Below are positions 1-64,000 of a stretch of DNA of 64,000 nt, in pieces (the stretch's first letter is position 1; each line of letters starts with the position of its first letter). The notes beneath the pieces were generated by a model. The model saw nothing but the letters and a program-made list of their open reading frames with translations, was not told the DNA's origin and searched no databases. The stretch comes from a virus (Duplodnaviria; Caudoviricetes). The DNA is taken from the IMG/VR virus record IMGVR_UViG_3300036945_000458, positions 1,143-65,142 of that record, one strand, 5' to 3'. Position numbers and translations under genes: made by a program.

Positions 1-2391
1 GGACAATGGGCTCATCCAGGAGAAGTAACAGAAATAGGTTCTAACAACATAACCATGCAAGGAGTTCATTATGATGTATTAGGAATATCAGATGAAGGAG
101 ATACAAAACTAATGAAACCAGGAAAGAATTATAAGTTCAAAGGAAAGAAAGTAACAGAGTTTCCAATGGCTAAGAATGGTGTAAATCAACAAGATCAAAA
201 AACTTTTGAACAGTTAGATCAATTAACTAACTTTACAAACTATAATACAAAGCAACCTGGTGGATGGTTAGATAAGTTTGCAGAGGGAGGAACGTTACCT
301 GCAGAAGCAGCTAGTTTGCCTGCAGAGTCATATGATATCAAAGAAGGAGATACATTATTTGAAATTGCTCGTGACAATGATGTTCCATTAAACACGTTAG
401 CAAATGCAAATAATTTATCTAATCCTGATCTTATTAAAACAGGAAACAAGCTAGTGATTCCAAAACAATACAAAAAAGAATTATCATTTGCACAAATTCC
501 TACAGCTGATAACAAGAAAGTTGTGATAGATAACTTTAGTCCTCACTACGATTATATTGTAGAAGGAGATAAAACTTATTACAAAGTTAAAAGTGGAAAA
601 ACGTGGGCAGATATTTCTGATAATAAACAAGCTAGAGAAAACCTAATGAGTTTCTTAGATAAGAATGATTATTGGGCAGGGTATGGTAGTGGTGAGAAAG
701 CTAAGTATGATAAGGTGCATCATCAACCTGTAGTTGTTCCTGGAAGTAAAGTTCCAAAAACAACACCAAGTGTAATAAGAAATACTGAAACAGGTAATAA
801 ACCTGCAATTGTAAAACGACCTATTAATAAAGTAGTCAAAGAAGAACCAGGATTCTTTAGTGACATTTCTGAGTTTGTATATTCAGGAGTTAAATCTCTA
901 GAGAAAAAATGGGAGGATGTAAAAAAAGAAACTAGTGACATAGTTAAAGACGTAGAAAATTCTGTAAAAACAAGTGCAAACAATGCTATTCGTACAACAG
1001 AAGATGCATACCAAACTGTAGTGAATGGTGTGGAACGTAAGTATAAAACTTACACAGGAGATGATGATGATATTAAAGTTACAACTAAAACTTCTCCAAT
1101 ACCTAAAACTGTAAAAGAATGGTATGGTAATAAATCTGGAGCTGAGATTACACAGGTTATAGATGCACCAAATACTAATGGTAGAGTTTATAAACAACAG
1201 GTTTTACCTACATCTAATATTAAATTTGGAGTTAGAAATAGAGGAGAATATAAAGATATCAATACTGATGGTTTAGAAGTTACAACTTTTAATGCATTTA
1301 GTAAAGATCCTCTTCCTGATAATACAACAGTATTAGCTGTAGATCCTAAAGGAAATTTACATACTGGAGCATATAAAGATTTCAAAGGACAGAAAGGTTA
1401 TTTGTTCAGTAAAACTTTTAGAAATAACATTGTTGATTTTTCTGAAGTTAATGGAAAGAGTGAATATGTAAGTGGTGTAGCATCAGGAAATCCTAAATAT
1501 CAACAACCAAAAATCAAAGTGTTAGGTGATGATGGTAAAGTTGTAAATGGATCTTTGAACATATTAGTAAAAGATGATAGTAAAAAAGATTACTATGGTC
1601 AAGTTCAAGGTGGTCGTATATTATTTGTGAACCCAGATACAAAAGAACAATATCTTGTATCTGGAAGTATGAGTCACATTAAACAGAAGTTCAAAGAGTT
1701 AAAAGGAAATTCTAAATATTTAGAGGCGTACACATTAGACAATGGTACTTATTCAAGAGGACTATCTTATAAAGATAAGAAACTTACTAAGGATAGATTG
1801 AAATCATATGACTTAGAAAATACAGGTGGAGGTAATGGATTATACATATTAGATTACAAACAACCAGTTAGTAAATATGAAGAAGACTATATTGACAACA
1901 TGCCAAATGTTAGAACAAAGAATGATACGAGTTATAAAAAAGGACATCCTTTAAAAAATGAAGTAAAAAATATTGTATTACATCACACAGCATACACAGG
2001 ACCTAATGCTGAACAAGAGCTTAATAAACAATATATGACTCCAGGAAATAACTCTTCTCATATTGTAATACAACAAAATGGTAAGAGAAGTGTTTATGCA
2101 TCTCCAGAACAAGTTACATTCCATGCTGGAGAATCAGAATGGAACAAAAGAAAAGACGTTAATGATTTTAGTATAGGTGTAGAATTTCAAGGAGACACAA
2201 ATAAGAAACCATTAACTCAAGCACAAATAGAATCATTTGTTGAGTACTATGCTCCACTAGCTAAAAAATATAATTTATCTTTGAAAGATATTATAACTCA
2301 TCAAATGGTTGCACCAGGAAGAAAACCTGATATAAATGAAAAACAATACGCTCGAATATTAAAATATATGAGAGATAAAAACTTTAAATAA
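1..2391 (+). CDS. Virion-associated LysM + N-acetylmuramoyl-L-alanine amidase (Amidase_2/AmpD-like) multidomain protein, 5'-truncated
   Basis: Frame 1 is open from base 1 (GQWAHPGEVTEIGSNNITMQG...), so the true start is upstream of the window. LysM: YDIKEGDTLFEIARDNDVPLNTLANANNLSNPDLIKTGNKLVIP. C-terminal amidase motifs IVLHHTA, SSHIVI, FHAGES, NDFSIGVEF, ITHQMVAPGRKPD. Confidence 0.85.
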   Translation, partial: GQWAHPGEVTEIGSNNITMQGVHYDVLGISDEGDTKLMKPGKNYKFKGKKVTEFPMAKNGVNQQDQKTFEQLDQLTNFTNYNTKQPGGWLDKFAEGGTLPAEAASLPAESYDIKEGDTLFEIARDNDVPLNTLANANNLSNPDLIKTGNKLVIPKQYKKELSFAQIPTADNKKVVIDNFSPHYDYIVEGDKTYYKVKSGKTWADISDNKQARENLMSFLDKNDYWAGYGSGEKAKYDKVHHQPVVVPGSKVPKTTPSVIRNTETGNKPAIVKRPINKVVKEEPGFFSDISEFVYSGVKSLEKKWEDVKKETSDIVKDVENSVKTSANNAIRTTEDAYQTVVNGVERKYKTYTGDDDDIKVTTKTSPIPKTVKEWYGNKSGAEITQVIDAPNTNGRVYKQQVLPTSNIKFGVRNRGEYKDINTDGLEVTTFNAFSKDPLPDNTTVLAVDPKGNLHTGAYKDFKGQKGYLFSKTFRNNIVDFSEVNGKSEYVSGVASGNPKYQQPKIKVLGDDGKVVNGSLNILVKDDSKKDYYGQVQGGRILFVNPDTKEQYLVSGSMSHIKQKFKELKGNSKYLEAYTLDNGTYSRGLSYKDKKLTKDRLKSYDLENTGGGNGLYILDYKQPVSKYEEDYIDNMPNVRTKNDTSYKKGHPLKNEVKNIVLHHTAYTGPNAEQELNKQYMTPGNNSSHIVIQQNGKRSVYASPEQVTFHAGESEWNKRKDVNDFSIGVEFQGDTNKKPLTQAQIESFVEYYAPLAKKYNLSLKDIITHQMVAPGRKPDINEKQYARILKYMRDKNFK

Positions 2392-2401
2392 TACAATTAA
2401 T

Positions 2402-5344
2402 ATGAAGGCTCAAATATTAAAAATCGCAGGAGTTAAATCTGAAAAAGAATTCTATAAAAAGTTTCCTTCAGAGGAAGCATTTATGAAAGTGCATGGTAAA
2501 GCTTTTAAGAAAGCTCAAACTTCTGATGCAGTTGAGAAAGCTCAATTTGGTCTTCTTCAACCTGCAGGTACTACCTATGGAACACCTCAGCAACAACTTT
2601 CTCAATCAGCAGGTGCTGCTGTTAATACTTTTCAACAAAATAATCCAATTGGAACTGCTGCAGCTGCTGCAGGAGGTGGTGGTGGACCTTTAGGTTTTCT
2701 AGGTGGTCTTTTTGGTGGAGGTGCTGGAGGTGCTGGTGGATTTAATCCATTGAGCACAATACCAATAGCAGGAAGTGCTTTTGGTGTAATTGACTCATTC
2801 ATTAACAGTAAGAAAAAAAGAGATGTTGCAAGACAGAATGCAGCATTAACATCAGTGCAAGCAGAAGCATCAGGTACAAGAGCTGAAGATCCTACACGTA
2901 ATTATAACTTTCCTCAAGTTGGATTATCAGGAGGAATGGGTATGGGTACAAATCCACTAGCAAGAGATGGAGCAGAGATTCAAAACACTTATGCTCCTGG
3001 TACACTGTATGATGATCTTGGGTATGAGCCACTCAATGATTCAGATGAAGTAAAAGCATATGCGTATGGTGGAGATATTCCTAGAGCAGCAAGTGGGGTT
3101 ATGCAGTTTATGAAAAATAGAGGATCAAACATGTTAAGTAATCAACTTGCTGCTAGTAATGATTTTAATACAGGAAGTCAATTAGGTGGTCTTCTTGGTG
3201 ATGTAGGTGATTTTATAGTTCCTGGATCAAGCATGATTACTAAACCACTTTTAACAGGTGTAATGGGTGCACTTGATCCAATTGCCAATGAGACTAAAGG
3301 ATATAAAAAACAATCCCAAAAAAATCAAGATCAAATTATGGCTAACCAGTTTGCAAATAGTAATGCAGCAATGAACGCATCTTACATGGAAGATGGTGGA
3401 TGGGTGAGTCACGATTGGCAACCACAAGTGATAGCATCATTTGGAGGTCATAGTATGAAAGACTTATTGGCTCCAGATAAAACTATGGATACATTGAGAA
3501 CAGGTGGGCACATCAAACAAAACAATATGTTCCCTCAAGATAGATATGCATTTGGTGGACAGATGACTATGGAAGGTAATGGTGATACAGAACTTGTAGG
3601 ATATAATCCTATTACAGCAAGTAGAGGTATTAGTGGAGAAACTAGAATCTCTAGAGGACCTTCACACGACGAACAAGATAGAACAGGAGACTTCTCTATT
3701 CTAAATTATGGTGGTAACCAAGTGAATGTAGAAGGAGGAGAAACTATTATGGAACAACAAGAAGATGGTGGTCAGATAGATCCTATGACAGGAAAACCTA
3801 ATGCATCAGCTGTAGTTCTTGGAGACATGTACATAGGAGAAATTGGAAAAAATGTATTGGGACAAATAGATAAAAAACTATTGAAAGGAAAAAAAGATGT
3901 TAAGGATATAAAATTCAAACATCTTGGAAATACAATTGCAAAAGAAGAAGGAAAATTAAACAAAGCTGAACAAGAATATACAAGCATTGCTAGTTCTGTA
4001 AAAGGTAATTCTCCTTCAGAGTTATTAGCAACAAAAACAGCTGAAGTAGCTCTCGAAGGTATTAAGATGAGCTATGCAGATCTTGATGGCATAAAATCAA
4101 AACTTTCTGATATACAGAACACATATCATGATGTAGCTGAAGCTAATGGGTATGATGACACTCCTAAGTTCTTAGAAGATCTTAAGAGAAACAAATTCAC
4201 TCCAATAGACATGAATGTGAATAAATCTATGTCTGCTCAGAAAGGCACAAAATTAAATAAAGGATTGTATGATGATGAAGAAGAAGTTAATGAAGAAATT
4301 AAATCAAAACAAAAAGATTCAAAAGTTGCAACATCAAAAGCTTCTGCATTTAATATTACTCGTCCTGCTCCCCAATTTGATCGTTCAAATTTTAGTTTTG
4401 AAGATGTAATGTTTAAAGAAGATCCTGCACTTGGAACACCTTCACCTTATGTTTCTTCTCAAACTATTCCTCAAAGTAGAATTAATCAGATAACGAAATT
4501 AGGAAAGATGGCAGATGTTCCTGAATCAGCTCGTAAAAAAGAAACAAAAGAAGAAAAGAAAAAAGACGATACATATAACAGAAGTGCATGGATGGATGTG
4601 TTATCAGAAATGGTTCCATACCTAAGACCTACTAATCAAGAAGACATTGATCCTAGACAACTCTATGGAGAAAACTTCATAATGTCATCTAACCAAATAC
4701 AACCTGTAGGTACGCAATCATATCAACCTATGCTTCCAACAAGAAGAGGTAATATATCTATGCAAGACCAATTAAATGAGAACACTGCAGCATATAGAGC
4801 AGCACAAAGACAATTAGGATATAACCCAGCAGCTCAAGCAAATCTTGCTGCTCAGATGTATGGAGCTAATTCAAAAGTGCTTGCAGATCAAATGAGAATA
4901 AATCAGGAGATGGATAACAAGTACTACTTAGATAGTATTGCTACGATGAATGATGCGCAGCTTAAAAACATTAGCTTGTACGATACACAACAACAAAGAC
5001 AGAACCAAGCTATTAGTAATACAAGAGATGCTACGTTAGCTGCACTTAATTCATACAGTGATAAAGTTGTTAAAAACACTGCATCTAATAGAAAACTTGG
5101 TATATACGAAAACATGTATAACTACAGATTTGATCCTGTTACAGGAAGAGCAATAAACTATAATGCCCCTCATCAATTTAACTATAATGGAGTTGCTTCT
5201 ACAGATAAGAAAGCTTCTCTTCCTGAAGGATATGAATACCTTTATGATTCAGAAGGAAACCCTACTGATGTTAGAAAGAAAAAAGAAACTAAGACCAAAG
5301 ACTCAAGAAATGGTTCAATTGTAAAATCACTTAAGTCCCTCTAA
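2402..5344 (+). CDS. Putative internal virion cargo/ejection protein (980 aa, Gly/Ala-rich hydrophobic segments, Gln-rich coiled coil)
   Basis: Long ORF upstream of the virion RNAP gene; Gly-rich hydrophobic stretches (GGPLGFLGGLFGGG, GSQLGGLLG); no Cys seen; many x-x-x-G-G motifs. Function inferred from position. Confidence 0.55.
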   Translation: MKAQILKIAGVKSEKEFYKKFPSEEAFMKVHGKAFKKAQTSDAVEKAQFGLLQPAGTTYGTPQQQLSQSAGAAVNTFQQNNPIGTAAAAAGGGGGPLGFLGGLFGGGAGGAGGFNPLSTIPIAGSAFGVIDSFINSKKKRDVARQNAALTSVQAEASGTRAEDPTRNYNFPQVGLSGGMGMGTNPLARDGAEIQNTYAPGTLYDDLGYEPLNDSDEVKAYAYGGDIPRAASGVMQFMKNRGSNMLSNQLAASNDFNTGSQLGGLLGDVGDFIVPGSSMITKPLLTGVMGALDPIANETKGYKKQSQKNQDQIMANQFANSNAAMNASYMEDGGWVSHDWQPQVIASFGGHSMKDLLAPDKTMDTLRTGGHIKQNNMFPQDRYAFGGQMTMEGNGDTELVGYNPITASRGISGETRISRGPSHDEQDRTGDFSILNYGGNQVNVEGGETIMEQQEDGGQIDPMTGKPNASAVVLGDMYIGEIGKNVLGQIDKKLLKGKKDVKDIKFKHLGNTIAKEEGKLNKAEQEYTSIASSVKGNSPSELLATKTAEVALEGIKMSYADLDGIKSKLSDIQNTYHDVAEANGYDDTPKFLEDLKRNKFTPIDMNVNKSMSAQKGTKLNKGLYDDEEEVNEEIKSKQKDSKVATSKASAFNITRPAPQFDRSNFSFEDVMFKEDPALGTPSPYVSSQTIPQSRINQITKLGKMADVPESARKKETKEEKKKDDTYNRSAWMDVLSEMVPYLRPTNQEDIDPRQLYGENFIMSSNQIQPVGTQSYQPMLPTRRGNISMQDQLNENTAAYRAAQRQLGYNPAAQANLAAQMYGANSKVLADQMRINQEMDNKYYLDSIATMNDAQLKNISLYDTQQQRQNQAISNTRDATLAALNSYSDKVVKNTASNRKLGIYENMYNYRFDPVTGRAINYNAPHQFNYNGVASTDKKASLPEGYEYLYDSEGNPTDVRKKKETKTKDSRNGSIVKSLKSL

Positions 5345-5386
5345 CATTTTTAGTTATAAAGAATTACCAAAATTTATTACCCACTA

Positions 5387-5417
5387 TTGGATAGTATTAT
5401 TATTCACATTACATTTG
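5387..5417 (+). promoter_or_regulatory. Bacteroidota sigma-A type promoter (TTG-N20-TACATTTG)
   Basis: TTG at 5387-5389, 20-nt spacer, TACATTTG at 5410-5417 matching the TAnnTTTG -7 consensus, in the gap before the 5455 ORF. Confidence 0.65.
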
Positions 5418-5454
5418 CTAATCACATGATTTATCATGTATAAAATAAACACAT

Positions 5455-8118
5455 ATGGCTTCATATACTGATAAAACCCCAACCTTTAATCCCTACGTAG
5501 AGCAGTTGCCCATTGAGGCAATGGTTCAGGTTGGTATGGAGAAACAGAAACAATATAATGAAGGTATTGAAAAGATACAAACTAATATAGATAACGTTGC
5601 TGGTCTTGATATAATGAAGACTGAACACCAAAATTATCTAGAATCAAAATTAAATAAACTAGGAAACGATCTTAAATATGTAGCTGCTGCAGACTTCTCA
5701 AACTTCCAACTTGTTAACTCTGTATCAGGAATGACAAATGAAATTGTCAAAGATCCAATTGTTCAAGGTGCTGTGTATTCAACTAAGGTTGTTAGAAAAG
5801 GGCAGAATAATATGGAGACTGCAAAGAAGGCAGGAAAGTCTTCTGTTCAAAACGAAGCTAGATTTAACTATGATGTTTCTAATTGGTTAAACGATGGAGA
5901 TATGTCTACTAAGTTCAATGGAGAATATGTAGACTACATAGACATTGATAAAAAACTTAGAGACGTTGCTGAGAAAATCCATGAGGTAGATAACTCATTT
6001 GAGATACCATTTAAAAGAGATAACGCAGGTAATACATTATATTATAAAACAGATGCTAAAGGTCAGACATCTGTATCAACAGATCCTAATAGTGGAGGTG
6101 TTACAAAAATAGATGACGCTATATTAAGTATTAAAACCAAAGGTAAACCTGCAGAAAAAATCTTAGCTAACTTCTATGACTCAATTAATGAGAATGATAA
6201 AAGACAATTAGGTATTGATTCTTGGTATCACTATAGAGGAGCTACAAAAGACACTTTCAAAAAAGACATATCAGATAATTACAGGAACACTAAAACAATG
6301 TTGAATGATGAGATTATTAATTTAAGTCTCAAACTTCAAACAGATACAAAGTTAACCAACGTTGATAGAAGTGCAATACAAGCTAGAATAAATGATGTTA
6401 GTGAGATACTAAATAATGGAAGTCTTGACAAGAAGATGAATGATCAGCTTCTTGGTATTGATAACATCAAAGATCTTGATAAGTTTAAACAAAATCTCTA
6501 CACTGAAAAAACATTAACTAACTTAGCTAAAGACATGTCTTGGCAAAGTTATCAAATGGAATACAAAACCAATCCATATGCTCAAATGGATATGGAGAGA
6601 AAAAGATTACAATTCCAATACGACGATGCTGCTAGACAACAAAGAAATGCTGATCGTGCATTTGGTTGGGACCAAACTAAATTTTACATAGAGCAACAAC
6701 AAAAGGCTGCTGAGAAACTTGGGTCACAACCTGTAGTAACTCCTGGCAGAATATCTACAGATGTTGATAAACCAAGTCTTGATAAACTTAATAAAGAAAT
6801 TATATCAATTTCAGGTGATCCAAAAGTTCCAGGATCTGGTCAGATACCAGAACTTAATTCAGCATATGGTGCACTATTAACTGATCCTAATATTAAAGAT
6901 AAGAAAAAATATTTGGATGGATTATACAGTGCATATGCAAAAGATCCTTCATTCCTTTCAAAAGTGAATGATCCAAATATGAAAGAGTATCTAGAAAAAC
7001 GAAGATCATTAGAAATTACTATTGCACAAAAACGTGCATTGGCTACTGAAACAATGGTTCAATCTAAAAAATTTGATGAAAAATTAGATAAATTACTTGC
7101 AAGCGAACCAGGTATTGTTACAACAAGTGGCAGATCATTATATACAGCAAAAGATTTATTTGAATTTAATAACTCAGCAAAATCTTATTATAGAACTACT
7201 TATAGAACAGGTGCTCCAGGAGGAGAAATTGCAAATGTTACATTGGATGCTAAAGGGATGATGGCAGAATTCAAAGGAACAAAGAAAGAAGCTTTGGCAA
7301 AAGCTTTTATCAATGAGTATTATAGAAAAGAATTATCTCCTACAGAGAAAGTTTTATTTAAAAGAATGAAAGAAGTAGGTTATAAATATGGTGCTGTAGG
7401 TAATCAAATACATTATGATAAAATGGCTTTTCAAGCTGACTTCCTTGCTAAGTCTATGCCAGAAAGACAAACAAATATTGGTACATTGAGTTCTGCTAAT
7501 ACAGATGACATGGATAGAGTTACTCAATTAATTACAAGAAAAGGAATTGAGTTTAGTCAAGGTGGTGTAGACTCTGATAAGAAAGGTCAATTTGATCCTG
7601 ATCAAATCCAAACATTAAGAGAAGGAAAAGGTGTTGGATATACTATCGAGAAGAAATATGATGGTAGTGCAAATCTTATCATATCTAGTGGTAAAACTCA
7701 ACAGATTATTCCAATGACACCTAGTGAGTTTAGTGCATACTTTCCTAGATATAGCAGACCAAATGCAGTAAATGATATTAAGTATGCAGTGTTAGGTTCT
7801 CCAAATAAAACAACAAACCTTAATGGGGTTAAAGATGCTTCTGCTGCAGTGAATGCATATCTATCAGGAGAAAGTCTTCCACAACTAAAAGGTACATCTA
7901 TTTCTCCATTAGTAAGACTTGATGTCGATGGAAGTCCTTTTAATGATGGTAGTGCTAATGATAGATATGTTGTAAGAATGTATGTAAATAATAATGGAGA
8001 GTGGCTTACACAAACTCTTACTCCTGATTATGTAAACGATGCAACAATGCAAGGTATCATAAATGGGATAGGCACAACTACTGTTGAAGAAATATTAAAA
8101 CAAAATCGTAAAAGATAA
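5455..8118 (+). CDS. Putative ejection/cargo protein (887 aa)
   Basis: Long ORF directly upstream of the giant RNAP gene (5-nt gap); helical, no Cys seen. Position matches ejection-protein genes of crAss-like phages. Confidence 0.55.
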   Translation: MASYTDKTPTFNPYVEQLPIEAMVQVGMEKQKQYNEGIEKIQTNIDNVAGLDIMKTEHQNYLESKLNKLGNDLKYVAAADFSNFQLVNSVSGMTNEIVKDPIVQGAVYSTKVVRKGQNNMETAKKAGKSSVQNEARFNYDVSNWLNDGDMSTKFNGEYVDYIDIDKKLRDVAEKIHEVDNSFEIPFKRDNAGNTLYYKTDAKGQTSVSTDPNSGGVTKIDDAILSIKTKGKPAEKILANFYDSINENDKRQLGIDSWYHYRGATKDTFKKDISDNYRNTKTMLNDEIINLSLKLQTDTKLTNVDRSAIQARINDVSEILNNGSLDKKMNDQLLGIDNIKDLDKFKQNLYTEKTLTNLAKDMSWQSYQMEYKTNPYAQMDMERKRLQFQYDDAARQQRNADRAFGWDQTKFYIEQQQKAAEKLGSQPVVTPGRISTDVDKPSLDKLNKEIISISGDPKVPGSGQIPELNSAYGALLTDPNIKDKKKYLDGLYSAYAKDPSFLSKVNDPNMKEYLEKRRSLEITIAQKRALATETMVQSKKFDEKLDKLLASEPGIVTTSGRSLYTAKDLFEFNNSAKSYYRTTYRTGAPGGEIANVTLDAKGMMAEFKGTKKEALAKAFINEYYRKELSPTEKVLFKRMKEVGYKYGAVGNQIHYDKMAFQADFLAKSMPERQTNIGTLSSANTDDMDRVTQLITRKGIEFSQGGVDSDKKGQFDPDQIQTLREGKGVGYTIEKKYDGSANLIISSGKTQQIIPMTPSEFSAYFPRYSRPNAVNDIKYAVLGSPNKTTNLNGVKDASAAVNAYLSGESLPQLKGTSISPLVRLDVDGSPFNDGSANDRYVVRMYVNNNGEWLTQTLTPDYVNDATMQGIINGIGTTTVEEILKQNRKR

Positions 8119-8123
8119 ATATT

Positions 8124-11100
8124 ATGCCAATTTTTAATGACGAACTTTTAAGTGGTGGGGTTAATAGAGACACTGAAATAGTTACTGGCCCTTTAGGATC
8201 TCCTGTTACTAGACAACTTAATACTAACTTAGGAGGATACACTCCACGACAAGCAGGTACAGGATTGTCACTTGCTGAGTTGGCAAAAATGAGAACTGGT
8301 AATACAAGTGATTTTGATTCTCCATTTCAAATGGTTCCTAAATCAGAATTGCTGGAGAATAAAAGATATGCATTGTATGAGAGAGATAAAGATCTTGAGA
8401 ACATATATGGATTGCAACAAGGTTGGGGAGCTCAATTAGGAAATGGTTTTGTTAAAATGGCAGCCACTGCAGTAGGTACTTTTGCACAAAGTTTTGCTAC
8501 AATCCCTAATACTATTGCTTCTATTCAAGGAGGTATGAAAGAATTATCAGGAGGAGAAGATGGATATGAAGGAGCTATTGATAATTGGTTAAAAAACATT
8601 GAAGATATATTCCCTAACTATTATACTAGACAAGAACAAGAAAGTCCTTTCTTAGCAGCTATTCCTGGGTTTTCAGGATCTGCAAACTTTTGGGGAGATA
8701 AGATTGTTAAGAACATTGGTTTCACTGTAGGAGCAATTGGTGGGGCAGTAGCACAAGATGCTATTGTGGGACTTGCTACAGGAGGGATTGGAGAAATTCC
8801 ATTGATTGCTAGTCAAATTGGTAAAGCTTCTTTATGGTTAAATAAAATTTTTGCAGGAACAAATAAGGTTGATAGGGTATTGGATCTTGCAAGGGCTGCT
8901 GGTAAATCAGAAAGTCAATTACTAACTATCCAAAAACTTGGACAAGCAGCTGCTGCTGTAAAAGTTACTAATGGTGCAAGATATGCATTAGGACTGTATG
9001 GCTCTTCAAGAACAGAAGCTGCTGTAGAAGCTAGAGATGGTTTCAGACAAGTTAAGGATGAATTATTACGTCAATATAAAGTTCAGAACTTTGGAGCTGA
9101 TCCAACTCCAGCTGAATTAGAAGAAATAGAAAACACTGCAACAGATGCTATGAATACTAGATTTGGTATTAACATGGCACTCTTAACTGTATCAAATGCC
9201 ATTCAGTTTGATAATTTATTTAAATCGTTTACTGTTGCTAGTAAATCAGGAATTCAAGGAAGCATCACTAAAGAAATTGAACAGGCAGGAAAGATTGGAC
9301 TTAAAGAAGGATCTTTAGATGTATTTGAACAAAAGGCTGCTACTGGATTAGCAGGAAGAGTTTGGGAAACTGTTAGACCTAAAATGGCTAACATTTTTAC
9401 AGAAGGTGTTTATGAAGAAGGTGGACAGTTTGCTGCTGAGAGAGGTACGTATGATTACTATACAAGAAAGTATAGAGATCCTAGTAAAGGAAAGAATGTT
9501 GAAACTTGGAATAGTTTAAATGAAGTTATAAGTTCTACTACTAAAGGATTGTCTGATCAATTCAATACCACTCAAGGTATTGAGAACATGCTTGTTGGTG
9601 GAATATCTGCAATGATTACTGGTGGTATCATGGGCAAGATAGATCAAGTTAAAGGTAGAGGTAAAGAAGCTAGATTGCAACATGCTATTAATTCTTTGAA
9701 CCAATATGGTTTAACAGGTATATTAGATCAGAAATATACAGACACTCTTAATGCTGTAAACATTGCTAAGGAAATGGATGAGGCAGCTAAGAGTGATAAT
9801 ATATTTAAATACAAAAACTTAAAACATGATATGTTCTTTGGTTTTGTTAAGTCACGTGTTTCTACAGGAATGCATGACGTAACAATTGAGCAATTGAATA
9901 TGTTGAAAGACTTGTCCAAAGAAGAGTTTGAAAAAACTTTTGGTATGGACTTCAGCACTTCAAACAGAGAAACTGTTGCTGCATATGTAGACAAGATGAT
10001 CTCTTCTGCAAATAACATTCATGATACAATCACAGCATTAGATGCAACATTCCAGAATCCTTTTAAAAATGTTGTAAATCCAGAAACTCCTGAAGATGTA
10101 GTTAGTGCACAAAACTTTAAAACATTTAATGATTGGAAAACTGATTTGGCATATTATGCTAGTGTTGCTCCAGATATAAATGATAGATTGAACTCAATCA
10201 ACCAAGATGTTATTACAATAAACCCTTTATTGAATAATGATATTCTTGCAACACTTACTCGTTCTGATACATTACTTGACTTGAGTAAACAATATGAAGA
10301 GCAAGCAGACCAGTTAAGTAAAACCATTACAGACTTTACAACTCCTGAAGATAAGAGAAGAATCAAAAATCAAGTAAAGGAGTTACGTACACTATCTGAA
10401 AAAATAAATCTGGCTAAGAATAACCAAAATTTAGATTTAAAATTATTCAATCAATTATTAAATTTTGAATTGAATGGCAGAGATTCTAAAAAAGATGCAA
10501 TCATACCTAATGAAAAATCTCTTGAGTTATTCAAATTTGGTGTTGATATAAATCGAAACAATATACTTAAAGAAGAAGTTTCAGATATCTATGATAAATT
10601 AAGTGACAAAGAAGGTTTTGAAAAATATTTTGCACAAGCACAAGACATTGCTAATCAAGCTGTACCTGAACCTGAAACAATTGACACAGAAGCTGAGGAA
10701 GTTACAGATCCTGTATATGATTTTAAAAACTCAAAAGGAGTTGCAGAATCACCAGAGATTGGTAGAGAGTATGAATTACCTTCTGTAAAATCAGCTAAGG
10801 TTAGAAAGATGGGAGAGGACAGATTTAAAGTGACAGCTCCTAATGGTGATGTTACATTCTATCCTACAAGAGAGAAAGCAAAAGAAGTAGCTGATGAAAT
10901 GAATATGGATTTGGCTGACTTAACTAAAGTTAAAGTTATAGCCACCAATCCTGATGGCACTGTTAAAGTGGAGGACCTTGCTGGTAATATCCAGAACATC
11001 AGTCCTGCACAACTTGCAGGATATGAGAGATTACAATCTGATCAAGAAAAGTTAACTAAGGATAAAGAACAACTTGATGAAGAACAAAAGAAAATAGAAC

Positions 11101-14100
11101 TCGACTCTCCTGAAGTGGCTACAGGTGATCCAACAACAGAAGTAATCAACACACAAGAGGTTACTGTTACATTAGAACCTATTGAAGAAAGTTATTTAAA
11201 AGATGAGAGTATCTATTTCATCTCTGGAACATCTCCTTCTGAAAACGAATCTAATTCTGAAAATGCTGCTATACATATTAGAAACTCAAGAGAGTTTTTA
11301 AACAATGCTAAGAACTTTAAAAATAGAGACAACCTTCGTGCTATAATGGTTACAGCAAAACAATTAGAAGCATTGAACCTTAATGGTGTTGCACAGATAT
11401 CATATGGTGTTCCATTGGATACACCACTGTCTGATATTCAAGATATATTTGATGTAGATAAAGGGTTAGTCCTTCAGTTGTTTGTAGATCAAGATGAACA
11501 AACAGGTGAGCTACATGTTGTAAATAAAAATGGTGAACGTATTGGAAAGTTAGGTGATGAAGGAATTAATGTTGCTGATGCAATATTCCAAACAATGCCT
11601 ACAACAGAATTGTACTACACATACACAGATCCTAAAACAGGACAAAGAGTTCCTAGATTTAGAGAGAATCAAAGAGCTACATTTGAGAGAAGAGCAAAAG
11701 CTTGGGAAGCAAAACGAAGAGAATTATTCAATGCTCCTGGAAAGTCTTACAAAATATTCAGTTTCACAATCTCTAGAGGATTACCTTTTACAGCTAGAGA
11801 TAATAATGGACAATTCAAAAGAAGTGTTGTAGGTGGTGTATTGATTCCTGAAGAAGTGATTCCTAAAATAGAAACACTTATTCAATTTTCTAAAGAAGGA
11901 ACTGTATCACATCAAGGACGACTTATTTCATTCCCTACAGGAAGACCTGTATTACAATATGGTGATACGTTGGAGTTCTTGAACAATACTAAATTTGGAA
12001 GAACTAAAGCTATTGTTATTTATGAAATAATAAAAGCAATGGCTGATGACATCAAAGCTAAGTCTGATGCAAACCAAAAGGTTACAATTAATCCAGTATT
12101 TACAAACTTCTTACAAAATCTTTTATATTGGAAAAAAGGTGGAGCCACACAAAATCAAATCTATGTAGATACAATAGGTATGAATATCTCTTTGGGAGGT
12201 GTGAATTATCCTATTACACAAATTGCTGACTATGCTAAACAAATAGTAGATCAGTTAACTGATACATATCATAACGTAAATGGTAACACACTTAAATTTA
12301 ATTTCCACAAACCTTTCATAGAATACTATATAGAGGACAACCAAATTAAAAATAGACAGTGGACAAACTATCAAGAGTATTTATTGGGTTCTAAAACTCC
12401 AGATGGAAAATCTAGAAATGAAGAAACCACTCCTCTTGTTACAAACACTTTACCTCCTACATCAAGCGTTCCTTATACACATAAGCAGAAGTATGCTACA
12501 ATGAACGACCTTGATCTTCCTATTCAGAACATCCCTGAAACAGAAGCACCTGCTCCACCTGTAGCACCTACACCAGCTGCACCAGCTGCTGCTACAACAT
12601 CAACAAAGATTGGTGAGTATGAAATGAATGGTCAAACACCAAACACATTTCCATTTGCAAGTGGTCCAGTTGAGTTTACAGGAACTGTAGATGCCCAAGG
12701 TAATATTGCAGTAGATGTTAAGTCAAATGATACAATAAAAAATGCTGCAGAGAATGCAGCTACATTAGCTACAATAGATAATGTATTACAACAAACAGGT
12801 AAGTTCAATGCTGAAGATAGTGCAGAAGAACGTGTTGCAACATTTGTAGCAGATAAACTTATTGTTGAATTAGTGAACTTACAAAAAGCTGAAGCTGCTA
12901 AAGCTGAACAACAAAAACCTGAAGAAAAGAAAGAAGAAGTTTCTGATATAGAAGCTAAAAAAGCTGATATAGAAAAAAGAAAACGAGAAGAATTGGCAAA
13001 GTTATCAGAGCCAAGACCTGTTACTTTGAAAGAAGAAGATCTTCCTGAAGATATGCCTGAAAAAGGTAGACATGCTGTTTATAGATTATTATTAGATTTT
13101 GCAGCAAGTATATATCGTGTTGATCCAATAAGCGAAGAAGCTTTACTAAACGATGAAGGATATTATTGGTTACAAAAACTTGGTGGAAATTCTTATCAAT
13201 TTATAGGTAAGCCTAGAATGGCATACAAAAAATTATTAGAAGAAAAAGAGCAAATAGATTCGTCATTATATAAACGTGATAAAGAAGAAATAATTGCTAA
13301 ATATAATGCAGAACTAGCTGCTTTAGAAGGCAAAGAAGTTCAACCACCTATTAATGATAAACCTCTTGATACAGATGAGATAGAGTCTATCGATGATCCA
13401 TATATGCGTGTTGCTAATGGTGATTTGAAGAAAGGTGTAATGGACAGCAATGATGTTGAAATATTAAAAGCATGGCAGGCAGAAAATCTTCAAGGTATTC
13501 CATTAGAAATATTAGAAAATCTTGTTAACACATTTGATAATGAGAAAGCATTTGGTGTGTTTGAAGATGGTGTAGCTAAGTTTTACAAAGCTGGACCAAG
13601 ATCAGCACCATACCACGAGCTCTTTCACGCTATATGGAGAAACTTCCTTACACCTGAACAGAGAGAAGCTCTTACACAAGAGTTTAGAAACAAGTCTGGT
13701 AAGTTTACAGATAGAGCTTCAGGTAAGAAAATCAACTATGCTGATGCTACAGACGAACAAGTAGAAGAAAGATATGCTGATGACTTTGGTGAATTCAAAG
13801 CAGGGAAACTTCCTGCTAGAACACTAACAGAAAGAGTATTGAAATTCTTTAGAAACATCATTGAGTTTGTTAAAAAGTTTGTAGGCAAACCTTCTTTGAA
13901 AAAAGATTTGTTCAAAGCAATTAATGAAGGTAAGTTTAAAGACTACAAACTTCCTGAGAATGTAAAAGAACAAGCTCCTGCATACATGCGTATTCCTGGA
14001 TTAACAGAATCACAAGTGTATGAAATAGTTGAAGATATGAAAGTTCATACTTCAGGATATATATTTGGTAAGGATAAAAAAGCATTGTACAACATAAAAG

Positions 14101-17100
14101 AAATCACAGGACAACAAATCTATGATAGATTGGTAGATGTGTACAAGCAGAAAAAAATATACGATCAACTTGGAGAAGAACGTTTCAATCAATTATTTAT
14201 AAGATTGACAGAATCGTTTCGTCCAATGCGTATTAACATTAATGCTGAAGAAGTTGCCAGCATCAATGATGAAAACTCAAGCAGCACATTATATGCACCT
14301 GAGCCATTCTCTGTAGATTCAAAAAAGAATGCTCCATTTGCAATTAAGTTTATTGCATCTACGCTTCCTCAGACAATTCCAATGAACCAGGAAAACAGTA
14401 GTATGCTAGAGATGCCTAAGAGATTAGAAACAGCAAAACTAAAAAGTTTCAAACTTGTTCCTTTCAGTAAAGTGTATGCTACTTTGATGAATAAACTATC
14501 TAACACTTCAAATGTGAAGTTGTTAGAAAAAAGATTATTGGAACTTGCAAAAGCAGAATCTGAATATGTAAGATTCTATAAAAACATAGGTGGAGATATT
14601 GAGAATGGATATATTCCTTTTGAAAACTTCAAAGATGAAGATTGGAAACTATTCATTGAGTTCTATCAAACATTCACCAAACAAAAACCAGAAGCACTTG
14701 TTCAGTATGTAATGGAGGATGAAGTTTTCACAGCTCCTGCTAATCAGTTTACTGCTAGCAAAGAAGTTGAAAGAACTTGGTTTGATACAATGAAAACAAT
14801 TTCTAAGGATAGAAAATCACTTATCAAACTTGACAATAAGATATACAAAGTTGATGTAAATGCATTCCCTACTAGTGTTCCAAAAACTGCAGAAGAAATG
14901 ATTGCATTCTTGGAAACATTAGGTGTGGACTTCCCTATACAAGAATATAAAAAATTAAAACTCACAAAACTATCTACAGATAAGAAATCAGATAGAGATA
15001 GATTTAGTGATGCTGTATCAGGAATATATACATATTTAAAAAAGACTCCAGACATTGCTACAATTAAAGGTAAGACATTAGGTATCAATAACCAATTGTC
15101 CATCTTGTCAGGACTATATGTAAAAGTTACAAATCCTATCACTGAGAACACTCACTATGGTGTAGAAGGAAACAAACTTCAAGACTATACAGAGAGCAAT
15201 GCTCCATCTGTTTTTGAAAATGAATTTAATGAGTCAGCTAATTTAGAACAACTTAAAAAACTAAGACCAGAATTAAATGATGTGTTTAGTGAGAATAGTG
15301 TTGTTCTTAAATCAGGAGGAGAGTTCTACAATAAAGATGGTGAGAAGATAAAAAGCTTCAAAGTTTCATATATCGAGGGAGAGAAAAATACTAACACAGA
15401 TAAAGGAACTGTTACAACAAATCTTTCTTTAGGAAGAAGATTTACACAAGAGTTAAATCAAAACCTAAATGGTAGATATTACATATTGATTCCTGCTGAA
15501 TCTGCAACAGAGTGGGAAATTAATCTTGGTAATCATGTGTCATTCTCTGATTTGAAATCAAACAAAGGATGGACACAGGTATATAAAATATTTGATGGTT
15601 ATCTATCAGATGAAATTGGATTAGCCCTTGATGCAGATAACAGAGAGAAATTGAAAAGTGTTGGTAATAAAGCAAAAGAACTTCGTTTCATGAAGGATAT
15701 TTTGCCTGACATAATTGTTAAGAATCTACATTCAATGTTGGCATCAGACACTGTTCCAAGAGCAGATATTGATCAATATGTAAAAGATAATGCTGACGCA
15801 ATACATCAATCTGTAAAAGCATTTATACTATCTACAGTAGAAGATACAAAAGGTGAATTAATAAATAATAACCAAATCAGAAGAAGAGAGTCTGGATATA
15901 TTTACAGAAATCTTGATAATACATTCATCAATAGAGAGAATGAAACTAGTGCTGATAAATTAAACAAATCTGATCTTACAGAAGAAGATTTAAATAATGT
16001 ATTGACATTTGCTAACGTTAATTACATCATCAATAATATTGAACTTCACAAAATCTTATTTGGTGATCCATATCAGTTTGCTGTGAAGAATGGAAAACTA
16101 GATGAGACTAAACGTATTAAATCTTTCCTATCTCCAAGAAGAATAACTTTTGATACTCCAGAGTACAACACTTTCTTGAACACTAAGGAATATAGTCGTG
16201 CAGGTGAAATTGAATTAGAAGCTCCTAATGCTGAGAAAGGAACTTTTGGAGATCTTGGATACCACTTACATAAACCATATGCTAATACAGTTACGTTGCA
16301 AGATGTTGATATTGTTGGTAGCGTTGCTTTAATGGAAGGAGTTAGCCAAGAATTAAAAGATGCATTTAGTAGAACTAATGAAGCAGATGCTGCATCTATC
16401 ATAAAAGATTTAACATACAGAGAAGTAAAACTAAAAAATCGTCAATGGTCTAATGAAGCTGAAGAATGGCATCAATGGCAAATGGCTTGGACCAGACAAA
16501 ACCATCCTGAATATAAATATACAAATGAGGCACTGAGAAAACAGGATGAGAAATTAGTAGAATCTCCTGAGCCTAAATACACATTAGATGTATTAAAACC
16601 TATTGTAACAGGAAACAAATACAACAAGAACTACTTTAACCAAGTGTTAGATAAGTTCTCTCAAATGCCTATGTACTATAGTATGGTGAAAGGTACTAAT
16701 CTTGAAAAGCTTTACACTAAGATGTGGAAAGAAGATACAGACTATGTAATCATGCAGAGTGGTAGAAAAGAGGGTATTGAAGAAATGCATCCATTATATG
16801 TAGATGGTCAGTTCAACGATGCTGCATTTAACAATAACATCCAAGTGCCTTGGAAAGCTTATGGTATCCAAGTGGAGAATGCATACGAAGGTGTTAAGTC
16901 TCAGACAAGAGGATCTCAAATGATAAAGATCATCAGTATGGACATGTTTGATGCTGGTGAAGAAGTTATGCCAGGTGCAAAACAAGAGTATGATAGATAC
17001 AATAGAATCTTAGATGCAGTTCATCAGAATGCTTACAACACACTCATCTCTGAACTTGGACTAGAAGATTTAGGTACATCATTCAGGTTAGTAAACAATG

Positions 17101-20100
17101 ATTCTATAGCAAGAACTTTACAAGCAGAGTTATTCAAAAGAGAACTATCTGAGAATGCAAAAGATACATTGAAGCGTGATGCAAATGGAGAATTTGTAAT
17201 TCCATTTGAAGCATCTCCTATGTATAAAAAAATCAAAGATGTTCTCTATTCTATGATTGAGAAATCATTGCTTTCTCCAAAGATGTCAGGTAGCTCTCAC
17301 GTACAAGCTCCTGTGACATTGTGGGAAAATGCTAAAAAGGGAAGAGAGTTAGTATTAGCTAGAAGAGATGATAAAGGAAAACTAATTTCCTACAGTAAAA
17401 TATCTAGAGAAGAGTTTGAGAAACTTTCTGAAGAAAAAAAGAAAGACGTTAAACTTACAAGTGGTGCTCTTAAGTTCTATGAAAATGAAGATGGAAAAAG
17501 ACACTGTGAAGTATTAATTCCTGCTTGGTTTAAAGATAAATTAAAAGGTAAATTCAAAAGCGATAAAGAGTTGATGACTTACCTAAACAATCATCCTGAT
17601 GGTAAAAAGATTTTATCAGGTATAGGGTTTCGTATTCCTACACAAGCTACCTCTTCTATAGATGTGTTTGTTGTTAAAGGATTCCTTCCAGCATACATGG
17701 GAACAACAGTTATTGTTCCTTCAGAGATTACAACTAAATCAGGATCTGACTTTGATATTGATAAATTGAACATGTACCTTAAGTCTATATACATAGATGC
17801 GAAAGGAGATATTCAATTAGTATCATACAAAGGATCTGAAGAAGCTACAAAAGAATTCTATAGCAAAGTTTACGATGATACAATCAAAGCAGAGATTGAG
17901 AAAATAAGAAAAAGTGACAACTATAGAGAAGACTTGTACAAGATATTAGATACATTAGAAACAAACAGTCTTCTAAGTAAAGAACAGAAGAAGTTCTATG
18001 ATACGCATGAGACAGTTATTAATGAAATAATTTCTCAAGCTGATGATCTTGATATGATTCCTTCAGAATACATACTCAAACAAATAACAAATCAAGCTCA
18101 GAAAGAAGTTAAGGCAACTGAGAAGTTATTAGATAGCACATTCAAAGAAAAGTTTGTAAACGACATGTACAAAAAATCTTTGGAGAATGAGCTGTATGAT
18201 TCTATGGAGAAGCTTCTAACATTACCACAAAACTTCTTACGACTTATTTCTCCTGTAACAGATGGAGGACTTTCTAAAGTTGCAGATGAGATGGATGCAC
18301 TTGTTGGTTATGATGAGTCAAAAATTAAAAACAGACTACTTAGTAGAACATACATGACTACTCTTAGACATCAATACTTGATTGCTAAGAAATGGGTAGG
18401 TATTGCTGCTACAAACATTACAGGAAACTCTAATGCACAGAAGAGCAAAGTGATCATAGACTTAGATAGAGTTTATAATAGACTAAACTACCAAGACCAA
18501 CAAGTATTGTATAATGATAAAATACTTCTTCCACATAACACTGTGGATGTGGATGGTAAGTCTTATGCAACTATATCAAAAATAAAAGTAGCTAATTCTG
18601 ATAAATACATTTCTGATAGACTTTCTGGATATGCTACATCTTTTGTGGATGTTGCAAACAATCCATTCATCATGAAGATTGTTAAATCTAATTTGATTGT
18701 AAGCACATTCATGTTCTTAGAAAGAATTGGTGCAGGAGAGCACACTATATTCTTCTTGAATCAACCAATCATTGCAGAGTATTTGAAGTATCTTGACAAT
18801 ATAGATTCTAAATCATTATTCAGTAGAGGTAATATAGATAACTTCACTACGTCATTTTTCATGGATAAAAATGTATCTAGTGAAATAAAACCTATACAAG
18901 GAAATGAATTCTATGATCTTGATAACTTGAAACAAAACATCAAGGATTATTATGCTACAGATGGTAAAAGCTTAACTCCTGAAAAGGCACGTGAACAAAA
19001 TTTAATCTTTGATGAGTTCTTGAAATATGCTAAGATGGCAGAGCACTTGTTTGACTTTAGTCAAGCTACTAACTACGATACAAGTAGATTTAGAAGTGGT
19101 GAATCATTTCGTAGAAAGAGACTAAGAACACAAATTGCAAGAGAGAAAAACATATTTACATCTGTTGATAATTTATTCAAATCAACTTTTCTTGGTAAAC
19201 AAAAAGACCTAGTTGAAAAGAGTATGCAAAGTATGGGAGCTATCTTCAAACTTGAAGAAGATAGATTCTCAATCATTACAGACTCTGTATTAAGACCTTT
19301 CCAAGAAAATAAATATTTAAGTAACGATGACTTTGACACTATTGCTAGCAAAGTGAAAGCATCTTTCTTAGACTATATAGTTCAAGTTAAATTAGGAATG
19401 AACACTCCTGCATTATTGACTGGTGAGAATTCTGTTGCTAGTCAATTATTAAAAGCAAGAGAGGCAAACAAAGATGTTAAGATATTACATGATCTTGAAC
19501 CAACCTTGTCAGATAGAATAGATGGTGCAAAAAGCATTAGACTAAGAGCTAATTTAAAAGAAGCTAGCGATGAGAATTTGTTTATTGAGATGATGAGAGA
19601 GTTGAAAGAAATCAACCCTACATTATTCAATAACATAATCAAAGTTGCAAGACTGCAAGGTTCATACCAATCAGCTATCTCGATAAACAATGTTATGCCT
19701 GTAGATGATTTTGCTGAAGATATTAAGGGCATCTTTAATACGTTGGTTGCTTCAGATGATATTAGAGCTTTTAAAAATGGCTGGTTCCAAAGAAACAATT
19801 GGAAAGATGACGCTATTTTCCCTGAATTAAAAAATACAAAATTTGCTTTTCCTGTAGATAATGCAGGAGCAATAGTTGATGAACCTATAGGAGAAGATCC
19901 ATATGGAAATTTAATTTATCAATATACGTCTAATTTGTTTCCATACATTCCAAGTTTAGGAGTGGATGCAAGTAACAGAGGAATTCTTTTACTACATAGT
20001 AAGTATGACACATTTAATGGAGCTAATGAAGACTATTTAAAAGTTCCTAGAGTTGTACAACTACCTGGAACAGAAGAACAAATTGACCTTACAACAGGAC

Positions 20101-21578
20101 AAACACTTGTTAAGGCTGCATTCAGAGCAAGAAAGAATGCTGGTGACTTGTCACTAAGAGATATGTTTGGATATCAAAAAGTAAAATATCCTGATGGAAC
20201 GCCATTGGTTACAGGTAAAGGTGAATATGTTTACAAAATCATAAACCTTTATGGTGATGGTGCATTGTTCTCTGAATACAAGTTGGACTACACACCTTCT
20301 GAGATTGACAATGGTACAATGAAAGTTAAACAGGAATTGAATGACATAGATATCATTGAGTACTATGGTGGTAGAGTAGTTGCTGCTCCTACAATTCAAA
20401 CATTCAGTTCAGAAACTGAACAGCTGTACAGTCAAATGGGTAACATAACTCAATCTGAAAATGTAGTGTTACCAGGAGTAGGTAATTTAGCTGATGTTAC
20501 ATATGAAGGTAAGAACTTCTGGAGTGAAATAGTGCCTGAAGCAAGAAACTGGTATGAAAATCCTAGCAATCCTATCATCATTGCATATAGAGGAAATCGT
20601 AAAAAATCATTCCTTGAAAACTATAAAAGTAATACTATTGGAAATCCATTTGATTGGCAAAAAGAATATGGAACAAGAGACCAACAAGGTGTTATATCTA
20701 CTAAGAAGTTCATCGAGTGGTTGATTACAGGCAATAACTTTGGAGAAGAGAATGCTACAGAAGCATACAGACAAGCATTGGTTAATGATTTCAAATCAGG
20801 TAAATGGAAAAATAATGTAATCCTATACTACCAAGAGAAAAATTATGCAACTCATGCTACAGCTTTAGATTATTTGATAAACAAATATAATTGGAATAGT
20901 AGTGAGCAATCTGCAGAAGAAGAAATTACACCTGAAGAAAATTTACAGTTTGAAATAAATAATCTTATTCAACGAATAGCTGAACTACAAGAAGTACAGA
21001 AAGAACTTAATACTAATAATCTAGAAACAATTGTATTAAACAATCTGCCTCTAATAACTCCAGACTCTGCTAGAAAAGAAACTGGTATGAAAACTGGAAC
21101 TAAAGCAGATATCAAATACACATTATTGAGTGGTAGTGGAGTTACTGTTGATCGAGCTGCTCACAATATATGGCAAAACAATTTTGGAATTGATTCTAAC
21201 GTCACCACGCAAGACATAAGAGATATTATTATTGATATACTATCTTCAGGAAGTAAAGCTAACTACGCTGCTGAAATCAATACATCTAGTGAAGTGCGTC
21301 AATTAAAACAAGACTTGAGAGATTTACAAGATGAACTCTCTTCAATGAAAAAAGCTAAACGTGCTGAGAAAGCAACGAAGCCTGCTTCAAAACAATTGAA
21401 TTTATTTGCAGAAACATTTGATGACATAAAAGATTTTGATCCTAAAAGAAAAGAAGAAATTTTAACTAACTTTGCTGATAAACATAAAATGACTATTGCA
21501 CAAGCTAAAGAATATATTAACAATGGACTTGCTGTAAATAGAGAAGAAGTAATCAACAAACTTAAAGACTGTTACTAA
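8124..21578 (+). CDS. Giant virion-packaged DNA-dependent RNA polymerase (crAss-like two-barrel type) fused to membrane-like N-terminus, zincin protease and DUF4326-like domain
   Basis: 4484 aa. Catalytic loop GSDFDIDKL (DFDIDK at 17748-17765) preceded by GFRIPTQ (about 17625-17645). Zincin HELFH (13614-13628) with EERYADDF downstream. Hydrophobic Gly/Ala helices near the N-terminus. GNPF...HATAL segment near the C-terminus. Confidence 0.9.
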   Translation: MPIFNDELLSGGVNRDTEIVTGPLGSPVTRQLNTNLGGYTPRQAGTGLSLAELAKMRTGNTSDFDSPFQMVPKSELLENKRYALYERDKDLENIYGLQQGWGAQLGNGFVKMAATAVGTFAQSFATIPNTIASIQGGMKELSGGEDGYEGAIDNWLKNIEDIFPNYYTRQEQESPFLAAIPGFSGSANFWGDKIVKNIGFTVGAIGGAVAQDAIVGLATGGIGEIPLIASQIGKASLWLNKIFAGTNKVDRVLDLARAAGKSESQLLTIQKLGQAAAAVKVTNGARYALGLYGSSRTEAAVEARDGFRQVKDELLRQYKVQNFGADPTPAELEEIENTATDAMNTRFGINMALLTVSNAIQFDNLFKSFTVASKSGIQGSITKEIEQAGKIGLKEGSLDVFEQKAATGLAGRVWETVRPKMANIFTEGVYEEGGQFAAERGTYDYYTRKYRDPSKGKNVETWNSLNEVISSTTKGLSDQFNTTQGIENMLVGGISAMITGGIMGKIDQVKGRGKEARLQHAINSLNQYGLTGILDQKYTDTLNAVNIAKEMDEAAKSDNIFKYKNLKHDMFFGFVKSRVSTGMHDVTIEQLNMLKDLSKEEFEKTFGMDFSTSNRETVAAYVDKMISSANNIHDTITALDATFQNPFKNVVNPETPEDVVSAQNFKTFNDWKTDLAYYASVAPDINDRLNSINQDVITINPLLNNDILATLTRSDTLLDLSKQYEEQADQLSKTITDFTTPEDKRRIKNQVKELRTLSEKINLAKNNQNLDLKLFNQLLNFELNGRDSKKDAIIPNEKSLELFKFGVDINRNNILKEEVSDIYDKLSDKEGFEKYFAQAQDIANQAVPEPETIDTEAEEVTDPVYDFKNSKGVAESPEIGREYELPSVKSAKVRKMGEDRFKVTAPNGDVTFYPTREKAKEVADEMNMDLADLTKVKVIATNPDGTVKVEDLAGNIQNISPAQLAGYERLQSDQEKLTKDKEQLDEEQKKIELDSPEVATGDPTTEVINTQEVTVTLEPIEESYLKDESIYFISGTSPSENESNSENAAIHIRNSREFLNNAKNFKNRDNLRAIMVTAKQLEALNLNGVAQISYGVPLDTPLSDIQDIFDVDKGLVLQLFVDQDEQTGELHVVNKNGERIGKLGDEGINVADAIFQTMPTTELYYTYTDPKTGQRVPRFRENQRATFERRAKAWEAKRRELFNAPGKSYKIFSFTISRGLPFTARDNNGQFKRSVVGGVLIPEEVIPKIETLIQFSKEGTVSHQGRLISFPTGRPVLQYGDTLEFLNNTKFGRTKAIVIYEIIKAMADDIKAKSDANQKVTINPVFTNFLQNLLYWKKGGATQNQIYVDTIGMNISLGGVNYPITQIADYAKQIVDQLTDTYHNVNGNTLKFNFHKPFIEYYIEDNQIKNRQWTNYQEYLLGSKTPDGKSRNEETTPLVTNTLPPTSSVPYTHKQKYATMNDLDLPIQNIPETEAPAPPVAPTPAAPAAATTSTKIGEYEMNGQTPNTFPFASGPVEFTGTVDAQGNIAVDVKSNDTIKNAAENAATLATIDNVLQQTGKFNAEDSAEERVATFVADKLIVELVNLQKAEAAKAEQQKPEEKKEEVSDIEAKKADIEKRKREELAKLSEPRPVTLKEEDLPEDMPEKGRHAVYRLLLDFAASIYRVDPISEEALLNDEGYYWLQKLGGNSYQFIGKPRMAYKKLLEEKEQIDSSLYKRDKEEIIAKYNAELAALEGKEVQPPINDKPLDTDEIESIDDPYMRVANGDLKKGVMDSNDVEILKAWQAENLQGIPLEILENLVNTFDNEKAFGVFEDGVAKFYKAGPRSAPYHELFHAIWRNFLTPEQREALTQEFRNKSGKFTDRASGKKINYADATDEQVEERYADDFGEFKAGKLPARTLTERVLKFFRNIIEFVKKFVGKPSLKKDLFKAINEGKFKDYKLPENVKEQAPAYMRIPGLTESQVYEIVEDMKVHTSGYIFGKDKKALYNIKEITGQQIYDRLVDVYKQKKIYDQLGEERFNQLFIRLTESFRPMRININAEEVASINDENSSSTLYAPEPFSVDSKKNAPFAIKFIASTLPQTIPMNQENSSMLEMPKRLETAKLKSFKLVPFSKVYATLMNKLSNTSNVKLLEKRLLELAKAESEYVRFYKNIGGDIENGYIPFENFKDEDWKLFIEFYQTFTKQKPEALVQYVMEDEVFTAPANQFTASKEVERTWFDTMKTISKDRKSLIKLDNKIYKVDVNAFPTSVPKTAEEMIAFLETLGVDFPIQEYKKLKLTKLSTDKKSDRDRFSDAVSGIYTYLKKTPDIATIKGKTLGINNQLSILSGLYVKVTNPITENTHYGVEGNKLQDYTESNAPSVFENEFNESANLEQLKKLRPELNDVFSENSVVLKSGGEFYNKDGEKIKSFKVSYIEGEKNTNTDKGTVTTNLSLGRRFTQELNQNLNGRYYILIPAESATEWEINLGNHVSFSDLKSNKGWTQVYKIFDGYLSDEIGLALDADNREKLKSVGNKAKELRFMKDILPDIIVKNLHSMLASDTVPRADIDQYVKDNADAIHQSVKAFILSTVEDTKGELINNNQIRRRESGYIYRNLDNTFINRENETSADKLNKSDLTEEDLNNVLTFANVNYIINNIELHKILFGDPYQFAVKNGKLDETKRIKSFLSPRRITFDTPEYNTFLNTKEYSRAGEIELEAPNAEKGTFGDLGYHLHKPYANTVTLQDVDIVGSVALMEGVSQELKDAFSRTNEADAASIIKDLTYREVKLKNRQWSNEAEEWHQWQMAWTRQNHPEYKYTNEALRKQDEKLVESPEPKYTLDVLKPIVTGNKYNKNYFNQVLDKFSQMPMYYSMVKGTNLEKLYTKMWKEDTDYVIMQSGRKEGIEEMHPLYVDGQFNDAAFNNNIQVPWKAYGIQVENAYEGVKSQTRGSQMIKIISMDMFDAGEEVMPGAKQEYDRYNRILDAVHQNAYNTLISELGLEDLGTSFRLVNNDSIARTLQAELFKRELSENAKDTLKRDANGEFVIPFEASPMYKKIKDVLYSMIEKSLLSPKMSGSSHVQAPVTLWENAKKGRELVLARRDDKGKLISYSKISREEFEKLSEEKKKDVKLTSGALKFYENEDGKRHCEVLIPAWFKDKLKGKFKSDKELMTYLNNHPDGKKILSGIGFRIPTQATSSIDVFVVKGFLPAYMGTTVIVPSEITTKSGSDFDIDKLNMYLKSIYIDAKGDIQLVSYKGSEEATKEFYSKVYDDTIKAEIEKIRKSDNYREDLYKILDTLETNSLLSKEQKKFYDTHETVINEIISQADDLDMIPSEYILKQITNQAQKEVKATEKLLDSTFKEKFVNDMYKKSLENELYDSMEKLLTLPQNFLRLISPVTDGGLSKVADEMDALVGYDESKIKNRLLSRTYMTTLRHQYLIAKKWVGIAATNITGNSNAQKSKVIIDLDRVYNRLNYQDQQVLYNDKILLPHNTVDVDGKSYATISKIKVANSDKYISDRLSGYATSFVDVANNPFIMKIVKSNLIVSTFMFLERIGAGEHTIFFLNQPIIAEYLKYLDNIDSKSLFSRGNIDNFTTSFFMDKNVSSEIKPIQGNEFYDLDNLKQNIKDYYATDGKSLTPEKAREQNLIFDEFLKYAKMAEHLFDFSQATNYDTSRFRSGESFRRKRLRTQIAREKNIFTSVDNLFKSTFLGKQKDLVEKSMQSMGAIFKLEEDRFSIITDSVLRPFQENKYLSNDDFDTIASKVKASFLDYIVQVKLGMNTPALLTGENSVASQLLKAREANKDVKILHDLEPTLSDRIDGAKSIRLRANLKEASDENLFIEMMRELKEINPTLFNNIIKVARLQGSYQSAISINNVMPVDDFAEDIKGIFNTLVASDDIRAFKNGWFQRNNWKDDAIFPELKNTKFAFPVDNAGAIVDEPIGEDPYGNLIYQYTSNLFPYIPSLGVDASNRGILLLHSKYDTFNGANEDYLKVPRVVQLPGTEEQIDLTTGQTLVKAAFRARKNAGDLSLRDMFGYQKVKYPDGTPLVTGKGEYVYKIINLYGDGALFSEYKLDYTPSEIDNGTMKVKQELNDIDIIEYYGGRVVAAPTIQTFSSETEQLYSQMGNITQSENVVLPGVGNLADVTYEGKNFWSEIVPEARNWYENPSNPIIIAYRGNRKKSFLENYKSNTIGNPFDWQKEYGTRDQQGVISTKKFIEWLITGNNFGEENATEAYRQALVNDFKSGKWKNNVILYYQEKNYATHATALDYLINKYNWNSSEQSAEEEITPEENLQFEINNLIQRIAELQEVQKELNTNNLETIVLNNLPLITPDSARKETGMKTGTKADIKYTLLSGSGVTVDRAAHNIWQNNFGIDSNVTTQDIRDIIIDILSSGSKANYAAEINTSSEVRQLKQDLRDLQDELSSMKKAKRAEKATKPASKQLNLFAETFDDIKDFDPKRKEEILTNFADKHKMTIAQAKEYINNGLAVNREEVINKLKDCY

Positions 21579-24500
21579 TGGCTTGTATAAATCCAAATGA
21601 TCCAGCATACCAAGAAATCTTGGCTAGAGTAGGTAATCCTATTCTAGCTGAGATTGAATTTGATAAACAACAACAGATTAAGTCAGGTGTAGAGAAACTG
21701 TTTGAGTCTAATCCTGAATTAGCTAATCAAGTATATGATGCTTCAGGGTTTCAAGTTAATGCAATAGAATCAAATATAGAAAATGCAACAATAGGAATAA
21801 CCTCACAACAAAAAGAACAAGCTATACAACAATACTCTCAATACTTAAACTCTATATTTCCAGATAGTAAAGTGAAGGATATTGTTTATCATACAACATT
21901 TAAAGAATTTAAAGGGGATAAATTTAATAAACCATCTGAAGAATCTTTAACTAAAGGGGCAGATGATGGTATTTATTTTAGTAAAAATCCAAATTATTAC
22001 ACTAGTGAAGGAAATAAAATTGCAAGTATTTTAGAGTTAAAAAACCCAATGAAATATAGTCATGGAGTTTTTATGAACGCTATAGATGCTTCTGGTTATA
22101 GACAAGTAGAAGGTTCTGATGGTTTTATTACATATTTAAAAGAATATGGAGCTGATATAAATGCTGTTAAACCTCAATTTCCAGATATTGACCCTAATGA
22201 TTTTTCCAAAGAAGAATTGGAAGAAATAGAAAATAATTATGAAAAAGAATTAAATGCTTGGAAAGATTTAGTAAATAAAGAGGAATTAGTATTTGCAACA
22301 GTATTTGAACCAGAACAAATTCATATATTAGGAACTCAGAAAGACATGAATGACTTTAAAGATTTCCTAAATGATGAACAACCTCTATACCAATTATCTG
22401 ATTCAAAAACAATAAGCTCTCAAGCTTCTCCTAAAACTATTGCTATTGTAAAAGACTTCCTAACACGTATTGGTGTTGATTTTGGATCAGTAAAAGAAAT
22501 AGTTGTCAATGGTCAGAAGATAGATGCTAATGGTGTTGCTAGAATCACACAGGCATTAGTTCAAGTGTTGGAGGGTAAAGAAGCTACAGCACTTCCTGAA
22601 GAAGCTATGCACTTTGCTGTTGAGATTATTCAACAGACAAACCCTAAACTCTTCAATCAGTTATTAAAAGAGATAAACAGTTACTCTGTATATAACGAAG
22701 TGTTAGCAGAGTATAGCAAGAACAAATACTACCAAACAAAAGATGGTAAACCAGACATATTAAAACTAAAGAAAGAAGCTATAGGTAAAGTGTTAGCTGA
22801 AACAATAATCAATCAATCTGAAGGATTTACAGAAAGACCTGAGTTGTTAGCTAAAGTACAAACATGGTGGCAGAAAATTCTTGACATAATATCAAACCTA
22901 TTTGCAAAAAGTGGATTTGATAGATTTGCTATGGACATCCTATCAGGAAAAGAGATAGGAACTGTCAATGATTTAGTGAAAACAAAGTCAGAAGAAATAT
23001 ATCTTCAACAAGATCCTCAGCAAAAAGTAATAGATGATTTAAAATCTACATCTGCTAAGATTGAAAAAAGAGATGAAGTTTATTACATAGATGACAAAAA
23101 GATTAACAGAAGGGTTACAGAACTTGTAGATGATTGGTATCGTAGAAGATATGGTGACAACAGTTTACTTAAGACTGAGTATCAACAAGCAGTGGATGAT
23201 CTTAAAGCTGAGAAAGGAACAGCAGGGCACAATGACCTTGAACATGCTGCAAAATTATATCTTAATGAAGATGGCTCACTAAAAACTAAAGATGAGATGG
23301 ATGCTGCAGAAATTGATGACGTATATCAATCTCTTATTGATCCTACTGACCAATCAATGTATCAGCTCCTTAGAACTAATATGAGACAACGATTGGAATC
23401 ATTTCCATCAGGAACTAAGTTCTTACTTGAGCAAAAGATATATGATCCTAATAGAAGTATTGCAGGTACTGTCGATTTCTTAGCAATTACTCCTGAAGGT
23501 AAAGTGAGTATCCTTGACTGGAAGTTTATGAATCTAAATACAGATGCATACACTGATGTTCCTTGGTATAAAGTTTTAGCATGGCAGTTACAGATGAATC
23601 AGTACAAATTGATTCTTCAAAATGCCTATGGTGTAAAGTCACAAGACTTTCAACAAACAAGGATGATTCCTATTCAAGCAATCTACAGTGACCAGAATTC
23701 TAAAACAGGTGAGATACCAAAACTTCTTCGTATAAGAATAGGAGACGTAGATGTTAAAAACATTACAGATGACTTCTTACTTCCTGTAGCATTGAAAGAT
23801 GAGAAAACAGGTAAGAGAAAGATAGATGAGTTGATAACAAAATTAAATGCTCTCTATGAAAACATTTCTGCTAAGTCAGTAACTGATGAAGAGAAGCTTG
23901 CTAAGAATGAGCAGTTGAACACTTTGTTTACAGCAATAAGACGTTTACAAATTCAACAAGATGTCACTCCATTGATCAGACAAGCTCAAGTTTTAATTGT
24001 ATCTACTCAGTCCATAATTGATAAATACGAACAAAAGTATAAAGATAGAGATCCAAAAACTTTTACAAATCAAGAGATTAATGATTTTAGTGGAGAGGTA
24101 CAAGATTCTCTTTCTGCTATAGATGTTTATACAAAACTTTATTCTAACTTAAAAGAAATCATACAAGACGATCCTGATTCTGCAGAATTATTAGAAGACC
24201 TTAGAAAGGTATCTGATAAAGCTATTGATTTTGAATCTGAACTTCAATACATTCTTAGGGAATTCACAGCAAATATCACAGCTAAAAAAGAAAATGTAAG
24301 TAACCTATTGTTACCTGAGAAGGTTATAAAAGGTATCACTAAACTATTCTCTACTACATCTAAACTTCAAACTAAAGCAATACAATTCATTTATAAAAAA
24401 GCCAATAAGGCATTTGGTTATTCTGCACAAGACACTCTTACAGAGAATAAAAAACTTATGGAGTTGAAGAAGAACTATGATGCATGGGCTAGATCAAAAG

Positions 24501-27022
24501 GACTATCTCTTAAGAATTATTTTAGCATGATTAAGAAAGCTGGTAGCAATGAGTTGATTGACCAATTTGATCCAGAATTCTATACACTTCTCAAAGATAA
24601 AACTAAGAACAAAGACTATGAGTGGGTTAGAGAGAACATAGATATTCCTGAATACAATGCGCATATTAGAGAAGAGCTTCAGAAAGAGATAGATAGACTT
24701 ATAAATAAACCTAGAATTCTTACACAAGATGAGCAAGATGGTTTAGATCAATATCGTTCTTCAGGAAATGAGGTTACACTTCCTAGAGAAATACAATTAG
24801 AAATAAATACTGCTCGTGCATTATATAACACTTCTACAACAACTTCTCCAGGATGGTTATTAACTAAGCAATTGACTAAGTTTCCTAAAAAAGATAAGTG
24901 GACAACTTCTGAATGGACTGAATTAAATAAACCAGAGAATGCTCCTGCTAAAGCATTCTATGATTATATTATAGAGAAAAATACAGAGTATGCTGATTTA
25001 AATTACATTGGTAAAGGAGATGTGAACACCTTTCTTCCATTTGTAAGAAAAAGTCTTGCAGAGAAATTTATAATTGGAGGAGACATTAGACTTGGAGAAC
25101 AATTCTTCAGAAGTATTTCTGTTGATGAAGGTGATATAGGATATGGTGAATTAGACAAACTAACTGGAAAACCTATCAACAAGATTCCTAAATACTTTAC
25201 AAGAGAGTTAGATGGCGAAACTAGTGATGACCTTTTCAGAACTATGGCATTCTATAACGAGTCTGCTATTAGATACAAATACTTAAAAGAGATTGAGAAT
25301 CAAATTAGCGCAGTGCTAGCTGTAGAAAGAAATAAACAATCTATTGCTACATCAGTATTTGGTAAATCTCGTATTGAGAATGGAGAGTTAATATACAATG
25401 ATGAGAATAATGAAAACTCAAAACTTGCTGAAGCAATGATGAGAGCAATTATTTACAATCAACGTTATTTAGAAAGTGATACATTTGATCAGCTTCTTGG
25501 TAAACTTGGAAAATGGGGAGAAACATTTAATTCAAAAATGGGAGTTAAAATTTTTCCAGAAAATCTTTCTGAGAGACAGATGAGTATCAACAAGGTGATT
25601 GATCAATTAAATAATATATTCCAACTTACAACACTAGGATTGAACGTATTGTCTGCATCTTCCAACTTCTTTGGAGGTAATGCTCAGTCAATCATTAATG
25701 CTGGTATATACTTTACAAAAACAGATTACTTAGCTGCAGAAGGAATGATTTTTATGGATAAGTTTTCTAGCCAAGATCAAAAGAAAATGATTGGGGCTCT
25801 AGAATACTTTCTTCCTCTTACAGAAAACTACAACAGAGAGATTGCAAAAAGTCTATCCTTAAACAAACTTAGTCAAGAGAACATTCAGGACTTCTTAATG
25901 ATCTTAATGAGAAAGACAGACCTTAATGTTCAGACAGCAAACTTCTATGCGTATTTAAAAAATTCAATTGTTGTAGATGGTAGAGTTGAGAATGCAAGAG
26001 AATACCTTAGAGCTCAACCAAAATATGCAGACAAATACAGTCTAACAGCAGAAGAAAGAAAAACATTAGAAGAAGATTTTGAGAAAGATGTTAAGAAACT
26101 TGTTGATGAACAAGGGGTATTAACTCTTGGTAAAGTAGAGAACGATGAATTTATTATTCCTGGTGTTGATAGAAAAGATGATTCTGTATTGGAATTAAGA
26201 AGAAAAGTACAACAGCTTAGTAAAGATGCTCTTGGTAACTTATCAGAAGATGATCTTAGAATGATTAACATGACTGTTTATGGAAAGTCTTTCATGATCT
26301 TCAAGAACTGGATTCCTAGACTTGCTGAGGTGAGACTTGGTAATCTTCAATATGATTCAGCTAGCGATGCGTATGAGTGGGGTAGAGTTAGAACTGTATT
26401 TAGTATTATGTCCAAAGACATATTAGGTAGTATTGGTAATCTACGTAACTCTTTAGTTGCAAATGAAAAAGGTGTTGAGTTCTTGAGAAAGTTATACGAA
26501 GAAAAAGCTCAACAACATAAACAAGAAACAGGTGAAGATTTGAATATGACTGAAGCTCAGTTTATAGATCTTGTAAGAAAGAATGTTAGAAACCAAATGT
26601 ATGACGTTGTATTCTATATAACATTATTTATTCTTGTTGCAGGAATCAAAGGGCTTCCAGATGATGAAGAGGATCCAATAGTTAAGAATCAATACAAATT
26701 TATTGTAAAAGCTGCTGATAAATTCAAAGATGAGATTGCATACTTCTATGATCCAACAAGTATCTCTACCTTGTTTTCAAAAGGATTATTTCCTTCATTA
26801 GGGCTAGTGGATAACTTTACAAAACTTTTCAAAAACTTTATGATAGAGAACTGGGCACTTGCTACAGGGGATGAAGAAACAGTTAAGAAAAACCAAGTGA
26901 TTAAATATTTAATGAAATCTTTTCCAATATCTAATCAAATGGTAGGATATTTGCCAATGTTTTATCCAGAGCTTGCAAAAGACATGGGAATCAAAATGCA
27001 GAAAAACTATGGTATACGATAG
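21578..27022 (+). CDS. Large polyvalent virion/ejection protein (ART-PolyVal-like domain, degenerate zincin, PD-(D/E)xK nuclease domain)
   Basis: 1814 aa, TAATG-coupled to the RNAP gene. DIVYHTT..F..F...GIYFS (ART-like), LPEEAMHF (HExxH-like), EQKIYD...IAGTVDFLAITPEGKVSILDWKF...QLQMNQY (PD-(D/E)xK), hydrophobic helix VVFYITLFILVAGI near the C-terminus. Confidence 0.75.
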   Translation: MACINPNDPAYQEILARVGNPILAEIEFDKQQQIKSGVEKLFESNPELANQVYDASGFQVNAIESNIENATIGITSQQKEQAIQQYSQYLNSIFPDSKVKDIVYHTTFKEFKGDKFNKPSEESLTKGADDGIYFSKNPNYYTSEGNKIASILELKNPMKYSHGVFMNAIDASGYRQVEGSDGFITYLKEYGADINAVKPQFPDIDPNDFSKEELEEIENNYEKELNAWKDLVNKEELVFATVFEPEQIHILGTQKDMNDFKDFLNDEQPLYQLSDSKTISSQASPKTIAIVKDFLTRIGVDFGSVKEIVVNGQKIDANGVARITQALVQVLEGKEATALPEEAMHFAVEIIQQTNPKLFNQLLKEINSYSVYNEVLAEYSKNKYYQTKDGKPDILKLKKEAIGKVLAETIINQSEGFTERPELLAKVQTWWQKILDIISNLFAKSGFDRFAMDILSGKEIGTVNDLVKTKSEEIYLQQDPQQKVIDDLKSTSAKIEKRDEVYYIDDKKINRRVTELVDDWYRRRYGDNSLLKTEYQQAVDDLKAEKGTAGHNDLEHAAKLYLNEDGSLKTKDEMDAAEIDDVYQSLIDPTDQSMYQLLRTNMRQRLESFPSGTKFLLEQKIYDPNRSIAGTVDFLAITPEGKVSILDWKFMNLNTDAYTDVPWYKVLAWQLQMNQYKLILQNAYGVKSQDFQQTRMIPIQAIYSDQNSKTGEIPKLLRIRIGDVDVKNITDDFLLPVALKDEKTGKRKIDELITKLNALYENISAKSVTDEEKLAKNEQLNTLFTAIRRLQIQQDVTPLIRQAQVLIVSTQSIIDKYEQKYKDRDPKTFTNQEINDFSGEVQDSLSAIDVYTKLYSNLKEIIQDDPDSAELLEDLRKVSDKAIDFESELQYILREFTANITAKKENVSNLLLPEKVIKGITKLFSTTSKLQTKAIQFIYKKANKAFGYSAQDTLTENKKLMELKKNYDAWARSKGLSLKNYFSMIKKAGSNELIDQFDPEFYTLLKDKTKNKDYEWVRENIDIPEYNAHIREELQKEIDRLINKPRILTQDEQDGLDQYRSSGNEVTLPREIQLEINTARALYNTSTTTSPGWLLTKQLTKFPKKDKWTTSEWTELNKPENAPAKAFYDYIIEKNTEYADLNYIGKGDVNTFLPFVRKSLAEKFIIGGDIRLGEQFFRSISVDEGDIGYGELDKLTGKPINKIPKYFTRELDGETSDDLFRTMAFYNESAIRYKYLKEIENQISAVLAVERNKQSIATSVFGKSRIENGELIYNDENNENSKLAEAMMRAIIYNQRYLESDTFDQLLGKLGKWGETFNSKMGVKIFPENLSERQMSINKVIDQLNNIFQLTTLGLNVLSASSNFFGGNAQSIINAGIYFTKTDYLAAEGMIFMDKFSSQDQKKMIGALEYFLPLTENYNREIAKSLSLNKLSQENIQDFLMILMRKTDLNVQTANFYAYLKNSIVVDGRVENAREYLRAQPKYADKYSLTAEERKTLEEDFEKDVKKLVDEQGVLTLGKVENDEFIIPGVDRKDDSVLELRRKVQQLSKDALGNLSEDDLRMINMTVYGKSFMIFKNWIPRLAEVRLGNLQYDSASDAYEWGRVRTVFSIMSKDILGSIGNLRNSLVANEKGVEFLRKLYEEKAQQHKQETGEDLNMTEAQFIDLVRKNVRNQMYDVVFYITLFILVAGIKGLPDDEEDPIVKNQYKFIVKAADKFKDEIAYFYDPTSISTLFSKGLFPSLGLVDNFTKLFKNFMIENWALATGDEETVKKNQVIKYLMKSFPISNQMVGYLPMFYPELAKDMGIKMQKNYGIR

Positions 27023-27074
27023 CTATATTATAGCATTTATTTTATATTAAAATGTAGAATAATACATATAAATT

Positions 27075-27086
27075 ATTACATTTGCT
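27075..27086 (+). promoter_or_regulatory. Promoter -7 element upstream of the lysis cassette (ATTACATTTGCT)
   Basis: TACATTTG at 27077-27084; the 12-mer ATTACATTTGCT is identical to that at 5408-5419. Confidence 0.6.
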
Positions 27087-27157
27087 TACTTCGAATTAAT
27101 CGTTTTTATCAAGGGAGAGAGTGGAAAATTAGTTACAAACTATAACATCATTCTTAA

Positions 27158-27601
27158 ATGAAAACATTTTTATTACAATTACTAGCAGCCTTACTTTTAT
27201 TTTTTGCGCCAATTCAAGAGTTAGTTATGGTTGTAGGTTTAGCAATAATGCTGGACACATTCACAGGTATTTATAAATCAGTTAAATTACAGGGATGGAA
27301 GTCTATTCGTAGTAGAAAGTTGTCCAATATAATAAGCAAGATGGTTCTTTATGAGGTGTCAATCATCATCCTCTACCCAATCGATAAATTTTTATTGAAC
27401 GAACTGTTGCTGAACATTGTTTCAGTTCAATTCTTTTCTACAAAAGTAGCATGTGTTCTTCTTATTCTAGTAGAGCTTACATCAATTAAAGAGAATATAG
27501 AAGCTGCTCTTAAGATTAATATCTGGCAGATTTTAAAAAGAACAATAAACAGAGCAAAAGAAATCTCCCATGATGTAGATGACATAGCCAACCCTAAATA
27601 A
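27158..27601 (+). CDS. Holin (phage holin 4_1-like)
   Basis: Multiple TM helices; LDTFTGIYKS...IRSRKL...K...ELTSIKENI motif; start of the lysis cassette. Confidence 0.75.
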   Translation: MKTFLLQLLAALLLFFAPIQELVMVVGLAIMLDTFTGIYKSVKLQGWKSIRSRKLSNIISKMVLYEVSIIILYPIDKFLLNELLLNIVSVQFFSTKVACVLLILVELTSIKENIEAALKINIWQILKRTINRAKEISHDVDDIANPK

Positions 27602-27607
27602 TATATT

Positions 27608-27982
27608 ATGGATAGTCTAGAAGGATTTATTCCAAAATTTTTAAAAGGAGGATGGATTGTTACGTTAATTGGTGCTGCAGGAATGATAGCAAGATTGGCT
27701 GTATCTGAAGAAGAGAATGCCATGAATACAATAATCAAGAACATATCTGCTGCAATGATTGCATCTAGCATCTCTTGGTTCATATTAGAACAGTTCGAAA
27801 TTAATTCAATGATTAAAGCAGTGACATATGGACTTGTTGGATTAAACTCACCAGAACTATTAAAAGGTATAACAAAAATATCTGGTGCGTTCTCTGAAGA
27901 TCCTGCAAAGTTTATAACCAATGCTAAGAAAGGTAAAGTTACATCAACTAAAAAACCTGTAAGAAAAAAACCTACAAAGTAA
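27608..27982 (+). CDS. Holin/antiholin-like membrane protein with basic C-terminal tail
   Basis: About 3 hydrophobic helices (GWIVTLIGAAGMIARL, ISAAMIASSISWFIL, AVTYGLVGL); tail KKPVRKKPTK. Confidence 0.55.
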   Translation: MDSLEGFIPKFLKGGWIVTLIGAAGMIARLAVSEEENAMNTIIKNISAAMIASSISWFILEQFEINSMIKAVTYGLVGLNSPELLKGITKISGAFSEDPAKFITNAKKGKVTSTKKPVRKKPTK

Positions 27983-28683
27983 TGAATAAGAATACTTCAT
28001 TAATAGCACTAACTCTAATTATGTTATCAGTTGCAATCTATGGTAAATGGATTGAAGTGAAGATATCAGAAAACGCACGAGCTATAATAGAAGACAGATT
28101 AAAACCTCAACCATGGCTATCAAGAGCATTTGATTACTATGGTACACCAATAGAAGCAAACTTTGTAAATAAAGAATTTTCAGTTGACAAGTTAAAAGAA
28201 AATCTTGATTACATAAAAGATTGGCGTAAATCAAGAGACAGTGTGTGGTCAGCATACATTGCTACTGAAATGGTTCCTGAAGAACAGAAACTTATTGATA
28301 AAGTAAATGAGGATACAAAAGAAGTTGATGCTATCATAGAAGACATTATAGAAGATGTTGAGAACAATAGGAATTTAGAAGAAGTAGACTCTATAATTAA
28401 ATCAGGTGTTATAGAAAAGAAGATAACACCAATCATGGATAACATCAACTTGTTAATTGATTTGCAATCTTCAGAAGGTGAAAAGTTAGCAGATGATATG
28501 AAGGTTACAATGTATACATTTTCAAACTTCATGATAGGAGTGTTATCGTTATCTTTTATCTTATTAGGTACATTGATATATGATTATATAAAAACAAAAA
28601 GAGAAGCAGCTAAACCTGTAAGAAAACCAAGAAAACCAGCAACAAAGAAACCAGTTAAACGTACAACCACTAAAAAGAAATAG
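27982..28683 (+). CDS. Two-TM protein with chemoreceptor-like four-helix-bundle (4HB_MCP-like) periplasmic domain
   Basis: N-terminal TM; AIIEDRLKP and VWSAYIATEMVPEEQKL resemble 4HB_MCP signatures; LIDLQ then second TM FMIGVLSLSFILLGTLIY; short basic tail with no signalling domain. Confidence 0.6.
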   Translation: MNKNTSLIALTLIMLSVAIYGKWIEVKISENARAIIEDRLKPQPWLSRAFDYYGTPIEANFVNKEFSVDKLKENLDYIKDWRKSRDSVWSAYIATEMVPEEQKLIDKVNEDTKEVDAIIEDIIEDVENNRNLEEVDSIIKSGVIEKKITPIMDNINLLIDLQSSEGEKLADDMKVTMYTFSNFMIGVLSLSFILLGTLIYDYIKTKREAAKPVRKPRKPATKKPVKRTTTKKK

Positions 28684-28687
28684 GTAA

Positions 28688-28945
28688 ATGGGATTTTTTA
28701 GAGAATTAGTAAGTGATGACAATTCAATAGATGAGAAAGCATTTGTTGGGGTCATTTCATTTTTTGCAATGGTATTTACATTGTTAGTAGATGTAATTAC
28801 AGGCATCTTTGACAAGGAGTTAATCATCAAACAATTTATCTTTGATGGATTTATGACTCTTACAATGATCTGTTTTGGTATAGCCACAGCAGGTAAAGTA
28901 TTTAGTATGAACAAACAAAAGAAAGAACAAGATGCAACTGAGTAA
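28688..28945 (+). CDS. Small 2-TM holin-like protein
   Basis: Two hydrophobic helices, charged C-terminus; overlaps the endolysin start. Confidence 0.55.
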   Translation: MGFFRELVSDDNSIDEKAFVGVISFFAMVFTLLVDVITGIFDKELIIKQFIFDGFMTLTMICFGIATAGKVFSMNKQKKEQDATE

Positions 28946-29399
28946 ACACTTATCATTAGCTGAAGTTACAAGAAGTGATTCAGCAAAAAGAAAAGGAATT
29001 AGCAATATGCCAACTCCAGAACACATTGAAAACTTTAAGCTATTAGCTGAAAAAGTATTTGAACCTATTAGAGAACACTTCAAGGTTCCTATTCACATCT
29101 CGTCAGGGTACAGAAGCAAGGCTCTCAATACTGCTATTGGAGGGAGTTTGTCCTCACAGCATTGTTCTGGTGAAGCGATTGATATCGACATGGATGGTAG
29201 TGCAAGTGGTGTTACCAATAAGCAAGTTTTTGATTTCATTAAGCAACATCTAAACTTTGATCAAATGATTTGGGAATTTGGTACAGATTCTAACCCTGAC
29301 TGGGTTCACGTATCATACGAATCAACTGGTAAACAACGTAAGCAAGTTTTGAAAGCAATTAAGCAAGGTGGAAAAACAAGTTATGTACCATATAAGTAA
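28932..29399 (+). CDS. Endolysin, peptidase M15A family
   Basis: Motifs ISSGYRS, SQHCSGEAIDI, WVHVSY typical of Peptidase_M15_3 zinc peptidases. Confidence 0.9.
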   Translation: MQLSKHLSLAEVTRSDSAKRKGISNMPTPEHIENFKLLAEKVFEPIREHFKVPIHISSGYRSKALNTAIGGSLSSQHCSGEAIDIDMDGSASGVTNKQVFDFIKQHLNFDQMIWEFGTDSNPDWVHVSYESTGKQRKQVLKAIKQGGKTSYVPYK

Positions 29400-29718
29400 G
29401 TTCATAAAACAACAATGGTTAGGAACCATTCTAATTATATTATTCATTCTGTTTTTGGTTTATGGAATAGGACAGAATAGTGAATTAGAAAAAGAAAAGC
29501 AACGTCTTGAAAAAGAGATTGAAGTGCTTGAGCAAAAGGAAGAACTACACTGGAATAAACTAGATAGTTTAAAAGTTAGCGAAAACACTATAATCAAAAA
29601 GGAAAAAATATTAATACAAATACAACATGACACAATTAAGATTATTGATACTATGTCTGTTAGTGAGCTTCAAAAGTATTTCACAAACAGATACAATCAA
29701 AAAGATAGTATTAGATGA
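29383..29718 (+). CDS. Putative i-spanin (Rz-like)
   Basis: N-terminal TM (WLGTILIILFILFLVYGI) then coiled coil; follows endolysin and overlaps the next gene. ATG at 29383 preferred over GTG at 29368. Confidence 0.6.
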   Translation: MYHISKFIKQQWLGTILIILFILFLVYGIGQNSELEKEKQRLEKEIEVLEQKEELHWNKLDSLKVSENTIIKKEKILIQIQHDTIKIIDTMSVSELQKYFTNRYNQKDSIR

Positions 29719-30094
29719 GAGAGTTGGTAGAGAAGTTGTTAAAGACCTTGTAAGAGGAGATATTTGTAGACAACTTTTAAATCTTGCTCAAGAGAAGAAC
29801 GATGTTCTTAAAAAACAAAACGCTGAGCTATACTCAATCATTGCAATTAAAGATAGCATCATCTCTAAAAAAGATGAAATAATCACTATACAAGACAAAG
29901 CTATTGGCTGGTGGAAGAAACCTGAACTTCATGGATACTTAGGAGTTCAAAGTGCAAACGCTAGTATAGTTAATCCATATTTGTATGGAACATTACTACT
30001 TGAATTTCCTAAATTTAGTTTAGGAGCACAATACTTTGTACAACCAAACAATCCATCAGGGTATGGATTCATTGCAGAATATAACTTATTTTAA
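29627..30094 (+). CDS. Putative o-spanin-like outer-membrane protein
   Basis: Overlaps the i-spanin 3' end in another frame; signal peptide ending SIS-Q, coiled coil, C-terminal amphipathic beta-strands ending in Phe. Confidence 0.5.
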   Translation: MTQLRLLILCLLVSFKSISQTDTIKKIVLDERVGREVVKDLVRGDICRQLLNLAQEKNDVLKKQNAELYSIIAIKDSIISKKDEIITIQDKAIGWWKKPELHGYLGVQSANASIVNPYLYGTLLLEFPKFSLGAQYFVQPNNPSGYGFIAEYNLF

Positions 30095-30099
30095 AACCA

Positions 30100-30234
30100 A
30101 TGGCAAAAGTAACCAACACAGTAGAAAAGATTTCAAAACCTAAAGTGGCTAGACCAGGTGTGCATGCTAAGAGCAAAACATCAAAGTTGAAATCTAGCAA
30201 ACTATACAAGAAATTAAATAAAGGACAAGGATAA
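30100..30234 (+). CDS. Small basic protein (44 aa), not in ORF track
   Basis: MAKVTNTVEKISKPKVARPGVHAKSKTSKLKSSKLYKKLNKGQG*; TAATG-coupled to the next ORF. Confidence 0.6.
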   Translation: MAKVTNTVEKISKPKVARPGVHAKSKTSKLKSSKLYKKLNKGQG

Positions 30235-30380
30235 TGGATTGGCAATTAGAAATATCATTTCATTGGCCACACGATAGACTAGCAATAGGATGGGAAGTCC
30301 TATATCCTGATGAGAAATACGAGTATACCTCGTACGTTCTCTTTCTTGGTTTCATAACAATAACATTAGATATAAATTAA
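30234..30380 (+). CDS. Small hypothetical protein (48 aa), not in ORF track
   Basis: MDWQLEISFHWPHDRLAIGWEVLYPDEKYEYTSYVLFLGFITITLDIN*; fills the gap exactly with a TAATG overlap. Confidence 0.55.
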   Translation: MDWQLEISFHWPHDRLAIGWEVLYPDEKYEYTSYVLFLGFITITLDIN

Positions 30381-30388
30381 TATCTTTG
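30381..30388 (+). promoter_or_regulatory. Possible -7 promoter element TATCTTTG
   Basis: Matches TAnnTTTG 22 nt before the 30411 start; no clear -33 element. Confidence 0.4.
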
Positions 30389-30410
30389 ATAACTAATAAA
30401 TTATAAAGAA

Positions 30411-33400
30411 ATGGGAATACCAAATAGACAAATAGGTTGGGACCAACAGTCAAACTTATTATGGCAACTTCAAGCACAGCTTAATAAATTAGGCAAAACA
30501 ATGAGTCAATGCTGTGGATCTTCTACAGCTGCAGGTTGTATTAGTTTTACTGATATAACTTGGGAAGCATTCATCACTGCTGTTAATGCAGGGACTATTG
30601 CAGATTGTTACTACAACATTACAAACAGACCTAACTCAGGTACAGATCCTTTATACGTCCTTGTTGAAAAAGGACTTCCTAATTTTGATAATGAGGTGAG
30701 AAGATCAGAGCAAGCAACAAGTGCTTTGTGTATTACAACTGATCAAGGAGTGGGATGTTTCAATGTATATGCTGAAGAAGAAACTATTTCTTTTGATTAT
30801 GTAGAAAATGCTGTAGTCTATCCTATTGGATTAAAAGACTGTTCTATTTTTGCTGAAGGTGACACTGTTACATTTACAAGTTTTCAAGCTCCTTTTCCTA
30901 CATATACAGGAGTTATACATTACACTTATAATGATCCTAAAAAAGGATGTGAAACATTTTTTCAAATAACAGGAGGAACAGGTCCTATACCACCAAGTCC
31001 TCTTAACCCTGATGGGAATTTTAGTAATGGTGTAGACAATACAAATGGAGTATTATTTGCAGCTGAAGCAGATAAAAATTGTGATCCTTTCCCAACACTA
31101 TCTGTAGGAGATTCAATTACGTCAAATACAATTAATGGTCTTATACAAGCAACAATAACAAGTATATCAGGAACAACAGTTACAATAGCTCCTACATCAG
31201 GAGATTGGACTGGTGTCACTGTATTTTATATAGGGGATAATCAATTTTGTTTATTTGTAACAACAGCTCCTATTACAACAACTAGTATACTTCTTACACC
31301 AGATCCTGTATGTTTTGATTTTAATAATCTTCTTGGACAAGGAGTTTATTTGAATACATTAATGCAAGCTACAGATGGTTTGATTTATGGCACATTAGCA
31401 CAAGTTAATAATTCTAGAGGACAACTTGCTCAGGGTCAATTATTCTCTATGGATCCTGTTACAGAACAAGTGACAATATTGTTTAACTTTGATGATTATA
31501 ATACATATGGTGGTTATCCTAATGCAGGAGTTGTTGAAATAGCAGGAGAATTATATGGTACATGTAATGGTGGTGGTAGTGGTGTAAATCCTGGTGGAAC
31601 TATATGGAAATGGAATATAGCAACAAACACGCTCACTGTATTACATACTATAGATGCTAATAGTCAAGAAGGATTATATCCTTATGGAACATTACTATAT
31701 ACAGGAGGAAAACTATATGGAACTTGTGAGAATGGAGGATTTAATGATGCTGGAACATTATTTGAATTTGATCCTATAGCTAATACATATACAGTTTTAA
31801 ATTGGTTTGCTAATAATGGAGATGTTGCTAATCCACAAGGACCATTAGTAGAAGTTATTCCTGGAGAGCTATGGGGAACTTCTTATGGAGGTGGAACTAA
31901 TAATCTTGGTACAGTGTTTAAATATACACTTAGTACAGGAAGTGAAGAGGTAGTTGTAAATCTTGATGACATTTCTGTATCAGGAGAATACATAGGTGCT
32001 AGTGGAGGAGTGATGTTGGCCAGTGATGGTAATGTTTATTTCAATACAAATTATGGTGGGGATAATGATAATGGAACATTGTGTCAAATTACAGACATCT
32101 CTACATCTCCATCACTTAATGTTGTATATAGCTTTGATGTAGATTATGGATATGGAGATGCTGTATGTCCTGTAGAAATAGCTGGTAATTTGTATGGATG
32201 TACAAATGATACAAATGGACCAATATTTATTGGTGAGTGTAATCCTCCATTGGGAAGTATTTATAAATATGATCTTAGTGTGGGTATATTTACAACATTA
32301 TATACATTTAATGCTCAAATTGATGGTGGTTCTCCATATTTAGGACAACTTCTTCCACTTGGAGATGTATTGTATGGAATGACAAATCAAGCACCAAGTG
32401 GTAAAGGATGTCCTATAGGTCAATTTGGACAAATATTCAAGTACAATCTTACAACAGAAACATATACAAACATTCAAGCTTTAGGAGCTCCTGTTTCTAC
32501 TCCTGCTGAGGTGGCAGAATCTATTTGTGCTAGCATTGTAGATCCTGGATATACATGTACTACAGTGGGTGGATGTCTTTTTGTTTCAGGAACACAGTTT
32601 GGAAACGAAGCAGGTCAAACATTAGTGGTTAGAACTATTGTTACGTTTATAGGTAATTTAGATGGATGTACAGCACCTACTGTTGGACAGCTTTTATATA
32701 ATGATATTACAGGTGATTTAATAGGAACTGTTATTAGTTTTGTTGATGATGATCCATTTACAATGGAAGTGGAATTAAATGATAATGCTAATCCTGGATA
32801 TACTAGTTTACCATTCGATGGTTACATAGAAGGAGTTGGATGTGTATTTCCAGTGCTGAGAGTAAATGGAACAATCCTTGACTACACTGTTCAACCTTTT
32901 GAAGGAGGAAAAGAACCTGTTAACAGACCTTGTTATTACAATGCTACATACGATGTAATCACAGACTATCCTCTTTCACAACCACATACAAAAGCAGAAA
33001 TAGACTATCTTGTAAATAACAACTTGTTAGTGCCAGGTGCGTTCTATCACATCATGGATGTGGATAAGTTCTTGTATGGAGGAACACAGATTGTAATTCA
33101 AGCAAATAGTCATCATGCATTTAATGATACAGCAATGGGCTTGTTCTACAATCCTAAATATGATCAATCTGTAGCAGGATTTGGAATATATAATAGTGAT
33201 ATAGAGTATTCTATTGGAGACACTGCTATATGGGGAGGACTTGTTATAACATATGCTGCAGGTGGTTCTATAGGTAATGCATCTCCATATAATCGAGAAT
33301 ATGGCCAATGGACATTCCCTGGTAAATTCAAAGTGTTTGTAGATGATGCTTCAGTTTTCACTGCAGGTGAAATTGTTTATGATCCTAATAATCCTAATAA

Positions 33401-34298
33401 CTCAATGCTTATTACAGAAGTGGGAGCTGATTACATTATTGTATCATGTCCTCCATTATTCTTAGCATTTGCTACATTTATTGTTAATGGTGTTGATTCA
33501 GCTGGTATTACATCTATAGAACTACACGAATCATTCTACAGCGATCTTATTTACAATGCTGTATGGGATGAAATAACATATGATTATGCACATGATTTCA
33601 TTAGTTCTAGAAAAGACAATGCTGGAAATGTTGTAGAACAATCTTGGAATAATTATAAATTATGGAATAAAGGAATTCCTACATGGAGAGCCATTGCAGG
33701 ATTCCAATGGGGTAACGAATATGCATATAATGTAGATCTTGATGATACTGTTGGAATGTATGGGAATAAAATAACTGAAAGTTATGTAGAAGTTATTAAT
33801 TTTACATTAAGTCTTTTTACAAATAACATTTTTGAAAGTTCTAGATTTTTAAATAATATATTTGACAGAAATGGAGGTTCAATTTTCTATAACATTTTTC
33901 AAAATGAGTCATATGTAGAAAATGTTGAATTTATTAACACTCCTGGTTTTAATAGAAATGTTTTCAATAGTTCTAATTTAATAGATTCTACAATTGATGG
34001 TAGTAATTTTTCAGATAATACATTAAACAATAGTGGCATTGAACAAATTCCTTCTGGTGGGACAACAAGTTTTGCAAATAATGCTGTGAAAGGTTCACAG
34101 CTAGATTTATCAACACAAACAGGAAACATAGAACGTACAAACTTTGATTATGTCATCTTAAATGATGACATATCTGCTGCTTCAAGAATCTATCAAACTA
34201 CATATGCTAAAGAAGTGGTATCAAGCAATGGTGCAGGAAACTTTATTAAATATGTAAGTGCTACAGGTACATACATAGTTGCTGCTGTAACAGTATAA
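30411..34298 (+). CDS. Putative tail fibre/receptor-binding protein with GloVer (TIGR03803-like) beta-propeller repeats and C-terminal beta-helix-like region
   Basis: 1295 aa, acidic, Cys-rich. Repeats LYGTCENGGFNDAGTLFEF, LWGTSYGGGTNNLGTVFKY etc. (about 31340-32470); NxF repeats near the C-terminus; N-terminal RQIGW..QSNL motif. Confidence 0.65.
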   Translation: MGIPNRQIGWDQQSNLLWQLQAQLNKLGKTMSQCCGSSTAAGCISFTDITWEAFITAVNAGTIADCYYNITNRPNSGTDPLYVLVEKGLPNFDNEVRRSEQATSALCITTDQGVGCFNVYAEEETISFDYVENAVVYPIGLKDCSIFAEGDTVTFTSFQAPFPTYTGVIHYTYNDPKKGCETFFQITGGTGPIPPSPLNPDGNFSNGVDNTNGVLFAAEADKNCDPFPTLSVGDSITSNTINGLIQATITSISGTTVTIAPTSGDWTGVTVFYIGDNQFCLFVTTAPITTTSILLTPDPVCFDFNNLLGQGVYLNTLMQATDGLIYGTLAQVNNSRGQLAQGQLFSMDPVTEQVTILFNFDDYNTYGGYPNAGVVEIAGELYGTCNGGGSGVNPGGTIWKWNIATNTLTVLHTIDANSQEGLYPYGTLLYTGGKLYGTCENGGFNDAGTLFEFDPIANTYTVLNWFANNGDVANPQGPLVEVIPGELWGTSYGGGTNNLGTVFKYTLSTGSEEVVVNLDDISVSGEYIGASGGVMLASDGNVYFNTNYGGDNDNGTLCQITDISTSPSLNVVYSFDVDYGYGDAVCPVEIAGNLYGCTNDTNGPIFIGECNPPLGSIYKYDLSVGIFTTLYTFNAQIDGGSPYLGQLLPLGDVLYGMTNQAPSGKGCPIGQFGQIFKYNLTTETYTNIQALGAPVSTPAEVAESICASIVDPGYTCTTVGGCLFVSGTQFGNEAGQTLVVRTIVTFIGNLDGCTAPTVGQLLYNDITGDLIGTVISFVDDDPFTMEVELNDNANPGYTSLPFDGYIEGVGCVFPVLRVNGTILDYTVQPFEGGKEPVNRPCYYNATYDVITDYPLSQPHTKAEIDYLVNNNLLVPGAFYHIMDVDKFLYGGTQIVIQANSHHAFNDTAMGLFYNPKYDQSVAGFGIYNSDIEYSIGDTAIWGGLVITYAAGGSIGNASPYNREYGQWTFPGKFKVFVDDASVFTAGEIVYDPNNPNNSMLITEVGADYIIVSCPPLFLAFATFIVNGVDSAGITSIELHESFYSDLIYNAVWDEITYDYAHDFISSRKDNAGNVVEQSWNNYKLWNKGIPTWRAIAGFQWGNEYAYNVDLDDTVGMYGNKITESYVEVINFTLSLFTNNIFESSRFLNNIFDRNGGSIFYNIFQNESYVENVEFINTPGFNRNVFNSSNLIDSTIDGSNFSDNTLNNSGIEQIPSGGTTSFANNAVKGSQLDLSTQTGNIERTNFDYVILNDDISAASRIYQTTYAKEVVSSNGAGNFIKYVSATGTYIVAAVTV

Positions 34299-34316
34299 CA
34301 ATAAATATAAAACAAT

Positions 34317-34493
34317 ATGAAAAAGATTCAACGCACAACAGACAATAAATATCTTGTATCATTCTTTGAGGATGTATGGACAGATAACATTGAAGAAGCA
34401 AAAGTTTTTAATCGCTCTGGAGAATCTAGAGTTACAATTATGAAACTTTCAGCAAGACTTGGTCGTGATAAAATTAAAGAAATCGAACTATGA
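34317..34493 (+). CDS. Small hypothetical protein (58 aa), not in ORF track
   Basis: MKKIQRTTDNKYLVSFFEDVWTDNIEEAKVFNRSGESRVTIMKLSARLGRDKIKEIEL*; ATGA overlap with the LRR gene. Confidence 0.6.
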   Translation: MKKIQRTTDNKYLVSFFEDVWTDNIEEAKVFNRSGESRVTIMKLSARLGRDKIKEIEL

Positions 34494-36103
34494 TAAGTCG
34501 TGAAATAGGTTGGAGTAACCAAAACAATCTTACGTTTGGTATCATTCAACAAGTAAACAAAATACAGAAAGAGGTGTGTTGTAATTGTAATATTTCTACA
34601 ACTACAACCACCACCACTGTGTTTCGTAACTTTGATGTTACAGCAGATTGGAGTCTTTCTGTTCCTGCTGTTACAAGTCCTGCTACATTCAAGACATTCT
34701 TGGAAAGTGGACAAGATGGTGATGGGAATACTAATAGCTTAACAGGTGTTGTAATCACTGACTTCTTACTTGTAGGAAATAGATTGAGATGTAATGTTTC
34801 TTCTACTGGAGGATTTAATTTAGGATTTGCATTCATGGGTGTGACAGATGTTACATCATTTGGAAACCTACAAATGAACAATAGTTTAAATTTATATGGT
34901 AATAACATTTCATCTGTTGACAATACATCTTGGCCAATTGGTGTAACTAGTATTGATTTAGGTGATAATAGTATTACATCATTTGACAATGTTACATGGC
35001 CTAGTTCACTTGCTGGTTATTTAGGACTATATTCAAATGCTTTAACATCATTCAATCCTGTAACTCCTTTACCAAATACAATAACTGAACTAGATTTAAG
35101 TAACACTTTCATTACATCATTTGATGATGTTGTTTGGCCAAGTGATTTACAATATTTATACTTATATACCACTGCAATTACTTCTTTTGATCCATCTACA
35201 GCTCTTTCTAGTGGATTACAAACTTTAGATTTAGGTGGCAACGCATTAACAAACTTTGACCCTAGCATTGCTTTACCTAGTTCATTACAGTATTTGTATT
35301 TGTCTAGCACTAATTTAACATCATTTGATCCATCAATTGCTTTACCAAGTTCATTATTGGCTTTATATTTATATAATAATACTCTACTAACATCATTTGA
35401 TCCAAGTATAGCTCTTCCTAATTCATTACTAACTTTAGACTTAAGTGATAGTTCATTAACATCTTTCACTCCAAGTTTACCATTGCCTAGTTCATTACAA
35501 AATTTATATTTAGCAAATAACCAAATAGTTACATTTGATCCAGCATATGATTTACCTATTGGAGTAACACAGTTACAATTACAAAGCAATCAGATAGTAA
35601 ACTTCACTCCAAGTAATTCACTTGGAAGTGGATTGCAATATTTATATTTACAAAATAACCAAATAGTTAATTTTGATCCTGGCGTAGCATTACCAAGTTC
35701 ATTGATCCAAATATATTTAAACAGTAATCAAATAGTAAACTTCAATCCAAGTATTGCTTTACCAGTTACTGTATCAAATCTTGAAATTTATTTAGGTCAA
35801 AATCAAATAGTGAACTTTAATCCAACAATAGCATTACCAAGTGTATTGACAGGTTTATATTTAGATGGTAATCAGATAGTAACATTTAATCCTACTAATC
35901 CTTTACCAAATTCATTGATATATTTATCTCTGAATAACAATCAAATGACAACTGCTGGATACACAGGATCAGAACCATGGGCTAACGCTATGAGTGTAAT
36001 ACCTGGACGTGGTAATGTATATATTAGTGGTAATATAGATACTGTTTCAGCAACAAACTTGGAAACTATTTTAACAGCTAAAGGCTGGACTGTATATCCA
36101 TAA
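34490..36103 (+). CDS. Leucine-rich-repeat virion/surface protein with N-terminal IGW module and Thr7 linker
   Basis: Roughly 15 repeats of about 23-24 aa (LPSSLQYLYLSSTNLTSFDPSIA); N-terminus MISREIGWSNQNNL...VCCNCNISTTTTTTT. Confidence 0.85.
   Translation: MISREIGWSNQNNLTFGIIQQVNKIQKEVCCNCNISTTTTTTTVFRNFDVTADWSLSVPAVTSPATFKTFLESGQDGDGNTNSLTGVVITDFLLVGNRLRCNVSSTGGFNLGFAFMGVTDVTSFGNLQMNNSLNLYGNNISSVDNTSWPIGVTSIDLGDNSITSFDNVTWPSSLAGYLGLYSNALTSFNPVTPLPNTITELDLSNTFITSFDDVVWPSDLQYLYLYTTAITSFDPSTALSSGLQTLDLGGNALTNFDPSIALPSSLQYLYLSSTNLTSFDPSIALPSSLLALYLYNNTLLTSFDPSIALPNSLLTLDLSDSSLTSFTPSLPLPSSLQNLYLANNQIVTFDPAYDLPIGVTQLQLQSNQIVNFTPSNSLGSGLQYLYLQNNQIVNFDPGVALPSSLIQIYLNSNQIVNFNPSIALPVTVSNLEIYLGQNQIVNFNPTIALPSVLTGLYLDGNQIVTFNPTNPLPNSLIYLSLNNNQMTTAGYTGSEPWANAMSVIPGRGNVYISGNIDTVSATNLETILTAKGWTVYP
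34870..35950 (+). repeat. Degenerate tandem coding repeats (about 69-72 nt) of the LRR array
   Basis: Recurrent acatcatttga(t/c) and aa(c/t)ca(a/g)atagt units at LRR periodicity. Confidence 0.75.
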
Positions 36104-36155
36104 CACCAAAACATAATAAACACACAACAATAAATTATAATAAACCAACTACATT

Positions 36156-37172
36156 ATGAAAGATTTGAAATTTATCTGCGCACAACCAGATGACACTTAC
36201 TACACATGGCAAGTACACCTTTGGTTAGAAAGCTTAAGAGAAATAGGACATTCAGATAAAGCCATCGTGCTTATTTTTATTCCTAGTTATAGAGAACAAA
36301 ATAAGAAGTGGGACCAAATTATAAGTCTATATCCAGAAGCTGAATTCAACTTCTACAAAGATGTAGATAACGTAAGTCAATTATTAGGAATATACATTCC
36401 TGTTCTTCGTCCTTACGTTCTTTGGAAATACTTTAAAGAGCATCCTGAAATGAGCGATAAAGCAGTCTTTTATTGTGATTCTGATATTCTCTTTACACAG
36501 GAATTCAGTCTTGATAAGTTCTTAGAGGATGATGTGTGTTATCTTTCAGATACAAACAGTTACATTAGTGCTAAGTATTTTGACAGTAAGATTAATCAGG
36601 TGTTACCTGAGAAACTAGAAGAATACAAAACAAGAGATATTCTTGGTGAGATAGCAAGTGTTATTGGTATATCAAGAGAAATTGCAGAAGCAAACAATGA
36701 TCATTCAGGAGGAGCACAATACTTCTTAAAGAATGTAGATGCTAACTTCTGGAGTAAAGTGATGAATGATTGTATTCTCATAAGAACCTATTTACAAAAA
36801 GTGAATAGAGAATTCTTTAAAGATGAGAATGCAGGGTATCAAAGTTGGTGCGCAGATATGTGGGCTGTTCTTTGGAACCTATGGTTGAGAAACCAAGAAA
36901 CTAAAGTGGTTGAGGAACTTGCATTTGCATGGAGCCCAGACCCAATTAAAAAACTAGAGACACATACAATCCTACATAATGCAGGAATCATTGGAACATC
37001 ACAAGATGGTTATGCATGTTTCTATAAAGGGAAATATCATACAGGACAAGATCCTATGTTAGATCCACATTTAGATGTAGTGTTGAATGATGAGAAATCA
37101 AAAACAAGATGCACATGGTATTATGCCAGTAAATTGAATTTATTAAAACATAAATATAAACTTAAATACTAA
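36156..37172 (+). CDS. GT-A fold glycosyltransferase resembling protein O-glycosyltransferases (GT95 HPAT / GT96 SERGT-like)
   Basis: DxD motif FYCDSDILF (DSD at 36477-36485); N-terminal Y-x-x-WQ (DTYYTWQ), RPY, GGAQY, WCADMWA; motif order matches what I recall of HPAT/SERGT. Confidence 0.6.
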   Translation: MKDLKFICAQPDDTYYTWQVHLWLESLREIGHSDKAIVLIFIPSYREQNKKWDQIISLYPEAEFNFYKDVDNVSQLLGIYIPVLRPYVLWKYFKEHPEMSDKAVFYCDSDILFTQEFSLDKFLEDDVCYLSDTNSYISAKYFDSKINQVLPEKLEEYKTRDILGEIASVIGISREIAEANNDHSGGAQYFLKNVDANFWSKVMNDCILIRTYLQKVNREFFKDENAGYQSWCADMWAVLWNLWLRNQETKVVEELAFAWSPDPIKKLETHTILHNAGIIGTSQDGYACFYKGKYHTGQDPMLDPHLDVVLNDEKSKTRCTWYYASKLNLLKHKYKLKY

Positions 37173-37177
37173 AAATT

Positions 37178-37384
37178 ATGACACCAAACAAACGTGACTT
37201 AAAAGCGTATGCTCGCTTTGATGGAACTGGACGTATCGTCCCAGGAAGCTTAGTGCTTAGACGTAATGAGCCTAAAGTAGGAAATTGGCAGGAAATTCAA
37301 GCATATGAATGCTGTAATCCAACTACCACAACAACAACAACTGTAGCTCCTACAACGACTACAACAACAACTGCACTAGTATAA
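37178..37384 (+). CDS. Poly-Thr-tailed small protein, paralog A (68 aa)
   Basis: LKAYARFDGTGRIVPGSLVLRRNEPKVGNWQEIQAYECCNP-T7-VAP-T7-ALV. Confidence 0.8.
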   Translation: MTPNKRDLKAYARFDGTGRIVPGSLVLRRNEPKVGNWQEIQAYECCNPTTTTTTTVAPTTTTTTTALV

Positions 37385-37560
37385 TGGCAACAAACAATAG
37401 ACCTCTGAAAGCATATGTAAGATTTGATGGATCTGGCAGAGTTGTTGCTGGAAGCTTAATTCTTAGAAAGCAAAAGCCTAAAGTGGGTAAATGGCAGGAG
37501 ATTCCTGCTTATGAGTGTTGTAACCCAACAACTACTACTACAACCACTGCTCCAGTATAA
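37384..37560 (+). CDS. Poly-Thr-tailed small protein, paralog B (58 aa), not in ORF track
   Basis: MATNNRPLKAYVRFDGSGRVVAGSLILRKQKPKVGKWQEIPAYECCNP-T7-APV*; TAATG-coupled on both sides; clear paralog of 37178. Confidence 0.8.
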   Translation: MATNNRPLKAYVRFDGSGRVVAGSLILRKQKPKVGKWQEIPAYECCNPTTTTTTTAPV

Positions 37561-37784
37561 TGAAACTTCCATTAATTCCTTTAGATAAGGCAAACCATAT
37601 TATATATGGACTTGTAATATACATCATAGCCAATTTGTTTGTTGAAAACATCTTGGCTTTTGGTGCAGTTGTATTATTTGGTGCAGGAAAAGAGTTGTAC
37701 GATTACAAAAGTTATGGTAAATTTGATGTGTTAGATTTACTAGCAACTGTTTCTGCAGCATTACTATTAACAATTTTATATTAA
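37560..37784 (+). CDS. Small membrane protein (VanZ/YfiM-like DKxxH...KExxD...DxxDLxA pattern)
   Basis: DKANHIIYG, GAGKELYDY, FDVLDLLAT plus hydrophobic helices. Confidence 0.55.
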   Translation: MKLPLIPLDKANHIIYGLVIYIIANLFVENILAFGAVVLFGAGKELYDYKSYGKFDVLDLLATVSAALLLTILY

Positions 37785-37794
37785 AACAAACACA

Positions 37795-38208
37795 ATGGCA
37801 TTAAAATCTTTATTTCCTGAAGACATGATGAAATCATCAGGAGCAGAAATGACACTAGAAAGTGTAGCTGCAAAACTTACATATTTCCATGAGCAATTAC
37901 ATTTGTTGCACTGGCAAACTACAAGTTATGCAGAGCATCAAGCTCTTGGATCATTGTACGATTATGTACATGATTTCAAAGATGGTGTAGTTGAGAAACT
38001 CATGGGCTATATGGGAAAAAGACCTTCTGTATATAAGATTGATCCTCTTACAAATTGTACAGCTATGTCTTGTGTAGAATCTCTTTGCAACTTTGCATCA
38101 GAATTAAAAATGTATGGAGAGAGAAACTCATTCCACGACATTTGCAATCTAGCAGATTCTCTATCAGGAGAAGCAGCAAAAACTAAATTCCTACTAACAT
38201 TGTCATAA
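37795..38208 (+). CDS. Ferritin/Dps-like four-helix protein (DUF5856-like)
   Basis: HLLHWQTTSYAEHQALGSLYD...DGVVE motif resembling the Dps ferroxidase segment. Confidence 0.7.
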   Translation: MALKSLFPEDMMKSSGAEMTLESVAAKLTYFHEQLHLLHWQTTSYAEHQALGSLYDYVHDFKDGVVEKLMGYMGKRPSVYKIDPLTNCTAMSCVESLCNFASELKMYGERNSFHDICNLADSLSGEAAKTKFLLTLS

Positions 38209-38499
38209 ATGCAAGTGAACAAAAAATTCTTCCCAAAGGTGATGCAAGACAACGACACGTTGTACCTTGCTCATCTCGAGGGAATAATTAATTCTGTAGA
38301 TGAGCTATCAAGTCTCGAAATAACAAAGAACACAAACTCTTACAGGTTTCGATTAGCTCCAAGTCTCCCAAAGTATATTCCTATGCTTTTAGAGGAGATA
38401 TTAAAATTCCATAACATGTTTAGAATAAAGCTTGATCTTTCTAAATCAATAAAAAGTTCTGGAACAATAGTATTTGAAATAACATTAAACGAAGAATAA
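38209..38499 (+). CDS. Hypothetical protein
   Basis: ORF tightly packed in the operon. Confidence 0.6.
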   Translation: MQVNKKFFPKVMQDNDTLYLAHLEGIINSVDELSSLEITKNTNSYRFRLAPSLPKYIPMLLEEILKFHNMFRIKLDLSKSIKSSGTIVFEITLNEE

Positions 38500-38500
38500 A

Positions 38501-39463
38501 ATGGCAACATTCATTAAAGCAGGTTTCTGGGAACAACTTTGTGTTCCATGTAAGGGATACAAAGGCTGGCTAAACCTTGATGAACTCATTAAGAAGTTAG
38601 CTAGTACAGTGGTTGGCCCACAAGGTCCTCAAGGAATCCAAGGAGTTCAAGGCCCACAGGGTGTTGAAGGTCCACAAGGAATTCAGGGAGAAACAGGTGC
38701 TGCTTTAACAGTGTTAGGTTCTTATCCTGACCTTCCTTCATTTTTAGCTGGTGCTGGTGGATCTCCTGGTACTCCAGGTACAGCATGGATTATAGAATCA
38801 GATGGTTCTTTATATGTATGGAACACAGCTACTACTGCTTGGGAAGATGTTGGTGACCTTCAGGGTCCACAAGGTATACAAGGAATACAGGGGCCTCAAG
38901 GAGAACAAGGTATTCAGGGGATACAAGGTATCCAAGGACCTGCTGCTCCTTCTACTAGTTTGTTTGCTCAAACAGCAAACTCAACTCCTGTAACAGGAAC
39001 TATTGTAGAAACAACATTAATAGGTGCAGGTGTAGGAACTTTATCTGTTCCTGCTAATGGATTTCAAGTGGGAGATAGCTTTAGAGCTGTCTTTGGTGGT
39101 GTTATGAATGCTGCAAATAATCAAACTATTAGAATTAAATTAAAAGCAGGAGCTGTTATTCTTCTAGATAGTGGTGCACAAGATCTTGGAAGTGCTGTTA
39201 TAGATGATGTATGGAGTCTAAATGTTGATTTTACAATTAGACAAGTTGGAGCTGCTACTGTAGCTTCTATTGTATCATTAGGGTCTTTTCATTACACAAA
39301 AACTAATAATGCTTCTGTTCAAGGATTTGGTTTTAATGTTTTAAACAATACAACATTTAACACAACAATTAGTAACACATTAAATGTAACTGTACAATGG
39401 GGAAGTACTAATGCTGGTAATTCTATATACAGTGATATTTTCATATTAAACAAAACGTACTAA
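38501..39463 (+). CDS. Collagen-like (Gly-X-Y) fibre protein
   Basis: Two G-X-Y tracts (GPQGPQGIQGVQG..., GPQGIQGIQGPQGEQG...) around a DGSLYVW knob; beta-rich C-terminal domain. Confidence 0.8.
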   Translation: MATFIKAGFWEQLCVPCKGYKGWLNLDELIKKLASTVVGPQGPQGIQGVQGPQGVEGPQGIQGETGAALTVLGSYPDLPSFLAGAGGSPGTPGTAWIIESDGSLYVWNTATTAWEDVGDLQGPQGIQGIQGPQGEQGIQGIQGIQGPAAPSTSLFAQTANSTPVTGTIVETTLIGAGVGTLSVPANGFQVGDSFRAVFGGVMNAANNQTIRIKLKAGAVILLDSGAQDLGSAVIDDVWSLNVDFTIRQVGAATVASIVSLGSFHYTKTNNASVQGFGFNVLNNTTFNTTISNTLNVTVQWGSTNAGNSIYSDIFILNKTY

Positions 39464-39526
39464 ATAAATTTGTACAAGTAAAAATACTTGTATACATTTA
39501 CTGATCATTTTAAAAACCAACACATT

Positions 39527-39772
39527 ATGGCACAGTACGATCCAAACAAGAGATACTCTTGGGGACCTGAAGACAAATTTGAACTAAATGGAGCTCAATT
39601 TGGTCTAATTTTAAACACATTGCGAAGCATTCTGAACACAGAAGAAGCTGCAAAAATTATTTTAGCACAACAAGCTAACGCTGCAATTGAAGCTGTAATG
39701 GCTATTGCTGTTGAAGCTGACATTGTGAAGGAAGCTCCTACTGTTGAAGCTCCTCCAATGGAGAAGTTGTAA
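39527..39772 (+). CDS. Hypothetical protein
   Basis: ATG at 39527 (MAQYDPNKRY...) preferred over TTG at 39488. Confidence 0.6.
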   Translation: MAQYDPNKRYSWGPEDKFELNGAQFGLILNTLRSILNTEEAAKIILAQQANAAIEAVMAIAVEADIVKEAPTVEAPPMEKL

Positions 39773-39830
39773 AACACAATGTGTGGTTGGGTGATTAAGA
39801 ACCACATATAGATAATCAAAGCACTTCTCT

Positions 39831-40034
39831 ATGAGAATATATGAACCTAAGAATAGAATAGATGTTATAACACCCAAGGGAGAGGGATCGATCATGTTTA
39901 TTACTGATTATGGATATGAAACAGACACCATCTATACAATTATAATTAATTCAACTGGGGAACTATGGCAGTATACCCATCGTGATATAATCGTTAAACC
40001 CAATATAACATTTAAACGCTATGGCAAAAATTAA
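39831..40034 (+). CDS. Hypothetical protein
   Basis: 67-aa ORF overlapping the next gene. Confidence 0.55.
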   Translation: MRIYEPKNRIDVITPKGEGSIMFITDYGYETDTIYTIIINSTGELWQYTHRDIIVKPNITFKRYGKN

Positions 40035-40179
40035 AAAATCTTCAGTAAAAAATATTTCTGCTGGACCTTCTAAAAAAACTCCTATTGCCCCTAAAGTAGA
40101 TCCTAAAGGTGCTTACACAAAAGTACAAGAACGTACACTTGGAAAAATGAAGTCAGGTGGTAAAATGAAAAAGAAGTAA
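40021..40179 (+). CDS. Small Lys-rich protein (52 aa), not in ORF track
   Basis: MAKIKKSSVKNISAGPSKKTPIAPKVDPKGAYTKVQERTLGKMKSGGKMKKK*. Confidence 0.65.
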   Translation: MAKIKKSSVKNISAGPSKKTPIAPKVDPKGAYTKVQERTLGKMKSGGKMKKK

Positions 40180-40181
40180 TC

Positions 40182-40343
40182 ATGGCTAAGGATGGCAAAT
40201 GGATGCAAAAAGCTACTGCTTCTATTAAACGTAGAGGGACAAAAGGTAAATGTACACCAATCACTAAACCTGGTTGTACAGGCAAAGCCAAAACTCTGGC
40301 TAAAACATTTAAGAAAATTGCTAAATCTAATAAGAAGAAATAA
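40182..40343 (+). CDS. Small Lys-rich protein (53 aa), not in ORF track
   Basis: MAKDGKWMQKATASIKRRGTKGKCTPITKPGCTGKAKTLAKTFKKIAKSNKKK*; TAATG-coupled to 40343. Confidence 0.65.
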   Translation: MAKDGKWMQKATASIKRRGTKGKCTPITKPGCTGKAKTLAKTFKKIAKSNKKK

Positions 40344-40891
40344 TGGCTAAGATAACCAAAGTTCCAAATGGTCCCCTCATCAAGAAAGATGGTACTTCCT
40401 TGAGAAGAGGTGGTGTTGTTAAAAAGGCACAGAATGGTGATTCAACTAGTGCTGCTACAATGACTCCTTATATGATTAAAAGAGCAGCTCAACAAAAAGT
40501 GAAAGATGCTAATATAAGAAAAAGAGATTCTGTTCTTCAGAGAAATGCAAATGTTGCAGGAATATCTAGAGAAGAATTAAGAAAGCAACAAGCAAAGAAC
40601 GATAAGAAACCTGACGCTCAGTCTTATGAATGCAATGGTCCTAATTTTTCATCTACTAGTTGTCCTATAAGTAAAGCTGCTGCTAAACAAGAAAAAAGAG
40701 ATTGGAAAAAAAGAAAGAATGGTGGTCCTGTTAAGAAAGCTAAGTCTGGTGCAATGATAAAACGTGCAGATGGTTCATATTCTAAACGTGGATTGTGGGA
40801 CAACATCAGAGCTAATAAAGGTTCTGGAAAGAAACCTACAGCTGCTATGTTAAAACAAGAGAAAAAGATTAAAGCTAAATCTAAGAAATAA
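40343..40891 (+). CDS. Lys-rich basic protein (182 aa)
   Basis: Highly basic; LRRGG, KAQNG, RKNGG, KAKSG motifs; C-terminal GLWDNIRA module. Confidence 0.7.
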   Translation: MAKITKVPNGPLIKKDGTSLRRGGVVKKAQNGDSTSAATMTPYMIKRAAQQKVKDANIRKRDSVLQRNANVAGISREELRKQQAKNDKKPDAQSYECNGPNFSSTSCPISKAAAKQEKRDWKKRKNGGPVKKAKSGAMIKRADGSYSKRGLWDNIRANKGSGKKPTAAMLKQEKKIKAKSKK

Positions 40892-41169
40892 TGGCAACTC
40901 CTGCATGGCAAAGAAAAGAAGGAAAGAATCCATCAGGTGGATTGAATTCCAAAGGTGTAGCAAGTTACAGACGTGCTAATCCTGGCAGCAAACTAAAGAC
41001 TGCTGTAACAACTAAACCCTCTAAACTTAAACCTGGAAGTAAAGCTGCTGGTAGACGTAAGTCTTTTTGTAGTAGAATGTCAGGTATGAAGAAGAAACTC
41101 ACATCTGCTAAAACAGCAAAAGACCCTAATTCAAGAATCAATAAATCTCTACGTAAGTGGAATTGTTAA
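40891..41169 (+). CDS. Basic phage protein (DUF6321-like)
   Basis: AWQRKEGKNPSGGLN...RRKSFCSRM...SRINKSLRKWNC, recognised from memory as a conserved phage family. Confidence 0.65.
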   Translation: MATPAWQRKEGKNPSGGLNSKGVASYRRANPGSKLKTAVTTKPSKLKPGSKAAGRRKSFCSRMSGMKKKLTSAKTAKDPNSRINKSLRKWNC

Positions 41170-41188
41170 ACAATTAAAAACATAAATC

Positions 41189-41647
41189 ATGTCACAACCT
41201 AAAAAGAAAGTGGTAAAAAAACCAGTGAAAAAACAATCACATCCTTCAGATGATTATAAAAATATGATAAATCCTGCTACAGGTAAAAAAGGTGGTGTAG
41301 GTGGTGAAGGAACAACTCCTCCATTTGGACCAATCAAAGAAGGAACTAGATATTATGATATGGATAAACAAAAGTATTCATATAGAAAGAAAACTGATCC
41401 TCCTATTAAAAAACCATCTATGAAAATGGGTGGTAAAATGAAAAAAGCTCAAAATGGTTTAGGAATGAAATCTGTTAAATCTGGATTTGATAACAATTCT
41501 GGAGTAACAAGAGCTGATTTTGTTGCAATAGGCAAAGGTAAAGCTAAGTCTGGTACTAAGGTAAAAAAAGCAATGATGGGCACTATGGCTAAACCTATGA
41601 TGAAGTCTGGTGGCTCAATGAAGAAATGCAAATATGGCTGCAAATAA
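41189..41647 (+). CDS. Lys/Met-rich basic protein (152 aa)
   Basis: MKMGG, KAQNG, KAKSG, KAMMG, MKSGG motifs; EF-hand-like fragment DNNSGVTRADF. Confidence 0.7.
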   Translation: MSQPKKKVVKKPVKKQSHPSDDYKNMINPATGKKGGVGGEGTTPPFGPIKEGTRYYDMDKQKYSYRKKTDPPIKKPSMKMGGKMKKAQNGLGMKSVKSGFDNNSGVTRADFVAIGKGKAKSGTKVKKAMMGTMAKPMMKSGGSMKKCKYGCK

Positions 41648-41648
41648 T

Positions 41649-41810
41649 ATGACATCAGGCAAAGCTAAGAAGTCAGGTGCACCAAGAAAAGCTCCAAAGG
41701 TTGGAATTCCTAAGAAGGATAAACCATTCTCAAAAATGAAAAGCATGGATGATAAAGCTATAAGAAAATCTCCTATGCAACCAATGAAACAAAAGAGACT
41801 CTCTAAATAA
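41649..41810 (+). CDS. Small Lys-rich protein (53 aa), not in ORF track
   Basis: MTSGKAKKSGAPRKAPKVGIPKKDKPFSKMKSMDDKAIRKSPMQPMKQKRLSK*; ends just before the terminator. Confidence 0.65.
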   Translation: MTSGKAKKSGAPRKAPKVGIPKKDKPFSKMKSMDDKAIRKSPMQPMKQKRLSK

Positions 41811-41811
41811 T

Positions 41812-41843
41812 AAAAGCCCCAATCAAGGGGCTTTTTTATTTTT
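41812..41843. terminator. Bidirectional rho-independent terminator where the two genome arms converge
   Basis: AAAAGCCCC-AATCAA-GGGGCTTTT followed by more T; A-tract on one side and T-tract on the other. Confidence 0.85.
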
Positions 41844-42351
41844 TTATTCCCCAAAAGTAGAGATCTGTATCTCCTCGTTCAAGAGTTAATGATGATGATT
41901 CAAACATTTCCTCTGGAAGAACAGATCTAAAATCTTCTTTAGATATATTTCGATAGTGCTCTAATGTAAACTTACTATCTTGAGGAGTATGATTATTAGT
42001 ACCATGTTCTTGTCTATTAGGACCAGCACATGTTAATATAAATAATCCTTTTGGTTTTGTATTTTTATACATTTGTAAAAGAGCTTCATCCCATTCTTTA
42101 CAGTGTTCTAACATCTCTGATGATATTACAACATCATATTCATTCTCTCTAGAAAAGTCAACAATTGATATAACCATGTCAACTCCTGGAGCTTTTCCAA
42201 GATCAATACCAAGATAATCACAGTTTTGAAAATGTTTTCTAACTGAACCATTAATATCTTGACTACCTACTTCTAATACAGATTTTGTATTAAATAAATC
42301 AGGAAAAAGTTTTTTTACTTTAATTACAAAGTGATCTATTTCTGGATGCAT
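41836..42351 (-). CDS. Class I SAM-dependent methyltransferase (type often found with glycosyltransferases)
   Basis: VLEVGSQDING (motif I), YLGIDL, YDVVISSEMLEH, KPKGLFIL. Confidence 0.8.
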   Translation of the reverse strand: MHPEIDHFVIKVKKLFPDLFNTKSVLEVGSQDINGSVRKHFQNCDYLGIDLGKAPGVDMVISIVDFSRENEYDVVISSEMLEHCKEWDEALLQMYKNTKPKGLFILTCAGPNRQEHGTNNHTPQDSKFTLEHYRNISKEDFRSVLPEEMFESSSLTLERGDTDLYFWGIKK

Positions 42352-42352
42352 A

Positions 42353-43099
42353 TTATTTATTTATAAATTCAGTTAGCATTTTACTATAATCTTTCTTCCA
42401 ATTAGGATTTAGATTAACTTCTCCTGTAGGAATCTTACCTTGTATTCTCAAGTTTTCTATGTGGAGACTGTGTCTTTGTATTACATTAGGTTTACCAGCC
42501 ACATCGTGACCTTGTCCACTCATGTGATAACCACGTCCACCCCACATATAGAACCAACTAGCATCTTCTTCAGGCATCTCAACAAAGAGTCTTCCTCCAT
42601 GTTTGTGTAGTCTTTCAATGAATGTCATGTCATATCCTGCATTCTCTATTGGATGTCCTCCAATAGCTTCCCATGCAGACTTTCTAAAAACAATTCCTGA
42701 ATTCCCAAGCCAACAAATATCTGTAATCTTTGGTTCATTATAAAGAACACCAGTTTTCCAGTGCATAATGTTCACATCATCTGTAAAATGTTTGTATACA
42801 TTATCTACATGATTAGGTAGTGCAACATCATCATCGTCCCATTGACAGATGATTTCTCCTTTACACAACTTTGTAGCGTAATTCTCTTTATCACCAATTG
42901 TACTGAATGTTTCATCAAGATTTACAATTGTGACTTCAGGATGATCAAAGAATAACTTCTGAAGAGGGTAGTCATTAACTATGATTAGTTCCTTTGGACC
43001 TTTGTAGTTTTGATGGAGGAAACTATATAAAGATTCCTCCAACATGTCTACCCTTCCATAGGTGATCATCTTACATGATATTAATGGAAGCTCTGTCAT
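42353..43099 (-). CDS. Glycosyltransferase family 2 (GT-A)
   Basis: ISCKMITYGR, ELIIVND, CQWDDDD (DxD), AIGG...GYD. Confidence 0.85.
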   Translation of the reverse strand: MTELPLISCKMITYGRVDMLEESLYSFLHQNYKGPKELIIVNDYPLQKLFFDHPEVTIVNLDETFSTIGDKENYATKLCKGEIICQWDDDDVALPNHVDNVYKHFTDDVNIMHWKTGVLYNEPKITDICWLGNSGIVFRKSAWEAIGGHPIENAGYDMTFIERLHKHGGRLFVEMPEEDASWFYMWGGRGYHMSGQGHDVAGKPNVIQRHSLHIENLRIQGKIPTGEVNLNPNWKKDYSKMLTEFINK

Positions 43100-43401
43100 T
43101 ACCAGATATGAATTATATTAAAATAAGGAATCATAGCAACATCAAAATCTTCAAATTCAAAAGGTATATTAGATGCAGCAGCTAATGCAGAAGGTTCTAC
43201 TAATACAAAAGATCCTTCTTTTAAATCTGGATCTGTGATACCTGATCCTAAAGCAAAGATTTCTAACTTAGGCATTTTTTGAATTAATGCTTTTTCCATA
43301 GCTTCTTTAGTATTTTCATCTACAATTACCTTTCCTTCAACTTTTTTAGGAACTTTAATATACACTCTTGTTCCTAATAACTTTGTAAATCCTTTTTCCA
43401 T
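43099..43401 (-). CDS. GroES-like co-chaperonin
   Basis: LLGTRVYIK...IFALGSG...LKEGSFVLV pattern, 100 aa. Confidence 0.6.
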   Translation of the reverse strand: MEKGFTKLLGTRVYIKVPKKVEGKVIVDENTKEAMEKALIQKMPKLEIFALGSGITDPDLKEGSFVLVEPSALAAASNIPFEFEDFDVAMIPYFNIIHIW

Positions 43402-43403
43402 GA

Positions 43404-43679
43404 TTATTCGAATTCAGTTATATTAATAAATCTTTGTGCGTCCTCTGCATTCAATACAATTTCTGATTGAACAGTTTCACGAACACTTTTAAATCCTTTC
43501 ATCTTATTAGTCTTAATGTCGATGTCTGGTTGTTGTGTAACTCTCTCATTGAAATCATCTAAGATTACAATAAGATGTCCATCAACATCAGTTAATGTTC
43601 TAATTACCTTGTTGATGTTTAAAGAAGCTACATACTCCTTTTCGCCAATTGTGGCTTTGTAAAAAAATTGGTTTTTCAT
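43404..43679 (-). CDS. Hypothetical protein
   Basis: ORF in operon. Confidence 0.6.
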   Translation of the reverse strand: MKNQFFYKATIGEKEYVASLNINKVIRTLTDVDGHLIVILDDFNERVTQQPDIDIKTNKMKGFKSVRETVQSEIVLNAEDAQRFINITEFE

Positions 43680-43694
43680 ATTTAATTAATTTAA

Positions 43695-44345
43695 TTATTT
43701 TCCATATATATAATCTAGTATTTTACCTACTAATCCACTTCTGTGGTTAGCTTGTAATTTAATCCATTGTATTCCATCAATGTTTTTAGAAAGCTCTATA
43801 GCAAAATCTAAACCTGTATAAGATTCATTTGTATCTCTTTGAGAAGAGTCACCATTAATAACTATTTTACCTGTTGTACCAAGTCTAGTTAGAATAGCTT
43901 CCATTTCTCCTTTAGTTAAGTTTTGAGCTTCTTCTACAACAAGGATATCATCTATAGTTTTACCTCTAATAAATTGTATAGGAAGAGCTTGTATTTTTCC
44001 ATTCTTTACAAGTTCATCTACTTTAAGTTTATCTGTACATTTATAAAGATTTTCAAGTAGTGCTTCCATATATGGATTAAACTTTTCTTTAAGATCTCCA
44101 GGAAGAAACCCTAATGACTTACCTACTTCAATAGCACTTCTAGCAACTAACACTTTTTCACATTGTTTAGTATTTAAAAAATCTAACGCTGTAATAGCCC
44201 CAACTAATGATTTACCACTTCCAGCTCTACCTGTAATTATAACAATTTGATTATCAATAATCAACTGCTTTGCAGCTTTCTGTTCCTCGTTAAGGGTGAT
44301 GTTGTATTTTATATCACTCTTTCTAGTCCTGTTTGGTTCCTTCAT
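43695..44345 (-). CDS. phoH: PhoH-like ATPase
   Basis: GRAGSGKS, LGFLPGDLKEKF, FIRGKT, EEAQN, LTRLG, GDSSQRD, HRSGLV. Confidence 0.92.
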   Translation of the reverse strand: MKEPNRTRKSDIKYNITLNEEQKAAKQLIIDNQIVIITGRAGSGKSLVGAITALDFLNTKQCEKVLVARSAIEVGKSLGFLPGDLKEKFNPYMEALLENLYKCTDKLKVDELVKNGKIQALPIQFIRGKTIDDILVVEEAQNLTKGEMEAILTRLGTTGKIVINGDSSQRDTNESYTGLDFAIELSKNIDGIQWIKLQANHRSGLVGKILDYIYGK

Positions 44346-44601
44346 CTTTTAGTTCTTTAGCATCATTTATTTCCAACAATAGAGCATCAAAGTCATCTTT
44401 AGATATAAGACCTGTAGTTCTGTGAACTTCATGTCCATCTTTAAAGAATATCAGCGTTGGAACTTTTCTAACACCAAACTTCTGGAATGTAGCTGAATCT
44501 GTTTCTGCTTTAATTTCCTTCATTGGAACACCTCTTAGCATTGAAGAGAGAGCCTTACATGGACCACACGTAGCCATTGTAAATTTGTAAACGTCAATCA
44601 T
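44323..44601 (-). CDS. Thioredoxin-like protein
   Basis: CGPC active site and VRKVPTLIFFKDG. Confidence 0.85.
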   Translation of the reverse strand: MIDVYKFTMATCGPCKALSSMLRGVPMKEIKAETDSATFQKFGVRKVPTLIFFKDGHEVHRTTGLISKDDFDALLLEINDAKELKDEGTKQD

Positions 44602-45005
44602 GATAAATTATATTTTTGTTTTAATTGTTCACGTCTTCTGTTGACTTCTTCATACTTATATATGTCACTCTCCACATTTGTATGTTCGTCCAGTGTCAAA
44701 AGTATGATATTTTCTTCATCCAAACTAGCTTCAGGGTACTTTTCCTTTGGGAGGATGTGATGGAAATATGTGCTCATAGGTTCTTTACCTAAAAATTTTC
44801 CACTAATTTCACTATAATGGGGCATTTTTTTCCAGATAGATAGAAAGAACTCTCTCATCTGTTTTGACCTGTCAAGTTTTCCTTGACAGCTCGTTTTGTC
44901 AAGTGTATTGCGTGGTTTACTTGACGTTTTTGATAGAGGCTTTCTGGGTTTATGGCGAAAGCAATATTCACTCTCGCCATTGTTCCCACATACTTTACAC
45001 TTCAT
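44598..45005 (-). CDS. HNH-like nuclease-family protein with N-terminal Cys/His cluster
   Basis: MKCKVCG...YCFRH; SEISG...FHHILPKEKYP...NIILLT.DEH. ATG at 45005 preferred. Confidence 0.55.
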   Translation of the reverse strand: MKCKVCGNNGESEYCFRHKPRKPLSKTSSKPRNTLDKTSCQGKLDRSKQMREFFLSIWKKMPHYSEISGKFLGKEPMSTYFHHILPKEKYPEASLDEENIILLTLDEHTNVESDIYKYEEVNRRREQLKQKYNLS

Positions 45006-45414
45006 TAGTAGTGCTTCTATTCTTTGGATCAAACAAAGACTTCACATGAGGATTAATTCTGATTCCCTCTAAGATTTGTCTTTCAAAATTAAGGTCTCTG
45101 TTGATTGCACTGTCTTCTGTGAACTTGTCTGGATAACGTGCTGCAAGTTTAGCAATGTTAGTTTCTAAGATATCTCTTAGGTCCCATCCATTCATGTTAC
45201 ATAAATTAGCAACATACCACATAAGGTCTCCAACTTCTTCTTTGATATTTACAAAGTCTAGTGGTTTTTTGTATGCAATACATTTCTTGTATACATCAGC
45301 AATTTCTGCTGCTTCTGTTTGCATTCCTAGGACCATATGGAGATCATCCATAATAGCCCCATCAATTCTAGCACATGTACGTGCTGCTTCTGTCTGATAA
45401 GTGTTAATATCCAT
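44995..45414 (-). CDS. MazG-like nucleoside triphosphate pyrophosphohydrolase
   Basis: GMQTEAAEIADVYKK, KEEVGDLMWYVA, NIAKLAARYP. Confidence 0.88.
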   Translation of the reverse strand: MDINTYQTEAARTCARIDGAIMDDLHMVLGMQTEAAEIADVYKKCIAYKKPLDFVNIKEEVGDLMWYVANLCNMNGWDLRDILETNIAKLAARYPDKFTEDSAINRDLNFERQILEGIRINPHVKSLFDPKNRSTTNEV

Positions 45415-45416
45415 TG

Positions 45417-46463
45417 TTATAAATTAAAATTTTCTTCTTCTTCCACCACTTCTATTTCCTCTACAGGAATGTCTGTCTGTTGTATTTTATCAACGATCTT
45501 CTGTCTTAGTTCATCATAAAACTCTGGGTTGTTAAGGATTAACTGTTTGAATTCATCAAGATCATATTTGACAAAATCAAGAGTGAATGTCTTACCATAC
45601 TTACGTCCTATCTCAAACTCATTAAGAAGTTCCATCATCTCTGTAAGCTTGTCAATACCTTTACCATACACAATCTCAAACTGAGATAATCTATATGGAG
45701 GAGACATCTTGTTCTTGATACCTCTAAGCTTAGTGATATTACCATAAGTTACATCACCATCTTTTGCCAAGGTTCTACTCACTTCTATTCTTGCATCGCT
45801 ATAGAACTTAAGTGCATGTCCACCCTGAGTTGTAGTAGGGTTACCAAACATAACACCAATCTTCTCTCTATATTGGGATATTACGATAACACATACATTG
45901 TGTTCTGATAGAGCAGACTTTAGTTTTGGATAGGCATTACTGTTTAGTAAAGCTTTCTTACCAATAGAGCTGTCACCCACTTCACCATCTAACACCTTCT
46001 TAGGAATCAATGATGAATCTGAATCTATGATTACAAGATCAATGTCTCCAGTGTTAATCATTTCCATTGCAATGTTGAATCCCTCTTCGCCACATGATGG
46101 TTGAGCAATCAACATCTTAGTTGTATCCACTCCTAATGATTGGAAGTATTTCTTGTCAACAGCATGCTCACCATCTATGTATAGAACAGTGCCACCTTTC
46201 TTTTGACATTCTGCAGTTACATGACCACAGATTGTAGATTTACCTGTACCCTCCCAGCCCATGAGCTCGTACATCTTACCTTTTACAAATCCTCCTACAC
46301 CTAAAGTGATCCAATCAAAACCAATACTACCTGTACTGATTACATCATAATTTCCTTCAGACTTAGAGTCTAATGCTAATATGGTTCCTACACCATATTG
46401 TTTGTTTAATTTGTCAAGAGCTGCTTCTATGCCCCCTTTTTCTTCAGCTTTTTTCTTTGCCAT
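45417..46463 (-). CDS. recA: RecA-family recombinase
   Basis: ISTGSIGFD, GWEGTGKST, YIDGEHA, IIDS, SQYREKIGVMFGNPTTTQGGHALKFYS, KNKMSPP. Confidence 0.95.
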   Translation of the reverse strand: MAKKKAEEKGGIEAALDKLNKQYGVGTILALDSKSEGNYDVISTGSIGFDWITLGVGGFVKGKMYELMGWEGTGKSTICGHVTAECQKKGGTVLYIDGEHAVDKKYFQSLGVDTTKMLIAQPSCGEEGFNIAMEMINTGDIDLVIIDSDSSLIPKKVLDGEVGDSSIGKKALLNSNAYPKLKSALSEHNVCVIVISQYREKIGVMFGNPTTTQGGHALKFYSDARIEVSRTLAKDGDVTYGNITKLRGIKNKMSPPYRLSQFEIVYGKGIDKLTEMMELLNEFEIGRKYGKTFTLDFVKYDLDEFKQLILNNPEFYDELRQKIVDKIQQTDIPVEEIEVVEEEENFNL

Positions 46464-46483
46464 TTTGATTGATTTTTGTTATA

Positions 46484-46491
46484 CAAATTTA
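46484..46491 (-). promoter_or_regulatory. Possible -7 element TAAATTTG upstream of recA
   Basis: Minus-strand TAAATTTG about 20 nt before the recA ATG, just downstream of a terminator. Confidence 0.5.
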
Positions 46492-46545
46492 ATAATAATT
46501 CTTGTTATTTCCTAGTAATAATAGGACTTGACGATGGGTTTAAGG

Positions 46546-46575
46546 AAGAAAAAGCCCCAGAATTTCTTCTGAGGC
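46546..46575 (-). terminator. Rho-independent terminator
   Basis: Minus strand GCCTCAGAA-GAAA-TTCTGGGGC followed by a T-tract. Confidence 0.75.
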
Positions 46576-46603
46576 AGTCTCCAAAAACAAATCAAAAATC
46601 AAA

Positions 46604-46771
46604 TCAAATCGTTTCTTTATTACCTTTAATGGATCGTGGTGTATAAGGACAATGCTTGCAATCATTTCCACAGCAGCTTCCTTTTTTCAGGTTATATGCT
46701 TCTGTAAAAATAACTCTACCATCTTCTATATAGTAGTCAATGTCCTTAATAAATTCTTTCTTCTCACTCAT
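46604..46771 (-). CDS. DUF5522-like Cys-rich small protein (55 aa), not in ORF track
   Basis: MSEKKEFIKDIDYYIEDGRVIFTEAYNLKKGSCCGNDCKHCPYTPRSIKGNKETI*; the DYY...FTE...CCGNxCxHCPY pattern is what I recall for DUF5522. Confidence 0.7.
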   Translation of the reverse strand: MSEKKEFIKDIDYYIEDGRVIFTEAYNLKKGSCCGNDCKHCPYTPRSIKGNKETI

Positions 46772-47108
46772 GACCTTTATTCATTTTGCTCTCGACAGTT
46801 ATATGCTTATCGAGATTGTATTGTTGTATTGCTTTCAACACAAAATCTCTGCCTATCTTTAATTTTTTAGCAGTTTGTCTTCCACTCTTGAGTTCTAAAT
46901 AAGTTTCAATAATTTGAATCTTACGTGGATCATGTTCTTTGCTTCGTGTATCTAATCGTTTATATGAAACTATTTCTAGTTCTTGGCTAAAAGTAAACAC
47001 TTTTGTTTGCCCTCCATATACACCTTTGATTCCTAATGCCATTACACGCTTCATGAGTGTGCTAACAGGTATGTTATGTTTCTTGCTTATTTGTTGATAG
47101 GTTGGCAT
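46764..47108 (-). CDS. Putative double helix-turn-helix DNA-binding protein
   Basis: TYQQISKKHNIPVSTLMKRV and SGRQTAKKLKIGRDFVLKAI HTH-like segments. Confidence 0.6.
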   Translation of the reverse strand: MPTYQQISKKHNIPVSTLMKRVMALGIKGVYGGQTKVFTFSQELEIVSYKRLDTRSKEHDPRKIQIIETYLELKSGRQTAKKLKIGRDFVLKAIQQYNLDKHITVESKMNKGHE

Positions 47109-47346
47109 ACTTCATCTGTTTTATGATTTCACTCTCGTTCTCATACACATATTTGTATCTGTTATCCTTATACTCTTCTAATACAAAAGATTCTTTAGGT
47201 AGTCTTCTGAAACAATATGCACTAGAACTAGCTTCTATAGCTAAGATGAAGTGCTCGTCATTATATCCACAAACTTTACCTTTGTACGTAGGATGAACAA
47301 TTTCAAATTCTTTAAAGTCATTAAACAGGATTTCCATTCGTTTCAT
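47074..47346 (-). CDS. Hypothetical protein
   Basis: ORF in operon (alternative ATG at 47337). Confidence 0.55.
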   Translation of the reverse strand: MKRMEILFNDFKEFEIVHPTYKGKVCGYNDEHFILAIEASSSAYCFRRLPKESFVLEEYKDNRYKYVYENESEIIKQMKYANLSTNKQET

Positions 47347-47659
47347 TTTCAGAATTATTTAAACTTGCCAATCTTCTCTCAATTTCAAATTCCACTTTAA
47401 GAATGAAATTTATTTTCTCTTCCAGCTCTTGATGCATGATTCTTCCTACAAAGGGTAGGACTTCATCAAGGTTTGTATGCACTCTAGCCATCCCAAATTT
47501 AGTTTTAATTTGTTGATATTTAAAGCCATCTATCTTTATAAGATCTTGGAATACTTGGTCTACATAATGTATCACTGCAGGAATATCAATGCTTATTCCA
47601 TAATGATCTTGTTCTAAGAAGTCTTCATACTTCTCATTAAATTCGTTTGATGTTCTCAT
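47321..47659 (-). CDS. Hypothetical phage protein (QIKxKFG motif)
   Basis: YQQIKTKFGMARV, a motif I recall from small phage proteins. Confidence 0.6.
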   Translation of the reverse strand: MRTSNEFNEKYEDFLEQDHYGISIDIPAVIHYVDQVFQDLIKIDGFKYQQIKTKFGMARVHTNLDEVLPFVGRIMHQELEEKINFILKVEFEIERRLASLNNSENETNGNPV

Positions 47660-47678
47660 TGTTGTTGATTTAAAATTT

Positions 47679-47710
47679 AAAAAGGGACAGTAAAGTTAAT
47701 CTACTGCCCC
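47679..47710 (-). terminator. Rho-independent terminator
   Basis: Minus strand GGGGCAGTAG-ATTAACT-TTACTGTCCC-TTTT. Confidence 0.6.
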
Positions 47711-47733
47711 CTAATAAACAAATTAATAATTAA

Positions 47734-48123
47734 TTATTCCTCCAATTGTGGTGATTCAATAGGTGTTAGTTTCTCTTCAAGAATTCTGAATACATGTTGA
47801 ATGATTAATTCTTCAGCATCTTTTCTTGTAGTTGCTTCAGTTTCTGCATCATTGTCACTAATTTGTGCATGAAATTTTCCAACAACGTGAAACACATTGA
47901 TAATAATTCCTTGTGCATCAAATACATCAAACAAACTTCTTGGTTGAGCATCTATCATTATAGATAGTTTTTCATTATCAATGCCTTGTTGTCTCATAAA
48001 TTCTTTGAACTCATCAGGAACATCTTGTGCATTGTTTATAGATTCAACCATCTTCTCCATGAACCATGCTCTAAGCACTTCTGCTGTTTTAGGATTTGCA
48101 TTTAACAATTCAATTGCCTTCAT
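47734..48123 (-). CDS. Hypothetical protein
   Basis: ORF in operon. Confidence 0.6.
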   Translation of the reverse strand: MKAIELLNANPKTAEVLRAWFMEKMVESINNAQDVPDEFKEFMRQQGIDNEKLSIMIDAQPRSLFDVFDAQGIIINVFHVVGKFHAQISDNDAETEATTRKDAEELIIQHVFRILEEKLTPIESPQLEE

Positions 48124-48125
48124 AT

Positions 48126-48314
48126 TTATTTTTTAAGGGTTACACTTGCTTCTAGCCACCAGTCACGTTCATAATCAAACTCACAAAGACCATCTAGGTC
48201 TTTGCAAGCATTGTATTTTATGTCGTACATGACACTGACTATCTCTGCAAATTTAGCAATTTCTTCTTTGCCAAATTGCTCTACTAACTTATTAACTAAC
48301 TGTTGATTGTACAT
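48126..48314 (-). CDS. Hypothetical protein
   Basis: ORF in operon. Confidence 0.55.
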   Translation of the reverse strand: MYNQQLVNKLVEQFGKEEIAKFAEIVSVMYDIKYNACKDLDGLCEFDYERDWWLEASVTLKK

Positions 48315-48858
48315 GTTCTTTAATTTTATCTAAGTTTAACACTTCTTTTTGTTCGTCCCAGCCATCCCAGACTTCCTGGTCTTCGTCAAAGGTTACATCT
48401 AATTTGTCTTCCCAAAATTCTCTAAGATCTTCTGTCTTCTTGAAGATACGAAGTTGTAATGACAATTCATCTTTATGTAATCCATTCCTTATGATTTTGA
48501 CAGCTTTTGGAAACACGTCTTGGAAAGCTTTAGAAGTTTTTGAATATTTGCCTTCTTGAATTAGCTTAAAATCCTTTTTGAATTTAGGATTAAGCTTACA
48601 TACAACAACAACAAATCCATCTTCGTAATCATAATCTTCTATGATATGATTCTTTTTTTCATATTCCACATTCAGAAACTCTCTGAATTTATCAAGATCA
48701 TTTGGTTGAAAGAGAATATACACAGCATCTTCATACTGTGTATCTCTTCTTTCATCTTTCATGTAACCATTGATAAAACCATTTTCTTTCAAAGTATCTT
48801 TAGGGAACTTCAATGTTGGAATCATAAAAATACTTGTTATGGTTTTTTTCACATCCAT
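48292..48858 (-). CDS. Hypothetical protein adjacent to exonuclease
   Basis: 188-aa ORF in operon. Confidence 0.6.
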   Translation of the reverse strand: MDVKKTITSIFMIPTLKFPKDTLKENGFINGYMKDERRDTQYEDAVYILFQPNDLDKFREFLNVEYEKKNHIIEDYDYEDGFVVVVCKLNPKFKKDFKLIQEGKYSKTSKAFQDVFPKAVKIIRNGLHKDELSLQLRIFKKTEDLREFWEDKLDVTFDEDQEVWDGWDEQKEVLNLDKIKEHVQSTVS

Positions 48859-48859
48859 A

Positions 48860-49912
48860 TTACCCTTTTATATTGGTTTTACCATTGTTAACATAATTCT
48901 CTCTGCTCATATTCCACACATCATTTTCTACAGCCCAATGTAAATCTTTAATAAGAGAATTAACACCTGGATACTTACGTCCTTTGTGTTCAAATCCATG
49001 ATATGCATCTTGCATGTCATCTAAATCAAGAGTGTAAATAAGAGGATTGAAATAGTTTGTGGAATCACAAATCATAAACTGTGGATAGAGTACTGTGTAT
49101 CCATAGAATTCATTGTTCATGTCATGTGCTAGATGAATCATTGCACTCCAATACAAATAAGCTTGAATGTATGCTCTACGATATAGATAGTATTCTTCAT
49201 AGAATCCTTCTACAGCCCACACACATTTCAAATCATAAATCTGTATAGTCTGCTCATCGTGATCAATCACCACCTTATCCATCATACTCTTGAACAAGTG
49301 CCCATCAATTTCATATCCTTCAACCTGGAACTGGTTCAATATTGTATATCTAGAACTATTAACCAAGTTTACAATACCCTTAGTGACAAAGTTAGTTTTG
49401 AGCTCTTCAACAATTCTTTCAGCATTGGAAATATCTTGTGTATTTACAACTGTAAGATTGTTTGTTCTCACCTTTCTAATCTCATCATAATAGATTTGAG
49501 CATCAGAGTCTAGAAACTTACTAATCACAGCCTCGTAGTTGATTTTGAATCCTGAGAGCACATAAGCTTCTTGTGTCATATCAGCCATTGTTTTTGTCAC
49601 CTCACCTGCTTCATTTGTAGACTCAGCTGTTACACGATATAATGCTTCAACAAAATCTAACATAAGCCCTGTTGGTGTTTTCATACATGCAGACATATAG
49701 AATCTGTTATCAAACTCTTCTGGCTCTAGTAACAATGTTTCTACAATACGTCCCATTGTTGCAGATAGATTGTCTTTGTCTTCAACCTTTTCTCCTTTAA
49801 TGTACTTTTTGTAATACTTCTTGCGATCAACGCTGAAGTCTTTCAATGAACTACTGCTGTCCATTTTAACTGCTCTATACTGAGCTTCAGTTTTTGTTAC
49901 TCCCTTTATCAT
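48860..49912 (-). CDS. PD-(D/E)xK exonuclease (ExoVIII/DUF3799-like)
   Basis: SSSSLKDF, MGRIVETLLLEPEEF, FKSMMDKVVIDH...IYDLK, YIQAYLY. Confidence 0.8.
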   Translation of the reverse strand: MIKGVTKTEAQYRAVKMDSSSSLKDFSVDRKKYYKKYIKGEKVEDKDNLSATMGRIVETLLLEPEEFDNRFYMSACMKTPTGLMLDFVEALYRVTAESTNEAGEVTKTMADMTQEAYVLSGFKINYEAVISKFLDSDAQIYYDEIRKVRTNNLTVVNTQDISNAERIVEELKTNFVTKGIVNLVNSSRYTILNQFQVEGYEIDGHLFKSMMDKVVIDHDEQTIQIYDLKCVWAVEGFYEEYYLYRRAYIQAYLYWSAMIHLAHDMNNEFYGYTVLYPQFMICDSTNYFNPLIYTLDLDDMQDAYHGFEHKGRKYPGVNSLIKDLHWAVENDVWNMSRENYVNNGKTNIKG

Positions 49913-49917
49913 AATTT

Positions 49918-50139
49918 TTATTTAATAATTGTTACTTCTCCTTGCGTTTCAATCCAAACGTGTGCTCCACAACTTAGTGGTTTATCTGGACTATACACTA
50001 TCTTACTAGGACCATCTATCTCAACTTCGTGAGCATATCTATTCTCTTTGTAAGTTTTAACAGTTAGAACAGGGTCTTCAACTCCATTCTTTCTGTTAGC
50101 TTTGATTACGTGTTGATTCACATGTATTATTGTTTTCAT
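49918..50139 (-). CDS. Conserved small phage protein
   Basis: IHVNQHVIKAN...VKT...GPSKIVYSPDKPLSCGAHVWIET, recalled as a widespread phage family. Confidence 0.7.
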   Translation of the reverse strand: MKTIIHVNQHVIKANRKNGVEDPVLTVKTYKENRYAHEVEIDGPSKIVYSPDKPLSCGAHVWIETQGEVTIIK

Positions 50140-50363
50140 AGCGTTTGTTTAAATGCTTCAATAATTTGTGGATGCAATGCTCTCACTTCTTTTGGTACTC
50201 TTTGGAAAAACCATCTTATTTCTAGCTCATAAGGTTCACCCTTATCATCTACATTCTGTGGATGTATCATCCAGAAATAATGTTTCTCACCTTCGTGTTC
50301 TACAAATCCTTCATGCCATATCTCTGTGAACGAAGGTTCTTTGTTAATGACTATCTGATTCAT
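50136..50363 (-). CDS. Hypothetical protein
   Basis: ATGA-coupled ORF. Confidence 0.6.
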   Translation of the reverse strand: MNQIVINKEPSFTEIWHEGFVEHEGEKHYFWMIHPQNVDDKGEPYELEIRWFFQRVPKEVRALHPQIIEAFKQTL

Positions 50364-50596
50364 AGTTCTACTTTATCAGGGTTCCACTCATATCCCAACA
50401 GTCTATAACTTTTACTCTCATAGTTAAAAGTCTTTGATGTTGAAACTAGTTTTGATTTTAACTCTTCAGGAGTTAACGTCATAATGTCCCCATTGTGCAT
50501 TATCTGAAAGTTTTCATTTAACTTCAGACACTCTCTGACATCATAGTCTCTGACCTCAGCGTTACCATTGTACAGTTTTTTAGATTCTCTTCTCAT
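50360..50596 (-). CDS. Hypothetical protein
   Basis: ATGA-coupled ORF. Confidence 0.6.
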   Translation of the reverse strand: MRRESKKLYNGNAEVRDYDVRECLKLNENFQIMHNGDIMTLTPEELKSKLVSTSKTFNYESKSYRLLGYEWNPDKVEL

Positions 50597-50597
50597 T

Positions 50598-50846
50598 TTA
50601 TTTTAAAATTAATGTTGATACTAACAGCCCCACAGCACTACCAAAGGCAGCACCTGACGCATACGTTATCCTATCTAGCAATGTTCCAAATGCAACTTTC
50701 TTTACATTCCAACTCCATATGAATGAAATCATAAAAGCACATAGGAACACTCCTACATAAAATATCTTACTTAAAAAGTAAGTGTTGATTGCTACAAAGA
50801 ACACTTGTACAAATCCTGTTATAAACAGTTTGACTCCATCTCTCAT
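50598..50846 (-). CDS. Small 3-TM membrane protein
   Basis: Hydrophobic helices; YASGAAFGSAVG. Confidence 0.6.
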   Translation of the reverse strand: MRDGVKLFITGFVQVFFVAINTYFLSKIFYVGVFLCAFMISFIWSWNVKKVAFGTLLDRITYASGAAFGSAVGLLVSTLILK

Positions 50847-51607
50847 ATGATATTTTCTTTGATTAATAATGCTCTTACCTTTTCTATAAGATCTTCAATA
50901 GTTCCATCATTGATAATTTCATAATCAAACTTAGCATCATCAAGAGCTGTTTCTGAAGGATGTAGTCTTGAAGAATCTCCTTTCCATAAGTCCATGTGCT
51001 TTTGATTTGTTGGATCAAATGGAATAGTCTCAACATTTTCAGGACCTCTTGACTGTTCTACTGTTTTTGGATAACGCACTACTCTAATAGTAATACCTTC
51101 TTTTTCTTCTACAGCTTCCATCTCATTAGGAAATCTCATGTCTGTAATAATCCATTTAGGATATTTGATACTTACAGCAAAGTCTACTTCACCTGTATCT
51201 GATTCAATCCATGTACCATCAGCCTGTAATAGTTCTCTTTTGCTTTTATAATCAGCAAACAAAGCATTTACCCATACATTTGTATGTAATCCATCACGCA
51301 TTGCTTCTGTACCAAGCTTCTGAAGAAACTCTCTGTATGTCATTTTCCATTGAAGACCCATATGTTTTTGTTTAAACTGTTGGTTTTCAAACATCTCTAT
51401 AGGAATCCCAGTAAGAAGAGAAGCTATTGTCTTTAGCTTCCCTGCAAACTTCTTAATTTTAAAAGATGAGTTTCTTTCAAGAGTGACATCATCATAAGTT
51501 TGAAATCCTATGTATTGACCATCTGGTTCTTGTTTAGTAAGCCATTGAATAATCTTACCAACAGTATCCTTACCACTGCCAATCTTACCATTTACACCTA
51601 TTATCAT
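50843..51607 (-). CDS. Deoxynucleoside monophosphate kinase (T4 gp1-like)
   Basis: IIGVNGKIGSGKDT, KFAGKLK, REFLQKLGTE, IITDMRFPNE, HPSET, IINDGTIEDL. Confidence 0.9.
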   Translation of the reverse strand: MIIGVNGKIGSGKDTVGKIIQWLTKQEPDGQYIGFQTYDDVTLERNSSFKIKKFAGKLKTIASLLTGIPIEMFENQQFKQKHMGLQWKMTYREFLQKLGTEAMRDGLHTNVWVNALFADYKSKRELLQADGTWIESDTGEVDFAVSIKYPKWIITDMRFPNEMEAVEEKEGITIRVVRYPKTVEQSRGPENVETIPFDPTNQKHMDLWKGDSSRLHPSETALDDAKFDYEIINDGTIEDLIEKVRALLIKENII

Positions 51608-51708
51608 ATTGATTTGTTTTTAGAATTACAGGTTTTACATTTGAGAGTTTCTACATCAAAGTTTCTCTCTGTTTTGCACTTATTGCAATATTGATATAGC
51701 GTAACCAT
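51604..51708 (-). CDS. Zinc-ribbon microprotein (34 aa), not in ORF track
   Basis: MVTLYQYCNKCKTERNFDVETLKCKTCNSKNKSI*; TAATG and ATGA coupling at the two ends. Confidence 0.6.
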   Translation of the reverse strand: MVTLYQYCNKCKTERNFDVETLKCKTCNSKNKSI

Positions 51709-52256
51709 TACTCAGCAGCCCATCCAAATAAAATCCATCTACCTTCTTTCTCTGATGTAGACTTCTTGTAACTAATCTTAGCAACTTGGTCACTACATTT
51801 CTCTAACACTTTAACCATGTGAATGGTTGTTTGTTCCTGAGTTTTCTCAGTGTAGGTTCTAGCAGCCTTTACAGCATCTCCTTTTGTAGCATGTGAGCTA
51901 AGATCATTTCCATTGTATTTTCTTACAACGTATTTCAACACCCATTTCTTTGTTCCTGGTGTTACAATATGATCCACTTGAGATTTAACCTTGTTTGAAT
52001 TAGTCTTTGGTTCTTCTAAACATATAGCAGCGCAATCACGCTTACTTAATCTGTCCCATTCAGCTTCAATGAATGCATTCAATTCTTTCTTACTTCTTTT
52101 AAAAGATTGTGTAACATCTATAAAACCACTTGTAGTACTAATAGTACCATTATATGGATCATCTCCATATTCTCTTGTTGCATATTCTACTGCTCTCTCG
52201 TAAGCATCTGATAAATTTTTACCTCTGCTATACATTGTGAAATTACTTGCTCCCAT
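51708..52256 (-). CDS. Hypothetical protein
   Basis: MGA...EYGDDPYNGTIST...WILFGWAA. Confidence 0.65.
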   Translation of the reverse strand: MGASNFTMYSRGKNLSDAYERAVEYATREYGDDPYNGTISTTSGFIDVTQSFKRSKKELNAFIEAEWDRLSKRDCAAICLEEPKTNSNKVKSQVDHIVTPGTKKWVLKYVVRKYNGNDLSSHATKGDAVKAARTYTEKTQEQTTIHMVKVLEKCSDQVAKISYKKSTSEKEGRWILFGWAAE

Positions 52257-52659
52257 TTGTTTTAATTTTTTTAGTTAAACTTTTTTCTTTTTGTGTCTTC
52301 TCATTGTGACACGTTTCGCACAACACTTGTAGATTCTCTTGTTCACAAAATAATCTTTCAACAAAACCTGGAAGATCATTTGCACACGTAAGTGTTCCTG
52401 CAGGATGGATATGATCCACGTTAATCTTCTTCTCAGGATACCAATTCTTACAGCTGTTACACTGATATTCAAACTTTTGTCTTTTAAGTGGACCTGTGTA
52501 AGGTCTACGTGCTCTTAATTTGCATTCTGTTATAGGCTTCCACCATCTGCTCTTTTGTCTTAAGCCACTTCTAATAAAACTCCAGAACATAGATTCACTC
52601 ATTGTTCCAGCATTTCTATTTTTTACAACTCTTGACACTCTTACTACTTTCTTTGCCAT
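52243..52659 (-). CDS. HNH endonuclease-family protein
   Basis: YQCNSC, NVDHIHP, NLQVLCETCHNEKT. ATG at 52659 preferred. Confidence 0.85.
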   Translation of the reverse strand: MAKKVVRVSRVVKNRNAGTMSESMFWSFIRSGLRQKSRWWKPITECKLRARRPYTGPLKRQKFEYQCNSCKNWYPEKKINVDHIHPAGTLTCANDLPGFVERLFCEQENLQVLCETCHNEKTQKEKSLTKKIKTNGSK

Positions 52660-52674
52660 AATATTATAATTAAA

Positions 52675-52709
52675 ATTTGTCCCAAATTTATACCAAATTT
52701 GGGACAAAT
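52675..52709. repeat. Perfect 15-bp inverted repeat with 5-nt spacer
   Basis: ATTTGTCCCAAATTT-ATACC-AAATTTGGGACAAAT between rIIB and the HNH gene. Confidence 0.9.
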
Positions 52710-52720
52710 AATTAATTTAA

Positions 52721-54253
52721 TTAGTCAATCGTAACGATACGCTTGCTAATTTCAAACTTCATTGATTCTAACGAATTCACAATACATTTAATCTCTGTAG
52801 ATGATATCTGTGGTAGATTAAACTGGTGTTTAGCTGCTTCGTAAATGAATCCTTCCTGCACTTTATCTGCTAATCCTTCTAATTCACGAACAGCATAACT
52901 CTCGTCAAGCTCAAGTGTATCAAATGAAAGATCGTGAAGAATGCTTGTAGCTTCTTCTCTTGCAACAGTCATAATAGGAAGATACTCATAACATCTACCT
53001 TTGTGTGCACCAATACCTACAACTTTCATAGGATTAATAAGAACAAGAACAGATTGATCACCACATCCTACGTAGTGAATCTGATCAGCTGTAAAGTGTA
53101 ATCCTGCAGCAGCACAATCTTGTGTACTCCAGTTACAGTCACTCATAGGCATACTAACAGTTCTACCAATACGAATGTCAAATGTTTTGGTCCAATCGTC
53201 TGTAAATCTATTCTCTGCTCTATTGGGAAGATCTAGATATAGTTCTGTCAATCCACCAATCTTTTCTCCATGGTTTACATTCCACACTTCATCATAAGTG
53301 TACTCTTCTACATCACCTGTACCATCACATTCAGGACAATCAAACCAATCCTCATCTCCATTATAATCAACATCATCCCATCCACCTTCACCTAAACATT
53401 CAGGACATGTTGTAGATGTGCGAGTTTCTGTTTTAGTCAAATCATCTTCGTGAACAAGAACGTATTCACCATCTTTCAAGAACACTGTATACTTATCAGG
53501 AGATTTCTTCCACACAGCTTTCACCTTGTTGTAAGTGTTGCTTACAAAGTGTACAAGCTCAGGAGAACCATGAAGTGTTACAACATTTCTAAGGGCTACA
53601 AAGAAACCTTGTTTAGTGATTTTGAAACTGTTGTCTGTTAAGAATCTGTACAACTCATTAGCTACCTCAGCTCTTGGGTTTAAACAACACCACATAAAGA
53701 ATCTCTTGTGAGCCAAGTATTCATCATCTTGATTAAGAGCTTCTTCAAACGTTCTGTCATCAGCCATTTGTTGTCCAACTCTGTCCACAATCTCAATGAA
53801 TTTCTCCACAAGTAATTGAGGAAGACTTCTAGATGTACCTGCTAGATAGACAACATTGTCTTCTACAATGAAATCATCAAGATCTTCTAACAACTTAATC
53901 CCTTTCAACAGGGCTTGTTTACGTTTCAATTCTGCATCAGCTGCAATACGTTGGTCAGCAACTTCAGGTGTCATAACTACCTTAAGAATATCAGACTCAG
54001 TTTGTGCTAATGATACAGTAAAATAATCTTGCTCTGTAGCTCCTGGTTTACTGAATATGTTACCATTTGCCATCACCACAGTTAGTGTATCATTTACTAA
54101 CTTAAGATTCTTGTAGAGTTGTTTGTCTACATCATAATCAGAGCCCACAGGAACTTCATCTTCCATTAGACTCTCTAGCTTGCTAGCTACCACTTTCTCA
54201 ATTGCTCTCTCTGCAGTTCCTTTGAACCACTCTAAACTTAAAAATTTGCTCAT
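52721..54253 (-). CDS. rIIB-like protein with inserted DnaJ-type zinc finger
   Basis: NPRAEVANELYRFL...ITKQGFFVALR, CAAAGLH, INPMKVV, KGRCYEY; insert CPECLGEGG...CPECDGTG; lies downstream of the rIIA-like gene. Confidence 0.8.
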   Translation of the reverse strand: MSKFLSLEWFKGTAERAIEKVVASKLESLMEDEVPVGSDYDVDKQLYKNLKLVNDTLTVVMANGNIFSKPGATEQDYFTVSLAQTESDILKVVMTPEVADQRIAADAELKRKQALLKGIKLLEDLDDFIVEDNVVYLAGTSRSLPQLLVEKFIEIVDRVGQQMADDRTFEEALNQDDEYLAHKRFFMWCCLNPRAEVANELYRFLTDNSFKITKQGFFVALRNVVTLHGSPELVHFVSNTYNKVKAVWKKSPDKYTVFLKDGEYVLVHEDDLTKTETRTSTTCPECLGEGGWDDVDYNGDEDWFDCPECDGTGDVEEYTYDEVWNVNHGEKIGGLTELYLDLPNRAENRFTDDWTKTFDIRIGRTVSMPMSDCNWSTQDCAAAGLHFTADQIHYVGCGDQSVLVLINPMKVVGIGAHKGRCYEYLPIMTVAREEATSILHDLSFDTLELDESYAVRELEGLADKVQEGFIYEAAKHQFNLPQISSTEIKCIVNSLESMKFEISKRIVTID

Positions 54254-54291
54254 TGTTTTAAATATTTAATTATTAATTGTTACTTGATAAG

Positions 54292-54313
54292 AGAGGGACA
54301 CGAATGTCCCTCT
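54292..54313 (-). terminator. UUCG-capped hairpin, probable terminator
   Basis: Minus strand AGAGGGACA-TTCG-TGTCCCTCT, with a weak U-tract. Confidence 0.6.
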
Positions 54314-54315
54314 GT

Positions 54316-54420
54316 TTAATCTTCTTCTTCATTGAAATCAGCATGTTCTCTACACTCATTACAAATACCTGTGTCATCCAGCCATTCTGGAGCACCACAG
54401 CAATCACTTAGTCCACTCAT
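54316..54420 (-). CDS. Cys-rich microprotein (34 aa), not in ORF track
   Basis: MSGLSDCCGAPEWLDDTGICNECREHADFNEEED*. Confidence 0.6.
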   Translation of the reverse strand: MSGLSDCCGAPEWLDDTGICNECREHADFNEEED

Positions 54421-54423
54421 AAT

Positions 54424-56736
54424 TTAATTGATTAATTGTTCTACAGTTTCTTCTGTCAATGCTTCAACTGATTCTTCATTAAGCTTAACACTATATCTAG
54501 TATAGTTCACTCTGTGTTTGTAATACTTGAACAAATCACTGATTGCATTAACTAAATCATCATTATTATTGCTATACGTACGAAGAGTTCCCATCATAGG
54601 TTCTAAGAATGGTAACTTATCTACTACAGAAAGAACATCTTTGTATACATCATAGATTTCGTGATCAAACAAATTGTTTGCTTCAGCAACTTCTAACATT
54701 GCATCATAGATAGTTTCATGAGAATCATAATAGTTTTTGTAAACATATTCCTCTAACAATTCTAACTTTTGAAATAGGTCATCAGACACAGTTTGTAAAT
54801 GTTTTCTGTTAGAGAATAAGTTTTTACAACTGATCGTCAATCGTTTGATTAGATATGCAGTGATCAGTCTTTTAAATGGTTTTGTATTACCTTCTATAAA
54901 TTTAGAATAAGGGATTAAATTGTGAATTTCTACTTTGTCCAATACATTTAATTCTCTTGGTGAGAATGTTAGAAACTTGGCACTTTGTTTTTCAAACACT
55001 TTGTACAAAGGATCTAACTTAGCTGCTTCATCATGAGATGCATAAACATATAAACATTTTTGTTTACCAATCTCTTCTAGCTTAAATGTCTTTGGAACCC
55101 ATTTACAATTTTTACCATCTACCCATTTCTGTAATGGTTCACCAATCTTACTAACCACTTCACCTTGAAGTTTAATGATTCGTTTACCATTAGCATCTGT
55201 TCTACCAAGAGAACCTCCCCTAACAGAAACTTTCTGTTTCTTCTTAGCATCTAACCAATCTTGTGGAATTACAATAGTGTCAACGTTGATGAACTTACTG
55301 GTAAATAAAGATTGTACATATTGAAACTCTTTGATACGTGCTCTCCATTCAGACTTTGGATATCTTCCCAATTCTAATATCTCGTAATACGTATTGTATC
55401 CCTTAGAATGGTAGTTACCAAGTTTGTGAGATCTCTTCTTTTTAAGAATCTTATACTCAGATCGTTTATCAAAGATATCTTTCATGTAAAGTTTTACATT
55501 ACCCTTGATTCTATCTTCATACACATAATAGTGAGTGTCATCTACGTGTGTAACATGTAAACTAGATCTCCAGTAATTATTCTTAACATCTCTCATTTTA
55601 CTGTTCTGAATACTGAAGTTCACTTCGTATTCTGACAAGATATAATCTCTGTGCTTATGAAGAGTTCTCAAGTTCAAAAGCTCAACACCTTGTAATTTAG
55701 GTTCTAGAATAGGAAGAGTGCTATATTGTAATAATCCACTAATGTTGAAGCTTTTGCTAATCATATTCAAATAACGATCACCATTTCCATAATACTCAAA
55801 TATGGAGAGAATGTCACTATTACTAGTGATACCTTCGTTGTATTTGGTAACAATATGATCTGCAAACTCTTCAATCTTTGCAAGGATAAGACCTTTGGAT
55901 TCTTGTGTATATCTAAGAGCCTCTCTGTTTGGAGTTGGGAATATCCCATCAGTCAAACTGAATCTCAATCCTACAGGAATTCTGATAGCATTTATACTAA
56001 GCTTATCAAAGTCAAGAGGATAATAGACATTGTCTAGACAGATGTGTAATCTTGAATCTTGAGCTAGTTCAGAGAATTGATAGATGCTATTTCTGTGAAT
56101 AGAGAAATTGTTATCAATTCCATCTACATCAAACCATACACTCTCGAAATAGGCAAGTTGTGTTTTGATTTTCTCTTCAAAATCATTTCTATCACCCCAT
56201 TTAACTGGCACAATAATCTTCACACCATTACCCTCAGATGTTGTTTCTTCACTCAATAGATCAATAGTGTTTACGTCTTCTCCTTCATACATCATATACT
56301 TACGCTCCACACCATCTTTTCTACATATGAAATAGAAACTACTAGAATAAGCAAGAGGGGCTTTGAAACCTAATCCCATCATACCTAATTCTGTGTTACT
56401 GTCTCGCTTAGTAGACTTACCATACTTACTAATAATGTTCTTCACATCATCAGCATCTAAACCAATACCAAAATCCTCTACACAGAATTCATAATTGTCC
56501 TGTGAGTTTCTTCCAAATGAAACGATAATAGGTTTATCCACTCCTGCTCTTCTGTGACTATCTAAAGCATTACTTGCGCATTCTCTAATAGTTGAGCCAA
56601 TAGAATCTGAATAGAGATTCTTACTTAACATCTGCATCAAGATTTGTGCAGAATCTAAGTCTAGCGACATTCCAATGGAATCTTGTGATTGTCCCTGTTG
56701 TAAAATGTTTGCTTCTGTTTGTTTTTCTAAAATCAT
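54424..56736 (-). CDS. rIIA-like protein (GHKL/HSP90-type ATPase domain)
   Basis: LYSD...IRECASNALDS, EDFGIGL, YGKSTKR, GMMGLGFKAPLAYS, NGVKIIVPV, TPNREALRYT. ATG at 56736 preferred. Confidence 0.85.
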   Translation of the reverse strand: MILEKQTEANILQQGQSQDSIGMSLDLDSAQILMQMLSKNLYSDSIGSTIRECASNALDSHRRAGVDKPIIVSFGRNSQDNYEFCVEDFGIGLDADDVKNIISKYGKSTKRDSNTELGMMGLGFKAPLAYSSSFYFICRKDGVERKYMMYEGEDVNTIDLLSEETTSEGNGVKIIVPVKWGDRNDFEEKIKTQLAYFESVWFDVDGIDNNFSIHRNSIYQFSELAQDSRLHICLDNVYYPLDFDKLSINAIRIPVGLRFSLTDGIFPTPNREALRYTQESKGLILAKIEEFADHIVTKYNEGITSNSDILSIFEYYGNGDRYLNMISKSFNISGLLQYSTLPILEPKLQGVELLNLRTLHKHRDYILSEYEVNFSIQNSKMRDVKNNYWRSSLHVTHVDDTHYYVYEDRIKGNVKLYMKDIFDKRSEYKILKKKRSHKLGNYHSKGYNTYYEILELGRYPKSEWRARIKEFQYVQSLFTSKFINVDTIVIPQDWLDAKKKQKVSVRGGSLGRTDANGKRIIKLQGEVVSKIGEPLQKWVDGKNCKWVPKTFKLEEIGKQKCLYVYASHDEAAKLDPLYKVFEKQSAKFLTFSPRELNVLDKVEIHNLIPYSKFIEGNTKPFKRLITAYLIKRLTISCKNLFSNRKHLQTVSDDLFQKLELLEEYVYKNYYDSHETIYDAMLEVAEANNLFDHEIYDVYKDVLSVVDKLPFLEPMMGTLRTYSNNNDDLVNAISDLFKYYKHRVNYTRYSVKLNEESVEALTEETVEQLIN

Positions 56737-56747
56737 TGTTCTAAGTT

Positions 56748-57074
56748 TTAAATTGTTTCTCTTTTTACTAACCAAATTTGTCTTCCATAAAGATCTACTG
56801 ACACTGTCAAGTTGTGATCTTCAGGTGTAACTTTCCATTCTTTTTTTGTTCTTGTATAAGGATTGCCATTCCATACATAATTAGTTGTTACTATCTCTTG
56901 TCTAGTACTACATCTAACATTTTCATGCAATGGTTGTTTTGTACTCCAATGCACTTTGGTTTTACTCAACCTTGGTGCTCTTAACACTTTTAAATACTTG
57001 AAGTTTGACTGACAAGATATCATTATCTCGTCACCCACTTGTAAATCTTGAATTTCGATTACTTGATTTTCCAT
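56748..57074 (-). CDS. Hypothetical protein
   Basis: ORF in operon. Confidence 0.6.
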   Translation of the reverse strand: MENQVIEIQDLQVGDEIMISCQSNFKYLKVLRAPRLSKTKVHWSTKQPLHENVRCSTRQEIVTTNYVWNGNPYTRTKKEWKVTPEDHNLTVSVDLYGRQIWLVKRETI

Positions 57075-57085
57075 GTTTTTAATTT

Positions 57086-57805
57086 TTAAAATGGGGGATC
57101 AATGTTCAACCACATGATTGTGTCTGCATTGTTTTCCCAAACGATTTTGTTTACTTTAGTGAATACATCTTCTGTATCCCATTGTGTGTTTCTGTAACTA
57201 GCAGAAGCTGGATGAGATGTGACAAACTGCCACGTAAAAGGTGCACAATACTTCTTATACTTAGATGCTTCTTTACCAAGAAATACTGTAGGCACTCCTG
57301 TAGGATTAATAATCTCTTCATATAGGAATTTAATGAATGGTTCCCAAATGTCAAGATGACTTCCTGCCTTGTTGATTTCTGTGGTTAGTGCTGCATTGAG
57401 CATAAGTACTCCTTGTCTGGAGAGATAGTCTACATCTGGACCTCTTTCAGCTTCAAGACAGAGACCATCGTAGATCTCTTTCTCAATACCTGTATAGAAT
57501 TGGTCCAATGTTGGTTGTAGTTTTCCTGTTACAGTACAACCCATAAGAAGTCCATCAGCTACAGGACTTCCATTGTAAAGTGAGTGATAAGGGCACAAGC
57601 CCATTAGAACTACCTTCAGATCATCTAAAGGTGTTTCTTGAAAGCATCTCCAAACATTTTGAGACAGAGGAGCAATACTTTTGCCCCTCTTACTCTCAGA
57701 TTTTAGATATGCATAAATCTTATCACACTCTTCACTTTCGATGAATGGCCTGATCTTAGCATGCCAACTCTCGTGAAAATTGTCTTTAAATTTACTCCAC
57801 TGCAT
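57086..57805 (-). CDS. ung: Uracil-DNA glycosylase family 1-like protein (variant active site)
   Basis: DLKVVLMGLCPYH (canonical GQDPYH), QGVLMLNAALT, GSH...WEPF, FLGKEA, SHPAS. Confidence 0.8.
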   Translation of the reverse strand: MQWSKFKDNFHESWHAKIRPFIESEECDKIYAYLKSESKRGKSIAPLSQNVWRCFQETPLDDLKVVLMGLCPYHSLYNGSPVADGLLMGCTVTGKLQPTLDQFYTGIEKEIYDGLCLEAERGPDVDYLSRQGVLMLNAALTTEINKAGSHLDIWEPFIKFLYEEIINPTGVPTVFLGKEASKYKKYCAPFTWQFVTSHPASASYRNTQWDTEDVFTKVNKIVWENNADTIMWLNIDPPF

Positions 57806-57815
57806 AATTTAATTT

Positions 57816-58370
57816 TTAATTTTTATATTTCCATATAAATCCATTTGAACTTTTTCTATAACCATTACATACTGAACTAATGTGACCAGGATTAAATCCT
57901 AATTCTTCTTTTATAAAGCTAGCCCCTTTCCATTCTTGTATAAAATTTCCATCTTTATCAAATTGCAAAACAGGTTTCGATTTGTTCCTTAAATTTTTAC
58001 GATGTTGATGAGATTTCTTTTTACCTAGATGAGCATTTCTCATCTTTTCTTTTGTTTCTGAAGAATGTTCATAAGTTTGCCTTCCTACAATCATTAAATT
58101 GTAACCATGTTCACTGTTTGTTGCATTATAAAAATTCACCCAATATTGTTCTTTGGCTGATAATTCTTCTACACTACAATATTCAATGGTTATAAAACAA
58201 AAAGAATCTTCCCCATACTTGTTCCAAGAATGTTGTAAATAAACATTTACATGTTTATTGTTTCTTAAAGCCCATCTATGTGAACTTTTTCTACTAGAAA
58301 GGGACTTGGCTTTTCCAATGTAAACTTTATTTGTTACATTGTTTTTAATACAATAAATTCCTGTTTTCAT
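57816..58370 (-). mobile_element. Free-standing GIY-YIG homing endonuclease with NUMOD3/NUMOD1-like DNA-binding motifs
   Basis: GIYCIKNNVTNKVYIG, R...H, GYN, HSSETKEKMR, KPVLQFDKDGNFIQEW...ISSVCNG...GFIWKY. Confidence 0.85.
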
Positions 58371-58430
58371 CTTTAAAATTTTTAAGTTATAAAGATACAA
58401 AAATATATTTTATTAATTTATTCCATTCCA

Positions 58431-58673
58431 TTAGTTAATACATATTGCGTTATAATCTTCTCCAGGTAACATAACAGAGTCTTCTGATATGTACACCTGT
58501 TCTAAATCTCTTGAATCATTGATGTTTGACATTTGCATTAACGTTGGTGTGAATATCACTTTGTCGTATTGATTACCTTCATCATCTCTTGCATATACCA
58601 CTTCATAGTTTTCAATCTCAGGGTTGTTCTTAACCATCAATATGATGCTGTTTAAATACTCTCTTACAGTCAT
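58431..58673 (-). CDS. Hypothetical protein (DDEGN motif)
   Basis: VVYARDDEGNQY. Confidence 0.6.
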   Translation of the reverse strand: MTVREYLNSIILMVKNNPEIENYEVVYARDDEGNQYDKVIFTPTLMQMSNINDSRDLEQVYISEDSVMLPGEDYNAICIN

Positions 58674-58675
58674 GA

Positions 58676-59434
58676 TTAAAACAATTGAAGTTGACGAGCA
58701 GGTGCACGTAATGGTGTAACCTCTATACCAGCAGCAGCAGTGAAGAAGTTATGAGCATCAATGTGATTATCCATCCACAACGTAGGGTGAACTTCTTTCA
58801 TAGAGAATGTTGTAAACTGATACAACTCCCAAAGACTTCCTGATGCACCATAATCATGTGTAGGGTTTTCCAACTCTTTTCTGATGATGTTCAACTGTGT
58901 GCTCTCAATAAATTGTTCTTCTACAATCATACGTCCAATCAATTCAGCCTGAACTCTTCTGCTTACATCAATAGATTTCATTGTCTCACGTTCTGCCTGC
59001 ATTCTTTGAAATGCATCTCCTGCTCTCTGGATGTATTCAGTGATTGCTTGTGGTGTAAACTCTTGGATTTCTCCTTGGTGTTTTTTCTTGAAAGCTCCAT
59101 AATCACCTGACACACAGCCATTAGAACAAATAAAGATCTTTGTTCCAATTGCAAACTTTAAGGATAAAGATTTGTCATATGAGTTTTGCCACCCAATTTG
59201 TAATTGCATCTCTGAGTCTGCTACATTCTTAATAGCAAACTTTCCATTGGCAACATTACCATTTCTAGCAGAAGAATAAGATTCTGTAGCTAATTCAAAA
59301 CCTGATTGATGTATACTCTCAAGAGTAAGATCAATTAGTCTTTCATGACTTACTGGTTTGTAAGTTCTTGTTTGTTGAGGAATCTCTGCGTTAATCAGGA
59401 TACTCTTTGCTGATTCATAAGTTTTTACGTCCAT
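58676..59434 (-). CDS. DUF932-like protein
   Basis: YKPVSH, NSYDKS, FICSNG, KKH, SLWELYQ; C-terminal QLQLF. Confidence 0.75.
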   Translation of the reverse strand: MDVKTYESAKSILINAEIPQQTRTYKPVSHERLIDLTLESIHQSGFELATESYSSARNGNVANGKFAIKNVADSEMQLQIGWQNSYDKSLSLKFAIGTKIFICSNGCVSGDYGAFKKKHQGEIQEFTPQAITEYIQRAGDAFQRMQAERETMKSIDVSRRVQAELIGRMIVEEQFIESTQLNIIRKELENPTHDYGASGSLWELYQFTTFSMKEVHPTLWMDNHIDAHNFFTAAAGIEVTPLRAPARQLQLF

Positions 59435-59438
59435 TGTT

Positions 59439-59618
59439 TTATTGTTTTAAGTCCATTTTTCTACCAAAGAATTTACTAAGAATACCTTCAAGGTTTTCTA
59501 TACCAATACATTCAACTTCATCATTGTCTGTAGTGTACAACCATTCAATATTCTCTTTAATCTGTTCTTCAAGAAGGTCTAATTTTTCTTCTTCTTCAAA
59601 ATCATCGTAATCTCTCAT
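59439..59618 (-). CDS. Small acidic hypothetical protein
   Basis: ATG at 59618 overlaps the primase stop (ATGA). Confidence 0.55.
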   Translation of the reverse strand: MRDYDDFEEEEKLDLLEEQIKENIEWLYTTDNDEVECIGIENLEGILSKFFGRKMDLKQ

Positions 59619-60616
59619 AATAATTTTTTCTTTTTTAATACTTTTTCTATTGTACTCATGCCATAATCCTTGGCTAGGTCTGCCCAATCTTTGATTCCAT
59701 CAGATAAATAACTTCTGGGAACATTTGCATATTCAAAACCAAAGAGATCAGTGATTTGTTTAGAGTTTGCCACTCCTGTTGGATCAGAATCAAATGATAG
59801 GATTTGTCTTTGAGAATTAGATTTGAGATATTCTACATTCTCTTCAGAGAAACATGCTATTCCTTCATTCTGAACTGCACAACAGCAGGGTAACAACTTC
59901 TTCATCACCATATAGTCTTTCTTGCTCTTATTAATAAAAGCAACTTCACAATTTGCAATGTCTTCTTTACCATCCATTGCAGTGATTGGAACATTGTTTG
60001 GAACCCACTTGTATCTAGACTCAGCATATGGTCTATATATCTTCCAGTGTCCATCATATAAATAACCAAACCTTAGTTCTGTATCCTTCATGGAAAACAG
60101 TTGTTTGTTTAGATATACCTTAGACAAACTGTAGACATTGTTTGCTCGTAAATCATCAATGCTCTGATGATACTGAGCCCAATACGCTAATTCTTCGTTT
60201 GTAAACTTTCTAGTAACTACTTGAATAAGGGAATATCGTTTACCAAGATCTTCAGGTTGTTTATACTCACTAATGATTCTTTTGTAATCTCCCACTATTC
60301 CTGTAGATATACCAAGGCCAAAGTCTTGATCAATCATTCTCAAGACTTGGTCTATGGTAGTTAAGTTGTGTAGTAGTTTGACAAATGTAAAGCAGTTTCC
60401 ACGTTTGGTTCCATCTGCAAAATCTATAAAGAATAATGTACCATACCTATTGCCAATAATGAATGAAGGATTGTCTTCCTTCCTGAATGGAGATAATGTA
60501 GCAACATTAAGTTTCCAATTCTTGTGTGGCATATAGCGCATGAATACATCATACTCTGAGATTTTACTAAGAACACTCTCAGGTGTTAATCCAAGTTTTC
60601 TTTGTCCTTTTATCAT
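59615..60616 (-). CDS. DNA primase (crAss-like, TOPRIM)
   Basis: SPFRKEDNPSF, KIYRP, KSKKD, FDSDPTG, KDWAD. ATG at 60616 (the upstream GTG/ATG lies inside a terminator). Confidence 0.8.
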   Translation of the reverse strand: MIKGQRKLGLTPESVLSKISEYDVFMRYMPHKNWKLNVATLSPFRKEDNPSFIIGNRYGTLFFIDFADGTKRGNCFTFVKLLHNLTTIDQVLRMIDQDFGLGISTGIVGDYKRIISEYKQPEDLGKRYSLIQVVTRKFTNEELAYWAQYHQSIDDLRANNVYSLSKVYLNKQLFSMKDTELRFGYLYDGHWKIYRPYAESRYKWVPNNVPITAMDGKEDIANCEVAFINKSKKDYMVMKKLLPCCCAVQNEGIACFSEENVEYLKSNSQRQILSFDSDPTGVANSKQITDLFGFEYANVPRSYLSDGIKDWADLAKDYGMSTIEKVLKKKKLL

Positions 60617-60619
60617 AAT

Positions 60620-60645
60620 AAAAAACCCCCACATTTCTGTGAGGG
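60620..60645 (-). terminator. Rho-independent terminator
   Basis: Minus strand CCCTCACA-GAAA-TGTGGGGG-TTTTTT. Confidence 0.75.
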
Positions 60646-60666
60646 CTCTATATTTAATAACTGTTA

Positions 60667-61536
60667 TTAATAATCAGAACCATCATCAGAAATAACTTTG
60701 TCTGATGCGACTAAGTTATCGTCTGGATTGTATTCTCTCAAGTCTGTGAATGTGTAATAGTCTTTACAACCATACTCTCCTGTCATATTAAGAACAAATC
60801 TTTCATGTGGTTTAAGATCTTTTGATTTCTTAGCCTGAAGACCTGCAATGATCTTTTTATCAGAATAATCAACCAATCTAAAGTTTTTCAAAGAATAAGC
60901 TGGTAAGAAAGCTCTGTTATAAATACCTTGGTATTCTTTAATTTCACCATCTTTGTCTTTAGTGATAACAATAGCAGAAGCTACAACATTACCACACCAT
61001 TCTCCACCTATTTGGTCTTTCAAATCACGTACATTACCTTTCATAAGCTTTTTCCATTCTAGTGTAAGAGTGGTGTCAGCATGACGATAATCTAATTCGC
61101 ATAACCATGTGCGTAAGAAGTTGTAAAGATCTTCTTCTCCTACATTTGCTTGACGATAGTCTCTATTAGAGAACCATTCAGGCAAGTTGTTTGGATCATC
61201 AGCCCAAGAACACATACCAATCTCATTGATATATTGTTGTTTAGTTCCATCTTTATTCTCTCTTCCCTTGTCCTCTAAGAAGAAGCTCACTTTGAACTTG
61301 TCTTGATTCTTAACTTCTTCAAGCCAAAAGTCAACACGTAGTACAGTGTTACCATCTCTCTCGCTTAGATATTCTGTAGCTTTAGAATCTTCTTTGATTT
61401 CCATACCTAGAACATCTTTAAACTGTTCTGCTGTTGGATTCACTGCAATCACTTTAGCTTCAAATAATCCTACAAATTTCTTAAAGTCTCCACCATTTCC
61501 TGTGTTTTCTCTTTTCTTTCCTCCAATGTTACTCAT
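60667..61536 (-). CDS. Replication-module protein, possibly SSB-like
   Basis: Between the AAA ATPase and primase; acidic C-terminus (SDDGSDY). Function inferred from context. Confidence 0.45.
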   Translation of the reverse strand: MSNIGGKKRENTGNGGDFKKFVGLFEAKVIAVNPTAEQFKDVLGMEIKEDSKATEYLSERDGNTVLRVDFWLEEVKNQDKFKVSFFLEDKGRENKDGTKQQYINEIGMCSWADDPNNLPEWFSNRDYRQANVGEEDLYNFLRTWLCELDYRHADTTLTLEWKKLMKGNVRDLKDQIGGEWCGNVVASAIVITKDKDGEIKEYQGIYNRAFLPAYSLKNFRLVDYSDKKIIAGLQAKKSKDLKPHERFVLNMTGEYGCKDYYTFTDLREYNPDDNLVASDKVISDDGSDY

Positions 61537-61555
61537 CTTAATTTAATTTTAGTTT

Positions 61556-61819
61556 TTATAATTCTTTTTCAAATCTTTCTTCCCAGATCTTTCTAGTTTC
61601 ATATGGATTAGCTACATAAGCGTTTAATGCTTCCATTCCTTCTTTCACTGTTGAGAAAGGAATTGATTTACATCCTACTCGAATAACGCATCCTATTGAT
61701 AAGAATTCTATTCTAATTTCATACTCTCTAAGAGCATCTTGTCTTGCTCCAAGTACTGGTCTTGTGCAAAGTACGTCTGGTTCTTGCATTGTTGATTTTT
61801 CTGTTAATTCTTCTCTCAT
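61556..61819 (-). CDS. Hypothetical protein
   Basis: ORF in operon. Confidence 0.55.
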   Translation of the reverse strand: MREELTEKSTMQEPDVLCTRPVLGARQDALREYEIRIEFLSIGCVIRVGCKSIPFSTVKEGMEALNAYVANPYETRKIWEERFEKEL

Positions 61820-61831
61820 TTTTAATTTAAT

Positions 61832-62503
61832 TTAGTTATAATATTGATTTAATGTGTCTACAACAAGTTGTAAGTTGTTTGGTATCTTTAGTTCACTAAA
61901 CATTCCATCTGGGCTCTTAGCTGGGAACTTTCTAAAACGATTGGTGATGAATTGATAATCCATTGAACCATCTTTCTTTTCATCAACATGTGTGTAAAGA
62001 CACACAGTCAATAGTCCTTCAAGAAGTACTTGGTTATCAATCAATTTACCTGCTGTTTTAATCTTGTACCCAATAATCTCACCACCATCTTCGATAGTTT
62101 CAGGATGTGTGAAATAGAACACCTTGATGTCATCTCTCAATAATCTAGCAGTTCTGAATAGATCCACCATATCCTTAGCCATTACGCTAAACTTGGTGTA
62201 ACCCACTTCAGTTGCTTTAGCCACCATACTGAATCCCATAATGTAATTACTGTCTTCAATAACGATGTTCTTAATGTGAGGTGCTTTCTCAGAGATTGTT
62301 TTCAACAAACGAGTAATCTCATTTGCATCATCAACTTCCTTGTAATTCTTGTTGTCTGCGTTGTACAACTTCTCGCTACCTTTAAAGGGTAACTCTTTCT
62401 TTGCTACGTTAATAATGTACGTCTCCTTTGGATCTAGATGTTTAATACTAGTAGATTTACCAGTACCAGTTGCACCCACGATCCCAATCAATTTTGAACT
62501 CAT
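61832..62503 (-). CDS. AAA_24/Sak4-like P-loop ATPase
   Basis: GATGTGKSTS, IVIED, KTAGKLID, PAKSPDGMF, IPNNL. Confidence 0.8.
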   Translation of the reverse strand: MSSKLIGIVGATGTGKSTSIKHLDPKETYIINVAKKELPFKGSEKLYNADNKNYKEVDDANEITRLLKTISEKAPHIKNIVIEDSNYIMGFSMVAKATEVGYTKFSVMAKDMVDLFRTARLLRDDIKVFYFTHPETIEDGGEIIGYKIKTAGKLIDNQVLLEGLLTVCLYTHVDEKKDGSMDYQFITNRFRKFPAKSPDGMFSELKIPNNLQLVVDTLNQYYN

Positions 62504-62566
62504 GTTACTTTTTTTAGTTATTTTTAAGTAATAAATATACGCAAATATTCGTAATAATACAAATGA

Positions 62567-63643
62567 TTATACGTATTTTATCTTGGTTTCATCAAAGAAT
62601 TCGAGAGCTTTTTTTAACCATTTAAGCTCAACAGGTTCATTAGTGCTAATGATGTAAATGTGAGCTTTCTTGTCAGGAGTGTTGTATTCAAATGCCATAC
62701 AACGATTTATCTTCTGAGCTAGATTCTCTGCATTACTATCAAAGTAGTTTATTATAACTCTGTTGAGAGGTTTGTAAGTTACTCCTGTGTTACCAATTTT
62801 CACCACAGCCATATGATTCCCCTTACCCTCAGCAAAATCAGCAAACATTTGTTTCTCGCTGGATTTACTGTGATAGGATGGAATCCCTAGACTGTCAGAA
62901 ACCCTGGTAGTTCCACAGAACACCAACACCCTTTCATCTTCGTGTTTTGCCAACAATGCTTTTGTAGCATTTAATTTGGCTAGGGATGATTGAATGATTC
63001 TCATTCGTGCAAGACGCATGAACATGGTATCACTACCACTTGCCATCATCTTGTTAATCACCCAGGACACATTGTCAAACTGTTTCTTCTCAGTTTTCTT
63101 CTTTCCTTTAAAGTCAAGCATTGTCTTGTCATCTAAAGGAACTCTAATCACTGTGATTTCATAGTCTACAATTACACCTTCTTCGATAGCTTTCTCAATT
63201 GGATAGTGAGCCATAACATGAATGTCAAGCTCCTTCTCTAAATTGATTTCTGTATCCATAGAAAGTGTACCTGTGAGTCCCAATATAGAAGCATTGTTGC
63301 TAAGTAAGTCTTTGCAAACTTCTATCTGGGCCTCACTTAAGAGATGAATCTCATCTATGATAATAATATCATACTCATAGTCAACTAGTTTTTTCAAAGA
63401 AAGGTGCGTCGAGTAAGTCACCTTACTGTCGTCATAGTTTCTTTCTTCAAAATCAGCTTGCCAAGACTCTTTGATTTTATTATCTGGATAAGCAATCAGT
63501 ACGCTGGGATTGTTTAGCTCCTCAAGAATATTGATGGTAGTTCTAATCTTCCCAAACCTTGGGCATAGATTAAGAATACCATGTCTTCCATTGTTGAGCC
63601 ATACATCAGCAAACTCTCTTTGTCTTCTATCTCTTAACGTCAT
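62567..63643 (-). CDS. Superfamily 2 helicase-like protein
   Basis: LRDRRQ, CPRFGKI (motif I variant), IIIDEIH, LGLTGT, VLVFC, QKINRC (motif VI variant). Confidence 0.75.
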   Translation of the reverse strand: MTLRDRRQREFADVWLNNGRHGILNLCPRFGKIRTTINILEELNNPSVLIAYPDNKIKESWQADFEERNYDDSKVTYSTHLSLKKLVDYEYDIIIIDEIHLLSEAQIEVCKDLLSNNASILGLTGTLSMDTEINLEKELDIHVMAHYPIEKAIEEGVIVDYEITVIRVPLDDKTMLDFKGKKKTEKKQFDNVSWVINKMMASGSDTMFMRLARMRIIQSSLAKLNATKALLAKHEDERVLVFCGTTRVSDSLGIPSYHSKSSEKQMFADFAEGKGNHMAVVKIGNTGVTYKPLNRVIINYFDSNAENLAQKINRCMAFEYNTPDKKAHIYIISTNEPVELKWLKKALEFFDETKIKYV

Positions 63644-63833
63644 AATTCTCTAATTCTATTTTTACTTCAATGTAAAAATTATACACTTCATCTTTTGCAT
63701 AAAATGCTGCTTTTAATGTTTCAAGAACTGCAATCAATGCTAATTCTCTAGCTAAATTTTCAGGATGACTACTATCTGCAACTAACTGATAGTATCTCCA
63801 ATACAATTCATCAGCTTTTTCTACTGGTGTCAT
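63627..63833 (-). CDS. Hypothetical protein
   Basis: MTPVEKADEL...ALIAV...EVKIELE. Confidence 0.6.
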   Translation of the reverse strand: MTPVEKADELYWRYYQLVADSSHPENLARELALIAVLETLKAAFYAKDEVYNFYIEVKIELENYDVKR

Positions 63834-64000
63834 GATAGAAAATATGATTTGTTAGTAATAGATCCATAGTCTGAATCTGTAATGTCTTTCTTTCGAGGAA
63901 GCTCCTTGAACATACCAATTTGGCCCATAAAGCCAAGACCAATACGCACATCGTCTTCACCATAACTATTCTTAATTAGTCGTAAGCTTCTAAAGTATTT
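63830..64000 (-). CDS. 3' end of a DnaB-like replicative helicase (runs off the window)
   Basis: KYFRSLRLIKNSYGEDDVRIGLGFMGQIGMFKELPRKK...YFLS*; resembles the DnaB C-terminal KNRxG...F.G...F.EL; ATGA overlap with 63833. Confidence 0.6.
   Translation of the reverse strand, partial: KYFRSLRLIKNSYGEDDVRIGLGFMGQIGMFKELPRKKDITDSDYGSITNKSYFLS

What the first reader, a model, noticed from the sequence alone, without database searches (positions are those of the whole stretch)
34490..37784. Candidate phage protein O-glycosylation system: GT95/GT96-like transferase followed by tandem Cys-Cys/Thr7 mucin-like peptides
Seen: a DxD glycosyltransferase (36156-37172) is followed within 5 nt by two translationally coupled paralogous peptides (37178-37384 and 37384-37560; the second is missing from the ORF track). 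They share LKAYxRFDGxGRxVxGSLxLRxxxPKVGxWQEIxAYECCNP and end in runs of exactly seven Thr (two runs in A, one in B). The LRR protein immediately upstream has CCNCNIS-T7. All four runs use mixed ACN codons, which argues for protein-level selection rather than slippage. Known: the enzyme's motifs (YxxWQ, RPY, DSD, GGAQY, WCADMWA) line up, from memory, with plant Hyp O-arabinosyltransferases (GT95) and peptidyl-serine galactosyltransferases (GT96), which glycosylate hydroxy-amino-acid runs. Inference: the phage puts mucin-like O-glycans on Thr7 tags of virion-surface proteins anchored through the Cys-Cys motif (glycan shield or adhesion). Alternative: the peptides are RiPP-like precursors with a conserved leader and Thr core.
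Basis: partly seen in the sequence, partly recalled or inferred. Interest (0 to 1): 0.92.

Follow-up and report, generated by a model that had tools for sequence, protein, structure and literature searches.

The report
Phage poly-threonine sugar-tagging enzyme and carriers
An uncultured crAss-like freshwater phage encodes an unnamed sugar-transferring enzyme surrounded by small proteins that carry runs of exactly seven threonines, and because this enzyme family and such threonine runs appear and vanish together in many unrelated phages, the phage probably sugar-coats parts of its own particle, although no sugar has been measured.

Summary
A 338-aa protein (36156-37172) is followed after 5 nt by two TAATG-coupled paralogues of 68 and 58 aa. 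Each ends in T7 runs, and the LRR protein upstream carries CC...T7.

The 338-aa protein folds with very high confidence (pLDDT 97.6) as a DxD GT-A glycosyltransferase. Its closest solved folds are retaining GT8 enzymes (Z about 14). It hits PHROG 4417 (unknown function) and no Pfam family.

The main evidence is comparative:
- **Cultured phages:** in 9 of 9 homologue loci examined, the gene lies beside structural proteins bearing poly-Thr tracts, usually C-terminal tails.
- **Capsid-relative sets:** in three sets (181 loci), 63 have both enzyme and poly-Thr and 115 have neither. Three have poly-Thr only and none has the enzyme only.

The "peptides" are a conserved 45-aa module followed by a Thr stalk. 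Elsewhere the same module carries fibre-like domains, so they are not RiPP precursors.

Membership of GT95/GT96 is not supported; there is only a faint lead. A GT2 and a methyltransferase in the window occur fused to this enzyme family in one metagenomic protein.

No biochemical evidence exists. This scan reached the same reading earlier on many other phage genomes. My literature searches found no published description.

The parts
36156..37172 (+). 338-aa soluble GT-A glycosyltransferase with a retaining GT8-like fold. Its DxD motif is D108-S-D110. It belongs to an unnamed family (PHROG 4417).
   Evidence: phrog_4417 E 1.7e-57 and no Pfam hit. AF2 pLDDT 97.6. VIA Z 14.1 to glycogenin 1zcu and Skp1 alpha-GalT 6mw8, and Z 13.8 to LgtC. 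Foldseek best hits are GT6 and GT8 enzymes at E about 1e-6. D108, D110 and H274 are invariant in 91 sequences.
37178..37384 (+). Stub protein A, 68 aa. It has a 45-aa beta-sheet module ending in YECC, then NP-T7-VAP-T7-ALV.
   Evidence: 263 short homologues were found; the 120 listed all have the same build. AF2 model has three strands at residues 9-40 and a disordered tail.
37384..37560 (+). Stub protein B, 58 aa. It is a paralogue of A with a single T7 unit, and its start overlaps the stop of A (TAATG).
34490..36103 (+). LRR fibre-like protein, 537 aa. It has a second type of N-terminal module (REIGW...NL...CC), followed by T7 at 34598-34618 and then the LRR body.
   Evidence: Pfam LRR_4 and LRR_8. 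T7 run. In related loci the same module type occurs as 44-48-aa stubs ending in T7-T10, immediately upstream of the enzyme gene.
42353..43099 (-). GT2-family glycosyltransferase, a candidate glycan-extending enzyme.
   Evidence: Pfam Glycos_transf_2 E 4e-9. 33% identical (E 2e-9) to the N-terminal domain of fusion protein P0436. Homologues occur in 18 of 22 near-complete relatives.
41836..42351 (-). Class I SAM methyltransferase, a candidate glycan-capping enzyme. It is a variable accessory gene.
   Evidence: Pfam Methyltransf_23 E 2.3e-9. 48% identical (E 5e-55) to the middle domain of fusion protein P0436. Present in only 1 of 22 near-complete relatives.
37560..37784 (+). 74-aa hydrophobic ORF, coupled by a TAATG overlap to stub B. 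Its role is unknown and it may not belong to the system.
   Evidence: The only family hit is a weak PHROG match at E 0.047.
30411..34298 (+). 1295-aa fibre-like protein sharing the REIGW-type N-terminal module and a CC motif, but without a Thr run. Listed as context.
   Evidence: Translation. No Pfam or PHROG family.

Best explanation
The 338-aa protein is a cytoplasmic, metal-dependent (DxD) GT-A glycosyltransferase. Late in infection it most likely transfers a sugar from a host nucleotide-sugar onto the hydroxyl groups of poly-threonine tracts in the phage's own proteins.

In this crAss-like phage the probable acceptors are:
- the two stub proteins, each a 45-aa beta-sheet module ending in YECC followed by one or two T7 units spaced by xAP;
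- the T7 linker behind the N-terminal module of the LRR fibre protein.

The GT2 enzyme at 42353-43099 probably extends the glycan, and in this phage the methyltransferase at 41836-42351 probably caps it. The products would be stiff, hydrophilic, mucin-like stalks. The conserved modules would plug these stalks into the particle, where they could act as a shield or an adhesin.

Shown here: the fold, the invariant DxD, the gene linkage, the co-variation of enzyme and poly-Thr across phages, and purifying selection on the module and on the run length.

Inferred: sugar transfer to Thr, the donor sugar, the virion location of the stubs, and the biological role.
For: 1. **Enzyme.** AF2 pLDDT is 97.6. 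The fold is GT-A, closest to retaining GT8 enzymes that act on proteins or glycans: glycogenin and Skp1 alpha-GalT at Z 14.1, LgtC at 13.8, the serine-rich-repeat glycosyltransferase GlyE at 12.7, and the PBCV-1 capsid glycosyltransferase at 11.2. D108 and D110 are invariant. Other family members are fused to GT2, GT6, Gly_transf_sug and methyltransferase domains.

2. **Local linkage.** In all 68 related loci that had 1.5 kb on both sides, an ORF with a run of five or more Thr lies within 1.5 kb of the enzyme gene. It lies upstream in 62 of 74 loci and downstream in 66 of 74.

3. **Independent lineages.** In 9 of 9 cultured-phage loci examined, the homologue (23-36% identity) lies beside structural genes. 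It lies directly behind the major tail or head gene in most. The major tail, major head, portal, protease or small decoration-like proteins nearby carry poly-Thr tracts, mostly at their C-termini. The nine are Chryseobacterium MA9V-3, Enterococcus phiFL1A and VPE25, Lactobacillus iLp84 and Semele, Lactococcus 1706 and bIL285, Clostridium phiCTP1 and Arcanobacterium TPWB06.

4. **Contrasts among capsid relatives**:
   - bIL285 set: 15 loci with enzyme and poly-Thr, 62 with neither.
   - phiFL1A set: 12 with both, 18 with neither.
   - iLp84 set: 36 with both, 35 with neither, 3 with poly-Thr only.
   - No locus in any set has the enzyme without poly-Thr.
   - Capsids 98-99% identical to iLp84's differ in both traits together.

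5. **Reverse test.** A DNA pattern for nine Thr codons returned 118 viral loci, of which 99 carry an in-frame run of eight or more Thr. In 9 of those 99 the enzyme gene abuts the 3' end of the poly-Thr ORF. This was so in 0 of the 19 loci where the pattern is not a Thr run.

6. **Selection on the tag.** Run lengths peak sharply at exactly 7 (116 of 201 runs of three or more). Codons are mixed: ACA 443, ACT 379, ACC 207, ACG 13.

7. **Fusion link.** One metagenomic protein, P0436, joins a GT2 domain (33% identical to the window GT2), a methyltransferase (48% identical to the window's) and this enzyme family.
Against: - No sugar has been measured on any of these proteins. Every link between enzyme and Thr tract is correlative.
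- The GT8-like fold also serves lipopolysaccharide and other non-protein acceptors.
- Poly-Thr tracts often occur without this enzyme. Only 7 of 52 whole viral records with runs of eight or more Thr carry it.
- Of the 120 longer homologues of the stub module that were listed, 83 have no Thr/Ser run behind CC. The module itself is therefore not the sequon.
- Two loci (L362, L364) keep a poly-Thr tail on the tail protein without the enzyme.
- The methyltransferase is present in only 1 of 22 near-complete relatives.
- Within each contrast set, the enzyme-positive loci are close kin. The independent events are about a dozen, not 63.
- The enzyme gene abuts the tail-coding end of its neighbour, so one recombination could move both. 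Against that, tails on genes 2-3 kb away co-vary as well.
Confidence: 0.72

Rival explanations
1. The poly-Thr tracts are plain flexible linkers or tails that stay unmodified. The glycosyltransferase acts on something else, such as a host envelope glycan (teichoic acid, LPS or capsule) or phage DNA.
For: GT8-like folds include LPS enzymes such as LgtC and WbbM. VPE25 DNA is reported as glycosylated, but the authors assign that to a T4 beta-glucosyltransferase homologue and a second ORF (passages of PMC4999554). Most viral records with poly-Thr runs lack this enzyme: 45 of 52.
Against: Enzyme and poly-Thr co-vary almost perfectly in three sets of capsid relatives: 63 with both, 115 with neither, 3 with poly-Thr only and 0 with the enzyme only. 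The gene sits inside head-tail modules directly behind the tagged protein in both temperate and lytic phages. An envelope- or DNA-directed enzyme gives no reason for Thr tails on several structural proteins to come and go with it.
Confidence: 0.13
2. The 58- and 68-aa products are RiPP or glycocin-like precursors. A conserved leader would guide the enzyme to a Thr (or Cys) core, and the mature glycopeptide would be released rather than built into the particle.
For: They are small and tandemly duplicated, lie next to a glycosyltransferase, and carry paired Cys. An earlier scan note (e1-5970800) says the family also occurs in peptide-antibiotic clusters, which I did not test.
Against: The same module is fused to folded fibre-like domains in 301 longer homologues. 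Of the 120 listed, 13 carry Peptidase_S74 and 1 carries LRR. No protease, transporter or other RiPP enzyme lies nearby. In cultured phages the tagged proteins are major capsid and tail proteins.
Confidence: 0.04
3. The stubs are decaying remnants of longer fibre genes, truncated after the linker, and have no function of their own.
For: Longer forms with C-terminal domains exist at the same position in relatives.
Against: 263 short forms were found. All 120 listed keep the module, the CC and the Thr units. pN/pS is 0.23 on the module, and the run length is held at seven despite synonymous turnover. Forms carrying an S74 chaperone domain would yield the same module-plus-stalk product if they self-cleave as that domain is known to do. 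That step rests on recalled knowledge of the family and was not tested here.
Confidence: 0.06

Closest known systems
Virion glycosylation of mycobacteriophages (Che8, Corndog, Myrna; Freeman et al. 2023, Cell Host Microbe). The paper itself is not held; I saw it only through passages in citing papers.
   Same: Phage-encoded glycosyltransferases modify the phage's own capsid and tail-tube proteins, as the citing passages state.
   Different: The enzyme family differs: the profile of this family gives no hit to Che8 gp108-110. Che8 has no run of five or more Thr in the three forward reading frames, where its annotated structural and glycosyltransferase genes lie. Its transferase genes lie at the right genome end, not inside the structural module. 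In this window the acceptors are dedicated stub and fibre proteins rather than capsid or tail-tube tails.
Retaining GT8 glycosyltransferases: glycogenin, Skp1 alpha-galactosyltransferase, LgtC, and GlyE of serine-rich-repeat adhesins
   Same: Closest solved folds, at Z 12.7-14.1 with 208-237 residues aligned. All are DxD metal-dependent GT-A enzymes. Several act on proteins or protein-linked glycans.
   Different: There is no sequence-level membership: no Pfam Glyco_transf_8 hit at E up to 1, and 8-14% identity in the structural alignments. Foldseek TM-scores are only 0.42-0.48.
Plant and algal hydroxyproline O-arabinosyltransferases (GT95, Pfam HPAT PF23452) and peptidyl-serine galactosyltransferase (GT96)
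   Same: These enzymes put the first sugar on runs of hydroxy-amino acids. There are faint sequence leads: 1 of 91 family members hits HPAT at E 1.3e-4, and in one neighbouring ESM Atlas cluster 10% of members carry HPAT.
   Different: The window protein and 9 of 9 cultured-phage homologues do not match the HPAT model. The plant enzymes are Golgi membrane proteins acting on Hyp or Ser (recalled). This one is soluble, and its tracts are Thr.
Chlorovirus PBCV-1 capsid glycosylation (A64R and partners)
   Same: A virus-encoded cytoplasmic GT-A enzyme acts on a structural protein; 2p6w matches at Z 11.2. That the chlorovirus enzymes combine transferase and methyltransferase domains, much like P0436, is recalled and not checked here.
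   Different: It is a eukaryotic giant virus with a different enzyme family and no poly-Thr sequon (recalled).
Mucin-type O-glycosylation of Thr/Pro-rich tandem repeats in animals
   Same: Short Thr-rich repeats spaced by Pro-containing triplets (T7-xAP, period 10) as dense O-glycan carriers. This is an analogy only.
   Different: It uses unrelated GT27 enzymes in the Golgi (recalled). No homology was tested or claimed.

Membership tests
GT-A fold, DxD-dependent glycosyltransferases | Single Rossmann-like alpha/beta/alpha GT-A domain | tested here: met
   AF2 pLDDT 97.6. 284 PDB matches at Foldseek E of 0.001 or better; the ~45 rows shown are all glycosyltransferases. VIA Z up to 14.1 over residues 1-337.
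GT-A fold, DxD-dependent glycosyltransferases | Conserved DxD metal and nucleotide-sugar binding motif | tested here: met
   D108 and D110 (DSD) are invariant in 91 sequences at 29-47% identity. That invariant H274 is the third metal ligand is my inference; it was not checked in a superposition.
CAZy GT8 (retaining) | Sequence membership (Pfam Glyco_transf_8) | tested here: not met
   No Pfam family at E up to 1 for the window protein. None of the 91 representatives hit Glyco_transf_8 at E up to 0.01. The resemblance is in fold only.
CAZy GT95 (HPAT, Pfam PF23452) | Match to the family profile above its cut-off | tested here: not met
   No match in the window protein or its record. 0 of 9 cultured-phage homologues match at E up to 1. 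1 of 91 representatives matches at E 1.3e-4. One ESM Atlas neighbour cluster has HPAT on 10% of its members. A distant relationship is not excluded.
CAZy GT96 (peptidyl-serine alpha-galactosyltransferase) | Sequence or fold similarity to SGT1-type enzymes | not testable with these tools
No profile, sequence or solved structure of this family was available from any tool.
Phage virion protein glycosylation (Che8 type) | Phage-encoded glycosyltransferase together with modified capsid or tail proteins | not testable with these tools
   Modification needs mass spectrometry. Gene-level linkage of the enzyme with tagged structural proteins is met.
Phage virion protein glycosylation (Che8 type) | Homology to the Che8 glycosyltransferases gp108-110 | tested here: not met
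   hmmsearch with the family profile against gp108, gp109 and gp110 gave no significant score; the best was gp108 at -1.3 bits.
RiPP or glycocin precursor peptides | Short precursor with a leader, plus dedicated maturation and export genes | tested here: not met
   The module is fused to folded domains in 301 longer homologues. No protease, transporter or RiPP enzyme is among the neighbouring genes.

The most novel reading that the evidence does not exclude
One unnamed GT-A family defines a mucin-like O-glycosylation code that spans many phage groups. Runs of threonine would be portable sequons, here held at exactly seven and spaced by xAP. They would be written onto capsid, tail-tube, portal and fibre proteins, and read by a single enzyme that moves between phages of Bacteroidota, Bacillota and Actinomycetota. 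crAss-like phages would add dedicated 45-aa plug-in modules that mount glycosylated bottle-brush fibrils on the particle. The enzyme would be a distant viral relative of the plant extensin glycosyltransferases.
Probability: 0.3. Interest if true: 0.9.

Novelty: new variant of a known kind. Interest (0 to 1): 0.76.

Why it matters
As far as the citing passages I read go, glycosylation of phage particles has been shown experimentally only for mycobacteriophages.

If this reading holds, a different and so far unnamed enzyme family (PHROG 4417, 768 clusters at 50% identity) sugar-coats virions in many settings:
- dairy and gut Firmicutes phages, including candidates for phage therapy such as the Enterococcus VPE25 group;
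- Herelleviridae;
- an Actinomycetota phage;
- abundant freshwater crAss-like phages.

That would bear on phage antigenicity and clearance, adsorption to mucus or polysaccharide, and particle stability. It would also help explain anomalous gel masses of phage structural proteins.

The poly-Thr tag with its single cognate enzyme would also be a compact, portable system for glyco-engineering phage surfaces.

The claim is directly testable with cultured phages and standard mass spectrometry.

Tried and rejected
- **Nucleotide and peptide search in cultured phages:** a megablast of the region and a tblastn of the stub peptide both found nothing.
- **Sequence search of PDB:** neither the enzyme alone nor its profile gave a meaningful hit.
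- **NCBIfam:** nothing meaningful.
- **HPAT and DUF7164 models** searched against the window's own record: no match, and the control genomes did not ring either, so this is uninformative on its own.
- **Fold of the stub module:**
  - BFVD returned only its own family (Virus NIOZ-UU157 protein).
  - The wide PDB search returned a single weak row, the cyanophage Pam3 fibre N-terminus at Z 2.1, 41 residues, rmsd 2.5. That is a lead at most.
  - The ESM Atlas gave only unnamed viral clusters below 0.8.
- **Complex prediction** on three copies of the module (residues 1-48): no answer, score 0.03 against a mark of 0.42. This counts neither for nor against trimer formation.
- **RNA evidence:**
  - Logan contigs from four metatranscriptome runs of four studies lie on parts of the enzyme gene, the stubs and the 74-aa ORF at 85-99% likeness. 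One piece bridges the enzyme-stub A junction.
  - These libraries can contain DNA and the contigs come from relatives, so this is only a hint of transcription.
  - A 72-nt contig that joins the T7 run of the LRR gene to that of stub A is most simply a repeat-driven assembly artefact.
- **Promoter and terminator scan:** no more sites than in shuffles for promoters (28 found against a mean of 25.6), and no convincing terminator in the operon.
- **phiEf11:** a paper reports its tail protein running 6.5 kDa heavy (passages of PMC5221750). phiEf11 shows no gene of this family among the annotated features of its first 20 kb, which hold the structural genes. It also has no run of five or more Thr in the three forward frames there. 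That anomaly is therefore not evidence here.
- **DNA-glycosylation idea for VPE25-like phages:** the published DNA modification is assigned to other genes (passages of PMC4999554).
- **Literature:**
  - Searches found no paper linking poly-Thr tails to a phage glycosyltransferase.
  - Subscription journals and supplements are not covered.
  - Freeman et al. 2023 was not held, so its acceptor sites and any wider survey in its supplements could bear on novelty.
- **Methyltransferase as a general partner:** rejected, since it is present in only 1 of 22 near-complete relatives.

Full report
**What is in the sequence**

The window is part of a 65-kb IMG/VR virus record estimated at 57% complete, with 33.5% G+C. 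It encodes a 4484-aa ORF and other giant late proteins.

Close relatives are contigs of 95-117 kb, several with terminal repeats. The stretch is held mostly by runs labelled freshwater.

- an LRR protein (34490-36103) whose N-terminus reads ...CCNCNIS-T7;
- a 338-aa protein (36156-37172);
- 5 nt later, a 68-aa protein with two T7 runs;
- overlapping it by TAATG, a 58-aa paralogue with one T7 run;
- overlapping that by TAATG, a 74-aa hydrophobic ORF.

The four T7 runs are the only runs of seven or more Thr in six frames of 64 kb, and they use mixed codons. Chance predicts 1.4e-4 such runs, and 0 of 200 shuffles gave one.

**The enzyme**

The protein matches no Pfam or NCBIfam family. Its only family match is PHROG 4417, of unknown function.

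A full HMMER scan found 768 clusters at E of 0.001 or better. Some family members are fused to GT2, GT6, Gly_transf_sug or methyltransferase domains.

With 90 of these representatives as an alignment, D108 and D110 of the DSD motif are invariant, as is H274. AlphaFold gives pLDDT 97.6.

Foldseek's best PDB matches are GT6 alpha-1,3-galactosyltransferase and GT8 glycogenin, at E about 1e-6 and TM 0.42-0.48.

The Foldseek-independent search puts GT8-type retaining enzymes on top:

| Solved structure | Z |
|---|---|
| Glycogenin | 14.1 |
| Skp1 alpha-galactosyltransferase | 14.1 |
| LgtC | 13.8 |
| UGGT catalytic domain | 13.8 |
| LARGE1 | 12.7 |
| GlyE (serine-rich-repeat adhesin glycosyltransferase) | 12.7 |
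| PBCV-1 capsid glycosyltransferase | 11.2 |

It is therefore a soluble DxD GT-A glycosyltransferase with a GT8-like fold. By sequence it is not a member of GT8.

**The "peptides"**

The 68-aa protein has 263 short homologues. All 120 listed have the same build: about 45 residues ending in Y-E-C-C-N-P, then one to four units of T7 (sometimes with one Ser) spaced by xAP.

It also has 301 longer homologues. In these the same module is followed, with or without a Thr stalk, by unrelated domains. Of the 120 listed, 13 carry the tail-fibre intramolecular chaperone Peptidase_S74 and one carries LRR. Many others carry small Cys-rich or beta-rich domains. 83 of the 120 have no Thr/Ser run behind CC.

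Across the window and 80 related loci I found 113 copies of the 39-aa core. They align without gaps, and pN/pS is 0.23 at pS 0.71.

Thr-run lengths peak at exactly seven: 116 of 201 runs of three or more. Codons are mixed. This points to selection at the protein level rather than slippage.

The module is predicted as a three-stranded sheet with a disordered tail, at pLDDT 75. It has no recognisable solved relative.

I read the family as a conserved plug-in module that carries interchangeable distal parts. The two window genes are its minimal form: module plus stalk.

A second module type (REIGW...NL...C/CC) heads the LRR protein and the 1295-aa protein upstream. In relatives it occurs as 44-48-aa stubs ending in T7-T10, directly upstream of the enzyme gene.

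In all 68 related loci with 1.5 kb on both sides, a poly-Thr ORF lies within 1.5 kb of the enzyme gene.

**The decisive evidence comes from elsewhere**

tblastn finds the enzyme family in 77 cultured-phage records, at 23-36% identity.

I examined nine loci from different groups. In most, the gene lies inside the head-tail module directly behind the major tail or major head gene. In MA9V-3 every neighbouring gene is annotated hypothetical, and in Semele it follows a small protein annotated as major tail protein. In every one, nearby proteins carry poly-Thr tracts, mostly as C-terminal tails:
- phiFL1A: head and tail proteins;
- iLp84: head protein, tail protein and a small protein with five Thr runs;
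- Lactococcus 1706: tail protein and protease;
- VPE25: tail protein;
- phiCTP1: portal, small head protein and tube;
- Arcanobacterium TPWB06: protease, tail protein and a small protein;
- Semele: two small proteins;
- bIL285: tail protein;
- Chryseobacterium MA9V-3: two proteins with internal Thr/Ser tracts.

To control for relatedness, I fetched viral contigs encoding relatives of three of these capsid proteins. I scored each locus for the enzyme (family HMM, E of 1e-5 or better) and for any run of five or more Thr on the coding strand.

| Capsid-relative set | Loci | Enzyme + poly-Thr | Neither | Poly-Thr only | Enzyme only |
|---|---|---|---|---|---|
| bIL285 | 77 | 15 | 62 | 0 | 0 |
| phiFL1A | 30 | 12 | 18 | 0 | 0 |
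| iLp84 | 74 | 36 | 35 | 3 | 0 |

Of the three poly-Thr-only loci, one contig ends right after the capsid gene. The other two keep a tail on the tail protein only.

Capsids 98-99% identical to iLp84's (L322-L333) lack both traits. phiFL1A relatives at 89% identity have both, while those at 88% have neither.

The enzyme-positive loci within a set are close kin. The number of independent events is therefore roughly the number of lineages, about a dozen, and not 63.

**Reverse test**

Of these, 99 carry an in-frame run of eight or more Thr.

In 9 of the 99 the enzyme gene is in the locus, each time abutting the 3' end of the poly-Thr ORF. None of the 19 loci where the pattern is not a Thr run has it.

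Searching whole records gave the enzyme in 7 of 52 records with Thr runs and in 0 of 8 controls. 20 of the 80 loci given were not held and so not searched.

Most viral poly-Thr tracts therefore do not travel with this enzyme. When the enzyme is present, however, a poly-Thr protein is next to it.

**A wider pathway**

The window also encodes a GT2 (42353-43099, minus strand) and a class I methyltransferase (41836-42351, minus strand).

One metagenomic protein, P0436 (782 aa), joins three domains:
- a GT2 domain 33% identical to the window GT2;
- a methyltransferase 48% identical to the window's;
- a domain of this enzyme family.

That argues for one pathway. GT2 homologues occur in 18 of 22 near-complete relatives, but the methyltransferase occurs in only 1 of 22. 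Tailoring therefore varies between phages.

**Comparison with what is known**

The closest described system is virion glycosylation in mycobacteriophages. I could read about it only in citing papers, because the paper itself is not held.

Che8 differs from the present system in three ways:
- its three glycosyltransferases are not detected by this family's profile;
- it has no Thr run in its three forward frames;
- its transferase genes lie at the genome end.

HPAT (PF23452) does not match the window protein or nine cultured-phage homologues. It matches 1 of 91 representatives at E 1.3e-4. It is carried by 10% of one neighbouring ESM Atlas cluster. GT96 could not be tested.

Seven literature searches found no description of poly-Thr tags paired with a phage glycosyltransferase.

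This scan has reached the same reading before on many other genomes, both Firmicutes phages and crAss-like relatives. My tests were run independently of those notes, and they agree.

**Verdict**

The best explanation is a phage-encoded O-glycosylation system of a new enzyme family. Its sequons are poly-Thr tracts on the phage's own, probably virion-exposed, proteins (confidence 0.72).

Still inferred rather than shown:
- that the stubs sit on the particle;
- what the paired Cys do;
- which sugar is used;
- what the coat is for.

It is a new variant of a known kind: phage self-glycosylation, but with a different enzyme, sequon and gene arrangement. It is readily testable in cultured dairy and enterococcal phages.

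Noticed in passing
window 8124-21578 (+): A single 4484-aa ORF, followed by an 1814-aa ORF. An earlier scan note reads it as a crAss-like virion RNA polymerase polyprotein. I did not analyse it.
   Followed up: no
window 30411-30530 and 34490-34600; L012:9835-9972, L025:9240-9377, L009:9836-9973: A second N-terminal module (R/K-Q/E-IGW...NL(L)W...C/CC) heads two unrelated fibre-like proteins in the window. In relatives it occurs as 44-48-aa stubs ending in T7-T10, directly upstream of the glycosyltransferase gene.
   Followed up: partly
related loci L004-L083, downstream of the enzyme gene: The slot behind the enzyme gene is a hypervariable cassette site. It holds one to three genes with the YECC module, whose distal parts range from nothing to 438 aa (S74 chaperone, LRR, Cys-rich domains).
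   Followed up: partly
window 37322-37372 and homologues: Thr runs are held at exactly seven (116 of 201 runs of three or more) and spaced by xAP, giving a 10-residue period. Why seven is unexplained.
   Followed up: partly
L362 and L364, at about 12756: Two iLp84-like loci keep a T7 tail on the major tail protein, although the enzyme gene and the capsid tail are absent. This could be recent loss or a mosaic junction.
   Followed up: no
window 38501-39463 (+): 320-aa protein with collagen-like G-x-y repeats (Pfam Collagen E 1.5e-8) and a CVPC motif near its N-terminus. It is probably another fibre.
   Followed up: no
window 37795-38208 (+): 137-aa DUF5856 protein. The PHROG label is 'starvation-inducible transcriptional regulator', which looks Dps/ferritin-like. 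It lies just after the stub operon.
   Followed up: no
window 34617 joined to 37320, in RNA run X22: A 72-nt metatranscriptome contig (depth 43) joins the T7 run of the LRR gene to the T7 run of stub A. It is most likely an assembly artefact across ACN repeats, or it derives from a relative with a different gene order.
   Followed up: no
window 43695-44345 (-) and 45417-46463 (-): PhoH-like ATPase and a RecA homologue on the opposite arm.
   Followed up: no
window 55-2391 (+): 778-aa protein combining LysM and an N-acetylmuramoyl-L-alanine amidase domain. It lies among the giant late proteins and may be a virion-associated lysin.
   Followed up: no
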